NCBI GenBank assembly: GCA_030610995.1
Contig: JAUWQO010000001.1
Span: forward strand, 11,947 to 75,946
Direction: 5' to 3'
Source of the DNA: Desulfobacterales bacterium
GTDB taxonomy: Bacteria > Desulfobacterota > Desulfobacteria > Desulfobacterales > ETH-SRB1
Length of the DNA stretch: 64,000 nucleotides
Made by a program: the position numbers and the translations under genes
Notes under the pieces: model-generated
Database searches by the model: none
What the model saw: only the letters and a program-made list of their open reading frames with translations
Told to the model about the DNA's origin: nothing
Shown here: piece by piece, positions 1 through 64,000 of the stretch
How the letters are laid out: every line of letters begins with the position of its first letter
Position numbering within the stretch: the stretch's first letter is position 1

Positions 1-1
1 T

Positions 2-445
2 ATAGCGATTCCGTGGCTACAGAACATTGCTTCTTCAATTATGCCGGGTAATGTTATATATGAATTGATGTTTGTAAGCTTTATATTCTTTTTCTGTTAC
101 TTTTATACTGCCGTTACCTTTAACCCTGTTGATGTTGCCGATAATATGAAAAAACAGGGTGGTTATATTCCGGGCATCCGTCCGGGCAAGCGCACGGCGG
201 ATCATATTGACAGGGTTTTGACACGGATTACCCTGGGAGGCGCAATATATGTTTCTGCAGTATGTGTACTTCCATCGATCTTGATATCTAAGTTTAATGT
301 TCCTTTTTACTTTGGAGGCACTGCTCTTCTAATAGTTGTTGGAGTTGCGATTGATACTATTTCGCAAATGGAATCTCATATGCTATCCCGCCATTACGAA
401 GGGTTTTTAAAAAAGGGCGGGGCAAAGATAAAGGGGCGGTTCTAA
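2..445 (+). CDS. secY: preprotein translocase SecY, C-terminal part (5' end outside window)
   Basis: Frame is open from the window edge. Contains '...[31 protein letters not shown]...', a typical SecY C-terminus. Followed by map-infA-rpmJ. Confidence 0.9.
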
Positions 446-454
446 GGTGCTGAT

Positions 455-1210
455 ATGGTGATTTTAAAATCATCCCAGGAGATTGAAAAGATTCGGAAAA
501 GCAATCAAATGGTTGCTGAAATACTTGCTATACTTGAATCAGAGATTAAGCCAGGAATAAATACTCTTTATTTAAACGACCTTTCGGAGAGATTAGCCAG
601 AGAAAAAGGAGCAACCCCGGCCTTCAAAGGATACAGGGGTTTTCCGTATGCACTATGCGCTTCGCCAAACAATGTGGTCGTGCATGGATTCCCTTCCAAG
701 AAACCACTTTGCGAAGGGGATATCATAAGTCTTGATTTTGGGGTCTTTTTTGATGGTTATTACGGTGATTCTGCTATAACAGTGGCTGTTGGAAAGGTGT
801 CAGATTCTTCCAGGCGGCTTGCCAGGGTTACAAAAGAGTCTCTTTACAAAGGGATTGAAAAAGCGGTTCCAGACGGCAGGCTTTCAGATATTTCACATGC
901 AGTTCAATTGCATGTGGAGGCTGCCGGTTTTTCGGTCGTTCGTAAGTTTGTCGGCCATGGTATTGGCAGCAAACTACATGAAGAGCCTCAGATACCCAAT
1001 TTTGGAGAGCCTAATACCGGGCTCCGCTTAAAAGCGGGTATGACTTTGGCCATAGAGCCTATGGTTAATGAAAAAGGTTATGATATTGAAATACTTGAAG
1101 ATGGATGGACTGCTGTAACAAAAGATGGTTGTTTGTCTGCTCATTTTGAGCATACAATTGCAATTACAAAAGACGGCCCAGTTATCTTAAGTGAAATTGA
1201 CAGGGGTTAA
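455..1210 (+). CDS. map: type I methionine aminopeptidase
   Basis: 251 aa with MetAP metal-ligand context (DISLDFGV..DGYYGDSA, HGIG, EPM, FEHT). Conserved position after secY. Confidence 0.95.
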   Translation: MVILKSSQEIEKIRKSNQMVAEILAILESEIKPGINTLYLNDLSERLAREKGATPAFKGYRGFPYALCASPNNVVVHGFPSKKPLCEGDIISLDFGVFFDGYYGDSAITVAVGKVSDSSRRLARVTKESLYKGIEKAVPDGRLSDISHAVQLHVEAAGFSVVRKFVGHGIGSKLHEEPQIPNFGEPNTGLRLKAGMTLAIEPMVNEKGYDIEILEDGWTAVTKDGCLSAHFEHTIAITKDGPVILSEIDRG

Positions 1211-1213
1211 GAC

Positions 1214-1432
1214 ATGCCGAAGGAAGAGGCCATAAAGGTTGAGGGCAAAGTGCTTGAGACGCTGCCCAATGCGATGTTTAAAGTCGAATTGGAGAATAAG
1301 CACCAGGTGCTGGCGCATATTTCAGGAAAGATGCGTATGCATTTCATCAAAATTTTGCCTGGGGACAAGGTTACTGTTGAGCTTTCACCGTATGACCTTA
1401 CTCGTGGCCGAATAACTTACAGGTCAAAATAG
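1214..1432 (+). CDS. infA: translation initiation factor IF-1
   Basis: 72 aa, '[51 protein letters not shown]', the canonical IF-1 S1 fold. Confidence 0.97.
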
Positions 1433-1434
1433 CT

Positions 1435-1501
1435 GATAGTCGAGTGGTCGAGTAGTCGAGTAGTCAACCACTCGACCAATTTCCTACTCGACCACTCGAC
1501 C
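1435..1501. repeat. hairpin element built from 'gtcgagt(a/g)' words (family A)
   Basis: 'gtcgagtggtcgagtagtcgagtagtc' faces 'cctactcgaccactcgacc'. The same architecture occurs at 2115-2189, and the same word at 23916-23964. Confidence 0.85.
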
Positions 1502-1521
1502 AATGTCAAAAGGAGTATAAT

Positions 1522-1635
1522 ATGAAGGTCAGAGCATCGGTGAAGAAAATCTGCAGTAAGTGTAAAATAATCCGTAGAAAAAGGGTTGTAAGAGTAATCT
1601 GCGAAAATAAACGGCACAAACAGAGGCAAGGATAG
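1522..1635 (+). CDS. rpmJ: 50S ribosomal protein L36
   Basis: Hand-translated 37 aa, [42 protein letters not shown] lies 6 nt upstream. Too short for the supplied ORF track. Confidence 0.92.
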
Positions 1636-1648
1636 AGGAGGAGTTGGT

Positions 1649-2032
1649 TTGGCAAGAATTGCGGGCGTAGACCTACCCAGAAACAAACGGATTGAGATTG
1701 GTTTAACGTATATTTATGGTATTGGTAGAACCATATCAAGGCGTATACTGGATAAACTCGGCATCGGTTATGATATTAAGACAGATCAACTGTCAGAGTC
1801 CGAAATCAATGACATTCGTAAAGTTATTGACAGTAAAGTCAAGGTAGAGGGTGAACTTCGTACGGAAATTTCGATGAACATCAAACGATTGATGGATCTT
1901 GGATCATATCGGGGGCTTCGCCATCGTAAATCGCTTCCTGTGCGAGGGCAGAGGACAAGCACGAATGCACGTACCCGCAAGGGGCCAAGAAGATCGGCGG
2001 TTAAAAAGAGAGGCGGAGCTACAAAGAAGTAG
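1649..2032 (+). CDS. rpsM: 30S ribosomal protein S13 (TTG start)
   Basis: 127 aa, '[25 protein letters not shown]'. Operon position fits. Confidence 0.97.
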
Positions 2033-2040
2033 TTGTTGTA

Positions 2041-2290
2041 ACTATTGAACTTATAAAATCCCACGCACAGCGCAGGCGCTTGCGCCGCGTGAATTTCAAT
2101 ATTCAATGAAACAGGATAGTCGAGTAGGAAATTAGTCGAGTAGTCGAGTAGTTAACAACTCGACCATTTTCCTACTCGACTACTCGACCAAAAAGGTACG
2201 GGTTTGAGATTTTGAATTTTGGTTATTGTAATTTATTTGATATTTGTGGTTTGTTATTTGTTATTTCAGGAAAGGAAATTCCTATACTAT
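2041..2290. repeat. composite repeat block inside the rpsM-rpsK spacer
   Basis: Contains the GC palindrome 'cgcacagcgcaggcgcttgcgccgcgtg' (also at 37214-37243), a family-A hairpin (2115-2189), and a partial copy (2197-2287) of the element at 45666-45832 and 31458-31688. Confidence 0.85.
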
Positions 2291-2386
2291 CAAGCTAATA
2301 ACCTGAGCAGTTACTAATTATTGACTAATTAAGAGTCCTGTAATGTAATATTTATTGCGATATCACAGGAGATAGGGACGTTATAA

Positions 2387-2773
2387 ATGGCAAAAAGAAC
2401 CGGTACAAAAAGAAAAGAAAAGAAAAATATCCCAAATGGAGTGGTACATATCCAGTCTACTTTTAACAATACAATTATTACCATAACAGATTCTGCTGGT
2501 AATGTTGTGGCCTGGTCAAGCTCCGGCGTCCAGGGATTTAAGGGTTCTCGAAAGAGTACTCCGTTTGCCGCCCAACTTGCAGCCGAAGATGCTGCTAAAA
2601 AAGCAATGGAACAGGGAATGAGGAATGTGGATGTATATGTCAAGGGCCCTGGGGCTGGTCGTGAATCGGCGCTCAGGTCATTGCAGTCAGCGGGATTTAA
2701 TGTTGTTATGATAAAAGATGTTACTCCTATTCCACATAATGGTTGCCGACCGCCGAAAAGGCGCAGGATATAA
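2387..2773 (+). CDS. rpsK: 30S ribosomal protein S11
   Basis: 128 aa, '[21 protein letters not shown]...[11 protein letters not shown]'. Confidence 0.97.
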
Positions 2774-2785
2774 AAGGAGGATAAT

Positions 2786-3415
2786 TTGGCACGATTTATA
2801 GGTTCGGTTTGTCGGCTTTGCCGCCGCGAAAACCTGAAGTTATTTCTTAAAGGGGATCGATGCTATTCTGATAAGTGTGCTTTTGATCGACGTAGTTATC
2901 CGCCCGGCCAGCATGGTCAGCGTCGTGGAAGAAAAAGCTCAGACTACGGTATACAGCTTCGTGAAAAGCAAAAGATAAAACGTATGTATGGCCTTTCTGA
3001 AAAACAATTCCACCTGTTTTTTGAAAGGTCTGAGCGACAAAGAGGCATTACCGGCACAAATCTGCTTACATTATTGGAACGCCGGTTTGATAATGTTGTT
3101 TATCGCTTGGGTTTTGTGAACTCACGCGCTCAGGGCCGTCAGTTTGTAAAACATAATCATTTTCTAATTAACGGTAAGAAGGTTAATATACCATCATTGT
3201 TAATAAAAATTGGTGATGTAATTGAAATCCGGGAAAAAAGCCGTAAAATGCAGGCAATAGTTAATTCATTAGATGCCGTGGTTCGTAGAGGCATTCCCCC
3301 ATGGCTTGACCTGGAAAAAGATGAGCTGAAAGGAACAGTAAAGGCGTTTCCGGTGCGCGAAGACCTTACAATGCCTATGCAGGAGCAGCTTGTAGTTGAA
3401 CTTTATTCCAAGTAA
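2786..3415 (+). CDS. rpsD: 30S ribosomal protein S4 (TTG start)
   Basis: 209 aa, '[25 protein letters not shown]', with the S4 domain. Confidence 0.97.
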
Positions 3416-3463
3416 CAGATAAAGCGAGCGAGTCCAAAGCTCTCAAAAACTGGAGTTATAATA

Positions 3464-4489
3464 ATGGCATTAAATGAACTAATGTTTATGAACTGGCGAG
3501 AAATGATAAAGCCGGAGAAGGTCCAGGTAACCACCAGCACGCCTTCATACGGCAAGTTTGTTTGTGAACCTCTGGAAAGAGGATTTGGGATAACGATCGG
3601 AAATTCTTTAAGGCGTATAATACTTTCTTCCTTGTATGGCGCGGGTATTGTGTCTGTCAAGTTCGATGATGTTATGCATGAATTTAGCACTATTCCAGGT
3701 GTGCTTGAAGATGTATCCGAAATTATTCTTAACTTAAAATGTGTGCGTTTAAAATTGGCCGATGCTGAACCGAAAACAATACGCATTGATGCTAAGGCAG
3801 AGGGCGAAGTCAATGCCGGAGATATTATCAGCGATGACGGAAAATGCGAGGTCCTTAATCCGGAGATGCATATTGCAACCCTTTCCAATAACGCAAAGTT
3901 AAAAATGACAATGATCGTTAAGGTTGGCAAGGGATATGCCTTATCTGAAGCAAATAAGGATGAAGATGCGCCAATAGGCACAATACCTATAGATGCTATA
4001 TTTTCACCTATTAAACGGGTAAACTATGTTGTGGGTAATGCCCGTGTTGGCCAGAGGACCGACTATGACAAGCTGACTTTAGAAGTATGGACAGATGGAA
4101 GCGTTCTTCCAGAGGACGCGGTTGCCTATGCCTCCAAGATATTAAAAGAGCAAATGGAGGTTTTTATAAATTTTGACGAAGATCTTGAGCCGGAGCCGGG
4201 GAAAAAATTGGAAGAGGCGCAGAAACCACAGTTTAATGAAAATCTTTATAGAAGTGTTGAAGAGCTTGAACTTTCCGTTAGAAGCGCTAATTGCCTTAAA
4301 AATGCCGGAATAAACAAGATCTATCAGTTAGTCATCAGGACCGAAGTGGAGATGCTTAAAACCAAAAATTTTGGAAGAAAGTCATTAAATGAGATCAAGG
4401 AAGTCCTAAATGAAATGAGCCTTTCTCTTGGGATGAAGCTTGATGGATTTGTGCTTCCTGAGGAAGACACAGAGGAAGAAGGGGAGTAA
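3464..4489 (+). CDS. rpoA: DNA-directed RNA polymerase subunit alpha
   Basis: 341 aa. N-terminal assembly domain and C-terminal domain ('LELSVRSANCLKNAGI'). Confidence 0.97.
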   Translation: MALNELMFMNWREMIKPEKVQVTTSTPSYGKFVCEPLERGFGITIGNSLRRIILSSLYGAGIVSVKFDDVMHEFSTIPGVLEDVSEIILNLKCVRLKLADAEPKTIRIDAKAEGEVNAGDIISDDGKCEVLNPEMHIATLSNNAKLKMTMIVKVGKGYALSEANKDEDAPIGTIPIDAIFSPIKRVNYVVGNARVGQRTDYDKLTLEVWTDGSVLPEDAVAYASKILKEQMEVFINFDEDLEPEPGKKLEEAQKPQFNENLYRSVEELELSVRSANCLKNAGINKIYQLVIRTEVEMLKTKNFGRKSLNEIKEVLNEMSLSLGMKLDGFVLPEEDTEEEGE

Positions 4490-4498
4490 AGGGATTCT

Positions 4499-5035
4499 AT
4501 GAGACATCGAAAGGCTGGTTTGAAATTAAACAGGACAAGCAGTCACAGGAATGCCATGTTTAGAAATATGGTTACCTCACTTTTTAAGCATGAGCGAATC
4601 CGCACTACAGATACTAAGGCAAAGGGCTTGAGGCACTGGGCAGACCATTTGATTACTCTGGCTAAACGGGGAGATTTGCATGCCAGACATCAGGCCCTTT
4701 CGATTGTAAGGGAAAAGAATGTCGTTCACAAACTATTTGATGAAGCTGCCGAGCGGTTTGGCTCTATATTCGGAGGCTATACCAGAATTATTAAGATGGG
4801 AAGACGTCCCGGAGATGCCGCTCCTGTGTCTATGATTGAACTTGTAGGCGCTGAAAAGGGTAAAAAGAAGAAAATCAAGGACAAAAAGCCGGCTGGAGCA
4901 GAAAAGAAGAAAACCGCAGAGAAAAAGCAGGCTGTTGATAAAAAAGTCCCATCAGATAAAGCAGAGAAAAAGGCTGTTGATAAAGAAGTCCCATCAGATA
5001 AACCCGAAGAGAGCGTAGAAAAAAAAGAGGATTAA
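4499..5035 (+). CDS. rplQ: 50S ribosomal protein L17 with a Lys-rich C-terminal extension
   Basis: 178 aa. The L17 core covers roughly residues 1-117 ('[17 protein letters not shown]'). A ~60-aa K/E/A-rich tail follows and contains a tandem duplication. Confidence 0.95.
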
Positions 5036-5046
5036 GGAGTAAGGAT

Positions 5047-5221
5047 TAATTTAGCGCTTTAAAAACCTGTCTAATTTCCTTGAGAAGTAAAATATTGCCA
5101 ATTCAAGTTGTCATCATTTGAATGTCGAATGTCGAACAAGGAATTTCGAATTAAGAAGGCTTGTTCGTTGCGGTTTACTTCGACATTCATAATTCCTTGT
5201 TCGATATTCTGCGGTTCAAAA
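5047..5221. repeat. inverted-repeat element (family E, copy 1)
   Basis: 'gaatgtcgaatgtcgaacaaggaatttcgaat' faces 'tacttcgacattcataattccttgttcgatattctgcggttcaaaa'. The right arm is identical over 46 nt to 34666-34711. Confidence 0.85.
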
Positions 5222-5249
5222 ACCCTTATCAAAGTTATATCTTTATCCC

Positions 5250-6260
5250 TTAATCCTTAATCCTTTTATACGCAGCCAGCGCTTCTTCCTGCAAAAGGTC
5301 TTCCATGCCTGAGTACCTTGGTGAAAAATGAAAAAGTGTGAATTGTTTTACCCCGGCCATGCCTGCTATCGTTCCGGCATTTCTGGCTGTGAGATGAAAT
5401 TTTTTTTCGGCAATATCTTTATCTTTTTCAAGAAAAGCAGCCTCAATAAAAAGGTGGTCCGCATCCTTTGCGAATTCCACCGCCTTTTCAATATTGGGTT
5501 TGCAATATAACATGTCGGTAATATAGGTAATTTTTTGGCCTGGAGTTATTATTGCAATCCGATTCGTAAGATCCCCTAATATAAATCCCTTTTTTCTTAT
5601 ATTTTCTTGTCCCAATTTAACATCAAATTTTGAATCAGGATCTTGATGATTAAAGAGAGCCTGTTTAAATTCTCTAAGCCATGGGCCGATTTCAAGCCCA
5701 AGATCGATCAGCCTCTCTTTTATTATATTAACGTGAAACCGTTCCTTAATTGTAAAACCAAGGCACGGAATTTTATGATTAAGCACTACTGAAGAGAAGG
5801 TCAGCGCAGGTTCTTTAAAGAGGATGCCGTTAAACGGTTGCTTTATGGCGCTTTTGGAAGCTGTAAATCTATTTTTGCATCGGTACTGTCTGGTTATAAG
5901 CTGCTTAGCATGTACTTCGGTAATATACAGGGTGAATCGATTGTTGAAGTTTTCTACAAGGTTCCATGAATATCCGGCAAGTTTTCCCTCGACATTTTTT
6001 AAAAAGCCTTTGGGGCCGTACATATAAAGTTTTTTTTCACGTCCCAAAAACAGACGCAGCAGCCTGTCAAAGCCAACAAAATGATCCATATGAGTATGAG
6101 ATATAAAAACATGACTAATTTTGAGAAGATCCTTTGCTGAAAGAGAATAAATATCGCCCAGATCGAAAATTACGGCGCGTTTCTCAAAAAAAAAGGGTAT
6201 GAACAGGCCGGGGTCCTCAAAGGGGCTGTTTATTAGCCTGGGATGAAATAAGGAGCGCAT
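5250..6260 (-). CDS. MBL-fold metallo-hydrolase (RNase Z-like)
   Basis: 336 aa with the 'HTHMDH' metallo-beta-lactamase motif. The specific function is not resolved. Confidence 0.75.
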   Translation of the reverse strand: MRSLFHPRLINSPFEDPGLFIPFFFEKRAVIFDLGDIYSLSAKDLLKISHVFISHTHMDHFVGFDRLLRLFLGREKKLYMYGPKGFLKNVEGKLAGYSWNLVENFNNRFTLYITEVHAKQLITRQYRCKNRFTASKSAIKQPFNGILFKEPALTFSSVVLNHKIPCLGFTIKERFHVNIIKERLIDLGLEIGPWLREFKQALFNHQDPDSKFDVKLGQENIRKKGFILGDLTNRIAIITPGQKITYITDMLYCKPNIEKAVEFAKDADHLFIEAAFLEKDKDIAEKKFHLTARNAGTIAGMAGVKQFTLFHFSPRYSGMEDLLQEEALAAYKRIKD

Positions 6261-6266
6261 TGTTTA

Positions 6267-6686
6267 TTAGGAAAGAAATTTTGCAACCTGACGGTTTATA
6301 CAGATATATATATCTTCGTCGGAACCGAAAATATCAACTACATCCTTGTGCGTTAGAAGCTGTTCTATAACAAAGGCTGTAGTATAAATGCTTACAATAT
6401 TAGGATCTCGTGTAATGTGTCTGAATGGCGCTATCTGAAAGTCAACATCAAAATCTTCAGCTCTGGTTAATTTATTTAGACATTGCATTATCTGTTCTTC
6501 GAGGGCATTTTTATTGGTGGTTTCAACGAGATTGTTTTCAATAAGCTTTGTTGAAATTGCATTGGAAAGAGGTTCAACGCAGTCTTTTATGCTGTTTATT
6601 GCCTTTCTGCGCTCAAATTCCTTTGACGATTCTATCTTTGATAAGATGGTTGCTTCGCGGCTGCTTGGCCGGAATATTTTAGCCAT
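6267..6686 (-). CDS. hypothetical protein
   Basis: 139-aa ORF, tightly spaced (6 nt) after the MBL gene on the same strand. No motif recognised. Confidence 0.5.
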   Translation of the reverse strand: MAKIFRPSSREATILSKIESSKEFERRKAINSIKDCVEPLSNAISTKLIENNLVETTNKNALEEQIMQCLNKLTRAEDFDVDFQIAPFRHITRDPNIVSIYTTAFVIEQLLTHKDVVDIFGSDEDIYICINRQVAKFLS

Positions 6687-7110
6687 TGGTTAATCCTTTT
6701 TATATGGTGATACCTTCGCAAAACGCCCCCTTTTGCCCGATTACTGCGTCAAGCTCAAATTTCAATCCTCGAAATATTCAACATATTCCTCCGGTTGAAC
6801 CTGATTTAAAATTTGGTCGCCTTCCTTGTACTCGAACAAAATTGAACATTTTTCAAAGGTCTCAGTTTGCTATTTTTATCCGGCATGATAATGGCAACAT
6901 TGATTGATTGCAAGGAAAATGTTTGACTGCTTCGAAAAAGTCCGATTTCTATATTGTGCGGCATTCCCTATAATCATTTTGCAAAGATCTTAAGGCATAT
7001 CCGGCAAGAAAATTTGTGGTTTGACCATAGATTATGCGCATGATATTGAACCAGGCTATGCATTGCTTGCTCTCCGCAAGCCACGTCCTTTCCATGTGGA
7101 GAACTGATAC

Positions 7111-7293
7111 ATGTTTAGATTTTTACATGCTGCCGACATTCATTTAGACAGCCCGCTGCATAAGCTTAATTACTACGAGGGCGCTCCTGTCGATGAACTT
7201 CGCCAGGCGACCCGCCGGGCATTAGACAACCTGGTTCAGACTGCTATCAGGGGAGGACTTGCGAAGACTTGCGGGACGTCCATAAATAAATAA
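7111..7293 (+). pseudogene. N-terminal remnant of an SbcD/Mre11-type metallophosphoesterase
   Basis: 'MFRFLHAADIHLDSPL...' is the calcineurin-like phosphoesterase motif I. Similarity ends around 7250, where the dispersed 'gacttgcgggac' sequence begins. Only 60 codons. Confidence 0.65.
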
Positions 7294-7477
7294 ATAACTT
7301 GCTATAGCAGTAATCTTTGGGTTTTCATTGTTTTTAAACAAAGGTTGAAATGGGGATGACATTGGTGACTTTGTCCAACGAATATCCTGTGGATAATATA
7401 AAATTGCAAGTAGATGATCCGGCCTTGAATTTTGCTAATGAGTTTTATCCCAGGTTCGAGTGTAGCAGCGGGGATAA

Positions 7478-7633
7478 GCCGCCGTGGATTGTGTTTGCAG
7501 CGGCTATGCTGTAGATGGCCTGGCACAGGAAATTCTGGACGCAGGTGCTCAAGATTTTATTCAAAAACCATTTTCACTAAAAACATTATCGGAGAAACTG
7601 AGGAAAGTTTTGATGGAGCCACTGCTTGTGTAA
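7478..7633 (+). pseudogene. C-terminal remnant of a response-regulator receiver domain
   Basis: Hand translation gives '..CSGYAVDGLAQEILDAGAQDFIQKPFSLKTLSEKLRKVL*'. Stops lie directly upstream in this frame. Confidence 0.6.
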
Positions 7634-7706
7634 AAGAGCGAAGGCTCAATTGTGGTATTTGAGATACCATCACGTATGTTTTTTTTGACGATCGGAGGAT
7701 TTTCTG

Positions 7707-9832
7707 ATGACCGATAAGCCAACATATGAAGCATTGGAACAGATGGTCAGGAAATTAGAGAAAGATGCCGTTAAGCGCAAGCGGGCCGAGAAAGCTGTTT
7801 ACGAAAGTGAGGAGAAATTCAAGGCTATAACCGGCTCAGCCAAAGACGCTATTATAATTATGGATAATGAAGGAAATATCTCCTACTGGAATAAGGCAGC
7901 GGAAAATATATTTGGATATTTGTCTGATGAGGCTCTGGGGAAACAATTGCACGTATTCCTCGCACCTGAGAAATATTATAACTCGTATAAAATGGGCATC
8001 CATGCATTCAAGGAAACAGGCAATGGTCCTGTTCTCGGCAAAACGCTTGAGTTGGAGGCGGTAAGGAAAGATGGCACAATATTCCCCATTGAACTGTCTG
8101 TATCCGCGGTCAAAATAGATGACAAATGGAATGCCGTAGGAATTGTCAGGGACATCACCGAAAGGAAAGAGATAGACGAAGAACTGAGAAAACACCGCAA
8201 CCAGCTTGAGGAAATGGTGAAAGAGCGGACCTCAGAACTGACAACGACGAATGAAGAATTGCAGGCAGAAATAGCTGAGCGCAAGCGGGTAGAGACGCGA
8301 CTGAGAGAGTCGGAAGAGAAATTCAGAGTCATTTTTGATAGCGCTACTGACGCGATAGTGATATTGGATTTGGAAACGGAAAAATTCCTCACAGGAAATT
8401 TCATGTTTTGTGAAATGCTTGGCTATAGTCCTGAAGAGATCAACAATCTCAAAGTTAAAGATATACATCCCAATGAAGATTTGCCTTATGTCTTAGCCAA
8501 GATAGAGGCTCAAACAAAAGGAGAGTACACACTTGCCGCCGACATTCCGGTGAAAAGGAAAGATGGAAGCATTTTTTATGCTGATATCAACTCTTCTGTC
8601 ATAAGCTTCTATGGAAAACCTTATCTGATGGGTATCTTCAGAGATATTACCAAACGCAAGCAGGCCGAGGAAGAGAAAAAGAGACTCGAGGCCCAGCTTC
8701 ACCAGGCACGGAAGATGGAAACCATAGGCACTTTATCTGCCGGCATTGCCCATGATTTCAATAATATCCTTGGAGCCGTAATTGGTTATGCGGAACTTGC
8801 CCAGTTAAACATTACGCAAGAGACCCCGGTAAAGGCCAAGCTGGATGAGATACTTAAGGCAGCAGAGCGAGCAAAAGACCTGGTGAAGCAAATCCTTACG
8901 TTCAGTCGCCAAAGCGAAATAGGATTAAAAATATTACAGCTCAGCCTTATTGTCAAAGAGACACTGAAGTGGCTGAGAGCAACTTTGCCCACGACCATTG
9001 AAATTCGTCAAAACATTAAGAAGGACTCGGGTGTGGTGCTGGCCGATCCCACTCAAATACACCAGTTATTTATGAATCTTTGCACGAATGCAGCCAATGC
9101 CATGCGAGACAAGGGAGGCGTGCTGGAAGTGAGCGTTGTAAACGTAGATATTGATGCTGCCGGTGTATCTAAATATCCGGATATGAGAGAGGGACAATAT
9201 ATTAGGCTTACCGTAGCCGATACAGGTCATGGTATGGTCCCTGAAGTCATGGAAAGAATCTTTGACCCATATTTACGACCAAAGAGAAAGGGATGGGAAC
9301 AGGACTGGGACTGGCTATAGTACAGGGCATAGTAGAAACCTATGGAGGAAAGATCTCCGTGTACAGCCAGCCCGGGAAAGGAACGACCTTTCATGTTTTT
9401 CTTCCCAGGATCTACTCAAAGTCTGCTGTGAAAACAGCACCAGAAGAAGCTCTTCCTATGGGAAACGAGCGCATTCTGTTTGTGGATGATGAGCCGGCAC
9501 TTAGGAATATTGGGCAACAGATGTTAGATCATTTGGGTTACAAAACCGTTACCAAAGCAAGCGGCGTAGAGGCTCTGGAGACCTTTCGGGCACAGTCAGA
9601 CCAATTTGACCTCGTCATTACCGATCTAACAATGCCCCACATGACAGGCGATATTCTAGCTAAACAGGTCTTGAGCATAAGATCTGATATCCCGGTTATC
9701 CTTTGTACCGGATATAATGATATGATTACGGAAGAAACGGCAAGGGCCATGGGCATTCGGGCATTTGTCATGAAACCGATAATGATGCGTGATTTGGCCG
9801 AGACTATTCGTAAGGCGCTGGATAAAAAATAA
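7707..9832 (+). pseudogene. PAS-PAS hybrid sensor histidine kinase/response regulator, interrupted by a 1-nt frameshift near 9272-9274
   Basis: ORF 7707-9320 has two PAS domains, HisKA 'AHDFNNILG' and the HATPase N and G1 boxes. It derails after 'ERIFDPY'. ORF 9293-9832 continues with 'FTTKEKGMGTGLGLAIV' plus a receiver domain ('ILFVDDE..DLVITDLTMP..KP'). Restoring one T in the T-run joins the two. Confidence 0.85.
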
Positions 9833-10103
9833 TAAACAGAAATTTAAAACCTGCATTTTGCACATAAATTGCCGCTGTGAACTATGTGTGGGATTTATTT
9901 GTTATCCCACCATCATGTTCGCTTCACTGAACTATCAATCAAATACTTCTAAAAGTACTACTTTTTACCCGTAATCCATTTATTTCACCCACGATAATTA
10001 TCCGATATTACATTTAAATATTTACGTGCAAGAAGTTTCTTGCACGTATTAAACAATGGCAAAACGGTATGGCCAACTACTTCCATTTTCCCAGGGTCTT
10101 GCT

Positions 10104-10418
10104 TTAAAGCGTAATGTATCTAAAAACTTGAAGAAGTTTAATATCCAATGAATTCGCCTGGTTGATCCCTAAGCTGTCCATGTAGCGCCAAAAGGTGCTG
10201 GCTACCGGCAAACGTGTAAGCCGGAAAAACCCGCAAAGCATGGCATCCAATTGGAGATAGGTAAAATGCCAAAGTCGATTAAACCCTATAAATAATAGCA
10301 TCAAAATGCCTGCTACCATGGAATAATGACCCAGCTTGGGTCTTTGGCTTGGTCTATGATAGGCATAGTTAAAAATTTCTTTAAACTTAACCAAATCAAA
10401 AAACTTGATCACTGCCAA
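10104..10418 (-). mobile_element. truncated DDE-transposase N-terminal fragment (IS4/IS1380-like, family uncertain)
   Basis: 104 aa containing '...RLTRLPVASTFWRYMDSLGINQ', which resembles the N-terminal region of IS4-superfamily transposases. No catalytic domain or terminal inverted repeats were found. Confidence 0.45.
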
Positions 10419-10525
10419 AAGCCCGCCATATGGGCTAAGCTGCTCATTACAGATCTCATATTCCGTTGAAGCATTGATTTTTCTGGCTCCACCAAAAAAA
10501 TACCTGAACTTGCAAAGGTTTTCTT

Positions 10526-10560
10526 ACAAAAGAGGCTGCCCCAGAATAAGGCAGCCTCTC
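10526..10560 (-). terminator. rho-independent terminator after the 10588-10896 gene
   Basis: Minus strand reads 'agaggctgcc-ttattctgg-ggcagcctct' followed by 'tttg'. 10-bp GC-rich stem. Confidence 0.6.
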
Positions 10561-10587
10561 ATCAAGACTCGGTTTTTCTCCTTAATT

Positions 10588-10896
10588 TTACTCGGTTTGC
10601 TTATTGATTGATCTGATAACTAAGTCATCAGTGTATTCTACCACTACATGATTGCCCACATTAAAGTTCTTAAGGTTTACATCCGGACCAGCGGTTAAAG
10701 TTAATGCCTTGCCAGATTCCTTCTCTACTACTATAATTTGTTCGATATCAGGCCGTTTATCGCTTATCATTCCTGTCATTTTTTCCAACCCTGTTTCCTG
10801 TGACTCCTGGGAAACTGCTATTCCGGCAAAAGAGAGCATAAACAGGGCAACAACCAATATGGAAACCAACTTCCTTGATGTTAATTTCTTCATCAT
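10588..10896 (-). CDS. small secreted hypothetical protein
   Basis: 102 aa. N-terminal signal-peptide-like segment 'KLVSILVVALFMLSFAGIAVSQ'. A terminator lies downstream. Confidence 0.55.
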   Translation of the reverse strand: MMKKLTSRKLVSILVVALFMLSFAGIAVSQESQETGLEKMTGMISDKRPDIEQIIVVEKESGKALTLTAGPDVNLKNFNVGNHVVVEYTDDLVIRSINKQTE

Positions 10897-11020
10897 TATC
10901 TTTTACTCCTTTTATTTATGGTTAGTTTAAAAATCTTCTATCTTTTCAGTTATCATTGGTTATCATGTGAGACGTCACCACCTCCTTCCTGTTCTCCCTG
11001 GGGCTGTCTTTCCACTTTTA

Positions 11021-11437
11021 TCACTTCCTTTCTTTCTGGTATTCATGAAACAACCCTGTCAACTTGGAAAAAGAGAAGGGCTTATCGAGAAGGCTTGCCT
11101 TGTATTTGGTCTTTTCCTCTTCAAGGCGTGTTCTAAACCGACGCATGTTCCCACTCATATAGATCGTCTTTATCCCAGGATCATGATTCCGCATGTCCCT
11201 TACCATTTCGAGGCCGTTTTTCGCCGGCATCTGGATATCGGTAAGAATGATATCGGGTTTGAAGTGGAGGAAGACCTCATACCCCTCCTCGCCATTTACG
11301 GCCGTCTTCACACGATAGATGCCTATCTTCTTTATCATTTCCTTTATGAGACCGGCTAATGCCTCATCATCATCGACAATCAATACCTTCATAATGTTCT
11401 TCTTACCTGACCCACCATTTCCTATCTTTTTGGCCAC
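11021..11437 (-). CDS. stand-alone CheY-like response regulator receiver
   Basis: 'KVLIVDDDEALA...PDIILTDIQMPAKNGLEM...DKPF'. Start is ambiguous: GTG at 11437 or ATG at 11392. Confidence 0.85.
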   Translation of the reverse strand: MAKKIGNGGSGKKNIMKVLIVDDDEALAGLIKEMIKKIGIYRVKTAVNGEEGYEVFLHFKPDIILTDIQMPAKNGLEMVRDMRNHDPGIKTIYMSGNMRRFRTRLEEEKTKYKASLLDKPFSFSKLTGLFHEYQKERK

Positions 11438-12305
11438 GTTTTCACCCAGCCTTGTTCAGGGAAGGGAAGCATTGTCCCCTCGGCTTGTAGGAATGACCTT
11501 TTTATACTCTTGTTTAGCAAGGGGCATGCCAAACTTTCGTAGTTGGACTAACCCCTTGATTCTTTAAGAATTGTCATCACAGGAGGATCGTACGGGCAGG
11601 ATCTTTTTGAAGGGTTTTTCCTACAGGGGAAGATGGGTAAAGCTTAATTGATTGATTGATAGGCTGAACTACTTATAAGTTCTACATTCTTAGAGTGTAG
11701 GTTATTTCATACGCTTTACTTCGGAAATTTACAAACTCATTATGAGGTTAACCTGAGGCAACGGACAATTAGGGGTGACTATGGTTATCAAATCTTGAAT
11801 TGTGAATTACACTTTTCTTTATTCACTATTCAAGAAAAGGTCCAATTTTTGGACAAGGGCTTGCGGGACATACATTAGTTTATAAGTTGACGTGGTAATT
11901 AAACTGAAGACGCAGTTGACTATGTTGAATAACTTTCCATGTAGAATAGGAGGGGAATAATTGGGGATGTCCGTAAAATTTCAACATTTGGGGAAGAGGG
12001 CGGGATAGTTATTACTACGATGGAACAAGAGGTGTACGTTAAAGGGGTATGTTAATTGACTTTATTAGATTTATTCTGCATTATGCATTATAACCTCAAA
12101 TACTTTAGAAATAGTGATTGGGTCAAAAGAGTCTATCCACCGGATATTATAAACAATAAAGACAAACTGTATAAAAGACCGGAATATAATCCTTTTAAAT
12201 AAAGGCATGCTCTTGTAGATTGATAACCGCTATATTTGTATGACAAGCAAGTCTATGGAATAGACGTTATGCTTTAAATCAATTAATTGGAAAGGAGAAA
12301 TAGTT

Positions 12306-12590
12306 ATGGCAACATTTATTATGTTAGGCAAGTACACATCCGAATCATTAAAGGGCATAAGCCCGGAGCGTACTGATCAGGGAGTAGATCTGATAAAAAA
12401 GTGCGGTGGCGAAGTTAAATCTATTTATGCTTTACTTGGCAACCATGACTTAATAGTTATTGTTGATTACCCCGGCGTAGAACAGGCGATGAAGGCTTCT
12501 ATTGCTCTGAGCAAACTAACTGGTATTGCATTCACTACATCGCAAGCAATTTCAGTGGAAGAATTTGATAAGATGATAACCGAGATTTAA
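12306..12590 (+). CDS. GYD-domain protein
   Basis: 94 aa. 'MATFIMLGKYTSESLKGISPERT...YALLGNHDLIVIVDYP' matches the GYD family pattern. Confidence 0.8.
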   Translation: MATFIMLGKYTSESLKGISPERTDQGVDLIKKCGGEVKSIYALLGNHDLIVIVDYPGVEQAMKASIALSKLTGIAFTTSQAISVEEFDKMITEI

Positions 12591-12800
12591 AAATTTCGCG
12601 CTCGCTGTTTCAGTTCAAAAGGGTGAATATAGATGATGACTTCGTAAAAAATCATTAATATCCGGAGTCAGATTAGATGACATCGAAAAATATTCTTGTA
12701 ACGGGTCCGCCACTATATGGTGATGAGGCTGGCCATTGCTGACGGTTTATTAGCAGGTTTCTGCCGAGGTTTTTTCATTCGAACCTCTACCCATCTTCCT

Positions 12801-13325
12801 TTATGGCAAAAACTCCTGACATCGACTGCAAAACGTGGGACCTTTGCGATCGGTATCGTAGAGGCTGTTGGAAAAATGCATCACGCAGGTAGGTTGCGGG
12901 CAGTGACCTATTCCCAAGAGGTGACCTACCTCATGCACCGCTTCGGTCAGCGCCCGGCGTAAAAATAGTTCTGCAGTAAAGGGCTTTCCCTGATATCCTG
13001 CTTTCAACCTGGCCAGTGAAATGATGGCGCAGCGGGCCGCTAAGTAGGCCTCGCCAAACACAAAATTCAGTCTGTCGGCATAAAGGTCAGCCTCGGTGAC
13101 CGCCAGCAAAAAATCCTGGGTCGGCTTCAGAATACGAAGGCGCCACAGGATAGGGGTCGATTTATACTGCCCTCGTGCAGCATGAAGCTCCTTTTCCTTG
13201 AGTTCAAACGTCCTGCCCGATTTTACAGTACCGCAGAAAACCATCGCCAGGTTTTCCTGCAAATGGTTCAGTACTTTTGAATCAACGTCCGTAGTCCGGA
13301 AAATCCAGATTCGCATACCTCTCAT
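12801..13325 (-). CDS. archaemetzincin-like zinc metalloprotease
   Basis: 'HEVGHLLGIGHCPQPTCVMHFS...CSRC' fits the archaemetzincin HExxHxxGxxxC..C..CxxC signature. Start trimmed to the ATG at 13325, because the longer ORF runs into a repeat. Confidence 0.8.
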   Translation of the reverse strand: MRGMRIWIFRTTDVDSKVLNHLQENLAMVFCGTVKSGRTFELKEKELHAARGQYKSTPILWRLRILKPTQDFLLAVTEADLYADRLNFVFGEAYLAARCAIISLARLKAGYQGKPFTAELFLRRALTEAVHEVGHLLGIGHCPQPTCVMHFSNSLYDTDRKGPTFCSRCQEFLP

Positions 13326-13342
13326 CTGCTTCTCTATTTCCT

Positions 13343-13503
13343 TATACCTCGGAAGGTTACAAATTGCGTTTTTTTCGGTGAGCAATGAGCATCAAGAGCA
13401 AGGCGCGAAGGCGCGAAATAGCAAGCTATTTCAAGCCTGAGCAACACAGCTATTGATGTTCAGGGCCAGCGAAAAATCGCGAGTTGTGGCCTTTCGAGGT
13501 ATA
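13343..13503. repeat. MITE-like 161-bp element, copy 1 ('TATACCTCG...CGAGGTATA' termini)
   Basis: Near-identical reverse complement of 15750-15911. The termini are imperfect inverted repeats and the centre is the palindrome 'gaaatagcaagctatttc'. Confidence 0.9.
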
Positions 13504-13568
13504 GTTTGCCTGTTACCCGTGATGCGCTTTGGATCACATTATAATTAATTCCTCTGGCTGCCGGCTTT

Positions 13569-15392
13569 TTACCGTCCTCTCATCACATACCTTTTATGTG
13601 CGGACAGGATACTTTTCCTGATGCGTATCGATTTTGGCGTGACCTCGACCATCTCGTCGCTTTTTATGAAATTTATTGCGCGCTCAAGGGTCACAGGTCT
13701 TACAGGGGCCAGGATAATATTGTCATCCTTTCCTGATGCGCGCATATTAGAAAGCTTTTTTTCCTTGCACGCGTTAACAGTAATATCATTTTGCCGGTTG
13801 TGTTCCCCTATAACTATGCCTTCGTAAACAGGATTACCCGGAACAATAAAGATCTGTCCCCTTGGTTCAAGATTAAAAAGAGCATATGCCACTGCCTTTC
13901 CTTCTCTGTCCGCGACTATGGAGCCGGTAACCCTTGATTTGAAATCTCCCCTGTATTCGTCGTAACCTGCAAAGATAGAATTTATTATCCCCGTGCCCTT
14001 AGTGTCGGTCAAAAACTCATCCCTGTAACCTATAAGCGCTCTGGAAGGAATATTAAATTCTATCCTCACCCTTCCTTTTCCATCATTAACAAGATTGATC
14101 AGTTTCCCTTTTTTTATGGAAAGTTTTTCCGTAACAATTCCTAAGAAATGTTCGTCACAATCGATAAAGAGCTGTTCTGTTGGTTCAAGTTTCTTGTTGT
14201 TTTCATATTTATAGATTACTTCAGGACGGCCTACGCAAAGTTCAAAACCTTCCCTCCTCATGGTTTCAATCAGGATAGCCATCTGGAATTCGCCTCTTCC
14301 CTTGACAAGAAAGCTTTCCTTCTCCTCTGTTTCTTCAACTCTTATAGCTACATTTCTTAAGGTTTCCTTTACAAGCCGTTCGTATATTTTGCTTGATTGA
14401 ACATATTTTCCTTCTTTTCCGGCAAAAGGAGAATTGTTTATAGTAAACTTCATCGATACGGTGGGTTCATCGACTTTTATCCTTTTTAAGGATTTTGGAT
14501 TTTCTTTTGTACAGATTGTATCTCCGATCCTGACATTTTCTATTCCTGAAAGTATAACAATATCACCGGCTCCTGCTGTTTTAACCTCTTTAAGATCCAG
14601 GCCGTCATATACTTTTAGATTTGAGATTTTAAGTGGTACAGGCTCGTTGTTTTCATTAATACAGACAAGATTGTCGTTGAATTTTACATGTCCGTTAGAC
14701 ATCCTGCCTATGGCAAGCCTTCCCAGATAGTCAGAATAATCGAGGTCTGATACCAGCATCTGGAAAGGTTCTTCCGGATCATAAAAAGGGGCCGGGATAT
14801 TATCCAATATCGTATCAAAAAGCAAATTTAGATTTTCCTCCTTATCATCTAATGATTTTTTAACAATTCCATCCCGTCCTATGGCATAGAGCAAAGGGAA
14901 CTCAAGCTGGTTGTCCGTGGCGTCAAGATCTATAAAGAGATCGTATATTTCGTTTAGAACTTCATTGGGGCGGGCGTCATTCCGATCGATCTTGTTAATT
15001 ACCACTATAATTGTAAGCCCGGCTTTTAGCGCCTTTTTTAATACAAAACGGGTTTGGGGCAGGGGGCCTTCTGAAGCATCTACCAAAAGGAGCGCGCCAT
15101 TTGTCATGGAAAGCGCTCTTTCTACCTCACCGCCAAAATCAGCATGGCCAGGGGTATCTATAATATTTATCTTTACCCCTTTCCATTTTACGGAACAGTT
15201 TTTTGCAGCAATGGTAATCCCCCTTTCACGCTCCAGATCCATCCTGTCCATTATTCTTTCATCTACTTCCTGCCCGGTCCTGAACAACCCGCTTTGTCTT
15301 AACATACCATCAACAAGCGTGGTTTTTCCATGATCAACATGGGATATGATTGCGATATTTCTTATTTTTTCATTTTTTACAAAATTAACCAT
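13569..15392 (-). CDS. typA: translational GTPase TypA/BipA
   Basis: 'IRNIAIISHVDHGKTTLVD', 'DTPGHADF' and 'NKIDR', followed by EF-G-like domains. Start set to the ATG at 15392, which has AGGAA upstream. Confidence 0.95.
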   Translation of the reverse strand: MVNFVKNEKIRNIAIISHVDHGKTTLVDGMLRQSGLFRTGQEVDERIMDRMDLERERGITIAAKNCSVKWKGVKINIIDTPGHADFGGEVERALSMTNGALLLVDASEGPLPQTRFVLKKALKAGLTIIVVINKIDRNDARPNEVLNEIYDLFIDLDATDNQLEFPLLYAIGRDGIVKKSLDDKEENLNLLFDTILDNIPAPFYDPEEPFQMLVSDLDYSDYLGRLAIGRMSNGHVKFNDNLVCINENNEPVPLKISNLKVYDGLDLKEVKTAGAGDIVILSGIENVRIGDTICTKENPKSLKRIKVDEPTVSMKFTINNSPFAGKEGKYVQSSKIYERLVKETLRNVAIRVEETEEKESFLVKGRGEFQMAILIETMRREGFELCVGRPEVIYKYENNKKLEPTEQLFIDCDEHFLGIVTEKLSIKKGKLINLVNDGKGRVRIEFNIPSRALIGYRDEFLTDTKGTGIINSIFAGYDEYRGDFKSRVTGSIVADREGKAVAYALFNLEPRGQIFIVPGNPVYEGIVIGEHNRQNDITVNACKEKKLSNMRASGKDDNIILAPVRPVTLERAINFIKSDEMVEVTPKSIRIRKSILSAHKRYVMRGR

Positions 15393-15542
15393 TAATTTGT
15401 TCCTATTGTTAAATAGTGTCACGAAAACCCTATTAACCATGATTAAATAAGGCTTTGCACTATATTTATACACATGAAGTTAGTACCTGTTAGGTGTTAG
15501 CATTTAGCTGTTAAATGAAGACCTTTGCATAACTCCAGTATT

Positions 15543-15623
15543 GTCATTGCGAGCGAAGCGAAGCAATCTCATAACACATTGATAAGCCACGAGATTGCCG
15601 CGTCGCTTTGCTCCTCGCAATGA
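15543..15623. repeat. 'gtcattgcgag...ctcgcaatgac' hairpin (family B)
   Basis: 'gtcattgcgagcgaagcgaagcaatctc' faces 'gagattgccgcgtcgctttgctcctcgcaatgac'. Related copies at 36184-36264 and 26892-26976. Nested within the outer inverted repeat 'gaagacctttgcataac'/'gttatgcaaaggtctc'. Confidence 0.9.
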
Positions 15624-15749
15624 CCAAAATTGGGCAAAAGTTGGGGTTATGCAAAGGTCTCAAATGAAAAATATAGCGTTTAGAGCTAATTGCTCAAAAT
15701 CTTCGTTCAGAATAAAAGCTGCAAATGCTTATTTTATCAAAGTGTTAGA

Positions 15750-15911
15750 TATACCTCGAAAGGCCACAACTTGCGATTTTTCGCTGGCCCTGAACATCAA
15801 TAACTGTGTTGCTCAGGCTTGAAATAGCTTGCTATTTCGCGTCTTCGCGCCTTGCTCTTGATGCTCATTGCTCACCGAAAAAAAGCGCAATTTGTAACCT
15901 TCCGAGGTATA
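15750..15911. repeat. MITE-like element, copy 2 (inverted relative to 13343-13503)
   Basis: Hand alignment to the reverse complement of copy 1 shows a handful of mismatches and one indel. Confidence 0.9.
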
Positions 15912-16109
15912 GTTTTCGTTCAGGCGCTAAATATAGTATCATTATTTTAGATTGATCAACTGTAGCGAATTATTTATAATATAATATTAAAAAACTCAAA
16001 GTCAAAGAGCAAAGAATACCATACTGTTTAATATCAATAGGGACTTGCGGGATATTAATTGATAAGTTGACGTATTAAACTGAAGAACGTTGGCTATGTT
16101 GAATAATTG

Positions 16110-16266
16110 GTAAGCGTTCACGGAACGTTGAAATTGGAAATTAGAAACTGGAAATTAGGCATTCATGCTTTTGTACTGTTCTTCCCAATTTCCAATTTCA
16201 AATTTCTAATTTAATCTCTCCCAAATTTCTAATTTCTATTTTCAAGTTTCAAGCCGTGAACGGCTA
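16110..16266. repeat. family C element ('GTARSCGTTCACGG' termini, 'gaaattg/caatttc' word arms), copy 1
   Basis: About 90% identical to the reverse complement of 21133-21290. Flanked by 'aataattg' at 16102-16109 and at 16267-16274. Confidence 0.9.
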
Positions 16267-16314
16267 CAATAATTGTAAGGATAGGAAACATCGTTGATGG
16301 AGAATTTTAGGCCT

Positions 16315-18039
16315 TTAAGCGCCTGGAGTTTGGACCTTCTTTGTTTTCATTTTTTGAATTGCGATTTCTTGCATACGGAATTTCTGTAGCTTGCCGGTCA
16401 CCGTCATGGGAAACTCTTCCACAAACCAGATATAGCGCGGGATTTTGAAGTGTGCCAGGTTATCCCTGCAGAAGTCACGGATTTCCTGCTCAGAGGCAGT
16501 CTTACCGGTGTGTAGTTTGATCCAGGCCACAACCTCTTCGCCGTAGTACTCGTCCGGCATGCCAAAGACTGCCACCTCGGCAACCTTAGGATGACCGTAG
16601 ATAAACTCCTCGATTTCGCGTGGGTATATATTCTGGCCCCCACGGATGATCATTTCTTTCAATCTTCCCGTGATGCGCACATATCCATCGGCATCCATGG
16701 TTCCCAGGTCACCGGAATGAAGCCAGCCGTTTCCATTGATGGTTGCCCTTGTAGCCTCCAGGTCCCCATAGTAGCCCTTCATAATGTGGTGGCCTCGAAA
16801 ACAGATCTCCCCTGTTTGTCCAAGGGGCACGGTTGCGCCAGTGTTAATCTCTACTACCTTTGCTTCCTGATGGGGGAGGCTCTTGCCAACGGTCATGATA
16901 CGGCGTTCCATACTATCATCTCGTAACGTTAGGTGAGTCAAGGGAGATGCCTCGGTCTCACCGTAGCCAATGAGGATCTTCCGGCAGTGCATCTCTTCCA
17001 TCACCCGTTTCATGAGGGTTGGAGGACAAGGCGCACCTGCCATGATTCCCGTGCGCAAGGTAGAGATATTAATGTTATTAAATTCCGGGTGCTCCAGCTC
17101 AGCAATAAACATAGTAGGCACGCCGTGAATGGCTGTGCATTTCTCCGCTTCGATCGCTTCCAAGACCTCCAGGGCATCAAAATGCTCACAAGCAATAACG
17201 ACACAGGCTCCGTGAGAGAGACAGAGCAGATTAGCCAGCACCGCGCCAAAACAGTGATAAAATGGGACGGGCACACAAAGCCTGTCCTTTTCTGTAAAGT
17301 GCATGGATAGTCCGCTAAAATAGGCATTGTTGAGAATGTTGTGATGGGTCAGGACCACTGCTTTGGGGTGGCCGGTGGTTCCTGAGGTATATTGGATGTT
17401 AATTGGATCATCGATGTCAAGGGATGCAGTGATCCTGTCCACCTCTTTCAGGGGAACGGATTCTGCCAGTTCAAGGATATCCATCCAGGTGTTGAAGCCC
17501 GGATAGAAACGGCGGCTCTCCATGGGTTCAGCGGGGTGGTATAGGACAACCTGCTTTAAGAAGGGCAGATCCTGGTTTTTTATCTCTCTGCCTTTGCTGT
17601 CTTTTAGTTCCGGGATCAGTTCCACCAGCATGGAAACATAATCACTGGTCCGGAACGAAGGAATGACAAAGAGCCCTTGAACCTCGGAACGTCGCAGAGC
17701 ATAAGACAGCTCTTTCAATCGGTAGGCAGGGTTAATGGTTGCCAGAATGACCCCTATACGCGCGGTGGCCATTTGGAGAATGAGCCATTCCAGATTATTG
17801 GTCGACCAGATGCCGATTCGGTCACCTTTACCGAAACCTGAGGCAACCAGGCCCCTGGCTAAGAGATCCACCGACTCTGAGAGAGCAGTATAAGTGAGCC
17901 GTTTTTTCTGGGTAATTGAAACCACTGCCTCCCTGTCCGGAAACCGTTTTACGACCTGGATAAAGTGCTCGGGAATGGTTAGACCAAGAAGTGGAACCGT
18001 CCCGCCGGAATGGAAGTAACTTTTCTTGATGGTCTCCAT
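16315..18039 (-). CDS. AMP-dependent acyl-CoA synthetase/ligase
   Basis: AMP-binding motif 'YTSGTTGHPKAV', plus 'GYGETE' and 'GDLG..D.DGY..I.GR.K'. Start set to the ATG at 18039, which has AGGAGG upstream. Confidence 0.9.
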   Translation of the reverse strand: METIKKSYFHSGGTVPLLGLTIPEHFIQVVKRFPDREAVVSITQKKRLTYTALSESVDLLARGLVASGFGKGDRIGIWSTNNLEWLILQMATARIGVILATINPAYRLKELSYALRRSEVQGLFVIPSFRTSDYVSMLVELIPELKDSKGREIKNQDLPFLKQVVLYHPAEPMESRRFYPGFNTWMDILELAESVPLKEVDRITASLDIDDPINIQYTSGTTGHPKAVVLTHHNILNNAYFSGLSMHFTEKDRLCVPVPFYHCFGAVLANLLCLSHGACVVIACEHFDALEVLEAIEAEKCTAIHGVPTMFIAELEHPEFNNINISTLRTGIMAGAPCPPTLMKRVMEEMHCRKILIGYGETEASPLTHLTLRDDSMERRIMTVGKSLPHQEAKVVEINTGATVPLGQTGEICFRGHHIMKGYYGDLEATRATINGNGWLHSGDLGTMDADGYVRITGRLKEMIIRGGQNIYPREIEEFIYGHPKVAEVAVFGMPDEYYGEEVVAWIKLHTGKTASEQEIRDFCRDNLAHFKIPRYIWFVEEFPMTVTGKLQKFRMQEIAIQKMKTKKVQTPGA

Positions 18040-18415
18040 ATTGCCTCCTGTTTGATTATCAATCAAAGAACATGGGATATAAAACCTGGCCCTCAGGATT
18101 CTTTACTCCCATAAAATTTTATATAATGCAATATTCATGAGACCTTTGAACCGCAAAGGCGAGCGCATTCCCCGCAACTTACTGCGGGGAGCTTCTCATC
18201 TGTTTAGAGGCAGATGGCTTGGGCATGCCCAGTTTGATAGAAGTCTCTTGATATTATCCCTGATTTGATTTAAGAGATTGAATACAATAAATACAACGCG
18301 TAGATTTAAGTGAAAATTTCTAATTTTATAAAGTTAATTATGCTTTTATGCAAGCGACAGGAATGGTAACTGATCATACGGCAGATTGTTTTCGATATAA
18401 GGAAATCTATCTGAC

Positions 18416-19696
18416 ATGAATATAAAAAACAATCGCAAACCGCAAAATATTGGATTTGTTTCAACCCGCCTTGCCGGAACAGACGGTGTTTCCCTTGAAG
18501 CATCAAAATGGGCTAACATCTTTGAAGAGGAAGGATTTACATGCTTTTATTTTGCCGGTGAATGCGATCGTACACCGGAGCGTTCATACATAGTTCCTGA
18601 AGCCCACTTTAAGCATCCAAATATACGGAAAATCCATCGAAACTGCTTTAGAGTGCCAAAACGAAGCGACTATATGTCACGGAAAATCCATGAACTCAGG
18701 CTGAGATTAAAAAAAGATCTTTACAAATTCATCCGGCGATTCAAAATCGATTTTCTGGTAACTGAAAACTGTCTGACAATACCGCTTAATATACCTTTGG
18801 GTTTAGCCATTACAGAGTTAATATCTGAAACCGATACTCCAACAATTGCCCATCATCACGATTTCTTTTGGGAACGACAGAATTTTATGACAAACGCTGT
18901 ATGGGAATATCTTAATATGTCCTTTCCTCCTAATCTGCCGCAAATTAGGCATGTGGTAATCAACTCTTCTGCTAGTAACCAGTTAAGCCTTAGAAGAGGT
19001 GTTTCTTCAATCATTATCCCCAATGTCATGGACTTTGATAATCCGCCTGAACCAATTGATGATTATGCATCTGACGTGAGAAAGGCCCTTGGAGTCGAAG
19101 ACGATCAGCTATTAATTCTCCAGCCCACCAGAGTTGTCAGGCGCAAAAGAATTGAACTTGCGATAGAACTTGTCCACAAGTTGGGAAAGAAAGCTAAATT
19201 TGTTATTTCTCATGCTTCAGATGATGAAGGCTATGATTACGAACACAGAGTAAGAGAATATGCCGATATGCTGGGAGTTGATACAATTTTTGTTTCAGAG
19301 ATTATTAGTGAAAAAAGAGGATACACAGAATCAGGCAAGAAAATTTATACCCTGAATGACATTTACCCTCATGCAGATTTTGTCACCTATCCTTCAGATT
19401 TTGAGGGCTTTGGGAATGCTTTTCTTGAAGCAATGTATTTCCGAAAACCAATAGTGGTTAATACTTATTCGATTTACTCAATAGATATCAGGACAAGGGG
19501 ATTTTCTGCAATTGAAATTGATGGATATATAACAGATAAGTCCGTAAATCAGGTTAATAAAGTTCTTGAAGACGCAGAGCTTCGGAAAAAAATGGTTGAT
19601 CACAACTATGAAACAGCCAAAACTTACTATTCATACTCAGTTCTTCATAAACAGCTTAAAAGTCTTCTTTTAGAATGCACAGCCCGCAAATTTTGA
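18416..19696 (+). CDS. glycosyltransferase (GT4-like)
   Basis: 426 aa with N-terminal 'IGFVSTRLAGTDGVSLE' and a C-terminal 'E.FG...LEA' GT-B style motif. Substrate unknown. Confidence 0.6.
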   Translation: MNIKNNRKPQNIGFVSTRLAGTDGVSLEASKWANIFEEEGFTCFYFAGECDRTPERSYIVPEAHFKHPNIRKIHRNCFRVPKRSDYMSRKIHELRLRLKKDLYKFIRRFKIDFLVTENCLTIPLNIPLGLAITELISETDTPTIAHHHDFFWERQNFMTNAVWEYLNMSFPPNLPQIRHVVINSSASNQLSLRRGVSSIIIPNVMDFDNPPEPIDDYASDVRKALGVEDDQLLILQPTRVVRRKRIELAIELVHKLGKKAKFVISHASDDEGYDYEHRVREYADMLGVDTIFVSEIISEKRGYTESGKKIYTLNDIYPHADFVTYPSDFEGFGNAFLEAMYFRKPIVVNTYSIYSIDIRTRGFSAIEIDGYITDKSVNQVNKVLEDAELRKKMVDHNYETAKTYYSYSVLHKQLKSLLLECTARKF

Positions 19697-19917
19697 TGAA
19701 CTCGTAAAAAGTCGAAAAGTACCATTTTTCGTCATTCCGGCTCAGCATCAAGTGCGGGATAAACTGCAGCCGGGCACGTAGTGACACAAAGTGACACGTA
19801 GTGAAGCGTAAGCGCTAACCATCAGCGCTAACCGTTAGCGCTATCCAGTCTATTTAAATACTTACGAGGGCTCTGGACTCCGGTTTTCACCGGAGTGACG
19901 ACTTTTTTGCGAGTTCC
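19697..19917. repeat. nested inverted-repeat element
   Basis: Outer arms are 'gaactcgtaaaaagtcg' and 'cgacttttttgcgagttc'. Inner modules are 'gtcattccgg', 'gtgacac' words, and 'agcgctaacc' words with their palindrome. Confidence 0.8.
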
Positions 19918-20066
19918 ATAAATTTTAAGCTTAACATCTGTCTCTGAGTACTCTGTCAAACTTACCTGCAAGCGCTGAATGACCTGACTAACGATTGAAT
20001 TTGTTGACAACAGGTGGATAAAAAGATATAATTTAAAAATTAAGTGGATATTTAGTTTGTAATTAT

Positions 20067-20194
20067 CCCTACAACGACACTTGTCATTTCGACCGAAGGG
20101 AGAAATCTTTAACTATTTGTTTTATAATAAGATTTCTCGTCACTTCGTTCCTCGAAATGACCCCGCCATGGCGGGGGTAAGTGACGTTGTAGGG
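20067..20194. repeat. nested inverted-repeat element with a 'gtcatttcgaccgaagggagaaatc' core
   Basis: Outer arms are 'ccctacaacgacac' and 'gtgacgttgtaggg'. Inner arms are 'gtcatttcgac..agaaatct' and 'agatttct..cgaaatgac'. Confidence 0.85.
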
Positions 20195-20232
20195 TTATAA
20201 AACTAATAAATTTTATTAAACGGAGGGGTTTT

Positions 20233-21125
20233 ATGAGTCGCATTATTAGATTGTCTGTAACTGTGTGTTGTCTGTTTGCATTGATTGCACTTCCTGTTGC
20301 GTGTGGCGGTGACAAAAAAGAGGAAGTTCCTGCCAAAAAGGCAGAACAGGTACCAAAGGCAGAGGTAGAGCCTGCGCCAGAGGCAGAACAGGTACCAAAG
20401 GCAGAGGTAGAGCCCGCGCCATAGGCAAAACCGAGTCCTGACAAGGTGCTATCAATGCTTAAGGCCGGCAATAAGAGGTTTGTTGAGGGAATACGAATCA
20501 TCCGCACATCAACCTCGGTCGGCTTATTCAATGCGGAAAAGAGAGTCAGAACGATCATGCTTATGCGCCGGTTATTACCTGTTCTGACTCCTGTGTTCCT
20601 GTTGAGCTTATTTTTGACGCAGGCGTCATGGATATTTTCGTCATCAGGGTTGCAGGCAATGTCTGCGATGTGGATGAGATCGGATCGATCGAATACGGTT
20701 TAGCCCATGTGCATACTCCGGTTCTTGTTGTTCTGGGTCACACACAGTGTGGAGCAGTAACCGCTGTAACCCATGCTATTCACGGCACAGGACATGCTCT
20801 GGAACGCAATATTCCGCCTTTGGTTGACAACATAGAGCCGGCTGTGCGTCGTGCTATGAGTAAACATCCTGAACTGCATGGCGATGATATTATTCCTTAT
20901 GCGATCGAAGAAAACGTCTGGCAGGGAATTGAAGACCTTTTCATGAATAGCCCTGCAACCAGAAACCTTGTAAAAAGCGGAACCGCCAAGGTGGTTGGCG
21001 CCATTTATGATGTCAGCACAGGCAAGATTGAGTGGCTGCCCGATGCAAAGGTTGATTACATCCTTAAAACAGTCGAGGCAAATCCAGCCCGTGCGATGGA
21101 AGCCATGGCCTCAGGAGGTCATTAA
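20233..21125 (+). pseudogene. beta-class carbonic anhydrase with lipoprotein-type leader, disrupted
   Basis: Leader with lipobox 'LPVACGG', then an in-frame TAG at 20422-20424. 'LKAGNKRFVEG' follows, and a frame change near 20488-20492 leads into 'GNTNHP...CSDSCVPVELIFDAG..FVIRVAGN...GHTQCGAV'. Confidence 0.8.
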
Positions 21126-21132
21126 AAAAACC

Positions 21133-21290
21133 GTAGCCGTTCACGGCTTGAAACTTGAAATTGGAAAGTAGAAATTTGGGAGAGATTAAATTAGAAACTT
21201 GAAATTGGAAATTGGGAAGAACAGTACAAAAGCATGAAGGCCAAGTTTCCAATTTCCAATTTCCAATTTCAACGTTCTGTGAACGGTTAC
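21133..21290. repeat. family C element, copy 2
   Basis: 'gtagccgttcacggcttgaaacttgaaattgg...ccaatttcaacgttctgtgaacggttac'. The right terminus contains the recJ stop codon. Confidence 0.9.
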
Positions 21291-23026
21291 TGTCCTTTAA
21301 TATCTTCAATAACAATTTGAGCTGTTTTTTTTTCGTTCCAGTGGTTCCAGCGCAGTCTGAACGCAATTTGATCAAAGTTGTCCCGCAGGTTTTTGCTTGT
21401 ATCTACATTAAAATGGATGGCATTAAAGGAGTTGCCTGTTCCGCCTGCGGCGGACTGCTGTAAAAGCATGCGTCTGTGGTTTTTGCCAACGATTTTTGAA
21501 TCCATTACCCTGACATTTTTGGCTATAAAGAGAGGTTCATGGTTGCCTGTGCCAAACGGCTTTAAGGTTTCAAGTTCATTGATCAGCGTATCTGAAATGT
21601 CGTCAAAATTGAGTTCAAAATCGATGGAAATTGTCTGCACGAAATCATCGTGCGTGGTCATCTGTTGAACAGTGTTTTCAAAGTTTTTTTTAAATACATC
21701 CATATTTTCGGCCTTTATTTTAAGACCTGCCGCCATTGAATGGCCGCCAAATGCTTCAAGATGGTCAGAGCATGACATAAGTCCATTATAAATATTAAAT
21801 CCTGGTATGCTTCTGGCAGATCCTTTGCCGACTCCTTCCTTTATTGCGATAAGGACCACAGGCCGAAAGTATTTTTTTACCATCCTGGATGCAACTATAC
21901 CCAGAATTCCTTCATGCCACATGTTATCCAGTTCATTATCTGATATGACCAGCGAACTGTTTTTGAGCACGCGTTGATTGTTTTTTAGATATTCGAAAAT
22001 ATCCTCTATTATCTTTTGTTCAATGTTATGCCTTTTAATGTTCAAGTTGTTAAGTGATTGGGCAAGTTGTCTCGCAGTTTTAAGGTTGTTTGTCGTCATG
22101 AGCTCAACAGCGGCTGAAGCATGCTCGATCCTGCCCGCAGCATTTAACCTGGGCGCCAGCCTGAAGGCTACATCTTCTGTGTCCACAGAATTATTTTTTA
22201 TTCCACTGAATTCCATCAACGTTTTTATGCCGCATCGCTTGCCTGCATTTATTATTTCAAGTCCTGTTTTTACCAATATACGGTTTTCATCGACAAGAGG
22301 GACCATGTCGGCCACGGTTCCAAGAGCTACAAGATCGCAAAGGCTTTTCAGATTTGGTTCAGGCCTGTTTTGCCAGAAATGACTGTCGCGCAGGTGTTTT
22401 CGGAGGCAGATCAGAAGATAGAAAGCCACTCCGACACCGGCAAGGCTGTGAAAATCAGATGAGCAATCATGACGCTTTGGATTTAATACGGCAACGGCAT
22501 GGGATGGTTTGTCGGATATTTCGTGGTGATCTGTAATTATTACATCAATTTCGGAACTCGATGCTGTTTTTACAGCATTGTTGCTGCTTGAGCCGCAGTC
22601 AACGGTGATTATCAGGTTTATTTTGTTTGGTATTGCGTAATCTGTTATATGTTTTGTGTGAAGGCCGTATCCTTCTTTGGTTCTGTGGGGGATATAATAT
22701 GAAACATCTGCTCCTGTATAATGTAAAAACTCGAAAAGGATTGTTGTTGCGGTGATTCCATCAACATCGTAGTCGCCAAAGATTAATATTTTTTCATGAT
22801 CTGTTATGGCTGAATAAATACGCTTTACAGCGGCATCCATATCTTTCATCGAGCATGGAGGCCGCATGTTGTTAAGAGAAGGCCTCAGGAAGCGCAGAGC
22901 ATTATCTTTTGAAATAATTTTACGATTTGCCAGAACAGTTGCTATAACACGATTGCATTGTAACTCCCTGCGGATTTTTTCGACTACATCAATATCCGGT
23001 TGTAAAAGTTGCCACTGTTTTTTCAT
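21287..23026 (-). CDS. recJ: single-stranded-DNA-specific exonuclease RecJ
   Basis: 579 aa. DHH motifs 'IFGDYDVDGITA', 'ITVDCG' and 'DHH', plus DHHA1 'GGHSMAAG'. Confidence 0.95.
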   Translation of the reverse strand: MKKQWQLLQPDIDVVEKIRRELQCNRVIATVLANRKIISKDNALRFLRPSLNNMRPPCSMKDMDAAVKRIYSAITDHEKILIFGDYDVDGITATTILFEFLHYTGADVSYYIPHRTKEGYGLHTKHITDYAIPNKINLIITVDCGSSSNNAVKTASSSEIDVIITDHHEISDKPSHAVAVLNPKRHDCSSDFHSLAGVGVAFYLLICLRKHLRDSHFWQNRPEPNLKSLCDLVALGTVADMVPLVDENRILVKTGLEIINAGKRCGIKTLMEFSGIKNNSVDTEDVAFRLAPRLNAAGRIEHASAAVELMTTNNLKTARQLAQSLNNLNIKRHNIEQKIIEDIFEYLKNNQRVLKNSSLVISDNELDNMWHEGILGIVASRMVKKYFRPVVLIAIKEGVGKGSARSIPGFNIYNGLMSCSDHLEAFGGHSMAAGLKIKAENMDVFKKNFENTVQQMTTHDDFVQTISIDFELNFDDISDTLINELETLKPFGTGNHEPLFIAKNVRVMDSKIVGKNHRRMLLQQSAAGGTGNSFNAIHFNVDTSKNLRDNFDQIAFRLRWNHWNEKKTAQIVIEDIKGQ

Positions 23027-23107
23027 GGGAAGGATTATATATCCGATAGCAATAATTTGAACAAGCCATTAAGACTTTTTTATTGATAAATTAATTCGTA
23101 TGATGGT

Positions 23108-23205
23108 AATTAGTGTCTGAACGAAAACTATCCAAAGCCGTCATTTAAGATTTCTTCCTTTGGTCGAAATGACAAAAAGTGGGGTTTTCGTTCAGGCACT
23201 AATTA
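23108..23205. repeat. inverted-repeat element with 'taattagtgtctgaacgaaaac' termini
   Basis: Terminal inverted repeats at 23108-23129 and 23184-23205. Inner module 'agatttcttcctttggtcgaaatgac'. Same termini as 26855-27015. Confidence 0.85.
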
Positions 23206-23223
23206 ATCTTTTTAAAATGATAA

Positions 23224-23496
23224 TTGTTCTTTAACCCAGCCCATATCGGATTTATTTTGGAAACCATAAGCAAATATTATCGTGTTGATCGCAGAGAAAT
23301 CTGCTTTTTAAGATTTATTTTTGAGGCTTATGACGGCATTGCAATATTAACAACAATCGATCCCAGCTCAGGTCTTGTGGCTTTTCATATTTCTCCTGGA
23401 TGTGAAGAAACTGTTGAGATGATTTTGCAGGATCTTAAAAAAGAGATTATGATCGAACCGGTTGCAAATTTCGAGAAATCAAGGGAGGTGTCATGA
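23224..23496 (+). CDS. DUF4911-like small protein
   Basis: 'REICFLRFIFEAYDGIAILTTIDP' resembles DUF4911, recalled from memory. Start codon uncertain (TTG). Confidence 0.55.
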   Translation: MFFNPAHIGFILETISKYYRVDRREICFLRFIFEAYDGIAILTTIDPSSGLVAFHISPGCEETVEMILQDLKKEIMIEPVANFEKSREVS

Positions 23497-23924
23497 AAAA
23501 AGGATTCTATTTTAGCCTCGTGGTAATAATATCTTTTTGTACGCTTGGAATGGGAGGTATGGGGGAAGGGGGTCGAATAGATGTGCCCGAGCCCGAAGAA
23601 AACTACGCGGTAAATCTTATAGACCAGTCTGACGTGTCAATTGATCTTGAGAAATTTTCCTGTGACGGGCTGACTTATTTTATAGGCAAACTGGGCAGGG
23701 TTGAAATATCTGTTGACTTTGACAAGATAAACTCTGTTTTTTTTCTATTACAGGATAAGGATGTTAAGGCAAAGGTAAATTTAAAAGACGGGAAGGTTAT
23801 CGAGCTTCTCGTGGATAAGACAAAACCCTGCTATGGAGTATCTTCATTTGCAGATATCAGAATAGAGATGCAGGATATAAAAAGGATCACTATTCATGGG
23901 AAGATACCGAAGAAGGTCGAGTAG
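23493..23924 (+). CDS. hypothetical exported protein or lipoprotein
   Basis: 143 aa with a hydrophobic N-terminus ending 'SFCTLG'. Overlaps the upstream gene by 4 nt. The last two codons and the stop lie in a 'gtcgagtag' repeat word. Confidence 0.55.
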   Translation: MKKGFYFSLVVIISFCTLGMGGMGEGGRIDVPEPEENYAVNLIDQSDVSIDLEKFSCDGLTYFIGKLGRVEISVDFDKINSVFFLLQDKDVKAKVNLKDGKVIELLVDKTKPCYGVSSFADIRIEMQDIKRITIHGKIPKKVE

Positions 23925-23964
23925 TCGAGCGGGGAATTGGTCGAGTAGTCGAGTGGGGAATTGG
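23916..23964. repeat. tandem duplication 'gtcgagtagtcgag(c/t)ggggaattg' x2
   Basis: Two adjacent 24-nt units sharing the family-A word. Confidence 0.85.
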
Positions 23965-24028
23965 TTGATTGTCGATTAAAAGGATAGAGCGGAACGATTC
24001 CATCAATCATCAATCAACAATCCAAAGA

Positions 24029-25438
24029 ATGAACACTAAATACTTATATATTAATACTATCGGGTGTCAGATGAATGTTTATGACTCCGAACAGATTTCA
24101 AAAGGATTAAAACCGCTGCAATATAAAATGACTTCATCCCCTGAAATGGCTGACCTGATTATTGTTAATACATGCGCTATCAGGGAAAAGGCGGAGCAGA
24201 AAGTATTCAGCTTTTTAGGCCGCCTTGCGCGCCTTAAAAGAAAAAAACCTGATCTTATTTTAGGCGTTGGCGGATGTGTGGCACAACAGGAAGGGCTTAA
24301 CATACTGAAACGTCTGCCGTATCTTGACCTTGTTTTCGGGACCCATGCCATTGGCCGTCTGCCGGGTATGATCGAACGGATAGAGGCTAAAAAATGCCGT
24401 ATTGTCGACGTTGAAATGCCGGAGGGAATAGATGAATCTGTTTTTAGCGTTGATACAGAGGATAGGGACAGGGTTGCAAGCTTTGTGACTATAATGCAAG
24501 GATGTGATAATTATTGCACATACTGTGTGGTTCCCTTTGTGAGGGGCAGGGAGGCGAGCAGAAACCCCGAGAAAATAGTTGGCGAGATTCGCGGCCTTGT
24601 TGAATCCGGCATAAAAGAGGTTACCCTTCTTGGGCAGAATGTAAACAGTTTTGATAAAAAGGAAGGGCTGTGTTCATTTCCCGAACTTCTTTCTCTTATT
24701 AATAAAATTGACGGTCTTTTAAGAATCAGATTTACCACTTCACACCCAAAGGATCTTTCAGACGATTTAATTTATGCCTTTAAAAACCTTGATAAATTAT
24801 GTAATCATATACATTTGCCTGTACAGTCGGGGTCGGACAGTGTATTAAAAAGGATGAACCGGAAATATTCCAGCGATTATTATCTTGCAAAGGTGGATAA
24901 ACTGCGAAATATTTGTCCTGATATAGCCATTACTTCCGATTTTATTGTAGGTTTTCCAGGGGAGACCGAGGATGATTTTAACGAAACGCTGGACTTGATC
25001 AAAACAGTACAATATGATGATATATTTGCGTTTAAGTATTCCGACCGTCCCAATGTACCCTCAACCCTTTTTCGTCACAAGATATCTGAACAGGACAAGA
25101 AAGACAGGTTGATTGAATTATTGAAATCGCAGGAATATTATACAAAAAAAAGGAATGAAGTTCTGGTGGGATCAACCCAATCAATACTTGTTGAAGGGCT
25201 GAGCAAAAAGCAGGTTAAAACTGATGCAAACAGCGAGAATATCCACCAGAATATCCAATGGACCGGAAGAACATCAACAAACAAAATCGTAAACTTTATT
25301 CCAAACAATGATACTTCTTTCCATGATGAAAATTTTTCAGGCAGGATAATTAATGTAAGGATTGAAAAAGCATTATCCCATTCTCTTCAGGGGATACCGA
25401 CACTGGATTCCCGCTTTCGCGGGAATGACATAATTTAA
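24029..25438 (+). CDS. miaB: tRNA (N6-isopentenyl adenosine(37)-C2)-methylthiotransferase MiaB
   Basis: 'LYINTIGCQMNVYDSE', radical-SAM 'CDNYCTYCVVP', and a TRAM domain. Start set to the ATG at 24029. The last ~10 codons ('DSRFRGNDII') lie in a repeat module. Confidence 0.93.
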   Translation: MNTKYLYINTIGCQMNVYDSEQISKGLKPLQYKMTSSPEMADLIIVNTCAIREKAEQKVFSFLGRLARLKRKKPDLILGVGGCVAQQEGLNILKRLPYLDLVFGTHAIGRLPGMIERIEAKKCRIVDVEMPEGIDESVFSVDTEDRDRVASFVTIMQGCDNYCTYCVVPFVRGREASRNPEKIVGEIRGLVESGIKEVTLLGQNVNSFDKKEGLCSFPELLSLINKIDGLLRIRFTTSHPKDLSDDLIYAFKNLDKLCNHIHLPVQSGSDSVLKRMNRKYSSDYYLAKVDKLRNICPDIAITSDFIVGFPGETEDDFNETLDLIKTVQYDDIFAFKYSDRPNVPSTLFRHKISEQDKKDRLIELLKSQEYYTKKRNEVLVGSTQSILVEGLSKKQVKTDANSENIHQNIQWTGRTSTNKIVNFIPNNDTSFHDENFSGRIINVRIEKALSHSLQGIPTLDSRFRGNDII

Positions 25439-25461
25439 TTTACTGGTTTGAAAGGAGAAAA

Positions 25462-25965
25462 ATGGTTATGCTGCACAGGGTAAGCATAGCAGGCTTGACT
25501 ATGGATCCGACATCAAACACGCCGATTATTATTTTAAAGTCGGAGGAAGATGGCCAGACCATTCCAATATGGATTGGATTACTCGAAGCAACCTCCATAG
25601 CTTCGAGTATGCAGAATATAAAGTTCGATCGTCCCATGACACATGATCTTTTCAAGAATTTTACCGGTATGCTTGATATTGATGTGTCAAAGGTTGAGGT
25701 ATGTGATTTAAAGGATAATACCTTTTATGCCAGAATATATTTTATTTCCAAAGAGAAAAATTTCAGTATGGATGCCCGCCCGAGCGATGCAATAGCCATT
25801 GCTTTGCGGTTTAGCGCTCCTATTTATGTCAACGATGAGGTTATTGCTAAATCAAAGCAGAAAGATGTTAAAGGAGAAGTTATGGACAAAAGTGAAGAAG
25901 GAAAAAAATGGGCGGAATATCTTGAACAACTTTCTTCAGAAGATTTCGGCAAATATAAGGTATAG
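25462..25965 (+). CDS. bifunctional nuclease family protein (DUF151)
   Basis: 'PIIILKSEEDGQTIPIWIG..EA..I' and 'RPMTHDL...ARPSDAIAIALR'. Confidence 0.8.
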   Translation: MVMLHRVSIAGLTMDPTSNTPIIILKSEEDGQTIPIWIGLLEATSIASSMQNIKFDRPMTHDLFKNFTGMLDIDVSKVEVCDLKDNTFYARIYFISKEKNFSMDARPSDAIAIALRFSAPIYVNDEVIAKSKQKDVKGEVMDKSEEGKKWAEYLEQLSSEDFGKYKV

Positions 25966-25970
25966 ATAAC

Positions 25971-26211
25971 AAAAATTGAAAATTGAAGATTGAAGATTGA
26001 AGGTATTCTATTAATTTTAATCCACAGATTACACAGATTACACAGATTTTCGTGAGTTATTGGGTTAAATTCCCCGAAGCTTGCTGCGAGGTAGTTCATT
26101 TAAAATGATAGAGCGAAGCGATTCCACAAATATTCAATATTCAATATTCAATATTCAATATTCAATATTCAATATTCAATATTCAATATTCAATCGACAA
26201 TATTCAATTTT
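25971..26211. repeat. multi-module nested repeat including a 9 x 7-nt 'tattcaa' array (26131-26193)
   Basis: 'ttgaa(r)a' words (25973-26003) face 'tattcaa' x9. Between them are 'cacagatta' words, 'ccccgaagcttgctgcgagg', and 'gatagagcgaagcgattcc'. Confidence 0.9.
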
Positions 26212-26221
26212 ATGACAAATT

Positions 26222-26857
26222 ATGATTGATCTTCATACCCATTCAATTTTTAGCGATGGAGCTTTGATTCCATCCGAGCTTGTCAGGCGCGCTGAATTTG
26301 CGGGGCTAAAAGGAATCGGGATTACCGACCATGGTGATTTGTCCAATCTCGATTTTATAATTCCCAGGATAGTCGCGATAACAGAAGAGCTAAATAGAGT
26401 CGTAAAGATAAAGGTCGTTCCGGGCATAGAAATAACACATGTTCACCCTTCTTTGATAGCGAATAATGCCAGAAAGGCGCGTTCTCTGGGTGCAAAGATC
26501 ATCATCGTTCATGGCGAAACAATTGTCGAACCGGTTGCTGCCGGCACTAACAGGGCTGCTCTGGACGCAGATATCGATATACTTGCGCATCCGGGTCTGA
26601 TTAGCGAAGAAGAAGTTTTAATAGCAAAAGAAAAGGGGATTTTTTTGGAGATATCGGCACGTAAGGGGCATTCTCTAACCAATGGACATGTTGCAAAGCT
26701 TGCCGGTAAAATTGGTGCAAAGCTTGTAATTAATACCGATGCGCATGATCCTGATGATTTGATCGATAAAAGTATGGCGCAACGCATTGTTTGCGGCGCC
26801 GGATTGACTGGGAATGACTTTGAAATAATGCAGGAAAATGCATCTTTTTTTCTATAA
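26222..26857 (+). CDS. PHP-domain phosphoesterase (histidinol-phosphatase-like)
   Basis: 'MIDLHTHSIFSDG', '..ITDH', 'HGE', 'HP' and 'NTDAH', the PHP metal motifs. Confidence 0.8.
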   Translation: MIDLHTHSIFSDGALIPSELVRRAEFAGLKGIGITDHGDLSNLDFIIPRIVAITEELNRVVKIKVVPGIEITHVHPSLIANNARKARSLGAKIIIVHGETIVEPVAAGTNRAALDADIDILAHPGLISEEEVLIAKEKGIFLEISARKGHSLTNGHVAKLAGKIGAKLVINTDAHDPDDLIDKSMAQRIVCGAGLTGNDFEIMQENASFFL

Positions 26858-27015
26858 TTAGTACCTGAACGAAGACCCCTGGTTCCAAGCGGTCATTGCG
26901 AGGAGTGAGGAACGAACGACGAAGCAATCCCCTGATTTTTAACGAGATTGCTTCGGTCGTACCTCCCTCGCAATGACAGGAAGAATGTAATTTAAGGGTT
27001 TTCGTTCAGTCACTA
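26855..27015. repeat. nested inverted-repeat element (termini 'taattagtacctgaacgaagac' / 'gttttcgttcagtcacta'; family-B core)
   Basis: Its first 3 nt are the TAA stop of the PHP gene. Its last 3 nt are the TAG stop of pilD on the other strand. Confidence 0.85.
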
Positions 27016-27804
27016 TCTGAGTAAATTAAAATACCAGGATATCAGACTGGGTCCCCAAAAGATATAGGTGATGGCGCCTGTAGATAGAAACGGGCCAAAC
27101 GGCACGGCGATTTTCATCCCCTTTTTAGTACTCAGCATGATTGTGATTCCAACAAGAGTTCCGACAAGAGATGAAACAAAGATTGTAAAGAGTATACCTT
27201 TCCAGCCAACGATTGTTCCAATCATAGCCATGAGCTTTATGTCTCCGCCTCCCATGCCTTCGGCCTTTTTAATTAGATAATAGATCCATCCAACCAACAG
27301 GAGACTTCCGCCTCCGGCAAGCAGCCCCAGCAGAGATTCCTTGTATGTTATTGACGGGAGGGCAAAGGATGCCAGGAAGCAGACAGGTATGCCGGGAATA
27401 GTTATTAGATCAGGTATGATCTGATGATCAATATCGATAAAGGTTATTACGACCAGAGCTGTAATGAAAGCAAAGTAAACAAGCGCTTCGAGGGTAGGCC
27501 CAAACTTGAGAAATGTACAGAGCGCAAAAACGCCGCTTATAATTTCCACAAGCGGATAACGGAAAGATATTGGCTTATTGCAGTTGCGGCATCGTCCTTT
27601 AAGCCAGAGATAGCTTAAAACAGGAATATTGTCATAGAATCGTATTATACTGCCGCAATTTGGACAGATAGAACGAGGTGGATCAATGATTGATTTTGAA
27701 GCCGGAAGCCTGTATATACATACATTTACAAAGCTTCCTATACACATGCCGAATATGAAAATTATTGTTTGGACCAGGTGGCAAGAGAACATTTTGCTCC
27801 TCAA
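27013..27804 (-). CDS. pilD: prepilin peptidase (A24 family)
   Basis: 263 aa. N-terminal Cys-rich 'CPNCGS...CRNC', multiple transmembrane segments, 'GGGDIKLMA'. Confidence 0.9.
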   Translation of the reverse strand: MRSKMFSCHLVQTIIFIFGMCIGSFVNVCIYRLPASKSIIDPPRSICPNCGSIIRFYDNIPVLSYLWLKGRCRNCNKPISFRYPLVEIISGVFALCTFLKFGPTLEALVYFAFITALVVITFIDIDHQIIPDLITIPGIPVCFLASFALPSITYKESLLGLLAGGGSLLLVGWIYYLIKKAEGMGGGDIKLMAMIGTIVGWKGILFTIFVSSLVGTLVGITIMLSTKKGMKIAVPFGPFLSTGAITYIFWGPSLISWYFNLLR

Positions 27805-27820
27805 TCAAAATTTTAAATAT

Positions 27821-27988
27821 TATAACCTAAGTTGAGCGATTTATTGCGAAGATATGTGCCGAGATCTTGATGCATAAGGGTTTGCGAAAACCACAGGCAT
27901 ACCCGTGGATATGTCGAGGATTTTCGCGAATCCTTGATGCGCAAGAGATTGGTGCAGATCGAGTAAAAAATCGCTTAATTTAGGTATA
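27821..27988. repeat. MITE-like palindromic element ('TATAACCTAAGTTGAGCGATTT' termini)
   Basis: The left terminus faces 'aaatcgcttaatttaggtata'. Central hairpin 'ccacaggcatacccgtgg'. Confidence 0.85.
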
Positions 27989-28096
27989 AGTATGTTTCAT
28001 TGAAAAATCAATATTGATATTGTCAAAGATAAATTATGTTATATAATATAAGTTTGTAATTTCTTAATCAGCAATTCTAATTATGGCTTTTTTCTG

Positions 28097-28215
28097 TCGA
28101 TTTTAAAATAATTTGAAGAGCGGAGCGACATCATTATTCGACGTTGGACGTTGGACGTTGGACGTTGGACGTTGGACGTTCATTTTTTAATATGTTCGAT
28201 GTTCAAAATTAGAAT
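28097..28215. repeat. family D element, right-half copy, with 'gacgttg' x5 array (28140-28180)
   Basis: 'tcgattttaaaataatttgaagagcggagcgacatcattattcgacgttggacgtt...'. The same module occurs at 39845-39935 and, reverse-complemented, at 62701-62790. Confidence 0.9.
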
Positions 28216-28334
28216 CGCTGCTTCTCAAGAAAGTCCTGGTAAATGCTTTGATATACGAATTGTCTGGATTCTCGTAAATAACCCCGAGGTCTTTTGAGAC
28301 GGTTATGAAGGGGAATATATTATAAGGAGAAAAT

Positions 28335-30737
28335 ATGGCTAAATCTGACAGAGATGACCTTATCAGCATTATTGACGGAGATGGAAAGGATGCCGATATA
28401 CCTGCTACTCTACCTTTAATGCCTGTTCGGGATGTAGTGATTTTTAATGATATGCTGCTTCCTCTTTTTGTTGGACGTGAAAAGTCGGTGCGTGCTGTAG
28501 AAGAGGCTATGACAAAGGACAGTTTTTTAATGCTGGTTACCCAGAAAGATCCAAGTATTGAGGACCCAAAGCCCAATGAAATCTACAGTGTTGGAACCGT
28601 CAGCCGTGTCCTTCGCATGTTAAAGCTTCCTGACGGTAGTGTTAAAGCCCTTGTGCAGGGTATTTCCAAAGCTCGGATTGTAAGGTATATAAAAAAGAAG
28701 GATTTATATCTTGTAAAGATTGAAACTATTCCTGAAAACCCTATAAAAAAAATAAACCTTAAAATTGAGGCTATGATGAGGAATGTCAGGGACTATTCCA
28801 TGAAAATCCTGGCACTTCGCGGGGAATTAACAGGCGATGTGAGCAGTATTCTGGAAAGCATAGATGATCCCGGCAAGCTTGCCGACCTTGTTGCCTCGAA
28901 TTTAAAGCTGAAAATAAAGGAGTCGCAAACAGTACTGGAATATATCGATCCTGTAAAGCGTCTCAATAAAGTAAACGACCTGCTCTCCCGTGAAGTCGAG
29001 CTTTCATCCATCCAGGCCAAGATCCAGTCTGATGTCAGGGATGAAATTTCTAAAAATCAGCGAGACTATTTTTTAAGGGAGCAGATGAGAGCTATCCATA
29101 AGGAATTGGGTGACCAGGATGAAAGGAAACAGGAGATAACCGGGTACAACAAAAGGATCAAAAAAGCAAAGATGTCAAAGGAGGCGGCAAAAGAGGCGAA
29201 AAGGCAGCTAAAGCGACTGGAACAGATGCATCCTGACTCTGCGGAAGCTTCGGTAATACGAACCTACCTGGACTGGCTTGTTGATATGCCCTGGAGCATA
29301 ACGACCAAAGATGTAATCAATATAAAGAACGCAAAAAAGCTGCTTGACGAGGACCATTATGCTCTTGACAGGGTAAAGGATCGCGTGTTGGAATATTTGA
29401 GCGTTCGTAAGCTTAACCCTGAGAGCAAAGGCCCGATTATTTGTTTTGTCGGCCCCCCCGGCGTTGGAAAGACCTCGATGGGCCGTTCAATTGCCCGTGC
29501 CATGAAACGAAAATTTGTGCGTATTTCTTTGGGTGGCATACGTGATGAAGCAGAAATAAGAGGTCACCGTCGTACATATATAGGGGCTTTACCCGGACGC
29601 ATATTACAGGGTCTGAAACAGTGCGGCACAAAGAATCCTGTTTTTATGATGGACGAGATCGACAAGCTTGGAGCCGATTTTCGAGGCGATCCTTCCTCCG
29701 CCCTTTTAGAGGCCTTTGACCCCGAGCAGAATTTTTGTTTTAGCGACCACTATCTTAACCTGCCTTTTGATCTGTCAAAGGTTATGTTTGTACTTACAGC
29801 AAACTTGACAGATACTATTCCTTCAGCTCTTCTCGACAGGATGGAGATTATTTCACTTTCCGGATATATGGAAGAGGAAAAAAGGATCATTGCCGAAAAG
29901 TACCTTTTGCCGCGGCAGATAAAGGAAAACGGTTTAAAGCCCAAAACCATGAATATCAGCGCCGGGGCGTTGCAGCAATTAATTAGAGAATACACATCAG
30001 AGGCAGGCTTAAGAAACCTTGAACGGGAGATAGGAAACATCTGTCGAAAGGTGGCCCGCAAAATTGCCGAAGGGGGAAAAAGGCCTTTCAACATCACAAA
30101 AGGCAACCTGCAAAAATATATGGGTGTGCCAAAATATTTCCCTGAAATGGATCAGGAAAACAGCCAGGTTGGCTTGTCAACCGGCCTTGCCTGGACACAG
30201 GCCGGCGGTGAAGTCCTGTATGTGGAAGCCTCTTTGATTAGAGGCAAAGGTGATTTGATTATAACCGGACAGTTAGGTGATGTAATGCAGGAGTCTGCTC
30301 GTGCTGCCGTGACTTATGCCAGGGCAAATCTTAGTTCCTATAAAATAAAAGAAAACCTGTTTGAAAATCATGATGTGCATATCCATGTTCCGGCCGGCGC
30401 TATACCCAAAGATGGGCCGTCTGCCGGCATTGCAATGGCTACAGCCCTTATTTCTGCTTTGACTAATAAGCCGATTTGCAAAGATGTTGCCATGACGGGT
30501 GAAATTACCCTTCGAGGGAGGGTTCTTCCTGTAGGGGGTTTGAAGGAAAAATCTCTTGGAGCTTTAAGGGCAGGGATCCATACTATTATATTGCCTGAGA
30601 AGAACAAAAAGGATTTGACCGAGATTCCGGCGAATGTAAAGCGGAAGATAAGATTTGTTCCTGTAAGCAGCATGGATGAAGTCCTTAGTATATCCTTTGA
30701 AAAGCAAAATAAATCAAAGCAACCGGCAAATAAATGA
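28335..30737 (+). CDS. lon: ATP-dependent Lon protease
   Basis: 800 aa. LON N-terminal domain, Walker A 'GPPGVGKTS', protease 'DGPSAG'. Confidence 0.97.
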   Translation: MAKSDRDDLISIIDGDGKDADIPATLPLMPVRDVVIFNDMLLPLFVGREKSVRAVEEAMTKDSFLMLVTQKDPSIEDPKPNEIYSVGTVSRVLRMLKLPDGSVKALVQGISKARIVRYIKKKDLYLVKIETIPENPIKKINLKIEAMMRNVRDYSMKILALRGELTGDVSSILESIDDPGKLADLVASNLKLKIKESQTVLEYIDPVKRLNKVNDLLSREVELSSIQAKIQSDVRDEISKNQRDYFLREQMRAIHKELGDQDERKQEITGYNKRIKKAKMSKEAAKEAKRQLKRLEQMHPDSAEASVIRTYLDWLVDMPWSITTKDVINIKNAKKLLDEDHYALDRVKDRVLEYLSVRKLNPESKGPIICFVGPPGVGKTSMGRSIARAMKRKFVRISLGGIRDEAEIRGHRRTYIGALPGRILQGLKQCGTKNPVFMMDEIDKLGADFRGDPSSALLEAFDPEQNFCFSDHYLNLPFDLSKVMFVLTANLTDTIPSALLDRMEIISLSGYMEEEKRIIAEKYLLPRQIKENGLKPKTMNISAGALQQLIREYTSEAGLRNLEREIGNICRKVARKIAEGGKRPFNITKGNLQKYMGVPKYFPEMDQENSQVGLSTGLAWTQAGGEVLYVEASLIRGKGDLIITGQLGDVMQESARAAVTYARANLSSYKIKENLFENHDVHIHVPAGAIPKDGPSAGIAMATALISALTNKPICKDVAMTGEITLRGRVLPVGGLKEKSLGALRAGIHTIILPEKNKKDLTEIPANVKRKIRFVPVSSMDEVLSISFEKQNKSKQPANK

Positions 30738-31423
30738 AAATACTTGCTGTTGATACGGCCGTAAAAAGTTGCAGCGTTGCGATAGTTGATAAAGAATCCG
30801 TGCTGGTTGAGTTTACCCTGGGTATCGAACAAACACATTCAAAACATTTAATGTGCATGATAAATAGCGCAATTGAATTATCGGGCATTATTGTTTCCGA
30901 ACTGGATGGATTTGCGGTAACCAGGGGCCCTGGAAGTTTCACCGGTCTTCGAATAGGAATAAGTTCAATAAAGGGGCTGGCTGCTGCAACCCGCAAACCT
31001 TTGGTAGGTGTTTCAAGCCTTGATGTGCTTGCTATGCAGTGTTTTTTTTCTCAATATCTCATCTGTCCTCTTTTAGATGCCCGCAGGGGGGAGGTCTATT
31101 TTTCACGTTACAGGTTTGAACGCGGTATTTTGAAAAAAGAAATTGATGAGCAGGTTCTGCCTCCCGGCGAAGCTGTTTGTGATATTAATGAAGCATGCAT
31201 ATTTGTTGGAGACGGTGCCTTCGTTTATCAAAAGGCTATTAGAGATAAGCTGGGAACCCTTGCACATTTTGCCTTGCCACATCAAAGCACTATTCGGGCT
31301 TCGACGATAGCAAATATCAGCATGGATAGATTTAAAAACAATGACACAGATGATATCTGCAGTTTTGTGCCCTTTTACATACGAAAATCATATGCAGAGC
31401 TAAGCCACAAAAGCTCTCATTGA
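30734..31423 (+). CDS. tsaB: tRNA threonylcarbamoyladenosine biosynthesis protein TsaB
   Basis: 'MKILAVDTA...GPGSFTGLRIG'. 4-nt overlap with lon. Confidence 0.9.
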   Translation: MKILAVDTAVKSCSVAIVDKESVLVEFTLGIEQTHSKHLMCMINSAIELSGIIVSELDGFAVTRGPGSFTGLRIGISSIKGLAAATRKPLVGVSSLDVLAMQCFFSQYLICPLLDARRGEVYFSRYRFERGILKKEIDEQVLPPGEAVCDINEACIFVGDGAFVYQKAIRDKLGTLAHFALPHQSTIRASTIANISMDRFKNNDTDDICSFVPFYIRKSYAELSHKSSH

Positions 31424-31457
31424 CATTATTATTTGATATGATAATATAATTAAATTA

Positions 31458-31688
31458 TATAGGAATTTTCTTTTTTTCACCCTTTAAAGGGAGGGCAGGG
31501 ATCTCAGCTGATTGCAAATTTTAAATAACAAATAGCAAATCACAAATATCAAATAAATTACAATGACCAAAACTCAAAATCCCAAACCCGTATATGATCT
31601 TGAAGAAAGAACATGTTTTGGTCATTGAATATTGAAATTTGGGATTTATTTGTAATTTGATGCTTGGAGTTTGGGATTTTATAAGTTC
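31458..31688. repeat. family H element (reverse orientation)
   Basis: Its reverse complement aligns with 45666-45832, with two extra inserts. It generates the spurious 'MGFICNLML' ORF start. Confidence 0.9.
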
Positions 31689-31833
31689 ATGTAGTAATTT
31701 TTGTGCATTCCCACGCAGGAGCGTGGGAACGAGAGAATGCAAGCGTGTCTGTAATTTGACATCAAACAGCCAGTGTTTATTTTTAAAAAAGCTGAACTGT
31801 TACAAATTAAGCAATATTAAATCAGGAGGCATT

Positions 31834-34422
31834 ATGCGTTTTGATAAATTTACCATAAAATCACAGGAGCTTATTCAAAATGCCCATGCCCTGGCCTCAC
31901 AACATAATAACCAGCAGATTGAGCCTGAACATTTAATGAGCGCGATGTTGGCAGAGGAGGAAGGGATAGCAAAGGCAATGCTCCGCAAGCTTGGCGTTTC
32001 ACCGAACGGCGTTGCTCAGGATATGGCGTTAGCCATTGATAAGCTTCCAAAGATAAGCGGAAGCGGAATGGGTGAGGTTCATATTTCTAAGACAACGAGT
32101 GATGTGCTTGAAGCGGCTTTTGTTGAAGCAGCTAAAATGAAGGATCAATATGTAAGTATTGAGCATATCTTCCTGGCGATTTCAGACAAAAAGGATTGTG
32201 ATGCGGCAAAGATTTTAGGCCGTTACGGGATAAAAAGGGAGTCTGTCCTAAAGGTTCTTATGGATATTCGCGGATCGCAAAGGATAACCGATCCTAATCC
32301 TGAAGAAAAATATCAGGCTCTTGACAGGTTCAGCCGAGACCTTACCGATCTTGCCCGCCTTGGGAAGCTTGACCCGGTTATCGGCCGTGATGACGAAATC
32401 AGGCGCATTGCTCAGGTGCTTTCGAGACGCACCAAGAACAATCCTGTTATCATAGGCGAGCCCGGGGTCGGAAAGACAGCGATTGTTGAAGGCCTTGCCC
32501 AGCGCATAATTGAAGGGGATGTATCCGAGAGTCTGAAAAATCGTCGTGTTGTATGCCTGGATATGGGAGCGCTGATTGCGGGCGCCAAGTACAGGGGCGA
32601 ATTTGAGGATCGCTTAAAGGCGGTTTTAAAAGAGGTGGAGCGCGCAGAGGGAGAGGTAATCCTTTTCATAGATGAGCTTCATACCTTGGTCGGGGCAGGC
32701 GCAAGCGAAGGATCGATGGATGCCTCAAACATGTTAAAGCCTGCCCTTGCCAGGGGAACACTGCGGTGCGTAGGCGCGACCACATTGAAAGAATACAGGA
32801 AATATATTGAAAAGGACGCCGCGCTTGAAAGGCGGTTTCAACCGGTAATGGTGCGTGAGCCAAGCGTGGAGGATACGATTTCCATTCTTCGCGGTTTAAA
32901 GGAAAAGTACGAGGTGCACCACGGCGTGCGGATTAAAGATTCAGCTATAGTAGCTGCCGCAACCCTTTCAAACCGCTATATTGCAGATCGTTTTCTTCCG
33001 GACAAGGCGATTGATCTGATGGATGAATGCGCTTCAAAGCTCAGAATAGAAATAGATAGTATGCCTGCGGAAATAGATGAGGTTCAACATAAAATAACCC
33101 AGACTGAAATAGAGCGGCAAGCCTTGAAAAAGGAGTCTGATCCAGCATCAAAGGAGAGGCTTGCAAAGCTTGAAAAGGAGCTGGAGATCATGCAGGGTGA
33201 GCTCGATAAAATGAAAGGCCACTGGAGTAGTGAAAAAGAGGCAATTAAAACAATAAGAGAGATCAAGGAAAAGATCGAGCAGTTAGGCATTGAAGAGCAG
33301 CAGGCTGAAAGGGATGGAGATCTGGCAAAGGTTGCTGAAATCAGATACGGAAAGGCGGCTGATCTTAGAAAACGCTTAGATGAGGCAAAGGTAAAACTAT
33401 CTAATCTTCAGGAATCCGGCAAAATGCTGAAAGAGGAGGTTGATGATGAAGATATTGCCAAGGTTATATTCAGGTGGACCGGGATTCCTGTCAGCAAAAT
33501 GCTTGAGGGCGAGATGGAAAAACTTGTTCATATGGAGGATCGCCTGAGACGCAGGGTTATCGGACAGGAGGAGGCGGTCGAGGCCGTGTCAAATGCGGTT
33601 CGACGCGCACGCTCGGGCATTCAGGATCAAAACCGCCCTATAGGATCCTTTATTTTTATGGGGCCGACAGGTGTAGGAAAAACCGAGCTTGCCAAGGCAC
33701 TGGCGGAATTTATTTTTGACAGTGAACAGGCAATGGTGCGGATCGACATGTCTGAATACATGGAAAAATATTCTGTATCAAGGCTTATCGGCGCGCCGCC
33801 CGGTTATGTGGGATACGAAGAAGGCGGCTACTTAACGGAGGCCGTTCGCAGGAGGCCTTATTCCGTGGTGCTGTTTGATGAAATTGAAAAGGCTCATCCC
33901 GAAGTTTTTAATGTTTTGCTCCAGATCTTAGATGACGGACGCATGACAGACGGCCACGGAAGAACAGTCAATTTTAAAAATACCATAATTATCATGACTT
34001 CAAACGTCGGCAGCCAATGGATTCAGGAGCTTGGCGCTTCAAGACGGGAAGAGATGGAATCAAGGGTGACGGAAGCTCTTCACGCAAATTTTAAGCCTGA
34101 ATTTTTAAACAGAATAGATGACATAATAATTTTCCATAACCTTACAGCGGAACAGACTCGTGAAATAGTGGGGATTCAGATAAAAAGACTCAGCGCAAGA
34201 CTTTCTGAAAAGAAGATTAATCTGGTCATTTCAGATGGAGCTATGTCGTTTCTTGCTGATAAAGGTTATGATCCAATATACGGCGCGCGGCCATTAAAGC
34301 GCGCAATACAAAAGTATATTGAAAATCCCCTGGCCATGGAGATCCTTAAGGGGCAGATTCCTGAAGGGGCGAGTGTAACAGCCGATGCGGAAGAGGATCA
34401 AATTGTTTTTCGAGACATTTGA
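31834..34422 (+). CDS. clpB: ATP-dependent chaperone ClpB
   Basis: Start set to 'MRFDKFT' with AGGAGG upstream. Two AAA+ modules ('GEPGVGKTA', 'GPTGVGKTE') and a coiled-coil M-domain. Confidence 0.97.
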
Positions 34423-34508
34423 CTTTTGGTGAACAGAAAGTTGCAATCAAACGTAAAGTAAGGTATCTTGATAAAAATTGTCAAAAAAGTTTCTTTGAAA
34501 GATTGTAA

Positions 34509-34711
34509 TAATTTAGCGCTTTGAAAATTTGGCTTTTTTCGTTGAGATATTGCTAATCCGAAAAAGCATTATTTGAATATCGAATATCGAACAAGGAATT
34601 TCGAATGATGAATTGTGGAATCGCTACGCTCTATCTTTTATAGTAGTAAAAATGATAGAATACCTTACTTCGACATTCATAATTCCTTGTTCGATATTCT
34701 GCGGTTCAAAA
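34509..34711. repeat. family E element, copy 2
   Basis: Same left 'taatttagcgcttt' and 'gaatatcgaatatcgaacaaggaatttcgaat'. The right arm is identical to copy 1. Confidence 0.9.
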
Positions 34712-34841
34712 TAAATCCGTAAGTTTGAATTCGTTTTAAAAAGCTAAAGTGTTACTATTTTTCTTGTTTATCCTGTCAGATTTTTTTTCAAAGGGCTAAA
34801 ATATTACAAAACTTTTTGGTTGTTGTTGCGGAGTATTTGAT

Positions 34842-36125
34842 ATGAAATACAAATTTTTCATAATCACCCTGTTGGCATTATTGCTGTTTTCTTTTGTAAA
34901 TGCTTTTGCAGGGGAAAATGAAATCTATATTATCAAGGCATCAGGCGCAGTAAGCCCTGCCCTAGCCGACTTTTTAAAACAGGGGATTAAGAAGGCGTCA
35001 GATAATGATGTTTCCTGCATTATCATTGAGCTTAATACCCCGGGAGGCCTGGCTGAATCTATGCGTGATATTGTAATGGCCATACTTGCAAGCAAGGTTC
35101 CTGTTGTGGTCTATGTCTCTCCCAGCGGGGCAAGGGCTGCCTCGGCAGGGGTTATGATTACTATGGCGGCAGATATTGCCGCAATGGCTCCGGGAACAAA
35201 TATCGGCGCTGCGCATCCGGTAGGAGCCGGAGGGAAAGAGATAGAAAAAGTCATGTCTGAAAAGGTAGTTAATGACATGGTGGCTCACGCCAGGAGTATT
35301 GCAGGCAAACGGGGGCGAAATGCAGAGTGGGTTGAAAAGGCCATTCGTGAAAATGTTTCTGTAACGGAAACCGAGGCCCTGAAAGAAAATGTCATCGATA
35401 TAGTGGCAACAGATATGGATGATCTGATCAGACAGATTAACGGCCGTGAAATTAAGGACAAGGAAGTGATTAACCTTGACAATCCCACAAGGACAATACT
35501 GGAAGAAACTATAAGAACAAAAATTTTAAAGATAATAAGCGATCCTAATATCGCATATATTCTTATGATGATAGGCATGGCCGGGATCTATTTTGAACTA
35601 TCGCATCCTGGCGCTATTTTCCCCGGAGTGGTCGGAGCCATTGCAATTGTATTGGCATTTTTTGCCTTTCAGACACTTCCCGTCAACTATGCAGGCATAC
35701 TCCTTATTATACTTGGGCTGATATTTTTTATTATGGAGATGATGATTGCAAGCTATGGCCTTCTCAGCATAGCAGGGATAACCTCACTTTTTTTAGGCTC
35801 CCTGATGTTGTTTGAAAATGTAAGTCCTGAACTAAGGGTAGCGTGGCATGTGCTTTTGCCAACAATTGTTATAGTCTCAGCTTTTTTTGTCACACTTGCG
35901 AGCCTGGTTTTTAAGGCGCAGGTATCAAAGCCTAAAACAGGCGCAAATGGCCTTGTCGGTGAAATCGGAGTTGTAAAAGAGAATATCATGCCGGAAGGCA
36001 AGGTCTTTGTGCATGGGGAGCTCTGGAATGCGACTTCAAAAAGCATGATAAACAAAGGAACAAAAGTAAGGGTGATAAAGGTGGTAAATCTTATGCTTGA
36101 TGTTGAGCCGGTCAATTTTAAATGA
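34842..36125 (+). CDS. NfeD-family membrane-bound serine protease
   Basis: 427 aa. Signal peptide, ClpP-like domain, transmembrane segments, C-terminal NfeD OB domain. Upstream of an SPFH gene. Confidence 0.85.
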   Translation: MKYKFFIITLLALLLFSFVNAFAGENEIYIIKASGAVSPALADFLKQGIKKASDNDVSCIIIELNTPGGLAESMRDIVMAILASKVPVVVYVSPSGARAASAGVMITMAADIAAMAPGTNIGAAHPVGAGGKEIEKVMSEKVVNDMVAHARSIAGKRGRNAEWVEKAIRENVSVTETEALKENVIDIVATDMDDLIRQINGREIKDKEVINLDNPTRTILEETIRTKILKIISDPNIAYILMMIGMAGIYFELSHPGAIFPGVVGAIAIVLAFFAFQTLPVNYAGILLIILGLIFFIMEMMIASYGLLSIAGITSLFLGSLMLFENVSPELRVAWHVLLPTIVIVSAFFVTLASLVFKAQVSKPKTGANGLVGEIGVVKENIMPEGKVFVHGELWNATSKSMINKGTKVRVIKVVNLMLDVEPVNFK

Positions 36126-36183
36126 CCAAGCATTCTTTGTGCCTTTGATAGCTTTGCATACCCCCCGTTTTTGCTCAATTTTG

Positions 36184-36264
36184 GTCATTGCGAGGAGCAA
36201 AGCGACGTGGCAATCTTGTGGATTATCAACATGTTTTGAGATTGCTTCGCTTCGCTCGCAATGA
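36184..36264. repeat. family B hairpin
   Basis: 'gtcattgcgaggagcaaagcgacgtggcaatct' faces 'gagattgcttcgcttcgctcgcaatgac'. Reverse orientation of 15543-15623. Confidence 0.9.
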
Positions 36265-36346
36265 CAATGCCGAGGTTTTTCAAAGGTCTTTTTTTGAGCC
36301 TTGGTGGCCGAACTATTACAAACTTATTTTAAAAAAGGAGAATAAA

Positions 36347-37102
36347 ATGTATACAGTAATTGCAGTTGTTATACTTGTAGCCCTTTTTCTGTCAGCAGCC
36401 ATACGAATATTAAATGAGTATGAACGCGCGGTTATATTCAGGCTTGGCAGGGTTATAAAGGCAAAAGGGCCCGGCCTGATCATACTTATTCCCATTGTAG
36501 ATAAAATGGTAAAGGTAAGTATGCGTCTTGTGGCCATGGATGTGGACCCGCAGGATGTTATAACCAGGGATAATGTTTCGGTAAAGGTTAATGCTGTAAT
36601 CTATTTCAGGGTCATCGATTCGATAAAGGCTATAGTTGAGGTTGAGCAATACAACTATGCTATGTCTCAACTCGCCCAGACAACCCTGAGAAGTGTGTGC
36701 GGCCAGGCAGAGTTAGATGAGCTTTTGTCTGCAAGGGAAAAGATTAATGAGCAGCTTCAAGTAATACTGGATACACATACAGATCCGTGGGGATTAAAGG
36801 TTGCAACCGTGGAACTGAAGCATATTGATTTGCCCCAGGAGATGCAACGCTCGATGGCCAAGCAGGCTGAGGCGGAAAGGGAACGTCGCGCCAAGGTAAT
36901 TAATGCAGAAGGGGAATTTCAGGCTGCGACAAAGCTGGCTGAAGCATCGAAAATAATTGAAAATCACCCTACGGCCTTGCAACTCAGGTATCTCCAGACA
37001 ATGCGCGAGATGTCGGCAGAGCAGAATACAACAACAATTTTTCCGTTTCCAATTGAACTTTTCAAGCCATTTATGAAACTTCTTGATAAAGAAGGCAAAT
37101 AA
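36347..37102 (+). CDS. SPFH/band-7 (stomatin-like) protein
   Basis: Start set to 'MYTVIAVV'. '[16 protein letters not shown]' and the SPFH domain. Paired with nfeD. Confidence 0.9.
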
Positions 37103-37110
37103 ATATGTTT

Positions 37111-37364
37111 ACCGTTCACGGGTTCAGAGGTTCAAGGTTCAAAGGTTCAGGATAAAGCTATTAGCCATTAGCTCTTAGCTGAAGGTGTTAACTGTTTGAT
37201 TTTTTAAGCTAACGCGCAGCGCAGGCGCTTGCGCCGCGTGAGGCTAATTGCTAAAAGCTAACTGCTAACAATCTTCGATTTAAAAATATTGGTGCATAGC
37301 AGTTGCCCGGCGCTCCAAGAAAAATAACCCTGAACCTCTGAACCGTGAACCTGTGAACGGTTAC
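37111..37364. repeat. family C variant ('accgttcacgg...ctgtgaacggt' termini; 'ggttca' and 'gctaa' word arms; GC palindrome core)
   Basis: Flanked by 'taaatatgttt' at 37100-37110 and at 37365-37375. Confidence 0.85.
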
Positions 37365-37496
37365 TAAATATGTTTAGCCTGTACAAGGCCATCAACTATT
37401 GACATAATAAAATAAAATAGTTAAAAGAACTATTTTTCTTGTCATGATTAACGGTTTTTCAAAACCATCAAGGATAGAAAAGGAGATTTGCTGGAT

Positions 37497-37826
37497 ATGG
37501 GCACTAAGAAAAAAAAGGAGATCAAGGAAAAACCTTTAGATAAAATGACTGCCAAGGAGCTAAGGGAGGTAGCCAAAGAGATCGCCGAAATTACCGGTGT
37601 TCATGGAATGAATAAGGCAGAGCTGATCAGTTCAATAAAAAAGGCAAGGGGGATCGAAGATACGCCGGGAAGAAAAACCAATGCATTGGTCCGCGATATC
37701 AAGTTGAAAATCAGAAAATTAAAGGTTGAGAAAGAAGCTTTTTTAAAGGCTGATAATAAAAAGATGGTAATTATTTCAAAGCGGCGCATTACCAGGCTGA
37801 AGAAAAAAACAAGAAAAGCAGCATAA
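37497..37826 (+). CDS. small Lys-rich protein with a Rho-N/SAP-like helix-hairpin
   Basis: 109 aa. 'MTAKELREVAKEIAEITGVHGMNKAELISSIKKARG'. AGGAG lies 11 nt upstream of the ATG. Confidence 0.55.
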   Translation: MGTKKKKEIKEKPLDKMTAKELREVAKEIAEITGVHGMNKAELISSIKKARGIEDTPGRKTNALVRDIKLKIRKLKVEKEAFLKADNKKMVIISKRRITRLKKKTRKAA

Positions 37827-38057
37827 TTTAGCTTTATTTGTAATAATTCAGCCACAAAGGCACTAAGATTATAATATAATTTTTAATATACAGTATATGC
37901 CGTATCTACAACTTTTTTCTTCTCTTTTTTGATAACGCTTTAAAATTAAAGTTTTTTTGTGCCTTTGTGACTTAGTGGCTGAACTCTTACCTTTATTTCA
38001 AAAAAATATTGTTTCACGCAAAGGCGCAAAGACGCTAAGTTTTAAAAAGTGATATTT

Positions 38058-38627
38058 ATGATCAATCCGTCCTCTATAGCTTTTGATGTTGATGGGGTTT
38101 TTGCCGATACCATGACATTGTTTCTTGATATAGCGCACAAGGAGTATGGCATAAATTGGATCAGGCCTGAAGATATTACCTGTTATTCTATTGAGGATTG
38201 CCTTGATATCGATAAAAACATTGTTCAAGACATATTAAACCGCATACTTGATGGCAGTTATGATATGACTTTAAAACCTATAGCCGGCGCTCCGGAAGTG
38301 TTGACGAAACTTGGGAAAAGCCAAAAACAGCTCCTCTTTGTAACAGCGCGACCTTATTTGGGACCCATTCACGATTGGATGTTAAGCATCCTGCCGCTTA
38401 AGCCTGATTCAATAGAGATTGTTACAACAGGCACATTTGAAGGCAAATCAGATGTTCTTTTGAGCAGAAATATAGCCTATTTTGTTGAAGACAGGCTCGA
38501 GACATGTTTTAGGCTTAAAGAAGCCGGCATAACTCCGGTTTTGTTCAAGCAGCCGTGGAACAGGGAGGCTCATCCATTTATGGAGATTGAAACCTGGGGC
38601 GATCTTGAAGAGCTAATTAAATTTTGA
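38058..38627 (+). CDS. HAD-superfamily hydrolase (5'(3')-deoxyribonucleotidase-like)
   Basis: HAD motif I 'AFDVDGVFAD'; 'VTAR'; 'VEDR'. Confidence 0.65.
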   Translation: MINPSSIAFDVDGVFADTMTLFLDIAHKEYGINWIRPEDITCYSIEDCLDIDKNIVQDILNRILDGSYDMTLKPIAGAPEVLTKLGKSQKQLLFVTARPYLGPIHDWMLSILPLKPDSIEIVTTGTFEGKSDVLLSRNIAYFVEDRLETCFRLKEAGITPVLFKQPWNREAHPFMEIETWGDLEELIKF

Positions 38628-39577
38628 TGATTTCATCTGCTTTCAAAAAGTTAATCGGATCTTTTATCGAATTTCTTTCCCTGGAAAAGGGGTATTCCAA
38701 AAACACCTCTCGCGCATATCTGCACGATCTTGAAGAGTTTGCATCCTTTCTCTCTCAAAACCGGTCTTTAATGGTGGGAAAGAGTAATTATGCAGGTTCA
38801 TATAAAGAAAATCAGGTCGGAGTGGATGAAGTAAGCCCATTGATAATAAGGGGTTATTTGGGATTTTTACACAAAAAGAACAAAAAGGTAACCATAGCAC
38901 GCAAGCTTTCCTCTTTGCGTTCCTTTTTCAGATATCTTGTGAAGCATGGTGTAATTACTGATAACCCGGCTGATTTGATTCTTTCGCCAAAACAAAGAAA
39001 GGCTATTCCTGCCTATCTGACGGTTGACGACACATTCATACTGCTGAATTCAATAAAGACAGACACCTTGGCCGGCCTGAGGAATTGCGCTATTTTTGAG
39101 TCCCTATATTCGAGCGGAATAAGAGTATCTGAGCTTGCGGGACTGAATTTGATTGACGTGGATTTTACGAGCTGTGTTATCCGTGTTTTTGGAAAAGGCA
39201 ACAAGGAAAGAATTGTGCCGATCGGTAAAAAAGCTCTTGATGCAATAAAGGCTTATAGAAAAAGGCTGCGCCTGGAAGCAGGCACGCAAGCTGATGAAAA
39301 CGGCCCGTTATTTCTAAACAAAAGCCATGGCCGTCTTACAGCAAGATCTATTGCCCGTATCCTTGACAAGGTTGCAAAAGAAAGCGGCCTCTTAATGCCT
39401 GTTTCACCACATGCTTTGCGTCACTCGTTTGCAACACACATGCTTGACGCGGGAGCGGATTTAAGGGTCGTGCAGGAACTCTTAGGGCATAAAAACCTTT
39501 CTACTACACAAAAATATACACATGTGAGCATAGACAGACTAATGGAAACCTATGACAAAGCCCATCCCAGACGATAA
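38624..39577 (+). CDS. xerC: tyrosine recombinase XerC/XerD
   Basis: 317 aa with the 'R..H..R..Y' catalytic set ('HALRHSFATH', 'LGHKNLSTTQKYTHV'). Upstream of hslVU. Confidence 0.88.
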   Translation: MMISSAFKKLIGSFIEFLSLEKGYSKNTSRAYLHDLEEFASFLSQNRSLMVGKSNYAGSYKENQVGVDEVSPLIIRGYLGFLHKKNKKVTIARKLSSLRSFFRYLVKHGVITDNPADLILSPKQRKAIPAYLTVDDTFILLNSIKTDTLAGLRNCAIFESLYSSGIRVSELAGLNLIDVDFTSCVIRVFGKGNKERIVPIGKKALDAIKAYRKRLRLEAGTQADENGPLFLNKSHGRLTARSIARILDKVAKESGLLMPVSPHALRHSFATHMLDAGADLRVVQELLGHKNLSTTQKYTHVSIDRLMETYDKAHPRR

Positions 39578-39675
39578 TAAATATTGATGAATTCGTAAAA
39601 ACTCGAATTCATCAGAGGTCAGAGGTCAGAGGTCAGGGGGCATAAGCGCTAAGTTGTTTTTGCTCAGGAGGGACT

Positions 39676-39943
39676 GAAAAAAAATGAACATCGAACATCG
39701 AACGTCCAACATCGAATGTTGAATGGGGAAAGATGAAGAAACAGAGGCATTAATTAAGATTTTCGTTACGAGTATCAAAACGGGTGAAAAGAAACCACGC
39801 CTTGGCGTGGTTGAATGTTCGGTATTGGGTGTTTGTTTTTTTATTCGATTTTTAAATAATTTGAAGAGCAAAGCGACATCATTATTCGACGTTCGACGTT
39901 CGACGTTCGACGTTCGACGTTCGATGTTGGACGTTCGTTTTTC
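39676..39943. repeat. family D element, full copy, with 'cgacgtt' x5 array (39887-39921)
   Basis: Termini 'gaacatcgaacatcgaacgtccaacatcgaa' and 'ttcgatgttggacgttc'. Shares internal modules with 62701-62908 in reverse orientation. Confidence 0.9.
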
Positions 39944-39965
39944 AAAATTCTAAAAAAGGTATAAT

Positions 39966-40496
39966 ATGAAATTTCATGGAACGACCATCCTTGCTGTAAG
40001 GCATAAGGATAAACTGGCGGTTGCCGGTGACGGCCAGGTAACTTTGAATAATAATATTATAAAACATCATGCCAAAAAGGTAAGAAAGATTTATAATGAC
40101 AAAATTATTGTGGGATTTGCAGGAGCAACTGCTGATGCTTTAAATCTTTCTGAACGTTTGGAAGCAAAACTTGAACGTTACAACGGAAACCTGACCCGCA
40201 GCGCTGTTGAGTTGGCAAAAGACTGGCGAACCGACAAGTATTTAAGACATCTTGAGGCAATCATGATTGCCTCAGATGAAGACAGAATGTTTCTTATCTC
40301 AGGCAAAGGTGATGTAATTGAACCTGATGAAGGAATTATGGGCATTGGGTCCGGAGGAGTCAGCGCCCAGGCAGTGGCAATAGCGCTAATAAGACATACA
40401 GATATGGATGCCAGAGCTATTGTGGAAGAAGCCATGAGAATAGCCGGTTCAATTTGTGTATTTACAAACGATTCAATAACTATAGAAGAATTATAG
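39966..40496 (+). CDS. hslV: ATP-dependent protease subunit HslV
   Basis: 'HGTTILAVRH' places the N-terminal Thr after processing. 176 aa. Confidence 0.96.
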   Translation: MKFHGTTILAVRHKDKLAVAGDGQVTLNNNIIKHHAKKVRKIYNDKIIVGFAGATADALNLSERLEAKLERYNGNLTRSAVELAKDWRTDKYLRHLEAIMIASDEDRMFLISGKGDVIEPDEGIMGIGSGGVSAQAVAIALIRHTDMDARAIVEEAMRIAGSICVFTNDSITIEEL

Positions 40497-40658
40497 TGAT
40501 TGAGGATTAGGGGATTAAGGGATTTAGGAATTAAAATCAATAGGATACCTTCAATTCCTGAATTCCTGAATTCCTGAATTTAAGAGGATGGATAAAACAA
40601 ATAATTATTTTAACCCGCAACTAGTAAATTATAACTATAACTAAAAAAGAATGGAAAT

Positions 40659-42032
40659 ATGAGTGAGTTAAAACCATCAGAAATTGTTAAAGAGCTTGAT
40701 AAATATATTATCGGCCAGCACAAAGCAAAGCGTTCAGTAGCTGTTGCTTTAAGAAATAGATGGCGAAGGCAGCAGGTCCCGGAGGATCTTCGCGATGAAA
40801 TTGCGCCCAAAAATATTATACTCATAGGCCCCACAGGGGTGGGAAAGACAGAGATAGCAAGGAGGCTTTCCAGGCTTACCGATTCACCTTTCACAAAGGT
40901 TGAGGCCTCCAAGTTCACCGAGGTCGGCTATGTTGGCAGAGATGTTGAATCTATGGTAAGGGATCTTTTGGAGCTTACTGTAAATGTAATAAAATCAAGA
41001 GAGCAGGAGGCTGTGAAGGAAAAGGCGCGGCAGATTGCCGAAGAAAGGATGCTTGACCTTCTTCTTCCAAAACCAAAAGTGCGGCAAAAGGGAGAGATCG
41101 AAGCTGCAAAAGAAACCCCAATTGATTTAATAGCGCACAATGATGCTGAATCATCCTCAACAAGGGAAAAGCTTCGCAGAATGCTTCGAGAAGGAAAACT
41201 CGATAACCGGTATGTTGACCTTGATGTTTCAGATCGGGCCATGCCGGTTATAGAGGTTTTTTCCAGCATGGGGATGGAGGAGATGGGCATTAATTTTAAA
41301 GATATGTTGAGCGGAATTATGCCCAAAAGCTCAAAAAGAAGGAAGGTAAAGGTGCCGGAAGCTTTGATGATGCTGACACAAGAGGAGGCGCAGAACCTTG
41401 TTGATATGGACAAGGTAGTAAACCAAGCGATTGAAAAGGTTGAACAGTCAGGAATAATTTTCCTCGACGAAATAGATAAAGTTGTCGGCAAACACGGTGG
41501 ACACGGCCCCGATGTTTCGAGAGAAGGGGTGCAAAGGGATCTTCTTCCGATAGTGGAAGGTTGCAGCGTTTCAACCAGGCATGGGCCGGTGAAAACAGAT
41601 CATATACTTTTTATTGCTTCGGGCGCCTTTCATACAGTTAAACCTTCTGATTTGATTCCTGAGCTTCAGGGCAGGTTCCCGATCCGGGTAGAGCTTGATT
41701 CTCTTGGAAAAGACGAGTTTATCCGAATACTGACCGAACCGAAAAACGCATTGCTCCTTCAATACCTGGCCCTTTTAAGGACAGAAGGTGTTGATGTGGT
41801 CTTTGAGAATGATGCGGTGGCGAAAATTGCGGCAATTGCGGAAGAGGTTAACAACCTGACTGAAAATATCGGAGCAAGGAGACTCCATACTCTTATGGAA
41901 TATCTGCTTGAAGATATACTCTTTGATGCTCCTGACATGAAAGAAAAAAGGATTGTAATTGACGGAAAGTATGTTGATGATAAATTAAAGGATATCAAAG
42001 AAGACGAGGATCTTAGCAGGTATATCCTTTAA
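40659..42032 (+). CDS. hslU: ATP-dependent protease ATPase subunit HslU
   Basis: '[15 protein letters not shown]', Walker A '[14 protein letters not shown]'. 457 aa. Confidence 0.97.
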
Positions 42033-42112
42033 CAGAACAATTTTGAATTTTTAGTTCTTAATTTTAAATTAATCCGCCAGAGCGCTTTGGCGGACATAAT
42101 CCAAAATTGGAG

Positions 42113-42388
42113 TGTAGCAACGTAAGTTCTCAATAAGCTCTGGTACCAAACGTCATTCCCGTGAAAACGGGAATCCAGGCCCTAATAATTATAACACCGG
42201 ACTCAATGCCATTAACTTAAAGAGTAGATGTCGCTGTGGGAGCGGCTTTTAGCCGCGATTGTAGCTTTGGAGCGCACATTTTTTCGTGGCTGAAAGCCAG
42301 CCCCACAAACAAAATTAGCTTAAGTTAATGGCATTGACACCGGACTTTCAAACTCACCAGAACCTATTGAGAAGTTACGTAGCGACTC
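42113..42388. repeat. three-layer nested palindromic element
   Basis: Outer arms 'gtagcaacgtaagttctcaataagctctggt' and 'accagaacctattgagaagttacgtagcgac'. Middle arms 'acaccggactcaatgccattaacttaa' and 'cttaagttaatggcattgacaccggac'. Inner arms 'ctgtgggagcggcttttagccgc' and 'gtggctgaaagccagccccacaaa'. Confidence 0.9.
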
Positions 42389-42402
42389 ATTAAGGTAAAA
42401 TT

Positions 42403-43296
42403 ATGACTCCAAATGTTGCGGACATACTCATTGAAGCCCTTCCCTATATACGTCGTTTTTACGGCATGACCATCGTAATTAAATACGGCGGGCATGCCAT
42501 GGTTGACGAGCAGTTAAAGGCCGATTTTGCCCGGGACATCACCCTGTTGAAATTTATTGGTCTCAATCCTGTTGTTGTGCATGGCGGCGGCCCGCAGATC
42601 AACTCGGTCCTTGACCGGATGGGGATACACCCAAAGTTTGTCAGGGGAATGCGTCTTACTGATGAGCAAACTATGGATGTTGTGGAGATGGTGCTTGGTG
42701 GCAAGGTAAACAAGGCGATTGTTGCCGGAATTAATCAACACGGGGGAAAGGCGGTTGGCTTAAGCGGTAAGGATGGGGGGCTTATCTCAGCGAAAAAACT
42801 CCATATCAAATATCAGGAGGAGGCTGATAAGCCGCCTGAGATAATCGATCCTGGTCTGGTGGGACAGGTGACGCATATCAACCCTGATATCATCAACACG
42901 CTGACCAAACAGGATTTTATTCCAATTGTTGCTCCGGTCGGGGTTGGGGATGCCGGTGAGACATTCAACATCAATGCGGATCATGTGGCAGGCAAGATAG
43001 CCGTGGCGCTGAAAGCCGGACGTCTTATTTATCTTACAGATGTTGATGGAGTGCTTGACACCTCGGGCTTAGCAATATCTTCAATCAATGCTGAAAAGAT
43101 AAATAACATGATTCAAGATAAAACCGTTTCCGAGGGGATGATTCCAAAGCTTGAATGCGCCTTAGATGCGCTGAAAAACGGAGTTGAAAAGGTTCACATT
43201 ATTAATGGATGCAAACGTCATTCAGTATTGTTGGAGCTTTTTACCCATAAGGGGATCGGAACTGAAGTTACGTTAGCGCCCTTGGGGCGGGCTTAA
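42403..43296 (+). CDS. argB: acetylglutamate kinase
   Basis: 297 aa. '[10 protein letters not shown]', '[10 protein letters not shown]'. Confidence 0.96.
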
Positions 43297-43298
43297 AA

Positions 43299-43432
43299 GA
43301 TGAACGTCGAACATCGAACATTCAACGTCGAATTTTGAATAAGGAATTCTACCAATTTATAAACTGGCGGAGCACTTCGGTACCTCAGCATAAACTCAGC
43401 GATTTCATCATTCATCATTCGATGTTCAAAAG
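43299..43432. repeat. family D-related element
   Basis: 'gatgaacgtcgaacatcgaacattcaacgtcgaat' faces 'cattcatcattcgatgttc'. The left end is nearly identical to 62701-62735. Confidence 0.8.
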
Positions 43433-43506
43433 AATTTTTACTCTGCCGCTCCCATTTGGCAACCTATTGATAAAATTGATCAAAAAATGGGATTTTATAT
43501 CAACTT

Positions 43507-44691
43507 ATGAATAAAATAATAAATAAAGCCGAGAAGGTTATAGCAAAAACATATAACAGGTTCCCGATTGTAATTACAAAGGGCAAAGGATGCACTGTCT
43601 GGGACAGCAAAGGCCGGGCTTATACCGATTTTGTTGCGGGAATTGCCGTTTGCAACCTTGGCCATGCGCATCCAGGAGTGTCAAAAGCTCTGTCAGATCA
43701 GGCAAATACCCTTTTTCATGTGTCGAACCTTTATTATACGGTTCCACAGGTAGAGCTTGCGGCATGGCTTGTCGAAAACAGTTTTGCAGACAGGGTTTTT
43801 TTCTGCAACAGCGGCGCTGAAGCAAACGAGGCCGCAATAAAATTAGTTAGGAAGTATTTCAATGATAAAGGGGACCTGCGCCGCAACAGGATAATTGCCA
43901 TGGAGCAATCCTTTCACGGCCGCACCATGGCCACCCTTTCTGCTACAGGTCAGGACAAGATCAAGCAGGGTTTTGACCCATTGCTCGAAAGTTTTGACTT
44001 TGTGCCTTTTAACGATATTGATGCGCTAAAAAATAAAATCAAGCCCTTTACATGCGCAGTTATTATAGAGCCTGTCCAGGGTGAAGGAGGGGTCCGCTGC
44101 CCTGATGCCGAATACCTTAAAGATGTGAGACAGCTTTGTGATGAAACAGGGACTTTGCTGATTTTTGATGAAATACAGACAGGAATAGGCCGAACCGGAA
44201 AACTTTTTGCTTATGAGCATTTCGGGATTGAGCCGGATATTATGACATTGGCCAAAGCGCTTGCCAATGGGTTGCCCATAGGCGCCATGCTGGCTAAAGA
44301 GCATATTGCCGCGGCATTCGGGCCGGGTTCGCATGCATCGACATTTGGAGGCACGCCGGTTATTACCGCGGCTTCACTCGAAGTTGTCAGGACTCTTGTT
44401 AGAGAAAGGGTTATAGACCATTGCTTGCAGATCGGGGCCTATTTTAAGGAAAGACTTTTGTGGCTGAAAGACAGGCATGATTCCATTACGGATGTTCGCG
44501 GGATCGGTTTGCTGCTGGGAATAAAGCTTAAAACAGACGGTGAGCCTGTCGTGAAAAAATGCATGGAAAAAGGGTTCCTGATAAACTGCATTCAGGGTAA
44601 TATTTTACGATTTATTCCTCCCCTTATCATAGAAAAGGAGGAGATAGACTCCCTGATAATATGTCTGGATGAAATATTTTTAAGAGGTTGA
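43507..44691 (+). CDS. argD: acetylornithine aminotransferase
   Basis: 394 aa, class-III aminotransferase. 'FCNSGAEANEAA', 'DEIQTGIGRTG', 'LAKAL'. Confidence 0.94.
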   Translation: MNKIINKAEKVIAKTYNRFPIVITKGKGCTVWDSKGRAYTDFVAGIAVCNLGHAHPGVSKALSDQANTLFHVSNLYYTVPQVELAAWLVENSFADRVFFCNSGAEANEAAIKLVRKYFNDKGDLRRNRIIAMEQSFHGRTMATLSATGQDKIKQGFDPLLESFDFVPFNDIDALKNKIKPFTCAVIIEPVQGEGGVRCPDAEYLKDVRQLCDETGTLLIFDEIQTGIGRTGKLFAYEHFGIEPDIMTLAKALANGLPIGAMLAKEHIAAAFGPGSHASTFGGTPVITAASLEVVRTLVRERVIDHCLQIGAYFKERLLWLKDRHDSITDVRGIGLLLGIKLKTDGEPVVKKCMEKGFLINCIQGNILRFIPPLIIEKEEIDSLIICLDEIFLRG

Positions 44692-44692
44692 T

Positions 44693-45607
44693 TTGAAAAA
44701 AGACATACTAACCCTTTTAGACCTATCCAAAGAAGACTTTGAGATCTTTTTTAGGCGGGCGCTTGAGCTTAAAAAGGATCATAGTAAAGGGATTTCCGAT
44801 AGACCGTTTGCAGGGAAAACATTGGGCCTTATCTTCGACAAGCCTTCGACACGCACCCGTCTGTCTTTTGAAACGGCAATGGTTCAGCTTGGCGGAACTT
44901 CGATATTTATCAGCGCAAAAGATACTCAAATCGCCAGGAATGAGCCGGTAAGAGACACTGCCAGGGTTCTTTCAAGATACCTGGATTGCCTCGCTATTAG
45001 GACATTTTCTCAGGATTTATTGAATGAGTTTGCAGAGTATGCCGCCATTCCGGTAATAAATGCCCTGACCGATCTATACCATCCGTGCCAGGTTTTAAGC
45101 GATCTTTTGACCGTGATAGAGCACAAAGGGGGTTACAAAGATCTGAAAATAGCATGGGTTGGAGATGGCAATAATGTGGCTCATTCATGGATAAACGCTG
45201 CGGCTGTCCTTGAGCTGAATCTCATATTAGCCTGCCCTGAAGGATATTACCCTGACAGCAAAATTGTCGAAAAAGCGCTTGAGAGAAAATGTGGCAAAAT
45301 CATGATAACTTCGGATCCTGTGGAGGCGGCAGAGGATGCCGATGTGATATATACCGATGTATGGGCAAGCATGGGACAGGAGAGTGAGCAGATCAAAAGA
45401 AAGCAGGCATTTAAGCCTTTTCAGGTAGATAAAGAGCTTGTTGATAAGGCATCGAAAGATGTTATAGTAATGCACTGCCTGCCGGCTCACAGGGGTGAAG
45501 AAATTAGCGAAGAGGTGCTGGAGGGGCCTAATTCGGTTGTTTGGGACCAGTCTGAAAACAAACTCCATATGCATAAGGCTGTGCTTGAAGTATTGATGAG
45601 AGATTAA
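44693..45607 (+). CDS. argF: ornithine carbamoyltransferase (TTG start)
   Basis: 'STRTRLSFE', 'HPCQ', 'HCLPA'. Confidence 0.95.
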   Translation: MKKDILTLLDLSKEDFEIFFRRALELKKDHSKGISDRPFAGKTLGLIFDKPSTRTRLSFETAMVQLGGTSIFISAKDTQIARNEPVRDTARVLSRYLDCLAIRTFSQDLLNEFAEYAAIPVINALTDLYHPCQVLSDLLTVIEHKGGYKDLKIAWVGDGNNVAHSWINAAAVLELNLILACPEGYYPDSKIVEKALERKCGKIMITSDPVEAAEDADVIYTDVWASMGQESEQIKRKQAFKPFQVDKELVDKASKDVIVMHCLPAHRGEEISEEVLEGPNSVVWDQSENKLHMHKAVLEVLMRD

Positions 45608-45665
45608 AAAGAAAAGTAAATTTGATTTACCACAAAGACCACAGAAAAATAGAAGGATAAAAAAA

Positions 45666-45832
45666 GAACTTATAAAATCCCAAATTTCAAGCATCAAATT
45701 ACAAATAAATCCCAAATTTCAATATTCAATGACCAAAACATATACGGGTTTGGGATTTTGAATTTTGGTTATTGTAATTTATTTGATATTTGTGATTTGT
45801 TGTTTGTTATTTCAGGAAAGGAAATTCCTATA
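45666..45832. repeat. family H element (forward orientation)
   Basis: 'gaacttataaaatcccaaatttcaagcatcaaattacaaataaatcccaaa...gggtttgggattttgaattttggttattgtaatttatttg...aaattcctatac'. Nested inside the outer inverted repeat at about 45627 and 45851. Confidence 0.9.
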
Positions 45833-45946
45833 CAATTGTTAAATTAATTTACTCTGTGTACTCTGTGCTCTCAGTGGTAATTTTTTTTACAACCGCAGAT
45901 GGTTTGTTGTGTAAAACTAAAGCATTATAAAGGATAGCTGCATATC

Positions 45947-47149
45947 ATGTCTGACAAAATAAATAAGGTGGTTCTGGCCTATTCGGGCGGCCTTGATACA
46001 TCGGTTATATTAAAATGGCTTATTGAGACATATGACTGCGAAGTAATCGCATTTTCAGCCGATTTAGGACAAGAAGAGGAGCTTGATCATTTAGAAGAAA
46101 AAGCATTAAAGACCGGCGCTAAGGCGGTTTATATAGATGATCTTAAGGAGACCTTTGTTAAGGATTATGTATTTCCGGCCTTTCGCGCAAATGCCGTTTA
46201 TGAGAGCCAGTATCTTTTGGGCACATCCCTTGCCAGGCCCCTTATAGCAAAGCGACAGATTGAGATAGCGCAGATAGAAGGGGCGGACGCCGTAAGCCAT
46301 GGAGCTACCGGAAAGGGGAATGACCAGGTGCGTTTTGAGCTGAGCTATCTCGCGCTTAATCCGGATATTAAAATCATTGCTCCGTGGCGTGAATGGACGC
46401 TTAACTCTCGCGCAGCCCTTATGGAGTTTGCCAAAACCCGCGGCATACCTGTTCCGACAACCCCGGCAAAACCTTATAGTTCCGATAGAAACCTCCTTCA
46501 TATAAGTTACGAAGGCGGCGTGCTTGAAGATCCGTGGCAGGAACCGCCTGAGGATATGTTCACTTTGACTGTTTTGCCCAAGGACGCGCCTGACAAGCCC
46601 GAAATAATTGAAGTAACGTTTAAGCAGGGTGATCCGGTTGCAATAAACGGCAAAGAGCTGTCGCCGGCAAATCTGCTTAAGGAGTTAAACAGACTGGGCG
46701 GCCGTCACGGCATAGGCAGGGCAGATATAGTTGAAAACCGCTTCGTTGGCATGAAATCCCGTGGAGTATATGAAACCCCCGGCGGTACTATATTGAGGAC
46801 AGCCCACATAGCGATTGAATCGATTACCATGGACAGAGAAATAATGCATCTTAGGGATTCTTTGATACCGAAATATTCTGAGATCATATATTATGGTTTC
46901 TGGTTTTCACCTGAGATGAAGCTTTTGCAGGACATGATAAACCAGACCCAGAAGAATGTTTCAGGAGTTGTGCGTTTAGAACTATATAAGGGAAACTCCC
47001 GTGTTCTTGGGCGCAAATCTGATCGGTCCCTTTACAGTGAGGATTTTGCAACATTTGAAAAAGACAGTGTCTTCAGCCAGAAAGATGCCGAAGGCTTTAT
47101 CCGGCTTAATGCGCTAAGATTGCGTATTCAAAAGATGATGGCGTCGTAA
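45947..47149 (+). CDS. argG: argininosuccinate synthase
   Basis: '[12 protein letters not shown]', '[14 protein letters not shown]'. Confidence 0.97.
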
Positions 47150-47440
47150 AAAGTCGAATTTACCAATTTTCAGGCATCCTTCATTTGCCAGTTTACACTT
47201 TTCAAGAACCTCACGCAAAGGCGCCAAGGCGCAAAGAAAGGAAATACAGAAAAGCTTTGGTAATTCTCGGCCTTACTAAATGCTGTAAATGCCAATAGTT
47301 AAATTGATTCAGCCTGGAAATTGCTGGAAAAGATTTGCGTCTTTGCGTCAGATTTTTCTTTTGTAAAAAAGTGTAAACTACTTTTGGGCCTATATGAAAA
47401 ATGCCAATTTTCAATTTTCAATCGACAATATTCAATTCTA
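47144..47440. repeat. multi-module repeat block
   Basis: Starts with 'tcgtaaaaagtcgaa' (compare 19701 and 39591), which contains the argG stop codon. 'gcgcaaag' words face 'ctttgcgtc'. Ends with 'ttcaatcgacaatattcaatt', as at 26189-26209. Confidence 0.8.
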
Positions 47441-47455
47441 ATAAAAAGGTTATAT

Positions 47456-48853
47456 ATGACAGAAAAGCCGTGGGGCGGTAGATTTTCAGAAAAGACAGAT
47501 AGAGGCGTAGAGATTTTTACATCTTCAATAGATGTAGATAAGCGGCTTTATGCTTATGATATTGAAGGCAGTATCGCTCACTGCAGTATGCTTGCAAAGG
47601 AGTCGATTATTACAGAAGAGGATGCTTCATCAATAATCCTGGGCCTTGGAAAGATAAAAAGGGAAATTGAGAGAGGAAAATTCCGGTTTGATGAAGCCCT
47701 GGAGGATATCCATATGCATATTGAATCCAGACTTTTCCAGGTGGCCGGAAAGGTTGCGCAAAAGCTTCATACTGCAAGGAGTCGTAACGATCAGGTGGCC
47801 CTGGATGTGCGTATGTATCTGAGAGATGAGACTGCAAAGATTATTAAAAGCCTCGTTAATCTGAAAAAAGGTATTTTATTGTTTGCCGGGGACAACATTG
47901 ATACGATTTTGCCTGGATATACCCATCTGCAGAGAGCGCAGCCGGTGCTTTTGGCTCACCATATGATGGCCTATTATGAGATGTTTTTGCGCGATGCAAA
48001 CAGATTTAGAGACTGCCTGAAAAGGATAAATGTAATGCCGCTTGGAAGCGGAGCCATTGCCGGCACAACGTTTCAGATCAACAGAGATTACACGGCAAAG
48101 CTTCTTGGATTTAAAGAGGTGTCGAGAAACAGTATAGACTCTGTGTCGGACAGAGATTTTATCATTGAATTTTTATCAGCGGCAAGTATATGCATGATGC
48201 ATTTCAGCCGTTTGTCGGAAGAGTTGATTTTATGGTCCACGGCTGAATTTGGTTTTATCGAGTTTCCTGATTCATTTGCCACAGGAAGCAGCATCATGCC
48301 TCAAAAGAAGAACCCTGATGTGCCTGAACTGATCCGCGGGAAAACCGGTCGTGTTTTTGGAAATCTAATGGCCATTTTATCCATTATGAAGTCATTGCCT
48401 CTTGCCTATAATCGCGATATGCAGGAGGATAAAGAACCGTTATTTGATACGGTTGACATTTTAAAAGCCTGCATTGAGATATGCTCGTCTATGCTTCCAA
48501 GGCTGAAAATTAACAAAGAGGCAATGCATAAGGCCGCAACTAAAGGATTATTAAACGCAACAGATCTGGCCGATTATCTTGTAACGGCAGGAATGCCGTT
48601 TCGGCAGGCCCATACATGCGCAGGCAAGGCGGTAAGCTATGCGCTGGATAAGGATAAAGAACTGCATGAACTTACACTAAAAGAGTTAAAATCCTTTTCA
48701 ACCCTTATTGAAGAGGATATTTTTAATATTTTAAGCACAGAGCAGATGATAAACCGCAGGAAATCTTTTGGCGGAACCGCCAAAGAAAATGTAATGGCTG
48801 CCATACAGGAGGCGGAAAAGAGTCTTAAAGTTTTGGAACATGCTGATGAATAA
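47456..48853 (+). CDS. argH: argininosuccinate lyase
   Basis: Start set to 'MTEKPWGGRF'. 'TARSRNDQV', 'GSSIMPQKKNPD'. Confidence 0.96.
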   Translation: MTEKPWGGRFSEKTDRGVEIFTSSIDVDKRLYAYDIEGSIAHCSMLAKESIITEEDASSIILGLGKIKREIERGKFRFDEALEDIHMHIESRLFQVAGKVAQKLHTARSRNDQVALDVRMYLRDETAKIIKSLVNLKKGILLFAGDNIDTILPGYTHLQRAQPVLLAHHMMAYYEMFLRDANRFRDCLKRINVMPLGSGAIAGTTFQINRDYTAKLLGFKEVSRNSIDSVSDRDFIIEFLSAASICMMHFSRLSEELILWSTAEFGFIEFPDSFATGSSIMPQKKNPDVPELIRGKTGRVFGNLMAILSIMKSLPLAYNRDMQEDKEPLFDTVDILKACIEICSSMLPRLKINKEAMHKAATKGLLNATDLADYLVTAGMPFRQAHTCAGKAVSYALDKDKELHELTLKELKSFSTLIEEDIFNILSTEQMINRRKSFGGTAKENVMAAIQEAEKSLKVLEHADE

Positions 48854-49289
48854 AAATTTTAGCAGAAGTCTGATCACTATATTGTCAATTTTGCTCTGCA
48901 TCGTTGTTTTTGGATGCGGCAGAAAGGCGCCGCCTGTCCCTCCCGGTCAGGTCAGGCCGCCTGCAGTTGATGATTTAAGCTCAAGCATAGATGAAGATAT
49001 ACTCGAGCTTGCCTGGACTATTCCTGATGAAAAGGGGAAGATCTCATCAAATTTGGGCGGTTTTATTGTATATAAATCAAAAACCTCTCTTTCCGAGTCC
49101 GACTGTAAAGAGTGTCCTGTGCTTTTTAAGCGAATTGCCGATATTCCTATCGAAGAAAAGGATATAAATAAAAAAATAATCTACAGGGAAAACCTGGGAA
49201 AGGGCTACAGGTATATTTATAAGGTAACCGTTTATACTGATAACGAGGTGACGGGGAAAGATTCAAATCAGATAGATTTTGTTTATTAA
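48840..49289 (+). CDS. lipoprotein (LptM-like leader plus a beta-rich domain)
   Basis: Lipobox 'VVFGCGRKAPPVPP'. Sits between argH and lysA, where small lipoprotein genes often occur. Confidence 0.6.
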   Translation: MLMNKNFSRSLITILSILLCIVVFGCGRKAPPVPPGQVRPPAVDDLSSSIDEDILELAWTIPDEKGKISSNLGGFIVYKSKTSLSESDCKECPVLFKRIADIPIEEKDINKKIIYRENLGKGYRYIYKVTVYTDNEVTGKDSNQIDFVY

Positions 49290-49314
49290 TTAGACCATAA
49301 GGCCACCACGTAAC

Positions 49315-49941
49315 CCATAAGGCCGCCACGTAGGACGGCCCTACCGATAATGTGACCTTCAAATGGAAAAATACCATGCCGCGTATACCTGAACGATGGG
49401 ACGGGCTGAACCAAACCTATTTTGTGACTGTGGTAACGAGGAAACGAAAGCCGGTTTTTACAGATGATGCCCTTTGTCTTGAATTGCAAAATGCTTTCAA
49501 AGATGTCCATAAATTTCATCCGTTTCGGCTGGCGGCATTGGCGATATTGCCGGATCATTGGCATGCCTTGCTCCGACCGTATCCGGACATTATAATCGAA
49601 AACGTGGTTGGCGCTGTAAAAGCCAATCTAATGAAACGGATATGGAAAAAAGAAAAACGCAAGACCATCTGGCAAGCGAGATTTATAGACCATCGAATAA
49701 GGGATGAAGACGATTTTGCGAACCACGTGGAATATATCCGGATGAATCCCCATAAACATGGCCTTGCGCAAGAAAGCCAAAAATACAAATGGTTATTCAT
49801 CCACAACAATCCGTTTAAATAACGGTAGGGCCGTAAACCATAAGGCCGCCACGTAGGACGGCCCTACCAATAATGTAACCTTCAAATGGGAAAATACCAC
49901 AATCCGTTTAAATAATGGTAGGGCCGTCCTACGTGGCGGCT
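49315..49941 (+). mobile_element. RAYT element: transposase gene embedded in a REP doublet, with an adjacent transposase-less REP doublet (REPIN-like)
   Basis: REP 'ggccgccacgtaggacggccctacc' at about 49321 and about 49844, and its reverse complement at 49917-49941. 62-nt direct repeats at 49315-49376 and 49838-49899. Confidence 0.85.
49376..49822 (+). CDS. REP-associated tyrosine transposase (IS200/IS605 Y1 family)
   Basis: HUH motif 'LPDHWHALL', catalytic Tyr region 'HVEYIRMNPHKHGL', 'YFVTVVTRKRKPVF'. Start set to 'MPRIPERW'. Confidence 0.88.
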   Translation: MPRIPERWDGLNQTYFVTVVTRKRKPVFTDDALCLELQNAFKDVHKFHPFRLAALAILPDHWHALLRPYPDIIIENVVGAVKANLMKRIWKKEKRKTIWQARFIDHRIRDEDDFANHVEYIRMNPHKHGLAQESQKYKWLFIHNNPFK

Positions 49942-49952
49942 GGAAAATATTT

Positions 49953-51212
49953 ATGCATCATTTTAATTATCATAACAATGAAATGTATTGCGAAGATGTT
50001 CCGATACAGATAATTGCTCAAAAGGTCGGCACCCCTTTTTATTTATACAGCCATGCTACCTTAAAACGCCATTTCTCTGCCTTTAATGATGCCTTTGACG
50101 GCATGGAAAGGCTGATATGTTTCTCTGCAAAGGCAAATACAAATTTAGCTGTGTTGAAACTGTTCGCAAACCTTGGAGGCGGCCTTGATATTGTTTCACG
50201 AGGAGAACTTTTCCGGGGATTAAAGGCCGGGATTTCGCCTGACAAAATTGTTTATTCAGGTGTTGGAAAGCAGGTCGATGAGATCGACTACGCCCTTTAT
50301 AAAAATATATTGATGTTCAATGTCGAGTCCTTTGAGGAGCTTGAACTTATAAACCAGAGAGCTGGCTGGTATAAATTAAAAGCGCCTGTAGCTATTAGGG
50401 TAAATCCCGACGTTGATCCTAAAACCCATCCGTATATTTCAACCGGCCTTAAAAAAAATAAATTTGGTGTGGATTACAAGACGGCAATTAAAGCATACAA
50501 AATTGCAAACAGTCTAAAAAACATAAAAATAATCGGCATTGACTGCCATATCGGATCGCAGATTACCGAAACAGGGCCATTTGAGGATGCTCTCAAGAGC
50601 ATCAAGATGCTGATATATGAATTAAAAGATCTCGGCATAGAGATCAGATATGTTGACATGGGTGGAGGGCTGGGAATAACCTATCACGATGAATCACCTC
50701 CTCAGCCAAGTGAATATGCCGGATCCATAATTAAGCTGCTTAAAGGAATGCAGATTAAACTGATACTGGAACCAGGCAGGGTTATTGTCGGAAATGCTGG
50801 AATACTGGTTACCAAGGTTCTTTATAAAAAATCGGATGATGCAAAAGAGTTTGTTATAGTTGATGCAGGCATGAACGATCTGATACGTCCGGCATTGTAT
50901 AGAGCTTTTCATAATATAGAGCCGGTTGTTAAATCTGAAGGCAAATCGATAATTGCAGACATCGTAGGGCCAATTTGCGAAACAGGTGATTTTCTGGCTC
51001 TTGACCGTAAAATTGCCGACGTCAAAAACGGGGATTTTCTTGCGGTCATGAGCGCTGGAGCATACGGATTTACTATGTCATCAAATTACTGTTCCAGGCT
51101 GCGTGTACCCGAAGTAATGGTAAAGGATGACCTGTTTTATGTTGTAAGGGCACGGCAGGAATACGCAGATCTTATTGCAGGCGAGTCGATACCGCCGTTT
51201 TTGGAAAATTAA
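49953..51212 (+). CDS. lysA: diaminopimelate decarboxylase
   Basis: 419 aa. 'FSAKAN' PLP lysine context, 'GGGLGI', 'EPGR', 'CETGD'. Confidence 0.96.
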   Translation: MHHFNYHNNEMYCEDVPIQIIAQKVGTPFYLYSHATLKRHFSAFNDAFDGMERLICFSAKANTNLAVLKLFANLGGGLDIVSRGELFRGLKAGISPDKIVYSGVGKQVDEIDYALYKNILMFNVESFEELELINQRAGWYKLKAPVAIRVNPDVDPKTHPYISTGLKKNKFGVDYKTAIKAYKIANSLKNIKIIGIDCHIGSQITETGPFEDALKSIKMLIYELKDLGIEIRYVDMGGGLGITYHDESPPQPSEYAGSIIKLLKGMQIKLILEPGRVIVGNAGILVTKVLYKKSDDAKEFVIVDAGMNDLIRPALYRAFHNIEPVVKSEGKSIIADIVGPICETGDFLALDRKIADVKNGDFLAVMSAGAYGFTMSSNYCSRLRVPEVMVKDDLFYVVRARQEYADLIAGESIPPFLEN

Positions 51213-51329
51213 TCGTAACCATTCAGCCACAGATTCACCCCAGTACGATCATCCTGACCTACGGGGCAGGCACAGATGAACGCAGATAGCTTTAAATATA
51301 AAGAACCCACAAAACATTAATAATTATAT

Positions 51330-51443
51330 GTAGCCGTTCACGGCTTGAAACTTGAAATTGGAAAGTAGAAATTGGGAAGAACAGTATAAAAGCATGAAGC
51401 CCAAATTTCCAATTTCTAATTTCAATGTTCCGTAAACGGTTAC
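51330..51443. repeat. family C element, copy 3 (shorter)
   Basis: 'gtagccgttcacggcttgaaacttgaaattggaaagtagaaattgggaagaacagtataaaagcatgaag...ccgtaaacggttac'. Nested in the outer inverted repeat 'aaccattcagccacagat'/'atctgtggctgaatagtt'. Confidence 0.9.
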
Positions 51444-51496
51444 AAAATATCAGTGATGATCAGCGTATATCTGTGGCTGAATAGTTACAATTAATT

Positions 51497-52321
51497 ATGA
51501 AACATATTGAATTCTTTAAAGCAAGCGGCAGCGGCAACGATTTTATCATAATCGATAACAGGAACAGGATTATTGATGAAAAGAATCTGAAAAATTTTGT
51601 CGTAAATGTGTGCCGCAGAAAAATGTCTGTTGGCGCTGATGGATTAATATTGATAGAAGAGTCTGGTTTGGTTGATTTTAAGTGGCGATTTTTTAATTCT
51701 GACGGAAGTCAGCCGGAAATGTGTGGAAACGGAGCCAGGTGCGCTGCCAGGTTTGCATATCTAAACAAAATTGCCGGATCTAAAATGTCTTTTGAAACCA
51801 TCGCCGGTATTGTTTCTGCTGAGGTTAAAAATGACAGAGTAAAGATAAAAATGACAGATCCGTCAGATCTCAAGACAGATTATATTCTTGATCTGGAAAA
51901 TGGCCCGATTTCTTTGAGCAGTGTCAACACAGGTGTTCCGCATGTGGTTATAGTAGCGCTCAACCTGGATGATGTCGAAGTTGTCAGGCTTGGCAGGGAA
52001 ATCAGGTTTCATAAGAGGTATGCTCCTTCGGGCACAAATGTAAATTTCATACACCAGCAAAAAGACGGCATGATTGCAATCCGGACTTACGAGCGCGGAG
52101 TCGAAGATGAAACCCTGGCATGCGGCACAGGTTCGGTTGCAGCCGCCGTTGTTACGGCGGGCAAATCCGGGATAAAATCTCCAATAAATGTAATGACAAG
52201 AAGCGGAAATTCTCTTTATATTTATTTTAAGGAAAAAGAAGGAAAAATTTACGATACTTACCTTGAAGGTGATGCGCGTATTATTTACAAGGGTGAACTT
52301 TGGGAAGATGCGTGGAAGTGA
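51497..52321 (+). CDS. dapF: diaminopimelate epimerase
   Basis: '[15 protein letters not shown]', 'EMCGNGARC', 'ACGTGS'. Confidence 0.96.
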
Positions 52322-52343
52322 ACGGGAGGACTATCAAAAAGTT

Positions 52344-53513
52344 ATGATCAAAATTGAAAAGTCAGACAGATTGAATAATCTTCCCCCATATCTGTTTAAG
52401 GAGATAGACAGGCAAAAGGAAGAGGTCAGAAAACAGGGCTTTGATATTATTGACTTGGGCGTGGGCGATCCTGATATGCCGACACCGCCGCACATAATTG
52501 AAGAATTAAAAAAAGCGGCGTCAGATCCGGCAAATCATAGATATCCATCATATACCGGCATGCATGATTTCAACGAGGCTGTTGCTCGCTGGTATAAGCG
52601 CAGATTCAATGTGGATCTTGATCCTGCAAAGGAAGTTGTAACGCTGATAGGATCCAAGGAGGGTATTGCACATATACCTCTTGCATTTATCAATAATGGC
52701 GATCTTGCTCTTGTGACAAGCCCGGGCTATCCGGTGTATGATATCGGCGTTAAGTTTGCCGGGGGGCAGACGTATTTTATGGATCTGTTAAAGCAAAACA
52801 ATTTTTTGCCTGATCTTGGAGCTGTGCCAAAAGAGACCGCCAGGAAAGCTAAAATGATGTTTATAAATTATCCCAACAATCCAACATCTGCTGTTGCGAC
52901 CAGGGAATTTTTTGAAGAAGCTGTTGCCTTTGCGGAATCCAATAATATAATTGTCTGTCACGATGCAGCCTATACCGAGATGGCTTTTGATGGATACAAA
53001 CCAAAAAGCTTTCTTGAGACCAGCGGCGCAAAACAGGTTGGAATAGAGTTCCACTCGCTTTCAAAAACATACAATATGACAGGCTGGCGTATAGGGTTTG
53101 CGGTCGGTAGAGCAGATGTAATAGATGCCCTTGGCCAGATAAAAAGTAATATCGATTCCGGTGCGTTCCAGGCAGTACAAATTGCAGGCATAGCTGCTCT
53201 GGAGGGAGACCAGAGCTGTGTTGAAAACATGAACAATGAGTACGCCGAGCGCCGGAATATACTTGTCGATGGGCTTGCCGACATGGGACTGGTTATAGAA
53301 AAACCCCTTGCAACATTCTATCTCTGGATCGAGGTTCCAAAGGAATATACTTCAGCAGAATTTGCAAGCCATCTTTTATTAAAGGGGGGCATAGTTGTGA
53401 CTCCTGGTAATGGATTTGGAGCAGCAGGAGAAGGATATGTAAGGATGGCTTTGACTGTAGGCAAAGAAAGGCTGAAAGAGGTTATTAAAAGAATTAGTTC
53501 AATTGGGCTCTAA
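52344..53513 (+). CDS. dapL: LL-diaminopimelate aminotransferase
   Basis: Start set to '[18 protein letters not shown]'. PLP site '[14 protein letters not shown]'. Lies next to dapF and lysA. Confidence 0.85.
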
Positions 53514-54026
53514 ATGGAAAGCCATATTGCATATATTTCCATTGGGTCAAATATCGGGCACAAACTTGAAAACTGCAAAAACAGCCTAACCTCCCTGGCA
53601 GAATCGAAAACATCTGTTATAAAGAGCAGGTCTCCTTTTTACATGACAGAACCGGTTGATTATATAAATCAGGATTGGTTCGTAAATCTTGTTGTAAAGA
53701 TTGAGACCAGACTCGATCCTTTCCGGCTTTTAGATAAACTAAAATCAATTCAAAGCAATGCTGGCCGCAATCATAATGCCGAAAGGTTTGGCCCCAGAAT
53801 TCTTGATCTTGATATCATTATGTATGATGATTTTGTAATAAATTCACCCGAACTGATCATTCCTCATCCCAGGATGCATAAAAGACGCTTTGTTTTAAAG
53901 CCTATTTGTGATATAGCCCCACACATTGTTCATCCTGTTTTAAAAAAGGATATGCAATGCCTGTTAGACAGCCTGGATGATGATGGGCAAATGGTAAGAG
54001 AGCTGAAAGGGCATAATTTGATATAG
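53514..54026 (+). CDS. folK: 2-amino-4-hydroxy-6-hydroxymethyldihydropteridine diphosphokinase
   Basis: 'AYISIGSNIG', 'RFGPRILDLDII', 'IPHPRMHKRRFVL'. Confidence 0.93.
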   Translation: MESHIAYISIGSNIGHKLENCKNSLTSLAESKTSVIKSRSPFYMTEPVDYINQDWFVNLVVKIETRLDPFRLLDKLKSIQSNAGRNHNAERFGPRILDLDIIMYDDFVINSPELIIPHPRMHKRRFVLKPICDIAPHIVHPVLKKDMQCLLDSLDDDGQMVRELKGHNLI

Positions 54027-54293
54027 ATGCGGTTTTTAATAATATTAGCATTAATATACGTTGCATACAGGGCGATTAAGTCTTGGATGCTACCAACCGG
54101 CAAATCGAAAAATAAGGTTTCCCGCGAGCCTACCGGTGAAATTGACGATGTAATGGTAAAAGATCCTTATTGCGAGGTGTATTTCCCAAAGAGAAACGGT
54201 GTGCATTTAAAGATTAATGGAAAGGATCTGTATTTTTGCAGTACAGAATGCAGGGACAAATTTATTGCAAAACATTCGAAAAGGGATGTTTAG
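54027..54293 (+). CDS. small membrane-anchored Cys-motif protein (PP0621/TRASH-like)
   Basis: N-terminal transmembrane helix, then 'DPYCEVYF...FCSTECRDKF'. Family name recalled, not verified. Confidence 0.5.
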   Translation: MRFLIILALIYVAYRAIKSWMLPTGKSKNKVSREPTGEIDDVMVKDPYCEVYFPKRNGVHLKINGKDLYFCSTECRDKFIAKHSKRDV

Positions 54294-54306
54294 GAGGCTT
54301 TAACAG

Positions 54307-54960
54307 ATGAAATTTTTTATTGATACTGCAAATATAGAAGAAATAAAGGATGCCAACAGCATGGGCATGGTTGATGGAGTTACAACCAACCCCAGCCTGG
54401 TCGCAAAAGAAGGTCGTGATTTTGAAGAACTTATTATAGAGATTTGCGAAATTGTGGACGGCCCTGTAAGCGCCGAAGTTATCAGTCTCGATACTGAAGG
54501 CATGGTTAAGGAGGCTCGGCATCTTGCAACGCTTCATGATAACATAGTTGTTAAAATTCCTATAACGGTTAATGGAATAAAGGCTACATGCAAGCTTTCA
54601 GAAGAGGGAATAAAAATAAATGTCACCCTGGTTTTTTCACCGCTTCAGGCCCTTATGGCGGCAAAAGCGGGAGCTACTTATGTAAGCCCTTTTATCGGGC
54701 GACTCGATGACCTGTCTAATGAGGGTATGGTTCTGGTAGATCAGATTCTTGAAATTTACGGCAATTATGCATTTGATACGGAGATTATTGTGGCAAGTAT
54801 CAGGAATCCGATCCATGTGCTTGATGCGGCGTTAATCGGCGCCGACATTGCTACAATACCCTATAATGTACTTGCCAAGTTCGCGTCTCATCCACTGACA
54901 GACAAAGGGATTAAGACCTTTCTTGACGACTGGAACAGGGCAAAAAAAGTAATCAAATAG
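54307..54960 (+). CDS. fsa: fructose-6-phosphate aldolase / transaldolase type 3B
   Basis: '[14 protein letters not shown]...GVTTNPSL', Schiff-base lysine context 'VKIP', 'SPFIGR'. Confidence 0.93.
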
Positions 54961-54961
54961 A

Positions 54962-55528
54962 ATGCTTTCTAAAGACAAGATAAAAAGTTGGTTGAGTCAT
55001 CCCAATAGGTTGACTCTATACCGTATAGCGGCAATACCTGGCATTGTCCTTTTGTTGATGTTTCCAAACAGGTTTTGCACATTTATTGCGGCCCTTTTGT
55101 TCAGCGCGGCGGCAATTACCGATTATCTGGATGGCTATTTTGCAAGGCTTCATGGACTTGAATCCAAGTTTGGAAGGATTATGGATCCGGTTGCCGACAA
55201 GCTCCTGGCTTCTTCGGCCTTTATCATGCTATCCTCTCATGGCTGGGTTCCTGGATGGATTGTTTGCATAATTATAGGCCGCGAGATCGCCGTAACCGGC
55301 CTGCGTAATTTTGCCGTTGAAAACAGAGAGGATATTGCTGCATCAAGTCTTGGGAAATATAAAACAGGGTTTCAGATAGCAGCTATAATACCTCTTTTAT
55401 TCCATTATCCTTATTTTGGTGTAAATTTTCATGCAATCGGAACCATGTTTTTATGGGCGGCACTGGTATTGACGGTCTGGTCGGGCGTTGATTATTTTAT
55501 AAAGTTCAAAAAGCATCTCAAGATTTAG
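54962..55528 (+). CDS. pgsA: CDP-diacylglycerol--glycerol-3-phosphate 3-phosphatidyltransferase
   Basis: CDP-alcohol motif 'DYLDGYFARL....FGRIMDPVADK'. Confidence 0.92.
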   Translation: MLSKDKIKSWLSHPNRLTLYRIAAIPGIVLLLMFPNRFCTFIAALLFSAAAITDYLDGYFARLHGLESKFGRIMDPVADKLLASSAFIMLSSHGWVPGWIVCIIIGREIAVTGLRNFAVENREDIAASSLGKYKTGFQIAAIIPLLFHYPYFGVNFHAIGTMFLWAALVLTVWSGVDYFIKFKKHLKI

Positions 55529-55540
55529 CCCAATTTTTTG

Positions 55541-55567
55541 TTGACAAAATTGGTATTTTTGTAAAAT
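55541..55567 (+). promoter_or_regulatory. candidate sigma-70 promoter for the tRNA pair
   Basis: 'ttgaca', 15 nt, 'taaaat', lying 17 nt upstream of tRNA-Gly. The spacer is shorter than optimal. Confidence 0.35.
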
Positions 55568-55583
55568 ATCCATAAACCTCTGA

Positions 55584-55658
55584 GCGGGAATAACTCAGCG
55601 GTAGAGTGCGACCTTGCCAAGGTCGAAGTCGCGGGTTCAAATCCCGTTTCCCGCTCCA
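55584..55658 (+). tRNA. tRNA-Gly (anticodon GCC)
   Basis: Hand-folded cloverleaf. Acceptor gcgggaa/ttcccgc, anticodon stem cgacc/ggtcg, loop 'ttGCCaa', T-loop 'ttcaaat', encoded CCA. Confidence 0.93.
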
Positions 55659-55693
55659 CTTTTTGAGTTTTGGTATTTTGAGTTTTGGTTTTT

Positions 55694-55768
55694 GGCGGCA
55701 TAGCCAAGTGGTAAGGCAGCGGTCTGCAAAACCGCTATTCACCAGTTCGAATCTGGTTGCCGCCTCCA
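55694..55768 (+). tRNA. tRNA-Cys (anticodon GCA)
   Basis: Acceptor ggcggca/tgccgcc, anticodon stem gcggt/accgc, loop 'ctGCAaa', T-loop 'ttcgaat', encoded CCA. Confidence 0.93.
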
Positions 55769-55787
55769 TAAAATTTGATGGCATCAT

Positions 55788-55822
55788 AAAAAGTCACATC
55801 TATAGTTAAATTTGTGACTTTT
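55788..55822 (+). terminator. hairpin after tRNA-Cys (possible terminator)
   Basis: 'aaaaagtcaca' N14 'tgtgactttt'. The loop is long and the U-tract lies within the stem. Confidence 0.35.
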
Positions 55823-55879
55823 GCAAACCTCTCCATTGGTCTCCGGTTAGTATGAACCGCAACAGCGAGCGCATTCCCC

Positions 55880-55941
55880 TCCATTCTAAATTTTCAAGAG
55901 CTATTGCCAAAAATCTTGATCTTGAAAACCTCTATATCGCG
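55880..55941 (+). repeat. 62-nt duplicate of codons ~9-29 of the EndoQ-UvrD gene (left copy)
   Basis: 'tccattctaaattttcaagagc..gccaaaaatcttga.cttgaaaacctctatat.gcg' differs from 57917-57978 at 6 positions, mostly synonymous in the gene frame. Confidence 0.9.
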
Positions 55942-55981
55942 CCCCGTTATAACCCTTTCCGTACCTTGGGGACGCCCTCGA

Positions 55982-56079
55982 CTAATTAGACTTAGGGCTA
56001 TTTAACCGATAAAGCGTTTTAGCAATTGCAGAAGGCGACACCCCAGATGACGGCCGGCTTCAGTCAGCGAAACACCCAT
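55982..56079 (-). pseudogene. frameshifted remnant of a small helix-turn-helix protein
   Basis: Hand translation gives 'MGVSLTEAGRHLG' then, after a frame change, 'VSPSAIAKTLYRLNSPKSN*'. Looks like an HTH recognition helix, about 32 aa in total. Confidence 0.35.
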
Positions 56080-56173
56080 GATTTTATGCGTCTATTTTCT
56101 CATCCATAATCTTAATTTCATGCTAAACTGATATCGGATTTTGTGTGTTATAAATCTCTTGGCAATGCAATAG

Positions 56174-56272
56174 TTTTCCTTCAATATTGCAATATTGTAT
56201 TTTTGAAGGAAAACCAATGTCTTCTTGAAATGTTTTCCTTCGATTTATGAAAAAGAATTAAAAGAAGGAAAT
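56174..56272 (+). promoter_or_regulatory. two operator-like inverted repeats upstream of and overlapping the start of the NTase-fold gene
   Basis: 'ttttccttcaa' N18 'ttgaaggaaaa' (56174-56213) and 'ttttccttcga' N19 'agaaggaaat' (56233-56272). Confidence 0.4.
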
Positions 56273-56275
56273 CTT

Positions 56276-57280
56276 ATGATTTTCAAGGAAATGACTGACA
56301 ACCAGCGGCGTGTTTTTATTGATACTATACAGCTTTACGAAGCATTTGTAGCAGCATTTAATAAAAATAGGTCATACAGAGGCGGCATGCACTGGAAAAA
56401 GTCAAAAGGTCGCGAATATTTGTTTAGATCTCGAGATCGTTTTGGCTACGGCAAAAGTTTAGGGCCGAGATCTCCTGAAACTGAAAAAATTCTCGCCCAG
56501 TTTCAACAAAGCAAGCAGCGTGAAAAGGAACGTCTGTCAGCGCTCAAAGATCGGCTTAAAGAGCAGTCCAGATTCTGCAAGGCTGCGCTGATTCAGCGAG
56601 TACCTCGGATTGTTAGCAGTATTTTACGATTGCTGGATCAGCAAAATATTCTCGGTCGAAATGTAATGGTGATCGGCACCAATGCAATGTATGCCTACGA
56701 AGCATCTGCGGGTGTGTTTTTTGACATGGATATTCTATGGGATATTCGTCCGAAACTTATTCTTGTTGCTGATAAGGATATAGATAATACTGGCTTGTTA
56801 GGTATTATTCGAAAAGCGGATCGGTCTTTTGAATCTATCAGTCCGGGTGGATTCCGAGCTGTAAACCGTGATGGATACATGGTGGATCTGATAAAATCAG
56901 AACCAAAGCAGTTGCTCAGAAAGGAAACAAGGCGGATGGGCGGGCCGGATGATCTGGAAGCCGCTGAAATTCGGAATCTTCAATGGCTTATTTCTTCTCC
57001 GAAGTTTTCTCAGGTCGTCATAGGAGACGATGGATATCCTGCTTCATTAGTTGTTCCTGATCCACGGGTATTTGCCTTGCATAAATTATGGTTAAGTGAA
57101 CAAGCGGATCGTGAACCAGTAAAAAAGCAGCGGGATCATGATCAGGGGTTGGCGGTCGCTCAACTCATTATTCAATATCTGCCACAATATCAGTTTAATA
57201 CATCTGAGCTTCGCATGTTTCCAAAGGATGTGGTTCAGAAAGCAAAAGAAAAGATTTCAGATATGAAAGTTAGGGGTTGA
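56276..57280 (+). CDS. nucleotidyltransferase-fold protein (GSU2403 / NTP_transf_8-like, by recollection)
   Basis: 334 aa from the ATG, with AAGGA upstream. 'VMVIGTNAMYAYEASAGVFFDMDILWD' resembles a minimal NTase G[ST]..D.D core. Family assignment unverified. Confidence 0.55.
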   Translation: MIFKEMTDNQRRVFIDTIQLYEAFVAAFNKNRSYRGGMHWKKSKGREYLFRSRDRFGYGKSLGPRSPETEKILAQFQQSKQREKERLSALKDRLKEQSRFCKAALIQRVPRIVSSILRLLDQQNILGRNVMVIGTNAMYAYEASAGVFFDMDILWDIRPKLILVADKDIDNTGLLGIIRKADRSFESISPGGFRAVNRDGYMVDLIKSEPKQLLRKETRRMGGPDDLEAAEIRNLQWLISSPKFSQVVIGDDGYPASLVVPDPRVFALHKLWLSEQADREPVKKQRDHDQGLAVAQLIIQYLPQYQFNTSELRMFPKDVVQKAKEKISDMKVRG

Positions 57281-57588
57281 ATTTAGGCGTTTCTTTTTCA
57301 TTTGTTTAGGAAATCTATGGGACTCCTCAGTTTATAAGTTTATATCGTCAAGAAATGAATATAGATTTTCTTTTGCAATTTTCTTCCTGTCTTTACACAA
57401 ACTCCGAAAGAAACAGGTGGGCTGAACATATCCTGATACCTTCCTTTGTGATCAGATCAATATCCCCCCCGGCGCTCAACCCACCCGGTTAAGGGCGGCG
57501 ATATGCAAAAAAATAATCTCCAGTTGCCTTTCAGCATTACACATGATAAATTATTTTATAGTGTGTGAAAAGAATAAGGAGGAAAAAT

Positions 57589-57789
57589 ATGGCCACTAAT
57601 TTAGCAATTGACGACAAATTAATCGAAGAAGCCCGTTTAGTTGGTCTACATCGTACCAAAAAAGCAGTTGTTACTGAAGCGCTCATTGAGTACATCCAAA
57701 GGCGCAAACAGGTTGAAATTATTAACCTGTTTGGCACGATAGAATATAAGTCAGATTATAATTATAAAGAACAGTGGAAGGTTAAATGA
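57589..57789 (+). CDS. vapB: VapB-type (RHH) antitoxin, with no cognate toxin gene
   Basis: 66 aa. 'MATNLAIDDKLIEEARLVGLHRTKKAVVTEALIEYIQRRKQ', with AGGAGG upstream. Only 96 nt separate it from the next gene, and no PIN ORF is present. Confidence 0.7.
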   Translation: MATNLAIDDKLIEEARLVGLHRTKKAVVTEALIEYIQRRKQVEIINLFGTIEYKSDYNYKEQWKVK

Positions 57790-57891
57790 ATGATTTCAAT
57801 CATTATAAAAAATAAAATGCGTATCAAGGCTTTAAAATCGTTCGGTTTTGTAAATATTTCGGAAAATTCTTGAGTCTAATTTCAGGTGCTT

Positions 57892-60800
57892 ATGAAATTT
57901 ATTGCCGATTTTCATGTCCATTCTAAATTTTCAAGAGCCACGGCCAAAAATCTTGACCTTGAAAACCTCTATATTGCGGCTCAATTAAAAGGCATTACTG
58001 TTGTTGGAACAGGCGATTTTACACATCCCGGCTGGTTTGCGGAAATAAAGGAAAAATTAAAGCCGGCAGAGGAAGGGCTTTTTAAATTAAAAAGGGAAAT
58101 CGCCGGGGAATGCGACGAAAAGGTCCCGTTATCCTGCCGCGGCAAGGTTCGTTTTGTCCTGGTTTCTGAGATCAGCAATATCTATAAAAAAAATAATAAA
58201 ACCCGTAAAAATCATAATCTTGTATTTGTGCCCGACCTGGATGTTGCCTGTAAATTTAGTTCAAAACTGGATAAGATCGGAAATATTAAATCTGATGGAA
58301 GGCCTATACTTGGGCTTGATGCAAGAAATCTTCTTGAAATACTTCTTGAGACATCCGACAGATCTTTTTTGATTCCCGCCCATATATGGACGCCATGGTT
58401 CTCGGTTCTTGGTTCAAAGTCCGGGTTTAACTCTATCAGTGAATGTTTTGAGGATCTTACCCCCCATATATTTGCCGCTGAAACAGGCCTTTCATCCGAT
58501 CCGCCGATGAACTGGCGTGTATCAAGCCTTGACAACCTTACCCTTGTATCAAATTCAGATGCCCACTCTCCGTTAAAACTCGGTCGGGAGGCAAATCTTT
58601 TCAACACCAACCTTTCATATTCCGCAATAAGAGATGCAATAAAGACGGGTGATCGCAAGCATTTCTTAGGCACCTTTGAATTTTATCCTGAAGAAGGAAA
58701 ATATCATCTGGACGGACACCGCAAATGCTCTGTTTGTCTTTGGCCAAAAAAAACTATAAAAAATAAAGGAATATGTCCGGTTTGCGGGAAACCTTTGACC
58801 ATAGGAGTATTATATCGCGTTGAAGAATTGGCGGATCGGCCAAAGCATGAAAAGCCGCAGAAAACCCACCCTTATTACAGCATAGTTCCTCTGGTCAATA
58901 TTTTATCAGAAATATTAAAGGTCGGTCCAGGGTCAAAAAAGGTCATGAATAATTACAATACAGCGCTTGATATTCTTGGCCCGGAATTGAGTATACTTCA
59001 CAATCTATCTCCGGAGGCCATTGATAAGGCCGGCATTCCGCTGCTTGGTGAGGCTGTAAAAAGGATGCGCAGGGAAGAAATCGATATTTCCCCTGGATAT
59101 GATGGCGAGTTTGGCCGCGTGAAGATATTTAAAGACCAGGAGCGTGAACGTTTGATGGGCCAGAAATCACTATTTATCATGCCGGAGACAGATTCGACGA
59201 CAAAGGCGCATAAAAGATACATAACAAAACAACAAAATAGAAAAACAGAGCTTAAGCAGCCTTCACAAGATTTTGGAAGCCTGCGGTCGTCAAGAGGCAA
59301 GGGTTTAAATACGCAGCAACGACAGGCAGTTTGCCACGATGGGGGGCCTTTATTGATTGTCGCAGGACCCGGGACCGGCAAAACCCATACCATTACCTGC
59401 AGGATAGCCTGCCTGATAAAAGAAAAAAATGTTTTACCGGAAAGTATTCTTGCAGTAACATTTACAAATAAGGCTGCCAGGGAAATGAAAGACCGGATTA
59501 AACGCATCACAGGAAGTAACGTGATCCCAAATGTAAGCACCTTTCACTCATTATGCTTAAAAATTTTAAAGGACAGGGGAAATAATCAGACTCATACCAT
59601 TGTCGATGACGATGATCGAATGGCTCTGATTTCAGAGGCGATAAAACAGGCTGACGCCGGAGGCTGTAAGGTATCTTTGTCAAAAAAGTATCTGTTAGAC
59701 AAAATTATATCAGCCAAACAGCAGATACTGCAGCCCCATGATAATTTAGAAGGGGTGGCCGGAAAGGCTGAAATAAATACATTCGCAAGGGTATATCAAG
59801 CATATCAGGACATTTTATCTGCCCAGTCCCTTTACGATTTTGAAGATCTTATATTAAAAGTAGTCCTGCGTTTTGAAGCAGACAAACAATTTACCAATAT
59901 CTACCGGCAACGTTTCAAGTATATATTTGTGGATGAATACCAGGACATAAACCATGGCCAATACCGGATTATAAAAGCCCTGGCTCCGCCTGACAAGGAT
60001 CTTTGCGTTATCGGTGATCCAAATCAATCGATTTACGGTTTCCGAGGTTCCGATGTTCGCTTTTTTGAGCGCTTTCTTGAGGATTATCCACAGGGCAGTA
60101 TTATTCATCTAAATCAAAATTATCGCTCTACTCAGACTATTCTTGAAGCTTCTTATCAGATCATAACAAACCGTAGCATAGATACAAAAACAGATAATCT
60201 TTCAAACTCGCGTGTTTATTCCCAGATAGACGGCGTAAAAACGATCAGTATTCTTGAACTCGCCTCTGAAAAAGCAGAAGCAGTGGCTATAGGCAAAACA
60301 ATTGAAGCCCTGACAGGAGGACTATCCTTTCATGCCATAGATTCAGGCAAGATTGAGGATATAAATACCAAAGAAGACAGAAGCTTTTCAGATTTTGCTG
60401 TTTTGTATCGTACCAACAGCCAGAGTAAAATAATTGAGCAGGTTTTTGAAAAAGCGGGAATTCCCTGCCAAATCGCAAGCAGAGAAAGTCTGTTCAGACA
60501 GAAAGGGGTCACAGAGCTTATTTCTATGCTTAAGATCATAGATGGGCAGGGCTCCTTTGCCGACCTTAAAAGGACAGTTAAGTTATTATCAACCGGCATC
60601 AGCGACGAGACGATAAAAATATTTACGAGATGGTGCTGCCGGAATCATTTTACTTTAACAAAAGGATTTTATAATGCCCGGCGTTTCCCAATACCCGGTA
60701 TGAGCAAAGCCCGCCAGTCGAAATTCCATAATTTTTTAGTCGAGTTGTCTGGATTGCAAAAGGCTGTTAATGAGAAAAGTGTGGAAGAAAAACTTCATTT

Positions 60801-61302
60801 TATTGTAAATAACACTAAACTTGCTTCGACGTTAAAACAGCATCCCAAAAGAAATGAGGCTGTGGACAGGCTGACAGGGATGTCTAAGGAGTTTGGCGAT
60901 AATGCGGCGAACTTTTTTGAGATGACGGCTCTGCAGACAGATACGGATATATACGATTCACGGGCTGAAAAGGTCGCCTTAATGACCATGCATGCTGCCA
61001 AGGGCCTGGAATTTCCGGTGGTTTTTATTGCCGGATGCGAAAAAGAGTTTATTCCCTTTATAAGGCCCGGAGAAGAGCTTGTTGATATTGATGAAGAAAG
61101 AAGACTTTTTTACGTGGCCATGACCCGTGCAAGGGAAAGATTGTATTTAACTATGGCAAAAAAGCGGACGATATATGGGAAGCGCACTTTAAGAACAATT
61201 TCACCTTTTGTGGAAGATATTGAGCAAAGGTTGATGAAACGTAAAAAGAGCTATTTGAAAAGGAAGGAAAAAGAAAGCCGGCTTCAACTTACATTGTTTT
61301 AA
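57892..61302 (+). CDS. fusion protein: EndoQ-like PHP endonuclease (N-terminal ~415 aa) plus UvrD/PcrA-type SF1 DNA helicase (C-terminal ~670 aa)
   Basis: EndoQ-order motifs 'DFHVHSKFSRA', 'GTGDFTHPGW', 'PAHIWTPW', 'SNSDAHSP', 'GKYHLDGH', zinc finger 'CSVC..CPVCGKPL', 'PGYDGEFG'. Helicase motifs 'GPGTGKTHT', 'FVDEYQDIN', 'GDPNQSIYGFRG', 'NYRST', 'MHAAKGLEFPVVF', 'YVAMTRARERL'. Confidence 0.85.
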   Translation: MKFIADFHVHSKFSRATAKNLDLENLYIAAQLKGITVVGTGDFTHPGWFAEIKEKLKPAEEGLFKLKREIAGECDEKVPLSCRGKVRFVLVSEISNIYKKNNKTRKNHNLVFVPDLDVACKFSSKLDKIGNIKSDGRPILGLDARNLLEILLETSDRSFLIPAHIWTPWFSVLGSKSGFNSISECFEDLTPHIFAAETGLSSDPPMNWRVSSLDNLTLVSNSDAHSPLKLGREANLFNTNLSYSAIRDAIKTGDRKHFLGTFEFYPEEGKYHLDGHRKCSVCLWPKKTIKNKGICPVCGKPLTIGVLYRVEELADRPKHEKPQKTHPYYSIVPLVNILSEILKVGPGSKKVMNNYNTALDILGPELSILHNLSPEAIDKAGIPLLGEAVKRMRREEIDISPGYDGEFGRVKIFKDQERERLMGQKSLFIMPETDSTTKAHKRYITKQQNRKTELKQPSQDFGSLRSSRGKGLNTQQRQAVCHDGGPLLIVAGPGTGKTHTITCRIACLIKEKNVLPESILAVTFTNKAAREMKDRIKRITGSNVIPNVSTFHSLCLKILKDRGNNQTHTIVDDDDRMALISEAIKQADAGGCKVSLSKKYLLDKIISAKQQILQPHDNLEGVAGKAEINTFARVYQAYQDILSAQSLYDFEDLILKVVLRFEADKQFTNIYRQRFKYIFVDEYQDINHGQYRIIKALAPPDKDLCVIGDPNQSIYGFRGSDVRFFERFLEDYPQGSIIHLNQNYRSTQTILEASYQIITNRSIDTKTDNLSNSRVYSQIDGVKTISILELASEKAEAVAIGKTIEALTGGLSFHAIDSGKIEDINTKEDRSFSDFAVLYRTNSQSKIIEQVFEKAGIPCQIASRESLFRQKGVTELISMLKIIDGQGSFADLKRTVKLLSTGISDETIKIFTRWCCRNHFTLTKGFYNARRFPIPGMSKARQSKFHNFLVELSGLQKAVNEKSVEEKLHFIVNNTKLASTLKQHPKRNEAVDRLTGMSKEFGDNAANFFEMTALQTDTDIYDSRAEKVALMTMHAAKGLEFPVVFIAGCEKEFIPFIRPGEELVDIDEERRLFYVAMTRARERLYLTMAKKRTIYGKRTLRTISPFVEDIEQRLMKRKKSYLKRKEKESRLQLTLF
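57917..57978 (+). repeat. 62-nt repeat (right copy, inside the EndoQ-UvrD coding sequence)
   Basis: See 55880-55941. Confidence 0.9.
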
Positions 61303-61330
61303 TCAAAAGAATTCCTTGATGCTCTGTATC

Positions 61331-61561
61331 GGAGTCGGGGCTTTCGGGGGGTTTTCGTACATTAGTTTATAAGTTACTGTTAAGCTTTTAACGAGTAATT
61401 GTGGCGTATAACCAATTGCTCTCCGCGTTTAACCGCTAAACTGACTGCGGGTTGCGAAATCTTCAGCTTTTACCCTAATTCGCTTTGACTTATTCCCAAC
61501 TCACTCGTTGCCCAGAAACAGAGCAAACTGCGAGCCGCAACCTGAAGCCTCCCGAAGCCCC
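61331..61561. repeat. about 230-bp segment bounded by an inverted repeat
   Basis: 'ggagtcggggctttcgggggg' faces 'cctcccgaagcccc'. Contains 'tacattagtttataagtt', which is also at 11871-11888. Confidence 0.6.
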
Positions 61562-61663
61562 AGCAAAAAATCTAAAAGGAATTATTCAATTCTTGACATG
61601 CGGAAACATAAATATGACTATATTGCAGAACTTTTGACCTGTGCGGTTAGATAATTTTCAAGG

Positions 61664-61769
61664 CCCCTCTAATAAGAGGGGATTTAGGGGTGTGTTCATA
61701 TGATATGCTGCTACATCCTTTTACACACCCCGTCCGCTTCGCGTCCACCCCTCTTGTTAGAGGGGATTT
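61664..61769. repeat. repeat with two 'cccctct..agaggggattt' hairpins and an 'aggggtgtgt/acacacccc' stem
   Basis: Direct copies at 61664-61685 and 61748-61769. The inverted pair lies between them. Confidence 0.8.
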
Positions 61770-61808
61770 GATTGGTAAAAAAACATAATATAAAAAGGAG
61801 ATGAACAG

Positions 61809-62699
61809 ATGCCTGATGTAGATGAAATAAAAGAGGCTAAAAAGTTTTATTCAGATATTCCCCAAAAGACGGAAGGGTTTTTTCTTAAAGGATCAAATGC
61901 TCTGGACTGGGGTATTAAAAACCGGCTTGCCCGGATCTTTAACCCTGAATCGGGACGAACTGTTATGCTGGCCATAGACCACGGCTATTTCCAGGGCCCG
62001 ACCACAGGGCTGGAACGGATTGACATAAATATTCTTCCGCTGGTTCCTTATGCAGACACACTTATGTTAACACGGGGTATATTAAGGAGCATTGTTCCTC
62101 CAACCATATCAAAGTCCATTGTTCTGAGAGTTTCCGGCGGGACAAGCATACTAAAGGAACTTTCAAACGAAGATATTGCCGTGGATATCGAGGAATCTAT
62201 ACGTCTCAATGTTTGCGCCATGGCTGTCCAGGTATTCATCGGCGGCGAACATGAAAGGGAATCGATTAAAAACATGACCAGCATGGTGGATATGGGAATG
62301 CGTTATGGAATCCCGACTCTGGCTGTGACCGCAGTCGGCAAGAACATGAACCACGATGCGCGCTACTTCAGGCTTGCTGTCAGGATCTGCGCCGAATTAG
62401 GAGCACACTACATAAAAACATACTATATTGAAAAAGGTTTTGAAACCGTCACGTCCTCCTGCCCTGTTCCTATTGTCATGGCCGGAGGGAAGAAAATACC
62501 TGAACTTGACGCCTTAACAATGGCTTATAACGCAGTTCAGCAGGGCGCCAGCGGAGTTGATATGGGACGCAATATCTTCCAGTCTGAGTCCCCAATCGCG
62601 ATGATCCAGGCTGTAAGGGCTGTTGTCCATGATAATGAAACGCCGGAAAAGGCCTTTGATCTTTATAATACTATAAAAAACCAATCGGCCGGTTCATAA
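61809..62699 (+). CDS. lsrF: LsrF/DhnA-family class I aldolase (3-hydroxy-5-phosphonooxypentane-2,4-dione thiolase-like)
   Basis: 296 aa. Long stretches match my recollection of E. coli LsrF: 'LDWG...[33 protein letters not shown]', 'IKTYY.EKGFE', 'CPVPIV.AGGKK', '[15 protein letters not shown]'. Confidence 0.8.
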
Positions 62700-62700
62700 A

Positions 62701-62908
62701 GATGAACGTCCAACATCGAACATTGAACGTCGAACGTCGAATAATGATGTCGCTCCGCTCTTTAAAATTATTTTAAAATCGAATAAAAAACCAATGCCGA
62801 ACCTTGAATGACTATTTCTGTTTCTTTTCAGCTTCTCCATCTTTTCCCATTCAATGTTTCCGCCAGAGCCCTTTGGCGGATTGGACGTTCGATGTTCATT
62901 TTTTTTCA
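62701..62908. repeat. family D element (reverse orientation)
   Basis: Its reverse complement aligns with 39676-39943, sharing termini and the 'tcgattttaaaataattt.aagagc..agcgacatcattattcgacgtt' module. Confidence 0.9.
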
Positions 62909-62917
62909 GTTTAGCGC

Positions 62918-64000
62918 TTATGAGGTCAGGGTTGGTTTTTTTGTCGATAGGCCTTCAAAAACATTACTGACATCTCTTACAATAAGATAAAGGGCGGGAA
63001 CATATAGAAGTGTTAAAACCGTGGCGACAAGTAGTCCAAAGCTTATGCTTACCGCCATTGGTATAAGAAATTGGGCCTGGAAACTCCGCTCCAACAGAAG
63101 CGGGGAAAGCCCTGCAATGGTTGTTATTGATGTAAGCAGTACGGGCCGGAATCTGACTTTTCCGGATTCCACAACAGCCGTTTCAATTTCCATATTGTTT
63201 CGAGCCGCCCTGTTAATAAAATCTATTAGTATAAGTGAATCGTTTACAACTATGCCGGACAGGGCCACTATGCCAAAAATGCTTATCATCGTAATCGCCA
63301 ATCCCATCACCAGATGGCCTGCAATAGCCCCTATCAGGCCGAAAGGTATGGCCATCATGATAATAACCGGCTGAATGTAAGATCGAAACTGGCTGGCAAG
63401 CAAAAGAAATATTACCATAATGGCCAGGATAAATCCTTTTTTCAGGCTATCAAGCGATTCCCTGGTCCTTTTCTCCTGCCCTTCCAAATCGTATTCTATT
63501 TCAGGATAGCGCTCAATCAGCTTTGGAAGAAAATTTTTGTTAAGATCAGCCACAATCTTGCTTGCATTTGCAATTGATTCATCAAGATTCGAAATAACCG
63601 TTATCACACGTTTTCTATCAACCCTGTGAATTACGGAATAGGCTCTTCCATGGGTTATATCCGCAACCTCTTCGATGGGAATCTCCTGGCCGTCAATTGT
63701 CCGAATGCGCATATCCTCAAAACCTGAAATGCGCCGCCGGTCTGATTCCGCATATCTAACCAGCACCTTTAAGTCATCTCTGCCTCTCTGAATCCTGAGG
63801 GCCTCATCTCCATAAAATGCCTGGCGAAGCTGTCTTGCAATATCGGTCATTGTTATTCCAAGAGAACGGGCTCCTTCCTTTATATTAACCTGTTTCTCCT
63901 CCTTGCCAGGCTTGAAATTGTATGTTATATCAAATGTCCCTGGATAAGTTCGCATTTCAATCTTAAGTTCGTCTGCGGCACGCCTGAGCTGATTCAAATC
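62918..64000 (-). CDS. RND efflux transporter permease, C-terminal part (5' end outside window)
   Basis: The ORF is open to the window edge. Periplasmic-domain and TM8-12-like sequence '...AMVIFLLLASQFRS..QP.IIM..IPFGLIGA'. Confidence 0.85.
   Translation of the reverse strand, partial: DLNQLRRAADELKIEMRTYPGTFDITYNFKPGKEEKQVNIKEGARSLGITMTDIARQLRQAFYGDEALRIQRGRDDLKVLVRYAESDRRRISGFEDMRIRTIDGQEIPIEEVADITHGRAYSVIHRVDRKRVITVISNLDESIANASKIVADLNKNFLPKLIERYPEIEYDLEGQEKRTRESLDSLKKGFILAIMVIFLLLASQFRSYIQPVIIMMAIPFGLIGAIAGHLVMGLAITMISIFGIVALSGIVVNDSLILIDFINRAARNNMEIETAVVESGKVRFRPVLLTSITTIAGLSPLLLERSFQAQFLIPMAVSISFGLLVATVLTLLYVPALYLIVRDVSNVFEGLSTKKPTLTS

Follow-up and report, generated by a model that had tools for sequence, protein, structure and literature searches.

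The element at 16110-16267 of the window (the whole stretch of DNA analysed, 64,000 nucleotides) is very likely, with a probability of roughly 85%, a MITE: a gutted mobile cassette that is moved by a transposase made elsewhere. We base this on the structure of the element, on target duplications at many sites of its family, on two empty alleles in related strains, on the descent of the short form from a longer cassette and on the selection that acts on the gene carried by that cassette, while the form of the termini suggests an IS66-type mover.

Structure and setting of the element

Terminus search, alignment and flank comparison delimited a family C element of 158 bp with inverted termini, a duplication of fixed length (8 bp) and no transposase ORF, which is the structure of a MITE. 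The sole ORF in the long forms of the family encodes a 117-aa four-helix-bundle protein. The element lies on the minus strand, as in the parent cassette, with the GTAGCC/ribosome-binding-site end at 16267. One terminal inverted repeat, GTAAGCGTTCACGG (16110-16123, plus strand), begins with the IS66-family motif GTAAGCG, as judged from the terminus search, the literature and the ends of ISPre3; its near-perfect partner GTAGCCGTTCACGG was found by the same terminus search at 16254-16267 on the minus strand. The two copies of the target-site duplication AATAATTG match exactly and flank the element at 16102-16109 and 16268-16275. An earlier note on this DNA had described a 157-bp element at 16110-16266 between 8-bp repeats at 16102-16109 and 16267-16274. 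The left end, the presence of the repeat and its left copy all hold, and the right-hand boundaries needed correction to 16267 for the element (hence 158 bp) and to 16268-16275 for the repeat. Matches to the terminus with three or fewer mismatches occur 10 times in the window against 2.0 expected, a count that none of 100 shuffles reached (0/100), and the terminus is thus far from a chance motif.

The element sits in an 840-bp spacer, bordered on one side by the stop codon of an acyl-CoA synthetase gene (16315-18066, minus strand) and on the other by the start of typA/bipA (13569-15473, minus strand).

The 64-kb window contains no fewer than seven GTAA-type elements. The earlier note had reported a sister copy at 21133-21290, about 90% identical and in opposite orientation, and alignment bore this out: the copy (158 bp, plus strand) is 93% identical to the one at 16110 and inverted relative to it. 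Its flanks carry no target duplication (0 of 8 positions match), the RecJ stop codon (21287-21289, minus strand) falls within its terminus, and the site is occupied in all related strains examined. The third family C copy (51330-51443, plus strand) was also rightly described as an internal-deletion variant; by alignment to the family and to the cassette it is a shorter copy of 114 bp, nested in the element at 51215-51488, and it too has no target duplication at its flanks (2 of 8 positions match). That outer MITE (274 bp, termini GTAACCATTCAGCCACAGAT / GTAACTATTCAGCCACAGAT), defined by its empty allele in related strains, has a terminus related to that of family C but different from it, and an 8-bp duplication that reads AATTAATC at 51207-51214 and AATTAATT at 51489-51496.

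A further MITE at 37108-37364 (257 bp), found by terminus search and by its empty allele, combines the 14-bp termini of family C with an unrelated interior and has an exact duplication, TAAATATG, at 37100-37107 and 37365-37372. The MITE at 37840-37990 was recognized from its terminus pair (GTAATAATTCAGCCAC / GTAAGAGTTCAGCCAC) and an exact duplication, CTTTATTT, at 37832-37839 and 37991-37998. A MITE-like element at 42122-42378 has the terminus pair GTAAGTTCTCAATA / GTAACTTCTCAATA and a near-exact 8-bp duplication, GTAGCAAC / GTAGCGAC, with 7 of 8 positions matching. The window thereby holds three terminus families, all of which start with GTAA and have 8-bp duplications: that of family C, GTAAYNNTTCAGCCAC (37840-37990 and 51215-51488) and GTAAGTTCTCAATA (42122-42378). 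The elements at 37108-37364, 37840-37990, 42122-42378 and 51215-51488 had not been listed in the earlier note.

Target-site duplications across the family

Exact matches to a 22-mer of the family C end, GTAGCCGTTCACGGCTTGAAAC, were sought in a collection with one genome per species; a probe of this kind picks copies with one intact end and may enrich young copies. It matched at least 107 eight-kb stretches from about 40 related genomes. The listed matches are to metagenome-assembled genomes of bacteria from marine seeps or sediments, with the depositor labels Desulfobacterales, Desulfobacteraceae, Thermodesulfobacteriota, Seep-SRB2, Eth-SRB1 and Candidatus Desulfaltia, and a few short contigs among them belong to bins with other labels. 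Related sequences are without exception from metagenome bins and carry the taxon names given by their depositors.

Pairing of inward-facing termini in the listed matches and the window yielded 79 elements of 66-461 bp, across which the 14-bp termini GTARSCGTTCACGG are conserved. The earlier note had proposed tabulating the flanks of such copies, and the outcome was clear: 28 of the 79 have an exact 8-bp duplication against 0.36 expected when right flanks were permuted among elements, and 9 further copies match at 7 of 8 positions (0.71 expected from the same permutation). Exact repeats of 9 or 10 bp were absent, and there was one of 7 bp and one of 4 bp, which sets the length of the duplication at 8 bp. 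Among the exact duplications are 26 distinct 8-mers with an A+T content of 78% against a background of 58%, and positions 3-5 are almost exclusively A or T. The pattern is that of transposition through staggered cuts in A+T-rich targets and not of site-specific insertion. The copies occur in unrelated contexts across about 40 genomes, and the commonest end among the 79 is the GTAAGCG end, as at 16110-16116.

The central claim of the earlier note, that family C transposes with an 8-bp target duplication, is thus supported by the 28 exact cases, by the duplications around intact cassettes and by the empty alleles described below. The note had counted copies without a duplication as evidence against transposition; in the window, that holds for two of the three copies of family C, while 28 of the 79 paired copies do have one.

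Parent cassette and its gene

The intact parent cassette, 452-460 bp long, shares the termini of the element, is flanked by an 8-bp duplication and carries a single gene of 117 aa. The longest elements sampled, in loci L101 (459 bp; ORF intact, 117 aa) and L007 (461 bp), carry an ORF. The ORF matches Pfam PF05635 (23S_rRNA_IVP; 23S rRNA-intervening sequence protein) with an E value of 5e-23 and NCBIfam TIGR02436 (four helix bundle protein) with an E value of 3e-23. Perfect 8-bp duplications flank the cassettes of L101 (AAGAAACT), L116/L124 (GATAATCT), L127 (GAAAATCA), L132 (CGTGAGAC), L134 (ACAATGAC), L136 (ATTGAAAC) and L182 (AAAATAAT), as well as the more divergent cassette of L122, which has the termini GTAAGTGTTCACAA / GTAATCGTTAACAG and the duplication AAAAAACT. 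The parent cassette fits the definition of a mobile insertion cassette, having a passenger gene, inverted repeats and a duplication but no transposase.

In a tblastn search with the 117-aa protein, the shorter elements formed a graded series of internal deletions that keep residues 1-32 and 70-117, 1-29 and 87-116, or 1-14 and 95-117; such nested deletions connect the cassette to MITEs of 107-288 bp. Alignment to an intact cassette of 452 bp (L116, 165-616) shows that the window copies retain cassette positions 1-57 and 389-452. In the first segment are the terminus, a GAAATTG-type arm, a ribosome-binding site (GGGAGAG) and a start codon that is dead, reading ATT and not ATG; the second contains the final five codons (AACAGTACAAAAGCA) with the TGA stop, an arm and the terminus, with about 330 bp of coding sequence deleted between them. 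The 158-bp family is an internal-deletion derivative of the cassette.

Strong purifying selection acts on the cargo gene (median dN/dS of 0.095 at a dS of about 1, from 117 pairs), which marks it as a working gene and not debris. Inverted heptamer arrays are nearly universal around these genes. When upstream and downstream arrays were compared by locus, most loci were seen to share GAAAYT-type units. The heptamer repeats had suggested an origin in Beggiatoaceae or cyanobacteria, which was rejected because TAACTGA repeats are absent and every listed genome match belongs to a sulfate-reducer metagenome-assembled genome. For more distant homologues, a generic search for an inverted-repeat pair together with an exact 8-bp duplication found both only in the clade of at least 87% identity. 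A plasmid collection gave one distant four-helix-bundle match (Pseudanabaena) and no cassette, and viral contigs had no exact match to the 22-mer probe. None of the loci contained rRNA motifs, and all copies examined are intergenic. We found no paper in the literature searched on four-helix-bundle genes in cassettes with inverted termini.

Candidate transposase

A transposase gene is present in none of the elements examined, and mobilization must therefore be in trans. From the termini and the duplication we consider the mover to be probably an IS66-family DDE transposase: one terminus starts with GTAAGCG and the duplication is 8 bp long, which together are the signature given for IS66 elements, whose inverted repeats of 20-30 bp start with GTAAGCG and whose direct repeats are of 8 bp (PMC11946415). 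The inverted repeat of the family has also been given as GTAAGCGTCCGGCGAACTCACCTT, beginning GTAAGCGTCCGG... (PMC12888890), and the ends of ISPre3 in plasmid pCAR1.3, GTAAGCGTCCGC... and GTAAGCGTACGC..., confirm that signature.

The same kind of element could instead be moved by another family that duplicates 8 bp (ISL3, IS1595, IS256, IS6 or ISAs1) or by an undescribed enzyme, with the likeness to IS66 a coincidence. The likeness extends over the first 7-8 nt of one terminus, which starts with GTAAGCGT; the opposite end differs from IS66 and reads GTAGCCG/GTAACCG (GTAGCC/GTAACC at its tip). The perfect inverted repeat spans 14 bp, beyond which the ends share only a shifted TTGAAA motif. A tblastn search with TnpA, TnpB and TnpC of ISPre3 (IS66) had no match below an E value of 1e-3 in the genome loci and window (739 kb) or in the metagenome loci (462 kb). 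In the fetched loci, no terminus pairs 0.5-6 kb apart had a matching duplication, except for a 680-bp cassette with a nested insert. The full-length autonomous element with the same termini and a transposase, for which the earlier note had advised a search, accordingly did not turn up in 1.25 Mb of fetched DNA, a sample poor in insertion sequences, and IS66 genes were likewise absent from it. Multi-copy insertion sequences usually break short-read assemblies and are typically missing from metagenome contigs, which makes this negative search a weak argument against IS66. To our knowledge, the usual termini of the other families that duplicate 8 bp do not start with GTAA, whereas all three terminus families of the window combine that start with 8-bp duplications. 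We therefore regard a mover from outside IS66 as possible but somewhat unlikely.

Two loci were considered as sources of an autonomous element and set aside. In L075, a terminus pair spanning 3191 bp encloses a PEP-synthase-like gene and has no duplication, and was read as two separate ends. In L020, a solo terminus lies beside a 244-aa ORF and a PIN/antitoxin pair, with no second end and no similarity to transposases.

Under the preferred reading of a MITE moved in trans, a transposase made elsewhere would bind both 14-bp inverted termini (GTARSCGTTCACGG) and join both to the target across a cut staggered by 8 bp, with a preference for A+T-rich sites, and repair of the stagger would leave the 8-bp direct repeat. 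The source cassette comprises the termini, inverted GAAATTG-type heptamer arrays, a ribosome-binding site and the 117-codon gene (23S_rRNA_IVP), and loss of about 330 bp from this gene produced the short element.

Empty alleles and the 11.9-kb motif

Near-identical contigs from public seep and sediment metagenomes were aligned to the window; such contigs show the presence of an allele, not its frequency. For the element at 37108-37364, contigs from two runs, X2 (at a depth of 79) and X3 (at a depth of 766), connect 37099 directly with 37365, a skip of 265 that equals the length of the element (257 bp) plus that of one copy of TAAATATG (8 bp). For the element at 51215-51488, position 51206 is joined to 51489 in the main strain of X3 (depth 640) and X4 (depth 245), a skip of 282 that equals the 274-bp element plus 8 bp. 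Both empty alleles keep exactly one copy of the 8-mer. The empty allele of the latter site reads TAA-TT-ATG between two genes, which indicates that the insertion split a tightly coupled gene pair.

No empty allele of the 16110 site was found in eight metagenomes, where every strain readable across the junction is filled, and the same holds for every related strain readable across the junction at 21133. Both insertions are therefore older or fixed, which for the one at 21133 is consistent with its missing duplication. The strain polymorphism that the earlier note had suggested looking for thus exists at 37108-37364 and 51215-51488 but not at 16110-16267 or 21133-21290.

The earlier note had argued for transposition from a different comparison, in which the element interrupts a copy of a dispersed sequence at 16041-16290 and the stretch at 11860-11950 is its uninterrupted counterpart. 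Local alignment identified the host motif that the element entered, GGGACTTGCGGGA..TGATAAGTTGACGT..TTAAACTGAAGA..CTATGTTGAATAATTG, at 16041-16109 and its paralogue, which is not a true empty site, at 11857-11932 (both plus strand). To the left of the element the similarity is well above chance over 66-76 nt: 16041-16106 and 11857-11932 are 77.6% identical over 76 nt, with a local score of 74 against a null mean of 14. Two of 2000 random windows reached a score of 74 (the higher scored 126), and these probably overlap the two copies themselves. In related strains, moreover, the 16-kb copy has small insertions that raise its likeness to the 11.9-kb copy. To the right of the insertion the case fails, by a condition that the earlier note had itself set, the extension of the similarity past the insertion point. 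The alignment stops at ...GTTGAATAA, within the duplicated 8-mer, with the element left in as well as with it taken out; beyond the insertion point there is a weak match, TGTAGAATAGGA / TGTAAGGATAGGA, but the best match there (8 of 9 nt) is equalled by about 10% of random 24-mers from the window (p≈0.1). The 8-mer at the target position of the paralogue reads AATAACTT and agrees with the duplicated 8-mer at 6 of 8 positions. The two loci are paralogous motifs in different contexts and not alleles, and it is very doubtful that 11860-11950 is the empty counterpart of the interrupted copy. What remains of the earlier comparison is the left half, a host motif shared by the two loci up to the insertion point. 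Pieces of this motif are also present at 61340-61380 and in L027 and L067, which are two other genomes; the partial copies found number only five. The argument for transposition is best made from the duplication statistics of the family and from the true empty alleles, in place of the 11.9-kb pair.

Predicted hairpin, abundance and expression

The 158-bp element is predicted to fold into a long hairpin (RNA, -46.4 kcal/mol, z -5.8; DNA, z -5.1), which may possibly affect termination or RNA processing. An Rfam scan of the window returned two tRNAs only, with no match for the element or the host motif. A non-mobile reading, in which the repeat is a conserved structure (terminator, RNase III site or REP-like palindrome) multiplied by recombination or duplication and the two flanking copies of AATAATTG match by chance in DNA rich in A+T, would suit the hairpin (z of about -5 to -6), the intergenic position, the abundance of the family in RNA libraries and the two window copies of family C without duplications, but it is effectively refuted by exact 8-bp duplications at about 75 times the expected number with a different sequence at each of 26 sites, by empty alleles with exactly one copy of the 8-mer and by copies in unrelated contexts in about 40 genomes. 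As a mobile element, the MITE may still have been co-opted secondarily for a function in RNA.

In seep metagenomes, word depth is 10^4 to 10^5 for the element and 30-1000 for its flanks, a ratio of hundreds to thousands, where the depth of the element sums all copies in all community members and is not a copy number per genome. The family is very abundant in marine-seep sulfate-reducing bacteria. Its sequence is also abundant in metatranscriptome contigs, for which contig depth is a poor measure of expression and carry-over of DNA is possible.

Significance

These results document a MITE superfamily with IS66-like ends and explain, for the annotation of this genome, a large share of its intergenic repeats. 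Recent insertions fall exactly on stop codons, and one has split a tightly coupled gene pair (51206/51489). In practice, the elements offer a marker of strain variation in the uncultured partner bacteria of methane- and alkane-oxidizing archaea. Added interest comes from the descent from the cassette, which ties genes for intervening-sequence proteins to mobility of the transposon type, and from the IS66-like ends.

Comparison with known systems

With members of the IS66 family (IS66, IS679, ISPre3, ISPa75) the element shares the GTAAGCGT start of the terminus, the 8-bp duplication and varied, A+T-rich target sites. It differs in size and content, the element family being 107-460 bp long without tnpA, tnpB or tnpC while IS66 is about 2.5 kb, and in its ends, with a perfect repeat of 14 bp where 20-30 bp is usual and a second end of GTAGCC/GTAACC.

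Several MITEs and mobile insertion cassettes are known from bacteria, among them Correia/NEMIS, the cyanobacterial Nezha and MIC231 of Bacillus cereus. Like bacterial MITEs, our elements are small, intergenic and present in high copy number, have inverted termini, a duplication of fixed length and no transposase, nest in other MITEs and descend from a longer element by internal deletion. Unlike them, they derive from a cassette with only a four-helix-bundle gene and not from an insertion sequence with a deleted transposase. As far as sampled, the family is confined to uncultured sulfate reducers of marine sediments and a few further organisms known from metagenomes. In the literature searched we found no paper that attributes a MITE to the IS66 family. 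The family is a new one of a known kind, and membership in IS66 is not to be claimed without a transposase.

Avd, the accessory protein of diversity-generating retroelements, which we take to belong to the same fold family as the 117-aa cassette protein, is likewise a small basic four-helix-bundle protein encoded within a selfish element. Unlike Avd, the cassette gene has no reverse transcriptase or template/variable repeats near it, and the kinship is one of family membership only.

The MITE family of the hupL gene of Thiomargarita nelsonii has a 10-bp direct repeat, a 19-bp inverted repeat and no parent in ISfinder (PMC4853749). It resembles the present family in being abundant in an uncultured seep bacterium and differs from it in the organism and in the lengths of the duplication (8 bp here) and the repeat (14 bp here).

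A parallel to the parent cassette is found in 23S rRNA intervening sequences with an S23p/23S_rRNA_IVP ORF, as in Leptospira and Coxiella (PMC4990558). The cassette resembles these in its length of about 430-450 nt, its complementary ends or long stem, the heptamer repeats by the ORF and the Pfam family of the protein; an S23p/PF05635 ORF between complementary ends is present in the parent cassette and absent from the 158-bp derivative. It differs from them in its intergenic location, no copy lying in helix 9, 25 or 45 of 23S rRNA, and in its inverted termini of the DDE type and 8-bp duplications. The suspicion that rRNA intervening sequences are remnants of mobile elements goes back about 30 years (PMC4990558). 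We raise tentatively, and consider unlikely, the broader view that a clade of genes for the "23S rRNA intervening-sequence protein" (Avd-like) is itself a mobile cassette of the DDE-transposon type. If true, this would explain by a concrete mechanism how ORF-bearing rRNA intervening sequences and multi-copy TIGR02436 genes arose and came to be spread so patchily, and the heptamer arrays would have a function within the module, for instance as a site for binding or processing by the protein or by RNase III. The proposed origin of intervening sequences from mobile elements (PMC4990558) has now become testable.

Arms, termini and cargo protein beyond the window

Homologues of the four-helix-bundle gene, at 45-97% identity and from many environments, comprised 80 metagenome loci (L124-L203) together with L111 and L113. 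Nearly all of these genes were enclosed by inverted arrays of 6-7-nt repeats, in which the unit varied by locus (GAAATTG, GAAACTT, GATACTT, GACGTT or CATTGGT) and was repeated as a mirror copy downstream. The GTARSCGTTCACGG termini accompanied only homologues of at least ~80% identity within this set; L111 (Bacteroidales) and L113 (Marinimicrobia), at 83-85% identity, had the arms and lacked the termini.

Close homologues of the cargo protein (P0015, P0051, P0052, P0086, P0093 and P0115; 79-93% identity) were retrieved from bins named Planctomycetes, Bacteroidales, Saprospiraceae, Marinimicrobia and Verrucomicrobiota, and some of them lay on contigs of 17-95 kb. Given a dS of ~1 between copies of the cargo gene, this distribution could stem from strong conservation, from horizontal spread or from the two together.

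Insertions at gene boundaries

The recJ gene (21287-23026, minus strand) has its stop codon at 21287-21289, within the terminus GTAACC of the family C element at 21133-21290. This MITE therefore either adjoins the gene's original 3' end or has taken its place. On its other side, a carbonic anhydrase gene ends 8 bp short of the element. The stop codons at 37100-37102 and 51210-51212 are the exact landing sites of two polymorphic insertions, so that TAA belongs to the duplicated 8-mer. The insertion at 51207 parts two genes that are spaced only TAA-TT-ATG in the empty allele.

A half family C element adjoins a gene start codon at two loci orthologous to ~23.9 kb of the window (L010, 7330-7433, and L030, 6120-6224). 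Here the ATG of the gene coincides with the position of the cassette's ...AAAAGCATGAAGGCC stop region on the opposite strand, an arrangement by which family C sequence may provide a host gene with its 5' end or its translation start.

Nested and stacked repeats

Eight family C copies of 88-107 bp, on separate contigs (L011, L013, L022, L034, L040, L056, L071 and L102), lack the 8-bp duplication and share near-identical flanks (AAAYTATT ... AAATCTTG). Either this copy lies within another repeat, which afterwards multiplied as one unit, or the same locus is represented by orthologues in different bins. A 30-bp G+C-rich palindrome, CGCRCAGCGCAGGCGCTTGCGCCGCGTGA, stands alone at 2063-2092 and recurs nested at 37203-37232 inside the MITE at 37108-37364, where inverted AGCTAAC-type repeats flank it. 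It has the look of a tiny dispersed element that inserted into a MITE.

A dispersed motif of 40-70 nt, GGGCTTKCGGGAC..ACATTAGTTTATAAGTTGACGTGGTAATT, is found in the window at 16041-16109, 11857-11932 and 61340-61380 and is conserved in other genomes (L027, 7279-7317; L067, 1174-1236). It matched nothing in Rfam, and no promoter in it was convincing.

The 840-bp spacer at 15474-16314 consists largely of mobile repeats, stacked on one another. A fourth repeat family is represented at ~15519-15660, with termini AGACCTTTGCATAACYCC, flanks TTAAATGA/TCAAATGA and an internal palindrome, GTCATTGCGAGCGAAGCGAAGCAATCTC...GAGATTGCCGCGTCGCTTTGCTCCTCGCAATGAC; its metagenome word depth reaches 10^4 to 10^5. 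A third MITE, unrelated to the others, occupies 15752-15909 (termini TACCTCGRAAGG...CCTTCCGAGGTA). In contigs from two public seep/sediment metagenome runs (X2 and X3), 15748 is followed by 15909, with 160 bases (158 + 2) left out, and this MITE is therefore polymorphic among strains. Its flanks, TA on each side, are the signature of the IS630/mariner type.

Follow-up and report, generated by a model that had tools for sequence, protein, structure and literature searches.

Nested palindromes in the spacers of a Desulfobacterales-like genome were probably built by small non-autonomous mobile elements inserted one after another

Between hslU and argB in the 64-kb window (the whole stretch of 64,000 nucleotides that was analysed) lies a palindrome built of concentric layers, and the question is how such a structure arises and whether it is one design or an accretion. 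The answer that we consider likely is that this "onion", like its counterparts in roughly half of the spacers, results from repeated insertions of small non-autonomous mobile elements rather than being a single designed structure. The bacterium is uncultured and resembles sulfate reducers. A Beggiatoaceae or cyanobacterial origin, to which the heptamer arrays had at first pointed, was rejected: the best HslU matches are from Desulfobacterales MAGs (80% and 79%), with which gene order is kept.

A preliminary description had proposed a nested palindrome with at least three concentric layers, and both inverted repeats and folding bear this out at positions 42113-42388. Concentric inverted repeats are found at 42095-42144/42356-42405 (50 nt, 72% identity of the arms) and 42197-42220/42320-42343 (24 nt, 92%), with an innermost pair at 42235-42256/42286-42307 and a hairpin, GTCATTCCCG..CGGGAATC, at 42152-42175. 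A 311-nt stretch of the spacer has a predicted folding energy of -122.9 kcal/mol on the + strand and -128.6 on the - strand, against -69 and -76 kcal/mol for shuffles (z = -10.9 and -11.1), and the entire spacer reaches z = -15.0, where coding controls average -0.39 (sd 0.95); on either strand, then, folding surpasses that of shuffles by 11-15 SD. Because an independent metagenome assembly, L001, has the same spacer at 99.9% identity, it is no assembly artefact.

The outer layer is a 257-nt MITE (42122..42378, + strand) with 23-nt TIRs at 42122-42144 (GTAAGTTCTCAATAAGCTCTGGT) and 42356-42378. Its family has the TIR GTAASTTCTCAATARGYTCTGGT and an 8-bp target duplication, represented here by GTAGCAAC on the left (42114..42121) and GTAGCGAC on the right (42379..42386). 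Inside it lie an NTS / Ssn-related-motif (SRM) hairpin, CGTCATTCCCGTGAAAACGGGAATCCAG (42151..42178, + strand), which fits the published SRM pattern, and the second layer, a TIR element at 42194..42346 with 17-nt TIRs, CAATGCCATTAACTTAA, at 42204-42220 and 42320-42336 and a flanking 10-bp direct repeat, ACACCGGACT, at 42194-42203 and 42337-42346. In the innermost layer (42235..42307), two ~24-nt hairpins, TGTGGGAGCGGCTTTTAGCCGCGA and TCGTGGCTGAAAGCCAGCCCCACA, make up an inverted, REPIN-like doublet without evident target duplication. Immediately 3' of hslU there is also a 22-nt hairpin, the inverted repeat TCCGCCAGAGCGCTTTGGCGGA (42073..42094), which is extra sequence in the alignment with the relative L086; ACATT stands there in relatives, and an L282 copy of the outer MITE carries a near-identical hairpin, TCCGCCAAAGCACTCTGGCGGA, as cargo.

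One sign of insertion comes from relatives that are 87-90% identical in DNA (L084, L085, and L086). Their hslU-argB spacers measure 84, 56, and 77 nt, respectively, versus 370 nt here, and all three carry a single GCAGCGAT where the window has GTAGCAAC and GTAGCGAC around the outer MITE, with no TIR remnants visible in the alignment. In L082, 94% identical in DNA, the same spacer is filled by a different insertion, a copy of the GTARCCGTTYACGG family described below. The comparison of orthologous spacers suggested by the preliminary description therefore yielded both empty and differently filled sites, and the burst of insertions appears recent, since the patterns differ at 94% DNA identity. 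For the second layer, the insertion site is uninterrupted (..ATAATTATGGCACCGTACTTTCAAAATCACCAGAAC) in an L282 member of this MITE subfamily. Three of the four layers are single-copy inside the 64-kb window, and the second layer and innermost doublet have one copy each across all sequence data examined, so that only the duplication and the uninterrupted L282 site mark them as members of families.

The same pattern extends to other spacers. With the same gene order, the spacers from nfeD to dapF total ~3.4 kb here versus ~0.9 kb in L086, the extra spacer amounting to ~14% of the syntenic block; the xerC-hslV spacer measures 388 nt, against 6 nt in L086, and the insertion between band7 and rhoN is flanked by a duplicated TAAATAT(GTTTA). 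Conserved operons are invaded, as had been claimed: the rpsM-rpsK spacer is 354 nt, and the arg/lys block shows the 3.4 kb versus 0.9 kb difference in spacer just given. The modules were not found in 65 kb of the 87-90% identical relatives, nor in 1.3 Mb of other hslU loci. The relatives' contigs are mostly 1-7 kb long. Repeats also mark strain-level rearrangement breakpoints.

One might read the onion instead as an RNA element that acts in cis within the hslVU-arg transcript, for example as a terminator, attenuator, processing site, or stabiliser, with selection keeping its palindromes for that role. Its very strong predicted folding (z = -11 to -15) and its position between co-directional genes would suit such a role, but relatives with the same gene order lack it, its modules recur beside unrelated genes, and the two strands fold equally well, as expected of DNA palindromes. 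Rfam at the gathering threshold returned two tRNAs for the whole window and no match for the hslU-argB spacer, and a scan of 41900-43600 found no excess of promoter-like or terminator-like signals. We regard a selected RNA element as very unlikely. If the layers are insertions, the concentric stems appear on either strand because each unit is a palindrome; the element may have been secondarily exapted for an RNA function, and any effect on transcripts is a predicted one.

The outer layer belongs to a dispersed family. At least 120 stretches carrying it were found in JGI metagenomes; its dispersal is seen in metagenomes only, not within the 64-kb window. The 72-nt canonical form accounts for 36 of 84 metagenome copies, the remainder being 84-278 nt long, and among 45 complete non-redundant copies an 8-bp duplication with at most one mismatch flanks 33 (perfect in 16). 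The cargo varies among copies: some carry none, some an NTS doublet, and some a TCCGCC hairpin plus NTS, and the TIR-ACCAAA-NTS junction of the window's MITE is also present in L217. The proposal that the layers are interchangeable units inserted in one another is thus upheld by empty sites, target duplications, and outer copies with other or no cargo.

The ends of these elements also hint at what may move them. IS66 family members have inverted repeats of 20-30 bp starting GTAAGCG and make 8-bp direct repeats (PMC11946415); an 8-bp duplication combined with ends starting GTAA(G/C) may therefore point to the IS66 family. Like IS66-derived MITEs, and classical bacterial MITEs in general, the elements here are non-coding, 72-278 nt long, with TIRs of 14-23 nt beginning GTAA and 8-bp A+T-rich duplications; their copies are numerous and dispersed, and relatives have empty sites. 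Unlike IS66-derived MITEs, they come without an autonomous IS of the same ends in the loci searched, their main family reads GTAAGTT/GTAACTT at the start of the TIR and not GTAAGCG, and copies carry mini-element cargo, with inverted heptamer arrays in one family. No autonomous IS accompanied the solo outer-layer ends in 80 metagenome loci, where the neighbours were housekeeping-like ORFs, and the 64-kb window has no IS66 gene or transposase with matching ends. Such MITEs would presumably depend on DDE transposases that act in trans and whose genes lie elsewhere.

Structures of this kind are frequent in the window, although less so than in the preliminary description, which spoke of "nearly every" intergenic spacer and of more than 25 in all. 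An ungapped inverted repeat beyond any shuffle is present in 19 of 39 spacers, and segments fold at z < -3 in 18 of 38 and at z < -5 in nine of 38; a few additional spacers have gapped repeats (e.g., 36126-36345 and 20067-20194). All five modules quoted earlier do recur above chance in the window: GTCATTGCGAG has seven matches versus 0.9 expected, TAATTAGT.CCTGAACGAAAAC four versus 0, GTAGCCGTTCACGGC three versus 0.04, CGCAGCGCAGGCGCTTGCGCCGCG two versus 0, and GTCATTCCCG..CGGGAATC two versus 0.03. The recurring modules adjoin unrelated genes, and there are at least eight dispersed families, heptamer-array MITEs and a cosmopolitan CGTCATTGCGAG doublet among them.

One of the MITE families is the GTARCCGTTYACGG family, named for its 14-nt ends, which enclose inverted heptamer arrays. 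The copy at 16110..16267 starts GTAAGCGTTCACGG and has a perfect 8-bp duplication, CAATTATT; further copies lie at 21133-21290, 51330-51443, and 37107-37364, and 14-nt TIR pairs are found at 16110/16267, 21133/21290, and 51330/51443. The L001 copy is flanked by TAATTATT/TAATTATC, while the 51330-51443 copy is without a clean duplication. Ends in this family start GTAGCCG, GTAACCG, or GTAAGCG.

Nesting recurs in other spacers. Between lysA and dapF (51207..51496, z = -9.2), an outer inverted repeat, AATTAATCGTAACCATTCAGCCACAGAT / ATCTGTGGCTGAATAGTTACAATTAATT, surrounds the MITE at 51330-51443, and related ends occur at 37840-37990. The composite at 26855..27015 (z = -8.0) has the outer repeat TAATTAGT.CCTGAACGAAGAC...GTTTTCGTTCAG around an inverted doublet at 26892-26977, and the same outer arms are found at 23107-23205 around another core. 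Two copies of GTAAYNATTCAGCCACA were considered as a nested and un-nested pair and rejected, the MAFFT alignment giving common ends and unrelated interiors. In the xerC-hslV spacer, the element at 39679..39943 is made of inverted (GAACRTC)n heptamer arrays, with relatives at 62697-62904, 43295-43420, 34568-34711, and 28088-28188. Rfam at E <= 1 gave no match on 27700-28400 or 6600-7800.

The abundance of tandem arrays of 7-8 nt units (AATATTC x11, TTCGACG x7.6, GACGTTG x5.9, and others) raises the possibility of local, non-mobile growth of arrays and hairpins by replication slippage or template switching. Arrays beside GTARCCGTTYACGG ends even look derived from the end sequence (e.g., GGTTCAR repeats), which favors such growth; the target duplications, the sharp boundaries of the insertions, and the near-identity of copies from loci far apart and from other metagenomes all speak against it as the origin of the structures, and we hold that origin to be highly improbable. 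Within elements brought in by insertion, slippage probably shapes array length only.

A second group of units does not make target duplications. Two further NTS/SRM hairpins, both on the - strand, join the one in the hslU-argB spacer: CGTCACTCCGGTGAAAACCGGAGTCCAG at 19873..19900, identified by SRM pattern and folding, and one at 25403-25430, which overlaps the last codons of a miaB-like ORF. The pattern HGTCWYN(0-2)YYVSBRHN(0-5)WNVSBRGN(0-2)RNCYNB has three matches in the 64-kb window versus 0.16 expected, and among the modules it takes in the GTCATTCCCG type only. All three are predicted to form 8-bp ssDNA hairpins (z = -4.2 to -5.8, with -4.2 for the 42151 hairpin); those at 42151 and 25403 match the Neisseria NTS almost base for base, and one is within one base of its consensus. 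NTS units and NTS doublets are, moreover, recurring cargo of the outer MITE family. The motif and its GIY-YIG nuclease, Ssn, were described in 2025; the enzyme cuts near NTS and modulates transformation, and mobility was only hypothesised (PMC11893778).

Another unit of this group is the CGTCATTGCGAG...CTCGCAATGAC inverted doublet, 82 nt long at 15543..15624, where it is nested in an outer inverted repeat at ~15514-15660, and found again at 26892-26977 and 36184-36265. It is cosmopolitan (at least 120 IMG/VR stretches), and no flanking direct repeat above chance was seen among 90 copies. Its arms were tried as SRM hairpins and rejected: single arms fold like shuffles (z = -0.02 to +1.1), and none matches the SRM pattern. 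In L125, no nuclease lies between the doublet pairs, which flank phage genes instead. A literature search on the GTCATTGCGAG module string found no bacterial paper.

Could Ssn, and not DDE transposases, drive the accumulation, with the GTCAT-type modules (NTS/SRM and possibly the CGTCATTGCGAG doublets) as substrates of Ssn-family GIY-YIG enzymes? The three SRM hairpins, their predicted stability as ssDNA, the near-consensus NTS, the recurrence of NTS units and doublets as MITE cargo, and the fact that CGTCATTGCGAG doublets start CGTCATT and carry ..AATCCAG as NTS does are all consistent with this. On the other hand, the cd10448 GIY-YIG gene (ssn), which the motif typically flanks, was sought by motif scan and by phmmer with an approximate E. 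coli YhbQ query, and neither the 64-kb window nor the close relatives' loci contained it; 2.57 Mb of loci around doublets gave one GIY-YIG match (L036), without a flanking NTS-type hairpin. The doublet arms fall outside the SRM pattern and do not fold alone, the cited study goes no further than hypothesising mobility, and layers with target duplications would be left unexplained, so we judge an Ssn-driven accumulation unlikely. A bolder reading, to which we likewise give only a small chance, is that NTS/SRM hairpins and the apparently undescribed CGTCATTGCGAG...CTCGCAATGACG doublet, sharing CGTCATT and AATCCAG, form one superfamily of elements handled as single strands. Ssn-type GIY-YIG nucleases would spread it, in a second partnership of the REPIN-RAYT kind, and it would prefer the interiors of DDE-type MITEs and have crossed phyla. 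As regards transfer between phyla, Neisseria-type NTS are present in this Desulfobacterales-like genome, and doublets are present in many viral contigs.

The window also has a bona fide RAYT gene (49376..49822, + strand; NCBIfam NF047646, 122.9 bits against a cut-off of 80) between an lptM-like gene and lysA, and any account must consider a REP/BIME-type system in which the palindromes are REPs or REPINs spread by this RAYT. The gene is flanked by 24-nt REPs, GCCGCCACGTAGGACGGCCCTACC, at 49322-49345 (+), 49845-49868 (+), and 49917-49940 (-), the first and last being 100% complementary, and REPIN-like doublets that lack a target duplication do occur, namely the innermost layer and the CGTCATTGCGAG elements. 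These three copies beside the gene are, however, the only ones in the window, with none in L001 or L082; no module matched the REP; and a ~88% identical relative (L089/L090) has RAYT and REP at the same locus yet compact, module-free spacers. RAYT was therefore rejected as the mover of the modules. Y1 HUH transposases (IS200/IS605 and the RAYT family) are not known to make 8-bp or 10-bp target duplications, which the outer layers here have, and a REP/BIME-type origin of the palindromes strikes us as quite improbable.

Repeated insertion of non-autonomous elements would thus involve at least two mechanistic classes, with and without target duplication, rather than the one modular system first envisaged. 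The first comprises classical MITEs with TIRs and duplications of fixed length: 8 bp and A+T-rich for the GTARCCGTTYACGG family as for the outer layer, and 10 bp for the second layer. The second comprises hairpin units and doublets without duplication (NTS/SRM hairpins and two doublets, the innermost REPIN-like one and that of the CGTCATTGCGAG type) and resembles elements that HUH (RAYT) or GIY-YIG (Ssn) enzymes act on in single-stranded form. Insertions of both classes into intergenic DNA and into each other would build the nesting, and layers would accumulate because insertions are tolerated between genes and inside elements that are already in place.

The researcher should keep in mind that most of these elements are of types already known, and that what we see are new members at unusual density; the earlier statement that neither a formal description nor an enzyme was known does not hold, since NTS/SRM-Ssn has been described, the MITEs have an IS66-like signature, and a REP-RAYT is present. 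As with the NTS/dRS3 repeats and NIMEs of Neisseria, the hairpins at 42151, 25403, and 19873 are intergenic and lie in mosaics with other repeats. NIMEs are reportedly RS units flanked by dRS3 (Parkhill et al. 2000), whereas the units here sit inside TIR-type MITEs and do not flank RS units; the host is Desulfobacterales-like and not of the Neisseriaceae, the density is low (three in 64 kb), and no ssn was seen in the window. Intergenic palindromes, hairpin doublets, and a RAYT flanked by its REPs recall the REP/BIME/REPIN-RAYT systems of gamma-proteobacteria. E. coli REPs make up ~1% or less of the genome, whereas the extra spacer here takes up ~14% of the syntenic block. A further difference is that none of the modules is the REP of the RAYT, and most layers make target duplications. 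In REPIN clusters, one REPIN inserts in or beside another (PMC3116915).

Nested small repeats and intergenic tandem heptamers also have parallels in cyanobacterial small dispersed repeats and STRR heptamer arrays and in Beggiatoaceae. Very small cyanobacterial repeats reportedly lie nested in one another and in MITEs (Elhai et al. 2008, Genome Res 18:1484). The TAACTGA repeats of Beggiatoaceae are abundant intergenic tandem heptamers, found in ribosomal-protein operons as well (PMC4679880). The phylum differs from that of the STRR and Beggiatoaceae repeats, and the arrays here are paired in inverted orientation, within elements that have definite ends and target duplications; no TAACTGA or STRR units were found among the window's arrays.

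The locus offers a natural example of miniature elements building "Russian-doll" palindromes, with empty, differently filled, and nested states kept in genomes that are 87-94% identical. It widens the known range of the 2025 NTS/SRM motif to a distant phylum, in which the motif occurs as MITE cargo, and draws attention to a very widespread ~80-nt CGTCATTGCGAG doublet that has no name in Rfam or the searchable literature. On the practical side, such repeats break metagenome assemblies. For the organism itself, a lineage-specific burst has added ~14% to a conserved gene block and split ribosomal-protein and arginine operons.

The window has a G+C content of ~42% and an ordinary housekeeping gene content: secY-map-rpsM-rpsK-rpsD-rpoA-rplQ (41-5035), typA, recJ, a miaB-like gene, lon, clpB, nfeD-band7, a xerC-like gene, hslV, hslU (40659-42032), argB (42403-43296), argD, argF, argG, argH, lysA, dapF and two tRNAs. 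Among species-representative genomes, the closest HslU proteins (80% and 79%) belong to Desulfobacterales or "delta proteobacterium" MAGs, whose genomes share with the window the order nfeD-band7-rhoN-nt5c-xerC-hslV-hslU-argBD(F)GH-lptM-like-lysA-dapF; the DNA is accordingly assigned to an uncultured Desulfobacterales-like bacterium. Positions 34498-43731 are 99.92% identical to L001, an independent ENA metagenome contig, and the contigs of more distant relatives, obtained via ArgB homologues, show DNA identities of 94% (L082), 90% (L085), 89% (L084) and 87% (L086).

The concentric inverted repeats flagged in the preliminary description are present in the hslU-argB spacer, and the nested palindrome (42113-42388) is real: it folds with z = -10.9 and -11.1 on the two strands relative to shuffles, and the entire spacer with z = -15.0, whereas coding controls give -0.39 ± 0.95. 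All five quoted modules recur above chance within the window. That such structures fill nearly every spacer is overstated, as about half qualify: z is below -3 in 18 of 38 spacer segments, and an inverted repeat beyond anything in shuffles occurs in 19 of 39 spacers.

The onion is the product of insertions. The orthologous spacer measures 370 nt in the window versus 84 nt in L084, 56 nt in L085 and 77 nt in L086, and these short spacers, which lack the 257-nt unit, align with both extremities of the long one. At the insertion site the relatives read ..AAAATTAGAG CGCAGCGAT TTATTATG.. and the window ..GGAGT GTAGCAAC [ GTAAGTTCTCAATAAGCTCTGGT ... ACCAGAACCTATTGAGAAGTTAC ] GTAGCGAC TCATT.., that is, a 257-nt unit (42122-42378) with 23-nt terminal inverted repeats (TIRs) and an 8-bp target duplication. 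In L082 the same spacer holds another element, GTAACCGTTCACGG...CCGTGAACGGTTAC. Across the nfeD..dapF block, spacers total ~3.4 kb in the window versus ~0.9 kb in L086 (xerC-hslV, 388 nt versus 6 nt; argF-argG, 339 nt versus 18 nt; argB-argD, 210 nt versus an overlap).

This outer layer is a member of a large MITE family. Its TIR (query GTAASTTCTCAATARGYTCTGGT) matches at least 120 stretches in JGI metagenome contigs; among the matches listed, the contigs have a G+C content of 43% and some share synteny with the window (~74% identity), a canonical 72-nt form makes up 36 of 84 occurrences (the rest are 84-278 nt), the 8-bp flanking duplication is perfect in 16 of 45 complete non-redundant copies and has at most one mismatch in 33 of 45, and the duplicated sites are 70% A+T. 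Cargo varies from copy to copy. A 155-nt copy in metagenome contig L217 has TIR-ACCAAA-NTS (Neisseria-type hairpin) identical to the window plus a second, inverted NTS; a 189-nt copy in L282 carries NTS parts and a TCCGCC..GGCGGA hairpin, which in the window lies immediately outside the outer MITE (42073-42094). The second-layer site is unbroken in L282 (..ATAATTATGGCACCGTACTTTCAAAATCACCAGAAC) and reads ..ATAATTATAACACCGGACT [ CAATGCCATTAACTTAA ... TTAAGTTAATGGCATTG ] ACACCGGACT TTCAAACTCACCAGAAC in the window; the second layer (42194-42346) is therefore a later insertion into a resident MITE, with a 10-bp duplication. Its core (42235-42307) pairs two 24-nt hairpins as an inverted doublet and shows no evident duplication. 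Given the short spacers of relatives, the duplications and the differing cargo, the proposal that the modules are mobile, re-combinable and nested through repeated insertion holds.

Other families occur in the window. GTARCCGTTYACGG MITEs, which contain inverted heptamer arrays, lie at 16110-16267, 21133-21290, 51330-51443 and 37107-37364, with further copies in L001 and L082 and 8-bp duplications CAATTATT and TAATTATT/C. Pairs of TAATTAGT.CCTGAACGAAAAC (23107-23205, 26855-27015) place identical arms around different cores; GTAAYNATTCAGCCACA ends bound 37840-37990 and 51207-51496, the latter surrounding MITE 51330-51443; TATACCTCGRAAGG elements (13343-13503, 15750-15911) and (GAACRTC)n array elements are also present. 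The 8-bp duplications and GTAA-starting ends of the elements with TIRs and duplications point to IS66-family transposases as candidate enzymes, a family with 8-bp duplications and GTAAGCG ends (PMC11946415); one copy begins GTAAGCG. No autonomous element with matching ends was found in the window or in the metagenome loci with outer-layer ends.

Units without duplication are a second mechanistic class. Three hairpins (42151-42178, 25403-25430, 19873-19900) fit the published Ssn-related motif (SRM), versus 0.16 expected; all are predicted to form 8-bp ssDNA hairpins, and the first two are near-exact matches to the Neisseria NTS consensus CGTCATTCCCGCGMAVGCGGGAATCYRG. The cognate protein of such motifs is Ssn, a GIY-YIG single-strand nuclease of ~94 aa (PMC11893778); no GIY-YIG gene was found in the window or the close-relative loci. 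The IS66-type and GIY-YIG assignments are inferences. The GTCATTGCGAG module terminates an inverted doublet of 82-86 nt (15543-15624, 26892-26977, 36184-36265), with consensus GTCATTGCGAG-x-CGAAGCAATCCAG..CTGGATTGCTTCG-x-CTCGCAATGAC. Elsewhere the doublet occurs (CGTCATTGCGAG...CTCGCAATGACG, ~80 nt) in at least 120 IMG/VR stretches, up to three per contig (L092-L171). In 90 copies among the matches listed, no flanking direct repeat was found, and flanks favour C at -1 and G at +1. Because its arms do not match the SRM pattern and show no folding as single arms, we do not file it as SRM; no name for it was found in Rfam or the searchable literature. Its read-through ORFs yield recurring peptides (e.g., ..CHCEE.., ..IASLRSQ).

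A REP-associated tyrosine transposase (RAYT) gene (49376-49822; NF047646, 122.9 bits) lies between the lptM-like gene and lysA, flanked by perfect inverted 24-nt REPs, the whole falling within 49290-49952. We rejected it as the source of the onion, since its REP corresponds to none of the module families and the same RAYT and REP are found at the corresponding position of a ~88% relative (L089 3100-3760; L090; L091), where L089 and L090 spacers are compact despite them. The gene is missing from L086, L002 and L003; gene and REP alike are lacking in an 87% relative and in the 70-73% relatives.

The tested modules are absent from 65 kb of 87-90% relatives and 1.3 Mb of other hslU loci, so the element burden is confined to a narrow clade (the window and L082) and is probably recent. 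A near-perfect hairpin of ~165 nt (~27827-27990) is 92% identical to metagenome loci L233 8527-8699 and L268 3471-3641, with unrelated flanks; coding sequences in that clade reach only ~74% identity. Rfam gave no match to this region at E <= 1. The hairpin represents a further mobile family or else a conserved small RNA. The rpsM-rpsK (2033-2386, 354 nt) and map-rpsM (1211-1648, 438 nt) spacers both contain TAGTCGAG octamer arrays in inverted orientation, and 2190-2290 (101 nt) in the former recurs at 93% identity between argF and argG (45736-45836). An NTS hairpin (25403-25430) lies within the final codons of the miaB-like ORF (end 25438), and a MITE right end (21277-21290) spans the recJ stop codon (low-coordinate ORF end 21287); these insertions may have remodelled the C-termini. 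Gene order differs between the window and L001, strains 99.9% identical, at 34498 (spacer 34423-34841; L001 3841), exactly on the border of a GTAA-type repeat (TTGTAATAATTTAGCGC...): coaBC-UDG lies upstream of nfeD in L001 and L086, clpB in the window, and identity over the first 60 nt past the break is only 92%, a pattern suggesting that two copies of the repeat have recombined.

Elsewhere in the window, a PAS-HisKA-HATPase_c ORF (7707-9320) overlaps, in a different frame, an ORF encoding a HATPase_c end and receiver domain (9293-9832), and 7707-9832 looks like a single frameshift-split hybrid histidine kinase. The adjoining 1 kb (6687-7706) contains gene fragments without a long ORF, including an SbcD/Mre11-like N-terminus (7111-7293, MFRFLHAADIHLDSP..) and a receiver-domain C-terminus (7484-7633); three metagenome loci (L213, L264, L268) show 77-78% similarity to 6707-6863, and Rfam gave no match across the stretch. 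A 62-nt direct repeat (92% identical) lies upstream of an NTP_transf_8 gene (55880-55941) and within the 5' portion of a UvrD-like ORF (57917-57978; ORF 57886-61302). A 42-nt tandem repeat (20339-20431; 2.2 copies, 94%) lies within a minus-strand ORF without family matches (20109-20558).

Nothing indicates a selected RNA role for the hslU-argB structure: both strands fold equally, relatives lack it, an Rfam search of the window found only two tRNAs, and the region has no terminator or promoter excess. The elements, placed between co-directional genes, are probably transcribed and could affect transcript processing. Mosaic precedents include BIMEs, NIMEs and nested cyanobacterial small dispersed repeats. 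REPIN clusters, too, are built by insertion into existing REPINs (PMC3116915). The suggestion that the element kinds are undescribed does not stand, as all are known: MITEs with an IS66-like signature, NTS/SRM hairpins, REPIN-like doublets and a nearby REP-RAYT pair. The unusual features are how densely the elements lie and how many families coexist in the window's clade, together with the cross-phylum reach of NTS and of the CGTCATTGCGAG doublet.

Follow-up and report, generated by a model that had tools for sequence, protein, structure and literature searches.

A duplicated gene start around a mosaic insert as a possible Campbell-type scar in front of an EndoQ-like/UvrD repair gene

We analysed a 64-kb stretch of DNA (the window) in which a 2-kb insert separates a tRNA-Cys gene from a gene encoding an EndoQ-like/UvrD fusion protein, and in which part of the 5′ end of that gene is present on both sides of the insert. 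We put at roughly an even chance the reading that the locus is an insertion-duplication scar, left when a circular DNA bearing a foreign 5′ stub of the gene integrated by a single crossover of the Campbell type. Given an empty site and alleles that can be traced, the locus is a clean natural example of the promoter and first codons of a conserved gene being replaced while an accessory islet was installed in front of it. The scar is otherwise an ordinary product of known recombination processes.

The insert is bracketed by a 62-nt direct repeat (55880-55941 and 57917-57978) with 92% identity between the copies. A preliminary description of the window had recognized this repeat but counted 6 mismatches, whereas our repeat search of the window finds 5. 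It had also assigned the right copy to codons ~9-29 of the fusion gene, correctly, as this copy is nt 26-87 (codons 9-29) of the reading frame at 57892-61302. The left copy does lie close behind tRNA-Cys (55694-55768), although the gap is 111 nt and not the 112 nt previously given. In-frame translation gives HSKFSRAIAKNLDLENLYIA for the left copy and HSKFSRATAKNLDLENLYIA for the right; the differences are synonymous in three codons, and a fourth codon has two changes (Thr to Ile). Each half of the 62-mer occurs exactly twice in the window when 3 mismatches are allowed (0 of 100 shuffles), and a search for the further copies that the preliminary description had thought worth seeking returned none in the window or in ~125 related loci, so the repeat is gene-specific and not dispersed. 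The duplication is wider than 62 nt. Gene nt 1-3 and 26-87 are present twice, with the left side retaining the native leader and ATG and having nt 4-25 swapped for an unrelated 25-nt patch.

The empty site that had been predicted, with tRNA-Cys followed directly by the gene, exists in the sister species Ca. Desulfaltia bathyphila (L001), where the gene's ATG lies 46 nt after tRNA-Cys with no insert; this is the one independent empty-site genome in the collections. Synteny between L001 and the window is conserved over 11 kb upstream, and the pair of tRNA-Gly (55584-55658) and tRNA-Cys(GCA) (forward strand), both called by ARAGORN and Rfam, also precedes the gene in L001. The duplication does not include tRNA-Cys, the gene's native neighbour on the upstream side. 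Downstream of this tRNA gene, 55815-55854 (forward strand) aligns to L001 9957-10003, the DNA immediately 5′ of, and including, the start codon of the L001 gene, and represents the native 5′ leader and ATG stranded upstream of the insert. The patch that follows (55855-55879, forward strand; AACCGCAACAGCGAGCGCATTCCCC) replaces native nt 4-25, preserves the reading frame (+3 nt) and is a fragment of a dispersed REP-like repeat. A second patch copy at 18149-18173 of the window is followed by a CCCCGCA..TGCGGGG hairpin, and the related copies in L002, L079 and L010/L106 each have TTTG or TATG directly before them. Next comes the left repeat copy (55880-55941, forward strand), a dead stub of native nt 26-87 that sits in a 45-codon remnant open reading frame (55852-55989). 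In alignment it is 60/62 identical to L001, and at three positions that distinguish it from the right copy, gene nt 48, 51 and 66, it has the alleles of L001, L067 and L079. It is former coding sequence, as had been suspected, and specifically that of the native allele. A 26-nt spacer (55942-55967; CCCCGTTATAACCCTTTCCGTACCTT), found only in the window and in an independent assembly, L081, connects the stub to a transposon end; the CCCC of the spacer is able to pair with the GGGG of the terminal repeat of that end.

Domain searches and the allele pattern define the live gene (57892-61302, forward strand; 1136 aa) as an EndoQ-like (TIGR00375) and UvrD/PcrA-type helicase gene of mosaic ancestry, with nt 1-66 of L002 type and nt 116 onward of L001 type. 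At sites where L001 and L002 are discordant, it matches L002 at nt 4, 15 and 66, and L001 at 269/353 sites after nt 116 (p=0.014). When outgroups are used, the live gene has a derived state in common with L002 at 2/2 sites in nt 1-87 versus 7/78 in nt 88-1245 (p=0.011), and the significance of the mosaic (Fisher p about 0.01) should be read with the 3-4 informative sites of the first 87 nt in mind. The right copy differs from the left at 5/62 positions, more than either copy differs from L001. The DNA just 5′ of the live ATG is also L002-type: 57826-57891 (forward strand) aligns to L002 1262-1299, which lies within an intact RelE/HigB-like and HTH pair upstream of the orthologous gene, and it consists of the N-terminal stub of a higA-like HTH antitoxin (to 57863) and L002-type intergenic remnants with an AGGTG ribosome-binding site. 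Within the collections searched, this type of right-hand flank is otherwise present in L002 only. The gene does receive new upstream DNA, a ribosome-binding site and its first codons from the insert, in agreement with the earlier proposal of a new promoter and first 8 codons. Because nt 1-66 are L002-type and the gene is L001-type from nt 116, the crossover is placed at nt 67-115. This interval brackets the end of the duplication (nt 87), as expected if only ~87 nt of homology was available.

The 2-kb insert is a mosaic. Its modules have boundaries and distributions of their own and are partly decayed. Pfam scans bear out the gene content reported earlier between the copies (an NTase-fold gene with a palindrome, an antitoxin without its toxin and an HTH remnant), with the HTH remnant now identified as the C-terminus of an IS200-like Y1 transposase accompanied by its terminal repeat. 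This 3′ end of an IS200-like (Y1_Tnp) element (55968-56091, reverse strand), delimited by tblastn and by alignment to an intact element in L118, is made up of a 24-nt terminal repeat (55968-55991) and, at 55985-56091, what is left of the transposase gene, a frameshifted C-terminal HTH region. The intact L118 element (4628-5692) encodes PF01797 Y1_Tnp with an HTH, and its inverted terminal repeats are perfect over 24 nt; 55968-55991 matches both of them. The relic is 97% identical to P0121, and relatives adjoin Y1_Tnp fragments. The Y1 domain is absent from the window, where only ~35 C-terminal residues (HTH) of the transposase remain.

The nucleotidyltransferase module (56157-57264, forward strand; Pfam PF12281 and DNA block homology) contains an NTP_transf_8/'GSU2403-family' coding sequence (56276-57280) behind a 26-nt palindrome; the palindromic promoter/operator is at 56168-56219. 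The protein matches PF12281 over residues 113-310 (E 1e-48; 166.6 bits against a cutoff of 26.3) and has no PADLOC or NCBIfam match; in protein alignment it has an 8-aa in-frame deletion beside a DxD-like motif and a replaced C-terminal tail. The DNA block recurs at 85-92% identity in six unrelated contexts, its homology stops at 56157 and 57264, and the module is self-contained. It is followed by filler (57265-57523) that matches no fetched locus, and then by a vapBC module (57524-57830, forward strand; PF09957 and L173 alignment) with a promoter, vapB and a vapC relic, 94.5% identical to L173 400-672. vapB (57589-57789) is intact (PF09957), but two internal deletions have cut vapC to a 10-codon relic (57786-57815) relative to L173, in which an intact PIN-domain vapC comes next and which also matches the vapC 3′ end and the flank of the module. 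No usable VapC is left in the module, and the locus is not a type II VapBC system in the sense of a VapB antitoxin with an overlapping PIN-domain vapC. L174 is also without vapC; toxin loss is recurrent.

When a circle integrates by a single crossover, the segment of homology is duplicated, and a history of this kind would run as follows. The ancestor would have had the order tRNA-Cys, short leader and EndoQ-like/UvrD gene, as Ca. Desulfaltia bathyphila still does. Another Desulfaltia-like lineage would have been the source of a DNA, circular or circularised, that bore a small array of accessory modules and the first ~87 nt of that lineage's copy of the gene, and that recombined once with the chromosomal gene within those first ~87 nt. 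This single reciprocal crossover would have left the incoming DNA flanked by two copies of the shared segment, so that the native promoter, ATG and nt 1-87 stayed upstream as a dead stub and the live gene gained a foreign upstream region, ribosome-binding site and first ~66-87 nt. Decay would have followed in the stub, where a REP-like unit may have landed right after the ATG and been partly deleted to the 25-nt patch and one codon would have changed (Thr to Ile), and in the cargo, with vapC deleted, the transposase truncated and the nucleotidyltransferase trimmed. The repair gene is probably now transcribed from promoters inside the insert, among which that of vapB is a candidate because no terminator is predicted between the two.

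The duplicated segment is a contiguous piece of the gene, of which the left copy ends at nt 87 and the right copy runs on into the gene, and the alleles are reciprocal hybrids (resident upstream; incoming then resident downstream), although with few informative sites (p about 0.01). Plain homologous recombination of the Campbell type accounts for this allele pattern at least as well as site-specific integration does. Ordinary homologous recombination is the most likely agent because the insert is without a recombinase and the exchange lies within extended homology; a trans-acting site-specific recombinase may be involved. Counting against a Campbell-type origin, RecA would have had a short substrate of 87 nt, a second and separate event is needed to account for the 25-nt patch, and the CCCC flanking the left copy together with the adjacent Y1-element end hints at transposon-related processing. 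The ends of the insert have no matches in viral contigs or plasmids, and neither a circular form nor a donor arrangement was found in the genome, metagenome, viral and plasmid collections.

Other origins have to be weighed. A chimeric contig join through the shared 62-mer is scarcely credible. The source is evidently a metagenome assembly and the contig of one relative (L003) breaks at gene nt 67, but both copies are present here, each with unique flanks on both sides, and the independent assembly of another sample (L081, ERZ4220937) spans tRNA-Cys to the gene end on a single contig with the identical arrangement and trivial differences only, which argues that the structure is not an artefact. 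Linear foreign DNA, taken up by transformation or transduction, could have entered by homology-facilitated illegitimate recombination, a mechanism that anchors one end by homology and joins the other illegitimately (PMC3240628); here the anchor would be in the gene and the joint at nt 87. We judge this unlikely. That a homologous exchange took place in the gene is shown by the mosaic alleles, and there is no homology at the left joint, GCG\|CCCC. However, this type of recombination normally leads to replacement or loss of recipient DNA, a duplication needs the illegitimate joint to lie inside the anchored segment, and the exchange would have to fall by coincidence within ~30 nt of the joint in a 3.4-kb gene. 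Somewhat more doubtful is the degraded integrative element suggested in the preliminary description, which would have had an integrase of its own, later lost, taken the gene's 5′ end for attB and supplied a replacement 5′ end in attP, leaving the 62-nt repeats as attL and attR. Direct repeats do flank an insert that is missing from the sister genome, the inferred exchange lies within or beside the repeat, and an element-borne 5′ end that restores its target gene would mirror e14 and phage 21 at icd, where the 3′ end is restored (PMC13626634). Yet no integrase, excisionase or remnant of either is present among the open reading frames and remnants of 55770-57900 (ORF list and Pfam scans), as the preliminary description had itself remarked for integrase, and the insert has no transposase ORF, the Y1 transposase C-terminus being its sole mobility relic. 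The modules occur singly elsewhere with their own sharp boundaries, the flanking filler is found nowhere else, and the 2-kb segment, whose occurrence elsewhere with an integrase had been put forward as a check, was found elsewhere neither as a unit nor next to one. Since a second copy of the gene's 5′ end occurs in 0 of ~125 orthologous loci, there is no sign of an element family that uses it as attB. Nothing in the locus points to an att core or to a dedicated integrative element, and at the left junction a clean att is lacking, since a piece of dispersed repeat stands in place of native codons 2-8.

Transposon-related DNA at the gene start suggests two further readings. In one, which we hold to be distinctly improbable, an aberrant IS200-like Y1 (HUH) transposase or its REP-like partner repeats would have captured nt 26-87 through cleavage and rejoining of single-stranded DNA at pseudo-sites within the 5′ end of the gene. 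The distance between the left copy and a Y1-element end is 26 nt; L118 has an intact relative 4 nt before the orthologous ATG, and L128 a solo end 23 nt before it; the patch repeat always follows TTTG or TATG, and starts right after the gene's TATG in the window and L079; and CCCC stands on both sides of the left copy. However, this would leave unexplained the other-lineage origin of the live gene's first 66 nt and upstream DNA, the transposase here is just a 35-aa relic, and the likeness of the patch plus spacer to other repeat copies is weak beyond a 26-nt head. We know of no Y1 reaction that gives a direct duplication of target DNA. The same REP-like units after TATG (window stub and L079), together with the Y1 element of L118, the solo end of L128 and the Y1 end beside the window stub, could also mean that the gene start is a recurrent landing or exchange site for Y1/HUH transposon-type DNA in Desulfobacterales, at which the elements drive swaps of promoter and first codons between lineages and toxin-antitoxin and nucleotidyltransferase cassettes hitch-hike. 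We consider this improbable; if true, expression of the repair gene would be under the control of an orphan VapB.

The classical natural analogue is the e14 prophage, flanked by icd and an icdC stub, according to the passages of PMC13626634 that cite Hill et al. 1989. At icd of E. coli, as here, e14 or phage 21 lies inside the end of a conserved housekeeping gene and the incoming DNA supplies a replacement end that keeps the gene intact; the displaced native end (icdC) is a short pseudogene copy with mostly synonymous differences, and chimeric alleles arise from excision or insertion (PMC13626634). In contrast to the present locus, e14 replaces the 3′ end and is one coherent prophage with its own integrase and SOS-induced excision; here the 5′ end with promoter and start codon is replaced, there is no recombinase, and the insert is a 2-kb mosaic of unrelated decaying modules. 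Campbell insertion-duplication by suicide plasmids bearing a gene fragment likewise gives a duplication whose length and position are those of the fragment, one truncated copy, and two copies that are reciprocal hybrids of resident and incoming alleles, whereas the event proposed here is natural, has ~87 nt of homology only, and involves an inferred donor circle. In its vapBC, higBA-like and nucleotidyltransferase cassettes, with sharp boundaries and ~90% identity in unrelated contexts, the insert resembles small toxin-antitoxin and accessory islets, but its place is inside the 5′ end of a repair gene and not at a hotspot between genes, and it probably now provides that gene's expression signals. 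The L118 relative has the PF01797 Y1_Tnp domain, the HUH and Tyr motifs and the flanking inverted repeats of the IS200/IS605 Y1 and REP/RAYT families, in the latter of which RAYT genes are flanked by inverted REPs (PMC2817692), and the patch repeat, as in REP/RAYT systems, has a conserved tetranucleotide on its 5′ side and a hairpin beside it. Unlike REP/RAYT, the L118 element encodes a protein extended at its C-terminus by a long HTH region, and its ends are terminal inverted repeats, 24 nt long and perfect, of low copy number in the data at hand; unlike an IS200/IS605 element the window holds a 124-nt relic only.

The mosaic makes the islet an example of assembly from independently moving, rapidly decaying modules, as opposed to delivery as one element. 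In annotation, the 45-codon open reading frame after tRNA-Cys should be recorded as a stub and vapB as an orphan.

The locus is a real, well-resolved recombination scar. Two direct repeats of 62 nt (55880-55941 and 57917-57978) are identical at 57 of 62 positions; the duplication of 5' coding sequence reported in the preliminary description is thus confirmed, with 5 mismatches rather than the 6 that it counted. The right copy corresponds to nt 26-87 of the gene at 57892-61302. This gene encodes 1136 aa; the N-terminal 410 match the EndoQ-type PHP nuclease family (TIGR00375), and the remainder is a UvrD/PcrA-type helicase that matches GajB-type PADLOC models only via its generic UvrD core. Read in frame, the copies differ at four codons, three of them synonymous and the fourth a Thr-to-Ile change. 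The left copy follows tRNA-Gly (55584-55658) and tRNA-Cys (55694-55768), the only two Rfam matches at the gathering threshold; even at E<1, Rfam gave no credible structured RNA in either region. With up to 3 mismatches allowed, the 64-kb window has exactly two occurrences of either half of the 62-mer (0 of 100 shuffles), and relatives carry one copy per locus, always as codons 9-29 of the gene, so the search for further copies excludes a dispersed repeat. Integration targeted to the tRNA is also rejected, because no portion of tRNA-Cys is present twice and the distance from it to the downstream insert is 170 nt.

A scan limited to a single genome for each species yielded 80 orthologous loci, and one of metagenomes another 80. 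The closest full-length locus, L001, is that of the sister species Ca. Desulfaltia bathyphila, in which the gene is 92% identical at the amino acid level and 94.5% at the nucleotide level to that of the window and 11 kb of upstream synteny is held in common. Here the empty site sought by the preliminary description is present: tRNA-Gly and tRNA-Cys are followed 46 nt on by the gene's ATG, and the window is longer by about 2.04 kb. A second copy of the gene's 5' end was found in none of the approximately 125 loci that include this end. Because the gene's neighbourhood differs widely among lineages, tRNA-Cys lies upstream of it only in L001 (and in L088, which is that contig again). Downstream synteny with L001 stops just past the stop codon (window 61303-61316, L001 13463-13476), and the gene therefore lies at the edge of a conserved block.

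The arrangement is not an assembly artefact, since an independent assembly from another sample (ERZ4220937, L081) covers tRNA-Cys through the gene end with identical structure. Only two differences from the window are seen: the tandem repeat between the tRNAs is 45 nt longer, and the nucleotidyltransferase gene of the insert has six clustered SNPs. The expansion amounts to three more units of the 15-nt sequence TTTTGAGTTTTGGTA found at 55659-55693. All six SNPs are confined to 62 nt (56540-56601), a pattern suggestive of gene conversion by another copy. Exact-protein look-ups with the 45-aa stub encoded at the left copy and with VapB returned only the window's own contig and L081.

The insert (55942-57891) is a mosaic of six pieces, with no foreign base composition detected and no integrase or transposase ORF. 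A 26-nt spacer (55942-55967) is followed, on the minus strand, by the 3' end of an IS200-like element (55968-56091), made up of a terminal repeat of 24 nt and a C-terminal HTH that carries a frameshift. This relic is homologous to an intact 326-aa Y1_Tnp (PF01797) gene in the related locus L118, and near-identical relics are found beside Y1_Tnp fragments elsewhere. The next piece (56157-57264) is a self-contained module of a palindromic promoter and an NTP_transf_8 gene (PF12281), which recurs at 85-92% nucleotide identity in six unrelated contexts, homology stopping at 56157 and 57264. In its 351-aa ORF, 8 residues (ISTMATKD) next to the DMD motif are missing (56695-56730, residues ~167-173), from a stretch in which homologues also have small slippage deletions, and the last ~15 residues are replaced. 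Filler that matches nothing (57265-57523) leads to a vapBC module (57524-57830) 94.5% identical to that of the related locus L173. In L173 an intact PIN-domain vapC stands behind vapB; in the window two deletions leave 10 vapC codons. The locus L174 carries an independent internal vapC deletion (5067-5150) beside a vapB that is 92% identical, and toxin loss leaving an orphan antitoxin is therefore recurrent in this cassette family. PADLOC gave no matches for the nucleotidyltransferase or VapB.

The last piece (57826-57891) is DNA of the type of another lineage, L002: the N-terminal stub of a higA-like antitoxin gene with L002 intergenic remnants, ending in an AGGTG ribosome-binding site and then the live ATG. 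At the right junction, 57871-57886 (AGTCTAATT) was weighed as another terminal repeat but is better explained by the L002-type intergenic repeat TCTAATTTCAAGT, and the insert is therefore not bounded by two transposon ends.

On the left side, a three-way alignment reveals the native 5' end of the gene. The leader and ATG (55815-55854) align to those of L001 and, past a 25-nt patch (55855-55879, AACCGCAACAGCGAGCGCATTCCCC) standing in place of native nt 4-25, continue as nt 26-87. The patch exceeds the replaced stretch by 3 nt, so the frame is kept, giving a 45-codon ORF. A second copy of the patch lies in a divergent intergenic region (18149-18173), directly followed by a hairpin (CCCCGCA-ACTTAC-TGCGGGG, 18174-18193), and related copies occur in L002, right past the gene's stop, and in the related loci L079, L010 and L106. 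All copies have TTTG or TATG directly before them, and the patch is therefore a fragment of a small dispersed repeat; it too is without an Rfam match. In the window and L079 this TATG is the gene's own start context. The L079 copy lies about 150 nt upstream of the gene. There, an insertion of ~154 nt that starts with the repeat (5024-5180) directly follows the TATG of the orthologous gene, which appears to resume from a new upstream ATG, its N-terminus extended by 28 aa. The patch is a secondary event in the stub. Neither it nor the insert ends were found in a scan of viral contigs or in plasmids by distant BLAST. We also considered the patch and the spacer as halves of one unit split by the 62-mer, as hinted at by CCCC on both sides and by comparisons with L002 and the related locus L168. 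The reading is suggestive, but past the 26-nt head the resemblance is too weak to assert it. The loop sequence of the hairpin also occurs beside a Y1-element end in L168 (135-185).

The two copies of the 62-mer probably differ in ancestry. At nt 48, 51 and 66 the alleles of the left copy are those of L001 and of the outgroups L067 and L079, and those of the right copy are not. The copies are further from each other (5 of 62 positions) than either is from L001 (2 and 3 of 62), and a recent duplication within this genome is therefore excluded. At sites discordant between L001 and L002, the live gene follows L002 at nt 4, 15 and 66, and from nt 116 on it follows L001 at 269 of 353 (Fisher p=0.014). 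When alleles were polarized with L067 and L079, derived states in common with L002 were found at 2 of 2 sites in nt 1-87 versus 7 of 78 in nt 88-1245 (p=0.011). Together with the L002-type higA stub upstream, this allele switch points to an exchange between L002-type and L001-type DNA at nt 67-115, an interval that spans the end of the duplication at nt 87; with few informative sites, the allele evidence is supportive but not conclusive.

Exactly this structure would result if a circle carrying the cassette array and an L002-type 5' stub (about nt 1-87) met the chromosome. One reciprocal crossover between the circle and the chromosomal gene would yield, in order, the native leader with nt 1-87, the circle, and foreign nt 1-X fused to native X onward. 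A single-crossover product of this kind is textbook Campbell integration. The element e14, described in one report as sitting at icd and leaving an icdC stub (PMC13626634), is the natural analogue, but for a 3' end rather than the 5' end duplicated here. Homologous recombination is our favoured catalyst, at roughly an even chance, because the insert is without a recombinase and the exchange falls within extended homology.

We rank the alternatives below homologous recombination. Whole-gene tandem duplication followed by deletion is rejected as less parsimonious, given that in the live gene the foreign type reaches no further than nt 66. Homology-facilitated illegitimate recombination (PMC3240628) is unlikely: it normally replaces DNA rather than duplicating it, and the joint and crossover positions would have to coincide by chance. 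The preliminary description is borne out on the insertion, the empty site, the new 5' end and the lack of an integrase, but its degraded integrative element finds no support. A dedicated element of this kind is rather improbable, lacking two defining features, a recombinase and recurrence as a unit. Capture mediated by a Y1 transposase is hard to credit, as it would leave the lineage mosaic unexplained. The scar is of a known kind, in which an insertion-duplication precedes a conserved gene and includes a decaying toxin-antitoxin and accessory islet.

As a consequence of the insertion, the native promoter probably now drives the 45-codon relic, and the repair gene is probably read from within the insert; no terminator is predicted between the vapB promoter and the repair gene.

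Y1 elements also lie at the gene's start in relatives. The L118 element (4628-5692, 1.06 kb) encodes an IS200-like Y1_Tnp protein with a C-terminal HTH, has perfect 24-nt inverted repeats at its ends and lies 4 nt before the orthologous ATG; the related locus L128 has a solo element end (529-552) 23 nt upstream of that ATG. Judged from this handful of loci (the window, L079, L118 and L128), repeated targeting of the gene's start by Y1/REP-type DNA in Desulfobacterales is improbable.

Several smaller features were also observed. The contig of the related locus L003 begins at gene nt 67. This point falls within the 62-mer and marks the left boundary of the inferred crossover interval; strain variation at nt 66 or a structural variant may be the reason. 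Just past tRNA-Cys, a 37-nt indel relative to L001 (55778-55814) forms a 10-bp stem (AAAAGTCACA/TGTGACTTTT) with the native leader start and bears a promoter-like match. L002 5326-5420 matches window 15535-15590 and 36218-36268. Microsatellite-like intergenic repeat families (GAAATTGGAAATTAGAAA..., CGAACATCGAAC... and GTCGAGTAGTCGAG...) are scattered over the window (16131-16213, 21188-21270 and 51348-51430) and relatives (L002 1540-1600).

Follow-up and report, generated by a model that had tools for sequence, protein, structure and literature searches.

A fused endonuclease Q-UvrD/PcrA-like helicase gene in a Desulfobacterales bacterium: a candidate clamp-tethered excision repair enzyme

In nucleotide excision repair (NER) and mismatch repair (MMR), UvrD carries out nick-initiated 3'-5' unwinding, as does PcrA after RepD nicking; in NER, UvrD removes the oligonucleotide and turns over UvrC, and the MutL nickase of Bacillus-type MMR likewise depends on the clamp. 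The pairings of MutH or MutL with UvrD (MMR), UvrC with UvrD (NER), and RepD with PcrA (rolling-circle replication) share with the protein described here the logic of site-specific nick, UvrD-family helicase, and resynthesis. The differences are that (i) nickase and helicase are here in one polypeptide or one operon, (ii) the helicase, rather than being recruited by MutL, UvrB, or RepD, is accompanied by its own nickase, and (iii) that nickase is predicted to recognise the lesion itself, without a MutS-, MutL-, or UvrAB-type sensor.

The nickase half resembles endonuclease Q (EndoQ; PfuEndoQ PF1551, TkoEndoQ, Bacillus pumilus/subtilis EndoQ; TIGR00375; PDB 5ZB8, 7K30), with which it has a three-domain fold in common and from which it retains the catalytic, pocket, and near-invariant wedge residues. 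Archaeal EndoQ uses a C-terminal PIP box to bind PCNA, which stimulates it (PMC4858679). PfuEndoQ remains on its nicked product, with a single-turnover reaction predicted (PMC5961232).

Long relatives are already on record. "Bacterial EndoQ homologs" of 945-1244 aa, the same family as the present fusion, were tabulated with their clamp motifs by Shiraishi et al. 2016 (Sci Rep 6:25532, PMC4858679, Suppl. Fig. S1), including Desulfobacter curvatus (1088 aa), Desulfobacterium autotrophicum (1156 aa), Geobacter metallireducens (1075 aa), Desulfovibrio spp., Sorangium, Caldilinea, Zymomonas, and others; all of these proteins end in QL[DS]LF. The word "helicase" is absent for these proteins from the main text and supplement of that study, which mentions neither an internal second motif nor split operons and assayed no long form. 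Databases also label the family, as "UvrD-helicase domain-containing protein", "TIGR00375 family", or Pfam MJ0043_C; the architecture is thus not previously unseen. We found no biochemical description of the fusion in the literature, and the family, widespread in bacteria, appears to be unstudied as a nick-and-unwind repair enzyme.

The gene and its locus

The window, i.e., the whole 64,000-nucleotide stretch of DNA analysed, contains the following features.

57892..61302, +: complete EndoQ-UvrD fusion gene, 1136 codons plus stop (ORF list; full-length homologues of 57-94% identity)
57892..58686, +: EndoQ PHP nuclease domain, aa 1-265 (PfuEndoQ alignment; residue list of PMC5961232)
58687..58881, +: EndoQ Zn-binding domain, aa 266-330 (alignments, motif mapping)
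58882..59151, +: EndoQ C-terminal helical domain with PGYDGEFG hairpin, aa 331-420 (phmmer and Foldseek alignments to PfuEndoQ residue 386 of 400)
59161..59175, +: internal clamp-binding-type motif QKSLF at the domain junction, aa 424-428
59176..59295, +: disordered basic linker, aa 429-468 (pLDDT below 40; length variable in the family)
59296..61239, +: SF1A UvrD/PcrA-like helicase with all motifs intact, aa 469-1116 (Pfam, NCBIfam, PDB phmmer)
61240..61284, +: basic C-terminal tail RKKSYLKRKEKESRL
61285..61299, +: C-terminal clamp-binding-type motif QLTLF, aa 1132-1136, the final five residues
55853..55941, +: dead remnant of the gene's original 5' end, comprising the native leader, ATG, and a 62-nt copy of codons 9-29 (55880-55941)
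55942..57916, +: inserted cassette, between 62-nt direct repeats at 55880-55941 and 57917-57978
56225-57280: NTP_transf_8 ORF of the cassette
57565-57789: VapB-like ORF of the cassette

As first annotated, the fusion is encoded by a single uninterrupted ORF (57892-61302, + strand; product of 1136 aa). Its stop codon lies at 61300-61302 and its candidate starts are GTG 57886 and ATG 57892; since homologues begin with MKFIADLH, the ATG, giving 1136 aa, is the likely start. From N- to C-terminus, the protein is predicted to consist of the EndoQ nuclease, a first clamp motif, the flexible linker, the UvrD/PcrA-like helicase, the basic tail, and a second clamp motif.

The ORF is genuine and native to the chromosome of the Desulfobacterales bacterium. 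The window flanks carry argG, argH, lysA, dapF, folK, tal, pgsA, and tRNAs; across relatives the neighbours are housekeeping genes that differ from one genome to another. In 10-11 Desulfobacterales loci, dnaN, gyrB, and an RdgC-like gene lie upstream in divergent orientation, and recJ is close by at one locus. Apart from the helicase, no conserved operon partner (such as a polymerase, ligase, or flap nuclease) was found across the relatives' loci. A 2,037-bp insertion adjoining tRNA-Cys has targeted the EndoQ-UvrD gene, and the cassette provides a replacement leader and codons 1-8; the remnant was recognised by a tblastn self-hit, translation, a repeat finder, and an alignment with the empty site of L087. 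The cassette, a later insertion, is absent from the nearest relative. Placement of the gene at an insertion hotspot is half right: the ~2-kb cassette did enter beside tRNA-Cys, yet what it hit was a native gene, which is not itself imported cargo.

Two catalytic modules and their terminal motifs

Judged by its alignments, the region of residues 1-420 is a complete three-domain EndoQ (PHP, Zn-binding, and C-terminal helical domains), as had been proposed over a generic PHP phosphoesterase. Residues 5-416 match residues 5-386 of the 400 of PfuEndoQ (phmmer E 4e-46), and Foldseek places the half against PfuEndoQ with an E of 5.5e-29 and a TM of 0.83, whereas the best generic PHP domain reaches an E of about 4e-3. 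Positions 2 to 374 of the 374 in the NCBIfam TIGR00375 profile are covered, at 155 bits under a curated cut-off of 326.6, and Pfam PF27218 (MJ0043_C, the EndoQ C-terminal domain) is present in homologues.

Alignment to PfuEndoQ identifies H8, H10, E93, H108, H164, and D223 as PHP-domain metal ligands, together with R137 and H225, and T167, E197, G199, L200, S201, and N221 as the lesion pocket, with W169 as the wedge. Pocket and metal residues are invariant both in a nine-sequence alignment that includes PfuEndoQ and in a 34-sequence family alignment. The residues important in PfuEndoQ mutagenesis (H8, H10, E76, H84, R114, H139, W144, G169, L170, D193, and H195; PMC5961232) are conserved, and invariant in the nine-sequence set save for the wedge, which is His in one sequence there and invariant in the family alignment. 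Compared to PfuEndoQ, the half is only about 30-33% identical, its PHP domain has two insertions (aa 67-85 and an IYKK..K.RK segment at 97-106), and it is covalently attached to a 650-aa helicase. The zinc site also differs: the PfuEndoQ Cys4 ligands C249/C252/C268/C271 align with H276/C279/C295/C298, i.e., a His-Cys3 site with His as first ligand (K270 and Y271 correspond to PfuEndoQ K243 and Y244), so the CSVC...CPVC Cys4 finger originally described is imprecise, as C282 is variable in the family and non-homologous to the PfuEndoQ ligands.

The C-terminal part, as initially read, is an intact SF1A helicase, supported by Pfam (UvrD-helicase, E 2.5e-77; UvrD_C, E 4.9e-55; thresholds passed), by a phmmer match to PcrA residues 12-647 (PDB; E 3e-99), and by invariant motifs. 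In the 34-sequence alignment, the Walker A and B and motif III, IV, and VI residues do not vary, nor do the catalytic residues K497, D681, E682, R745, and R1079. All motifs and the 1A/1B/2A/2B layout are common to PcrA, UvrD, and Rep (PDB 1PJR, 2IS1, 9DCI), yet the half is not an equivalog of any of them by NCBIfam cut-offs (PcrA 486 bits versus 911, UvrD 370 versus 1144, Rep 389 versus 951). As the match stops at PcrA residue 647 of 724, the PcrA C-terminal domain (residues of about 650-724) is absent, and the protein ends instead in the basic tail and QLTLF. By homology, the helicase should be a nick-initiated 3'-5' unwinding enzyme.

The motif series of both halves map in the order first given: DFHVH (aa 6-10), PAHIWTPW (162-169), ETGLSSD (197-203), SNSDAHS (220-226), GKYHLDGHRKC (269-279), CPVC (295-298), and GYDGEFG (402-408), followed by the Q-motif (472-480), Walker A (492-498), DEYQD (681-685), GDPNQSIYGFRG (708-719), NYRST (743-747), MHAAKGLEFPVVF (1033-1045), and YVAMTRARERL (1074-1084). 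The matches of both halves lie far outside what chance would give. Each catalytic module is complete and is held under purifying selection, with the helicase half evolving much faster (median identity to the window protein of 34% versus 57% for the EndoQ half). With profile scores under the NCBIfam cut-offs, the protein is a diverged clade of both families. The linker contains 9 K+R and 4 D+E and is of variable length, the distance from GYDGEFG to Walker A ranging from 53 to 213 aa across the family. The AlphaFold model of the full-length protein is poor (pLDDT 62, pTM 0.46) and hence gives no structural evidence for a defined nuclease-helicase interface.

Each module ends in a clamp-type motif. 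The junction QKSLF, which sits after the EndoQ C-terminal domain where the archaeal PIP box does, falls, in alignment, precisely on the Q-x-x-L-F that ends standalone and split EndoQs; by strict regex it is found in 22 of 46 fused loci versus 6 of 2845 control windows. At the C-terminus, Q..[LM]F is present in 40/46 fused loci versus 2/569 control ORFs, and among 241 long homologues the strict QLxLF occurs in 160 and a loose form in 202. Q424, L427, and F428 of the former motif and Q1132, L1135, and F1136 of the latter are invariant in the family alignment. In split operons each protein has its own terminal motif: of eight split helicase ORFs recovered, seven terminate in Q-x-x-[LM]-F, and the other has QPALF nine residues before its end. 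The internal second motif and the motif at the end of each split protein are new here.

Fused, split, and standalone forms

Homologues were found both fused and split. The fused architecture occurs in 129 of the best 150 50%-identity clusters and, among species genomes of about 18 phyla, in 47 of 72 complete ORFs, closed genomes included (e.g., Desulfonema magnum, Sorangium, and Caldilineaceae). Nine of the 72 EndoQ ORFs are directly followed by a same-strand gene for a UvrD-type helicase, at a distance of -41 to 249 nt; these nine lineages with adjacent EndoQ and helicase genes are new here. Some split helicases are just 483-515 aa, missing most of the stretch that corresponds to helicase residues of about 400-545. 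In about 13 of the 72 there is no helicase nearby, indicating that EndoQ can function without this helicase. The three states are interleaved in an EndoQ-domain tree, in which shallow clades track taxonomy, and EndoQ domain identity across phyla is 55-60%. The existence of both fused and split forms supports functional coupling of nick and helicase.

Split versions with short gaps in other lineages, which a single indel could fuse or split, might raise the concern that an assembly chimera or frameshift has joined two genes. However, the same uninterrupted frame is found in >120 homologues of 57-94% identity from independent assemblies, in the cluster representatives and closed genomes noted above, and with a conserved motif and linker at the junction. 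That hundreds of independent genomes share this conserved frame excludes a fusion created in assembly, and we assign an artefact practically no probability.

Proposed function and its alternatives

The most likely function is clamp-tethered, lesion-specific nick-and-unwind excision repair, to which we give a probability of about 0.6 from sequence and homology. Through one or both Q-x-x-L-F motifs, the enzyme would bind the dimeric beta sliding clamp remaining on freshly replicated or repaired DNA. A base that is deaminated (dU, dI, dX) or missing (AP site) would then be flipped into the conserved pocket of the EndoQ module, which would nick the strand immediately 5' of the lesion, like PfuEndoQ and Bacillus EndoQ. 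From this nick, the tethered 3'-5' helicase would begin unwinding, probably on the intact strand (cf. PcrA after RepD nicking), peeling away the lesion-bearing 5' end and dislodging the otherwise product-bound nuclease; retention of PfuEndoQ on its nicked product makes such a role for an attached helicase plausible. The 3'-OH would be extended by a clamp-bound polymerase, and repair completed by a ligase together with a flap nuclease or an exonuclease. For the fused members, we infer substrate range, helicase polarity, coupling, and clamp binding alike. Weighing against this reading are the sub-threshold NCBIfam scores, the His ligand of the zinc site, the poor full-length model, the EndoQs that have no helicase nearby, and the lack of a conserved operon partner other than the helicase.

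The helicase might instead be a scanning or recycling motor that delivers EndoQ or strips it off its product, with Pol I-type strand displacement removing the lesion. Predicted single turnover of product-bound PfuEndoQ (PMC5961232), the minimal split helicases, and the faster evolution of the helicase half would all fit; conservation of every helicase motif, beyond those for ATPase activity alone, and the fact that UvrD performs both tasks in NER argue the other way, and as a scanning or strand-removing motor would look the same in sequence, we regard this reading as unlikely but worth keeping in view. A distinctly improbable alternative is a defence enzyme that nicks and unwinds foreign DNA containing dU or other non-canonical bases, e.g., uracil-DNA phages, close to the surveillance role once suggested for the fusion. 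UvrD-like helicases are known in defence systems, the helicase half matches GajB models, and the small cassette with its VapB-like gene adjoins the EndoQ-UvrD gene in the window. GajB matches are, however, expected of any UvrD-type helicase, there is no adjacent GajA-like partner, and the cassette is a later arrival; the EndoQ half matches no PADLOC or PHROG family; and tblastn detected 0 copies among 50,697 phage records and a single one, on a megaplasmid, among 72,556 plasmids. The neighbours are variable housekeeping genes rather than defence islands, the clamp motifs indicate host replication and repair machinery, and the cross-phylum identity of the EndoQ domain is unlike that of fast-evolving defence genes, leaving the surveillance role unsupported.

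An AddA/RecB-like helicase-nuclease for DNA ends or stalled forks, with the PHP domain as a general nuclease, would be in keeping with the many UvrD-family helicase-nuclease fusions, with the weaker NCBIfam matches to AddA and RecB, and with the RdgC-like gene, dnaN, gyrB, or recJ near certain loci. Yet the nuclease is an EndoQ with lesion pocket, near-invariant W169, and Zn domain rather than a PD-(D/E)xK fold, the domain order is reversed relative to AddA/RecB, an AddB/RecC-like partner is absent, and standalone EndoQs fall in the same clade, such that this reading is very improbable.

For clamp-tethered nick-and-unwind repair, the two clamp-type motifs, which the initial annotation lacked, are the strongest clue to the enzyme's place of work. 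If true, this mechanism would constitute a glycosylase-independent, nick-directed excision pathway.

Nuclease and helicase halves of the fusion protein

The ORF is open without interruption on the + strand, from GTG 57886 or ATG 57892 to the stop codon at 61300-61302; since homologues start with MKFIADLH, ATG 57892 and a product of 1136 aa are likely. All of the motifs quoted in the initial annotation, which had read this ORF as a complete EndoQ-like nuclease fused to a UvrD/PcrA helicase, were found in it and given coordinates, and Pfam/HMMER checks on both halves recovered the helicase domains as well as a full-length EndoQ alignment. The fusion observation is confirmed, and the interpretation placed on it is partly supported, i.e., borne out in part and sharpened.

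By sequence, the EndoQ half belongs to a diverged bacterial clade of EndoQ: the NCBIfam profile TIGR00375 aligned whole (2-374/374) to aa 5-410, at a score of 155.1 bits that falls below the curated cut-off of 326.6. In a phmmer search of PDB sequences, aa 5-416 aligned to residues 5-386 of the 400 in PfuEndoQ (E about 1e-45), and an AlphaFold model of aa 1-473 (pLDDT 76, pTM 0.78; pLDDT <40 in the linker at 430-473) matched PfuEndoQ 5ZB8 and 7K30 over the full chain (E 5.5e-29, TM 0.83). The next-best structural matches were generic PHP domains (Pol III alpha, RNase AM); at E ~4e-3, a generic PHP phosphoesterase was rejected as an identity for this half. The N-terminal half is a true EndoQ, complete as had been claimed, with its three domains (PHP, Zn-binding and C-terminal helical) present by phmmer and by the match of the AlphaFold model to known structures. 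A model of the full-length protein (pLDDT 62, pTM 0.46) was too poor to infer domain packing and was for that reason left out of the fold search.

Functional residues were taken from the PfuEndoQ structure paper (PMC5961232) and mapped through an alignment including PfuEndoQ, with conservation read from that nine-sequence set (A2) and from a 34-sequence alignment of the fusion family (A3). The metal ligands H8, H10, E76, H84, H139 and D193 of PfuEndoQ correspond to H8, H10, E93, H108, H164 and D223 of the window protein, and R114 and H195 to R137 and H225; these metal and catalytic positions, R137 and H225 included, are invariant in A2 and A3. So are the residues of the lesion pocket, where T142, E167, G169, L170, S171 and N191 become T167, E197, G199, L200, S201 and N221. 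The proposed wedge residue W144 maps to W169, a position that shows no variation in A3 and at which one of the nine A2 sequences has His. At the zinc site, C249, C252, C268 and C271 map to H276 (invariant), C279, C295 and C298; the Cys4 finger of the initial annotation is therefore a His-Cys3 site, C282 of its 'CSVC' being neither homologous nor conserved, and such a site would probably still bind zinc. The PHP domain also carries two insertions relative to PfuEndoQ, at aa 67-85 and 97-106 (nt about 58090-58146 and 58180-58209). The second is an invariant basic segment, I-Y-K-K-x-x-K-x-R-K, situated just ahead of catalytic H108, and it could provide an extra contact to DNA or to the helicase.

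The archaeal and Bacillus standalone enzymes are the only EndoQs demonstrated to incise directly 5' of dU, dI, dX or an AP site (PMC4357722, PMC5961232); the nick leaves a 3'-OH and a 5'-P (PMC4357722), and PfuEndoQ remains on its product after nicking (PMC5961232). From the residues mapped here we infer the same 5' incision at dU, dI, dX or AP sites by the fused protein.

The C-terminal half contains Pfam UvrD-helicase (aa 472-733, E 2.5e-77, 260.6 bits against a cut-off of 23) and UvrD_C (aa 738-1090, E 4.9e-55, 187.8 bits against 25.6). The NCBIfam PcrA model aligned to aa 471-1128, and aa 472-1116 matched residues 12-647 of the 724 in Geobacillus PcrA (1PJR; E 3e-99, PDB sequences). The full SF1A motif set noted earlier is present, and its conserved motifs are invariant in A3: Walker A G496-K497-T498, DEYQD 681-685, motif III 708-719, R745 and R1079. 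The NCBIfam equivalog cut-offs were all missed (PcrA, 486 versus 911 bits; UvrD, 370 versus 1144; Rep, 389 versus 951). The PcrA C-terminal partner-binding domain (residues ~650-724) is missing, its place being taken by a 20-aa basic tail ending in QLTLF, and this half is accordingly a UvrD/PcrA-like paralog rather than a PcrA, UvrD or Rep orthologue. Of the two halves, EndoQ is by far the more conserved, with a median identity to the window protein of 57% versus 34% for the helicase.

Fused, split and standalone forms and their clamp motifs

A word-indexed search returned at least 120 full-length homologues (1121-1175 aa, 57-94% identity) from independent metagenomes and genomes, including the closed chromosome of Desulfonema magnum. 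The possibility that the fusion was created by assembly is excluded by the recurrence of the same architecture in so many independent assemblies, that closed chromosome among them. For the EndoQ half alone, an exhaustive HMMER search yielded 3566 cluster representatives at E <=1e-3 and 1078 at E <=1e-30; among the best 150 of the 3566, 129 reach 940 aa or more, and most of the shorter ones are truncated fusions retaining the Walker A motif. A scan of one genome per GTDB species gave at least 599 EndoQ loci. Among the matches listed are Desulfobacterota, Chloroflexota, Rhodothermota, Latescibacterota, KSB1, Fibrobacterota, Binatia, Planctomycetota and Omnitrophota, along with Nitrospirota, CPR groups, Firmicutes, Elusimicrobiota, Acidobacteriota, Myxococcota, Actinobacteria, Alphaproteobacteria and others.

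The survey proposed in the initial annotation showed that fused and split forms (the latter with EndoQ and helicase in adjacent genes) both occur, as does standalone EndoQ. The best 80 of the at least 599 loci contained 72 complete ORFs, 47 of which are fused at >=900 aa; nine are short EndoQ genes with a separate UvrD-type helicase gene directly downstream in the same orientation, and ~13 have no helicase in the available flank. The split lineages comprise Planctomycetales, Omnitrophota, Peribacteria, Peregrinibacteria, Elusimicrobia, Nitrospirae and one deltaproteobacterium. The gap between the two genes ranges from -41 to 249 nt in the eight split loci with a recovered downstream ORF, and all three split-operon helicases examined with Pfam were confirmed. 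Split operons and fusions form a Rosetta-stone pattern. A rough NJ tree of EndoQ domains, drawn without support values, intermixes fused, split and standalone states, and its shallow clades track taxonomy; this points to a mostly vertical history in which fusion, fission or loss occurred repeatedly.

Five of the split-operon helicases, each in a locus of another genome, are short (483-515 aa):

L046:3556-5007, short split-operon helicase
L049:4412-5863, short split-operon helicase
L051:7384-8907, short split-operon helicase
L060:7311-8858, short split-operon helicase
L063:7451-8977, short split-operon helicase

These lack the stretch matching ~residues 400-545 of the window helicase region, presumably much of the 2B domain to judge from the alignment, and are minimal UvrD-like motors still carrying the terminal clamp motif. 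Separately, the EndoQ half closest to that of the window among the genome-collection matches listed (89% identical) is an EndoQ-only ORF in the Desulfobacterales MAG Yes71-19 (L005:5097-8042). It ends directly after the hairpin motif, the junction clamp motif being missing, and the 1.6 kb downstream contain no ORF >=80 aa, no helicase and no informative repeats; this state could reflect recent truncation, gene decay or a contig chimera.

The fusion protein terminates in ...KEKESRLQLTLF, its last five residues being QLTLF. Strict QLxLF forms the C-terminus of 160 of 241 long homologues, and the looser Q-h-x-h-h that of 202. A second motif, G-QKSLF, lies at aa 424-428, directly after the EndoQ C-terminal hairpin, with Q424, L427 and F428 invariant in A3; when junction regions are aligned, it coincides exactly with the terminal Q-x-x-L-F of standalone and split EndoQs. 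The split helicases in turn have QLKLF, QMKLF, QMTLF (twice), QVSMF and QMGLF at their extreme C-termini, and that of L060 has QPALF nine residues short of its end. The fusion therefore reads as an EndoQ with its clamp-binding motif joined end to end with a helicase with its own.

Such motifs are rare in unrelated sequence. Against 569 unrelated ORFs from the same loci, a C-terminal Q..[LM]F was present in 40 of 46 fused proteins and 14 of 22 short EndoQs versus 2 of the controls, and the internal motif in 22 of 46 fused proteins versus 6 of 2845 random control windows. A QL[SD]LF-type pentapeptide was found at both sites, QLTLF at the terminus and QKSLF at the junction, and the family's motif equals the bacterial beta-clamp consensus QL[D/S]LF (PMC4858679 Suppl. 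Fig. S1). Clamp interaction has been measured for archaeal EndoQ-PCNA only, where EndoQ binds through a C-terminal PIP box with a KD of 55 nM and is stimulated by PCNA (PMC4858679). By motif identity we infer binding of the fusion to DnaN, each polypeptide offering a pair of clamp motifs to a clamp that is itself a dimer.

Genomic setting of the fusion gene

The fusion gene and the elements disturbing its 5' end are as follows.

55853-57978, disturbed region, including a gene stub and both repeats
55880-55941 and 57917-57978, direct repeats (62 nt, 92% identity, 2037-bp spacing)
56225-57280, NTP_transf_8 ORF of the inserted cassette
57565-57789, orphan VapB-like ORF of the cassette
57892-61302 (+), fusion gene
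61809-62699 (+), ORF directly downstream, LsrF-like thiolase/aldolase

Upstream of the fusion gene lie argG, argH, lysA, dapF, an aminotransferase gene, folK, tal, pgsA, tRNA-Gly and tRNA-Cys; downstream are the LsrF-like thiolase/aldolase and an AcrB-type pump. The insertion was detected by repeat and empty-site comparison, starting from a tblastn self-match. In L087, the locus of the nearest relative among the matches listed (94% identical), tal-pgsA-tRNA-Gly-tRNA-Cys is followed directly by the gene, i.e., the site is empty. Alignment to L087 showed that the left repeat copy, next to tRNA-Cys, retains the native leader and ATG and has lost the HxH codons, leaving a dead stub. The right copy corresponds to codons 9-29 of the fusion gene. 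In the live gene the leader differs from the native one, this new leader and codons 1-8 being supplied by the cassette. Domain search of the cassette found no recombinase and no VapC. The gene had been placed at an insertion hotspot beside tRNA genes: a 2,037-bp cassette is indeed inserted beside tRNA-Cys, in the 5' end of the gene, yet the empty site and the dead stub identify the gene as native and as the target of the insertion. Across the region, GC content (0.37-0.45) gave no clear island signature. Promoter-like sites around the gene numbered 12 versus 11.2 expected, and a terminator scan returned none convincing directly 3' of the stop codon.

The downstream ORF at 61809-62699 scored 508 bits, against a cut-off of 297, to NF006081, an LsrF-type 3-hydroxy-5-phosphonooxypentane-2,4-dione thiolase of AI-2 catabolism, a surprising find for a member of the Desulfobacterales; its flank shows no further evident lsr genes.

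Neighbours of the fusion gene vary in Desulfonema, Eth-SRB1 and other loci, and even among 91%-identical relatives, one having recJ and another a rubredoxin cluster. That recJ (L085:1097-2842, - strand), encoding a 5'-3' ssDNA exonuclease, is divergent and just upstream at this one locus; RecJ could plausibly act alongside the fusion protein by degrading the 5' strand once displaced. No conserved operon partner recurs besides the helicase of the split form and a block in one Desulfobacterales subclade (10-11 loci, including L020, L033 and L039), where an RdgC-like gene, an unknown 178-aa ORF, dnaN (beta clamp) and gyrB lie divergently upstream, on the opposite strand and 0.2-5 kb away. This nearness to dnaN is suggestive, yet may be inherited synteny. 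An SLT lytic transglycosylase gene lies just downstream of the fusion gene in nine Desulfobacterales loci. In D. magnum, a Vsr very-short-patch repair endonuclease gene (L001:6058-6726, + strand) lies ~1.3 kb upstream, and several toxin-antitoxin genes (HicB-like, BrnT) and one HNH gene lie downstream. Overall, the context of the fusion gene is a housekeeping pattern, not that of a defence island.

A model for excision after the EndoQ nick

The step following the EndoQ nick was drawn by the original authors as a hypothetical polymerase or 'helicase activity'. We propose that the EndoQ-helicase pair, fused or operonic, constitutes a distinct and widespread bacterial excision-repair pathway that is independent of glycosylases, in which each module has its own clamp motif and lesion-specific nicking on newly replicated DNA is mechanically coupled to stripping of the damaged strand by the helicase; we hold this tentatively, at a probability of roughly 0.4. 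The enzyme would dock on the sliding clamp and, with a motif on each module, one polypeptide or a two-protein pair could fill both pockets of the beta-clamp dimer. Upon nicking by the EndoQ module at the lesion, the tethered 3'-5' helicase would unwind from the nick, most simply along the intact strand, as PcrA does when it unwinds after RepD nicking. The lesion-bearing 5' end would thereby be peeled away and the nuclease freed, and repair would be finished by a polymerase bound to the clamp together with a flap nuclease or exonuclease and ligase.

The sequence fits equally well a helicase serving as a recycling or scanning motor for the nuclease. An end processor of the AddA/RecB kind is contradicted: AddA and RecB have a C-terminal PD-(D/E)xK nuclease, whereas the fusion protein has an N-terminal EndoQ, the AddA and RecB profile matches (NCBIfam) are partial, sub-threshold and confined to helicase motifs, no AddB/RecC-type partner gene adjoins the fusion gene among the window ORFs, and the conserved lesion pocket speaks against such a role.

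Surveillance against dU-containing phage, a form of the surveillance of dU or modified-base DNA raised in the initial annotation, is weakly supported. GajB models of PADLOC do match the helicase half, as expected of any UvrD; in Gabija, however, UvrD-like GajB is encoded beside the OLD-family ATPase-nuclease GajA, and the fusion gene has no GajA neighbour. Neither the EndoQ half nor the cassette ORFs had a PADLOC or PHROG match, and tblastn with the EndoQ half found no copy in phage records and one in plasmid records, on a Brevibacillus megaplasmid, leaving a mobile or defence origin unsupported. The housekeeping neighbourhood likewise disfavours surveillance.

Members of the family have been tabulated before. 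EndoQ homologues from Bacillus and Desulfovibrio were pointed out by Shiraishi et al. in 2015 (PMC4357722), whose 2016 paper reported that bacterial homologues carry beta-clamp motifs (PMC4858679), listing short forms of 405-464 aa and long forms of 945-1244 aa (Suppl. Fig. S1). The long forms include Desulfobacter curvatus, Desulfobacterium autotrophicum, Geobacter metallireducens and Desulfovibrio spp., and the figure also covers Sorangium, Caldilinea, Rhodothermus, Zymomonas and Treponema; nowhere does that paper use the term 'helicase' for the long homologues. Databases name the family 'UvrD-helicase domain-containing protein', 'TIGR00375 family' or Pfam MJ0043_C. In line with the earlier remark that no biochemical description was known, a full-text literature search (outside which lay the 2017 Bacillus pumilus EndoQ paper) found no paper describing or testing an EndoQ-helicase fusion. 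The architecture has thus been seen before but left uninterpreted: the family is already tabulated, and the feature, which combines the known kinds EndoQ-initiated alternative excision repair and UvrD-family helicase, is not categorically new. As far as checked, what is new is the motif at the junction, the split operons and the dual-motif logic.

Ultimately, EndoQ is commonly seen as an archaeal speciality whose later steps are obscure, and the fusion family shows the helicase that evolution chose: a dedicated UvrD/PcrA-like paralog, repeatedly fused to or co-transcribed with EndoQ, both equipped for clamp docking. With at least 599 species genomes, EndoQ-type repair is far commoner among bacteria than the phrase 'a limited number of bacteria' in the literature suggests, and the fusion family is widespread. 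The long-open question of what follows the EndoQ nick becomes a directly testable model in culturable carriers such as G. metallireducens, Desulfovibrio vulgaris, Zymomonas mobilis, Sorangium and Rhodothermus (PMC4858679 Suppl. Fig. S1). EndoQ-based deamination assays are already in use, and a polypeptide that nicks at dU/dI and unwinds from the nick could serve as a reagent. If the model is true, the pathway would parallel mismatch repair but act on deaminated bases, with no need of a glycosylase, and in many anaerobic and uncultured phyla it might replace uracil-DNA glycosylase or serve as its backup.
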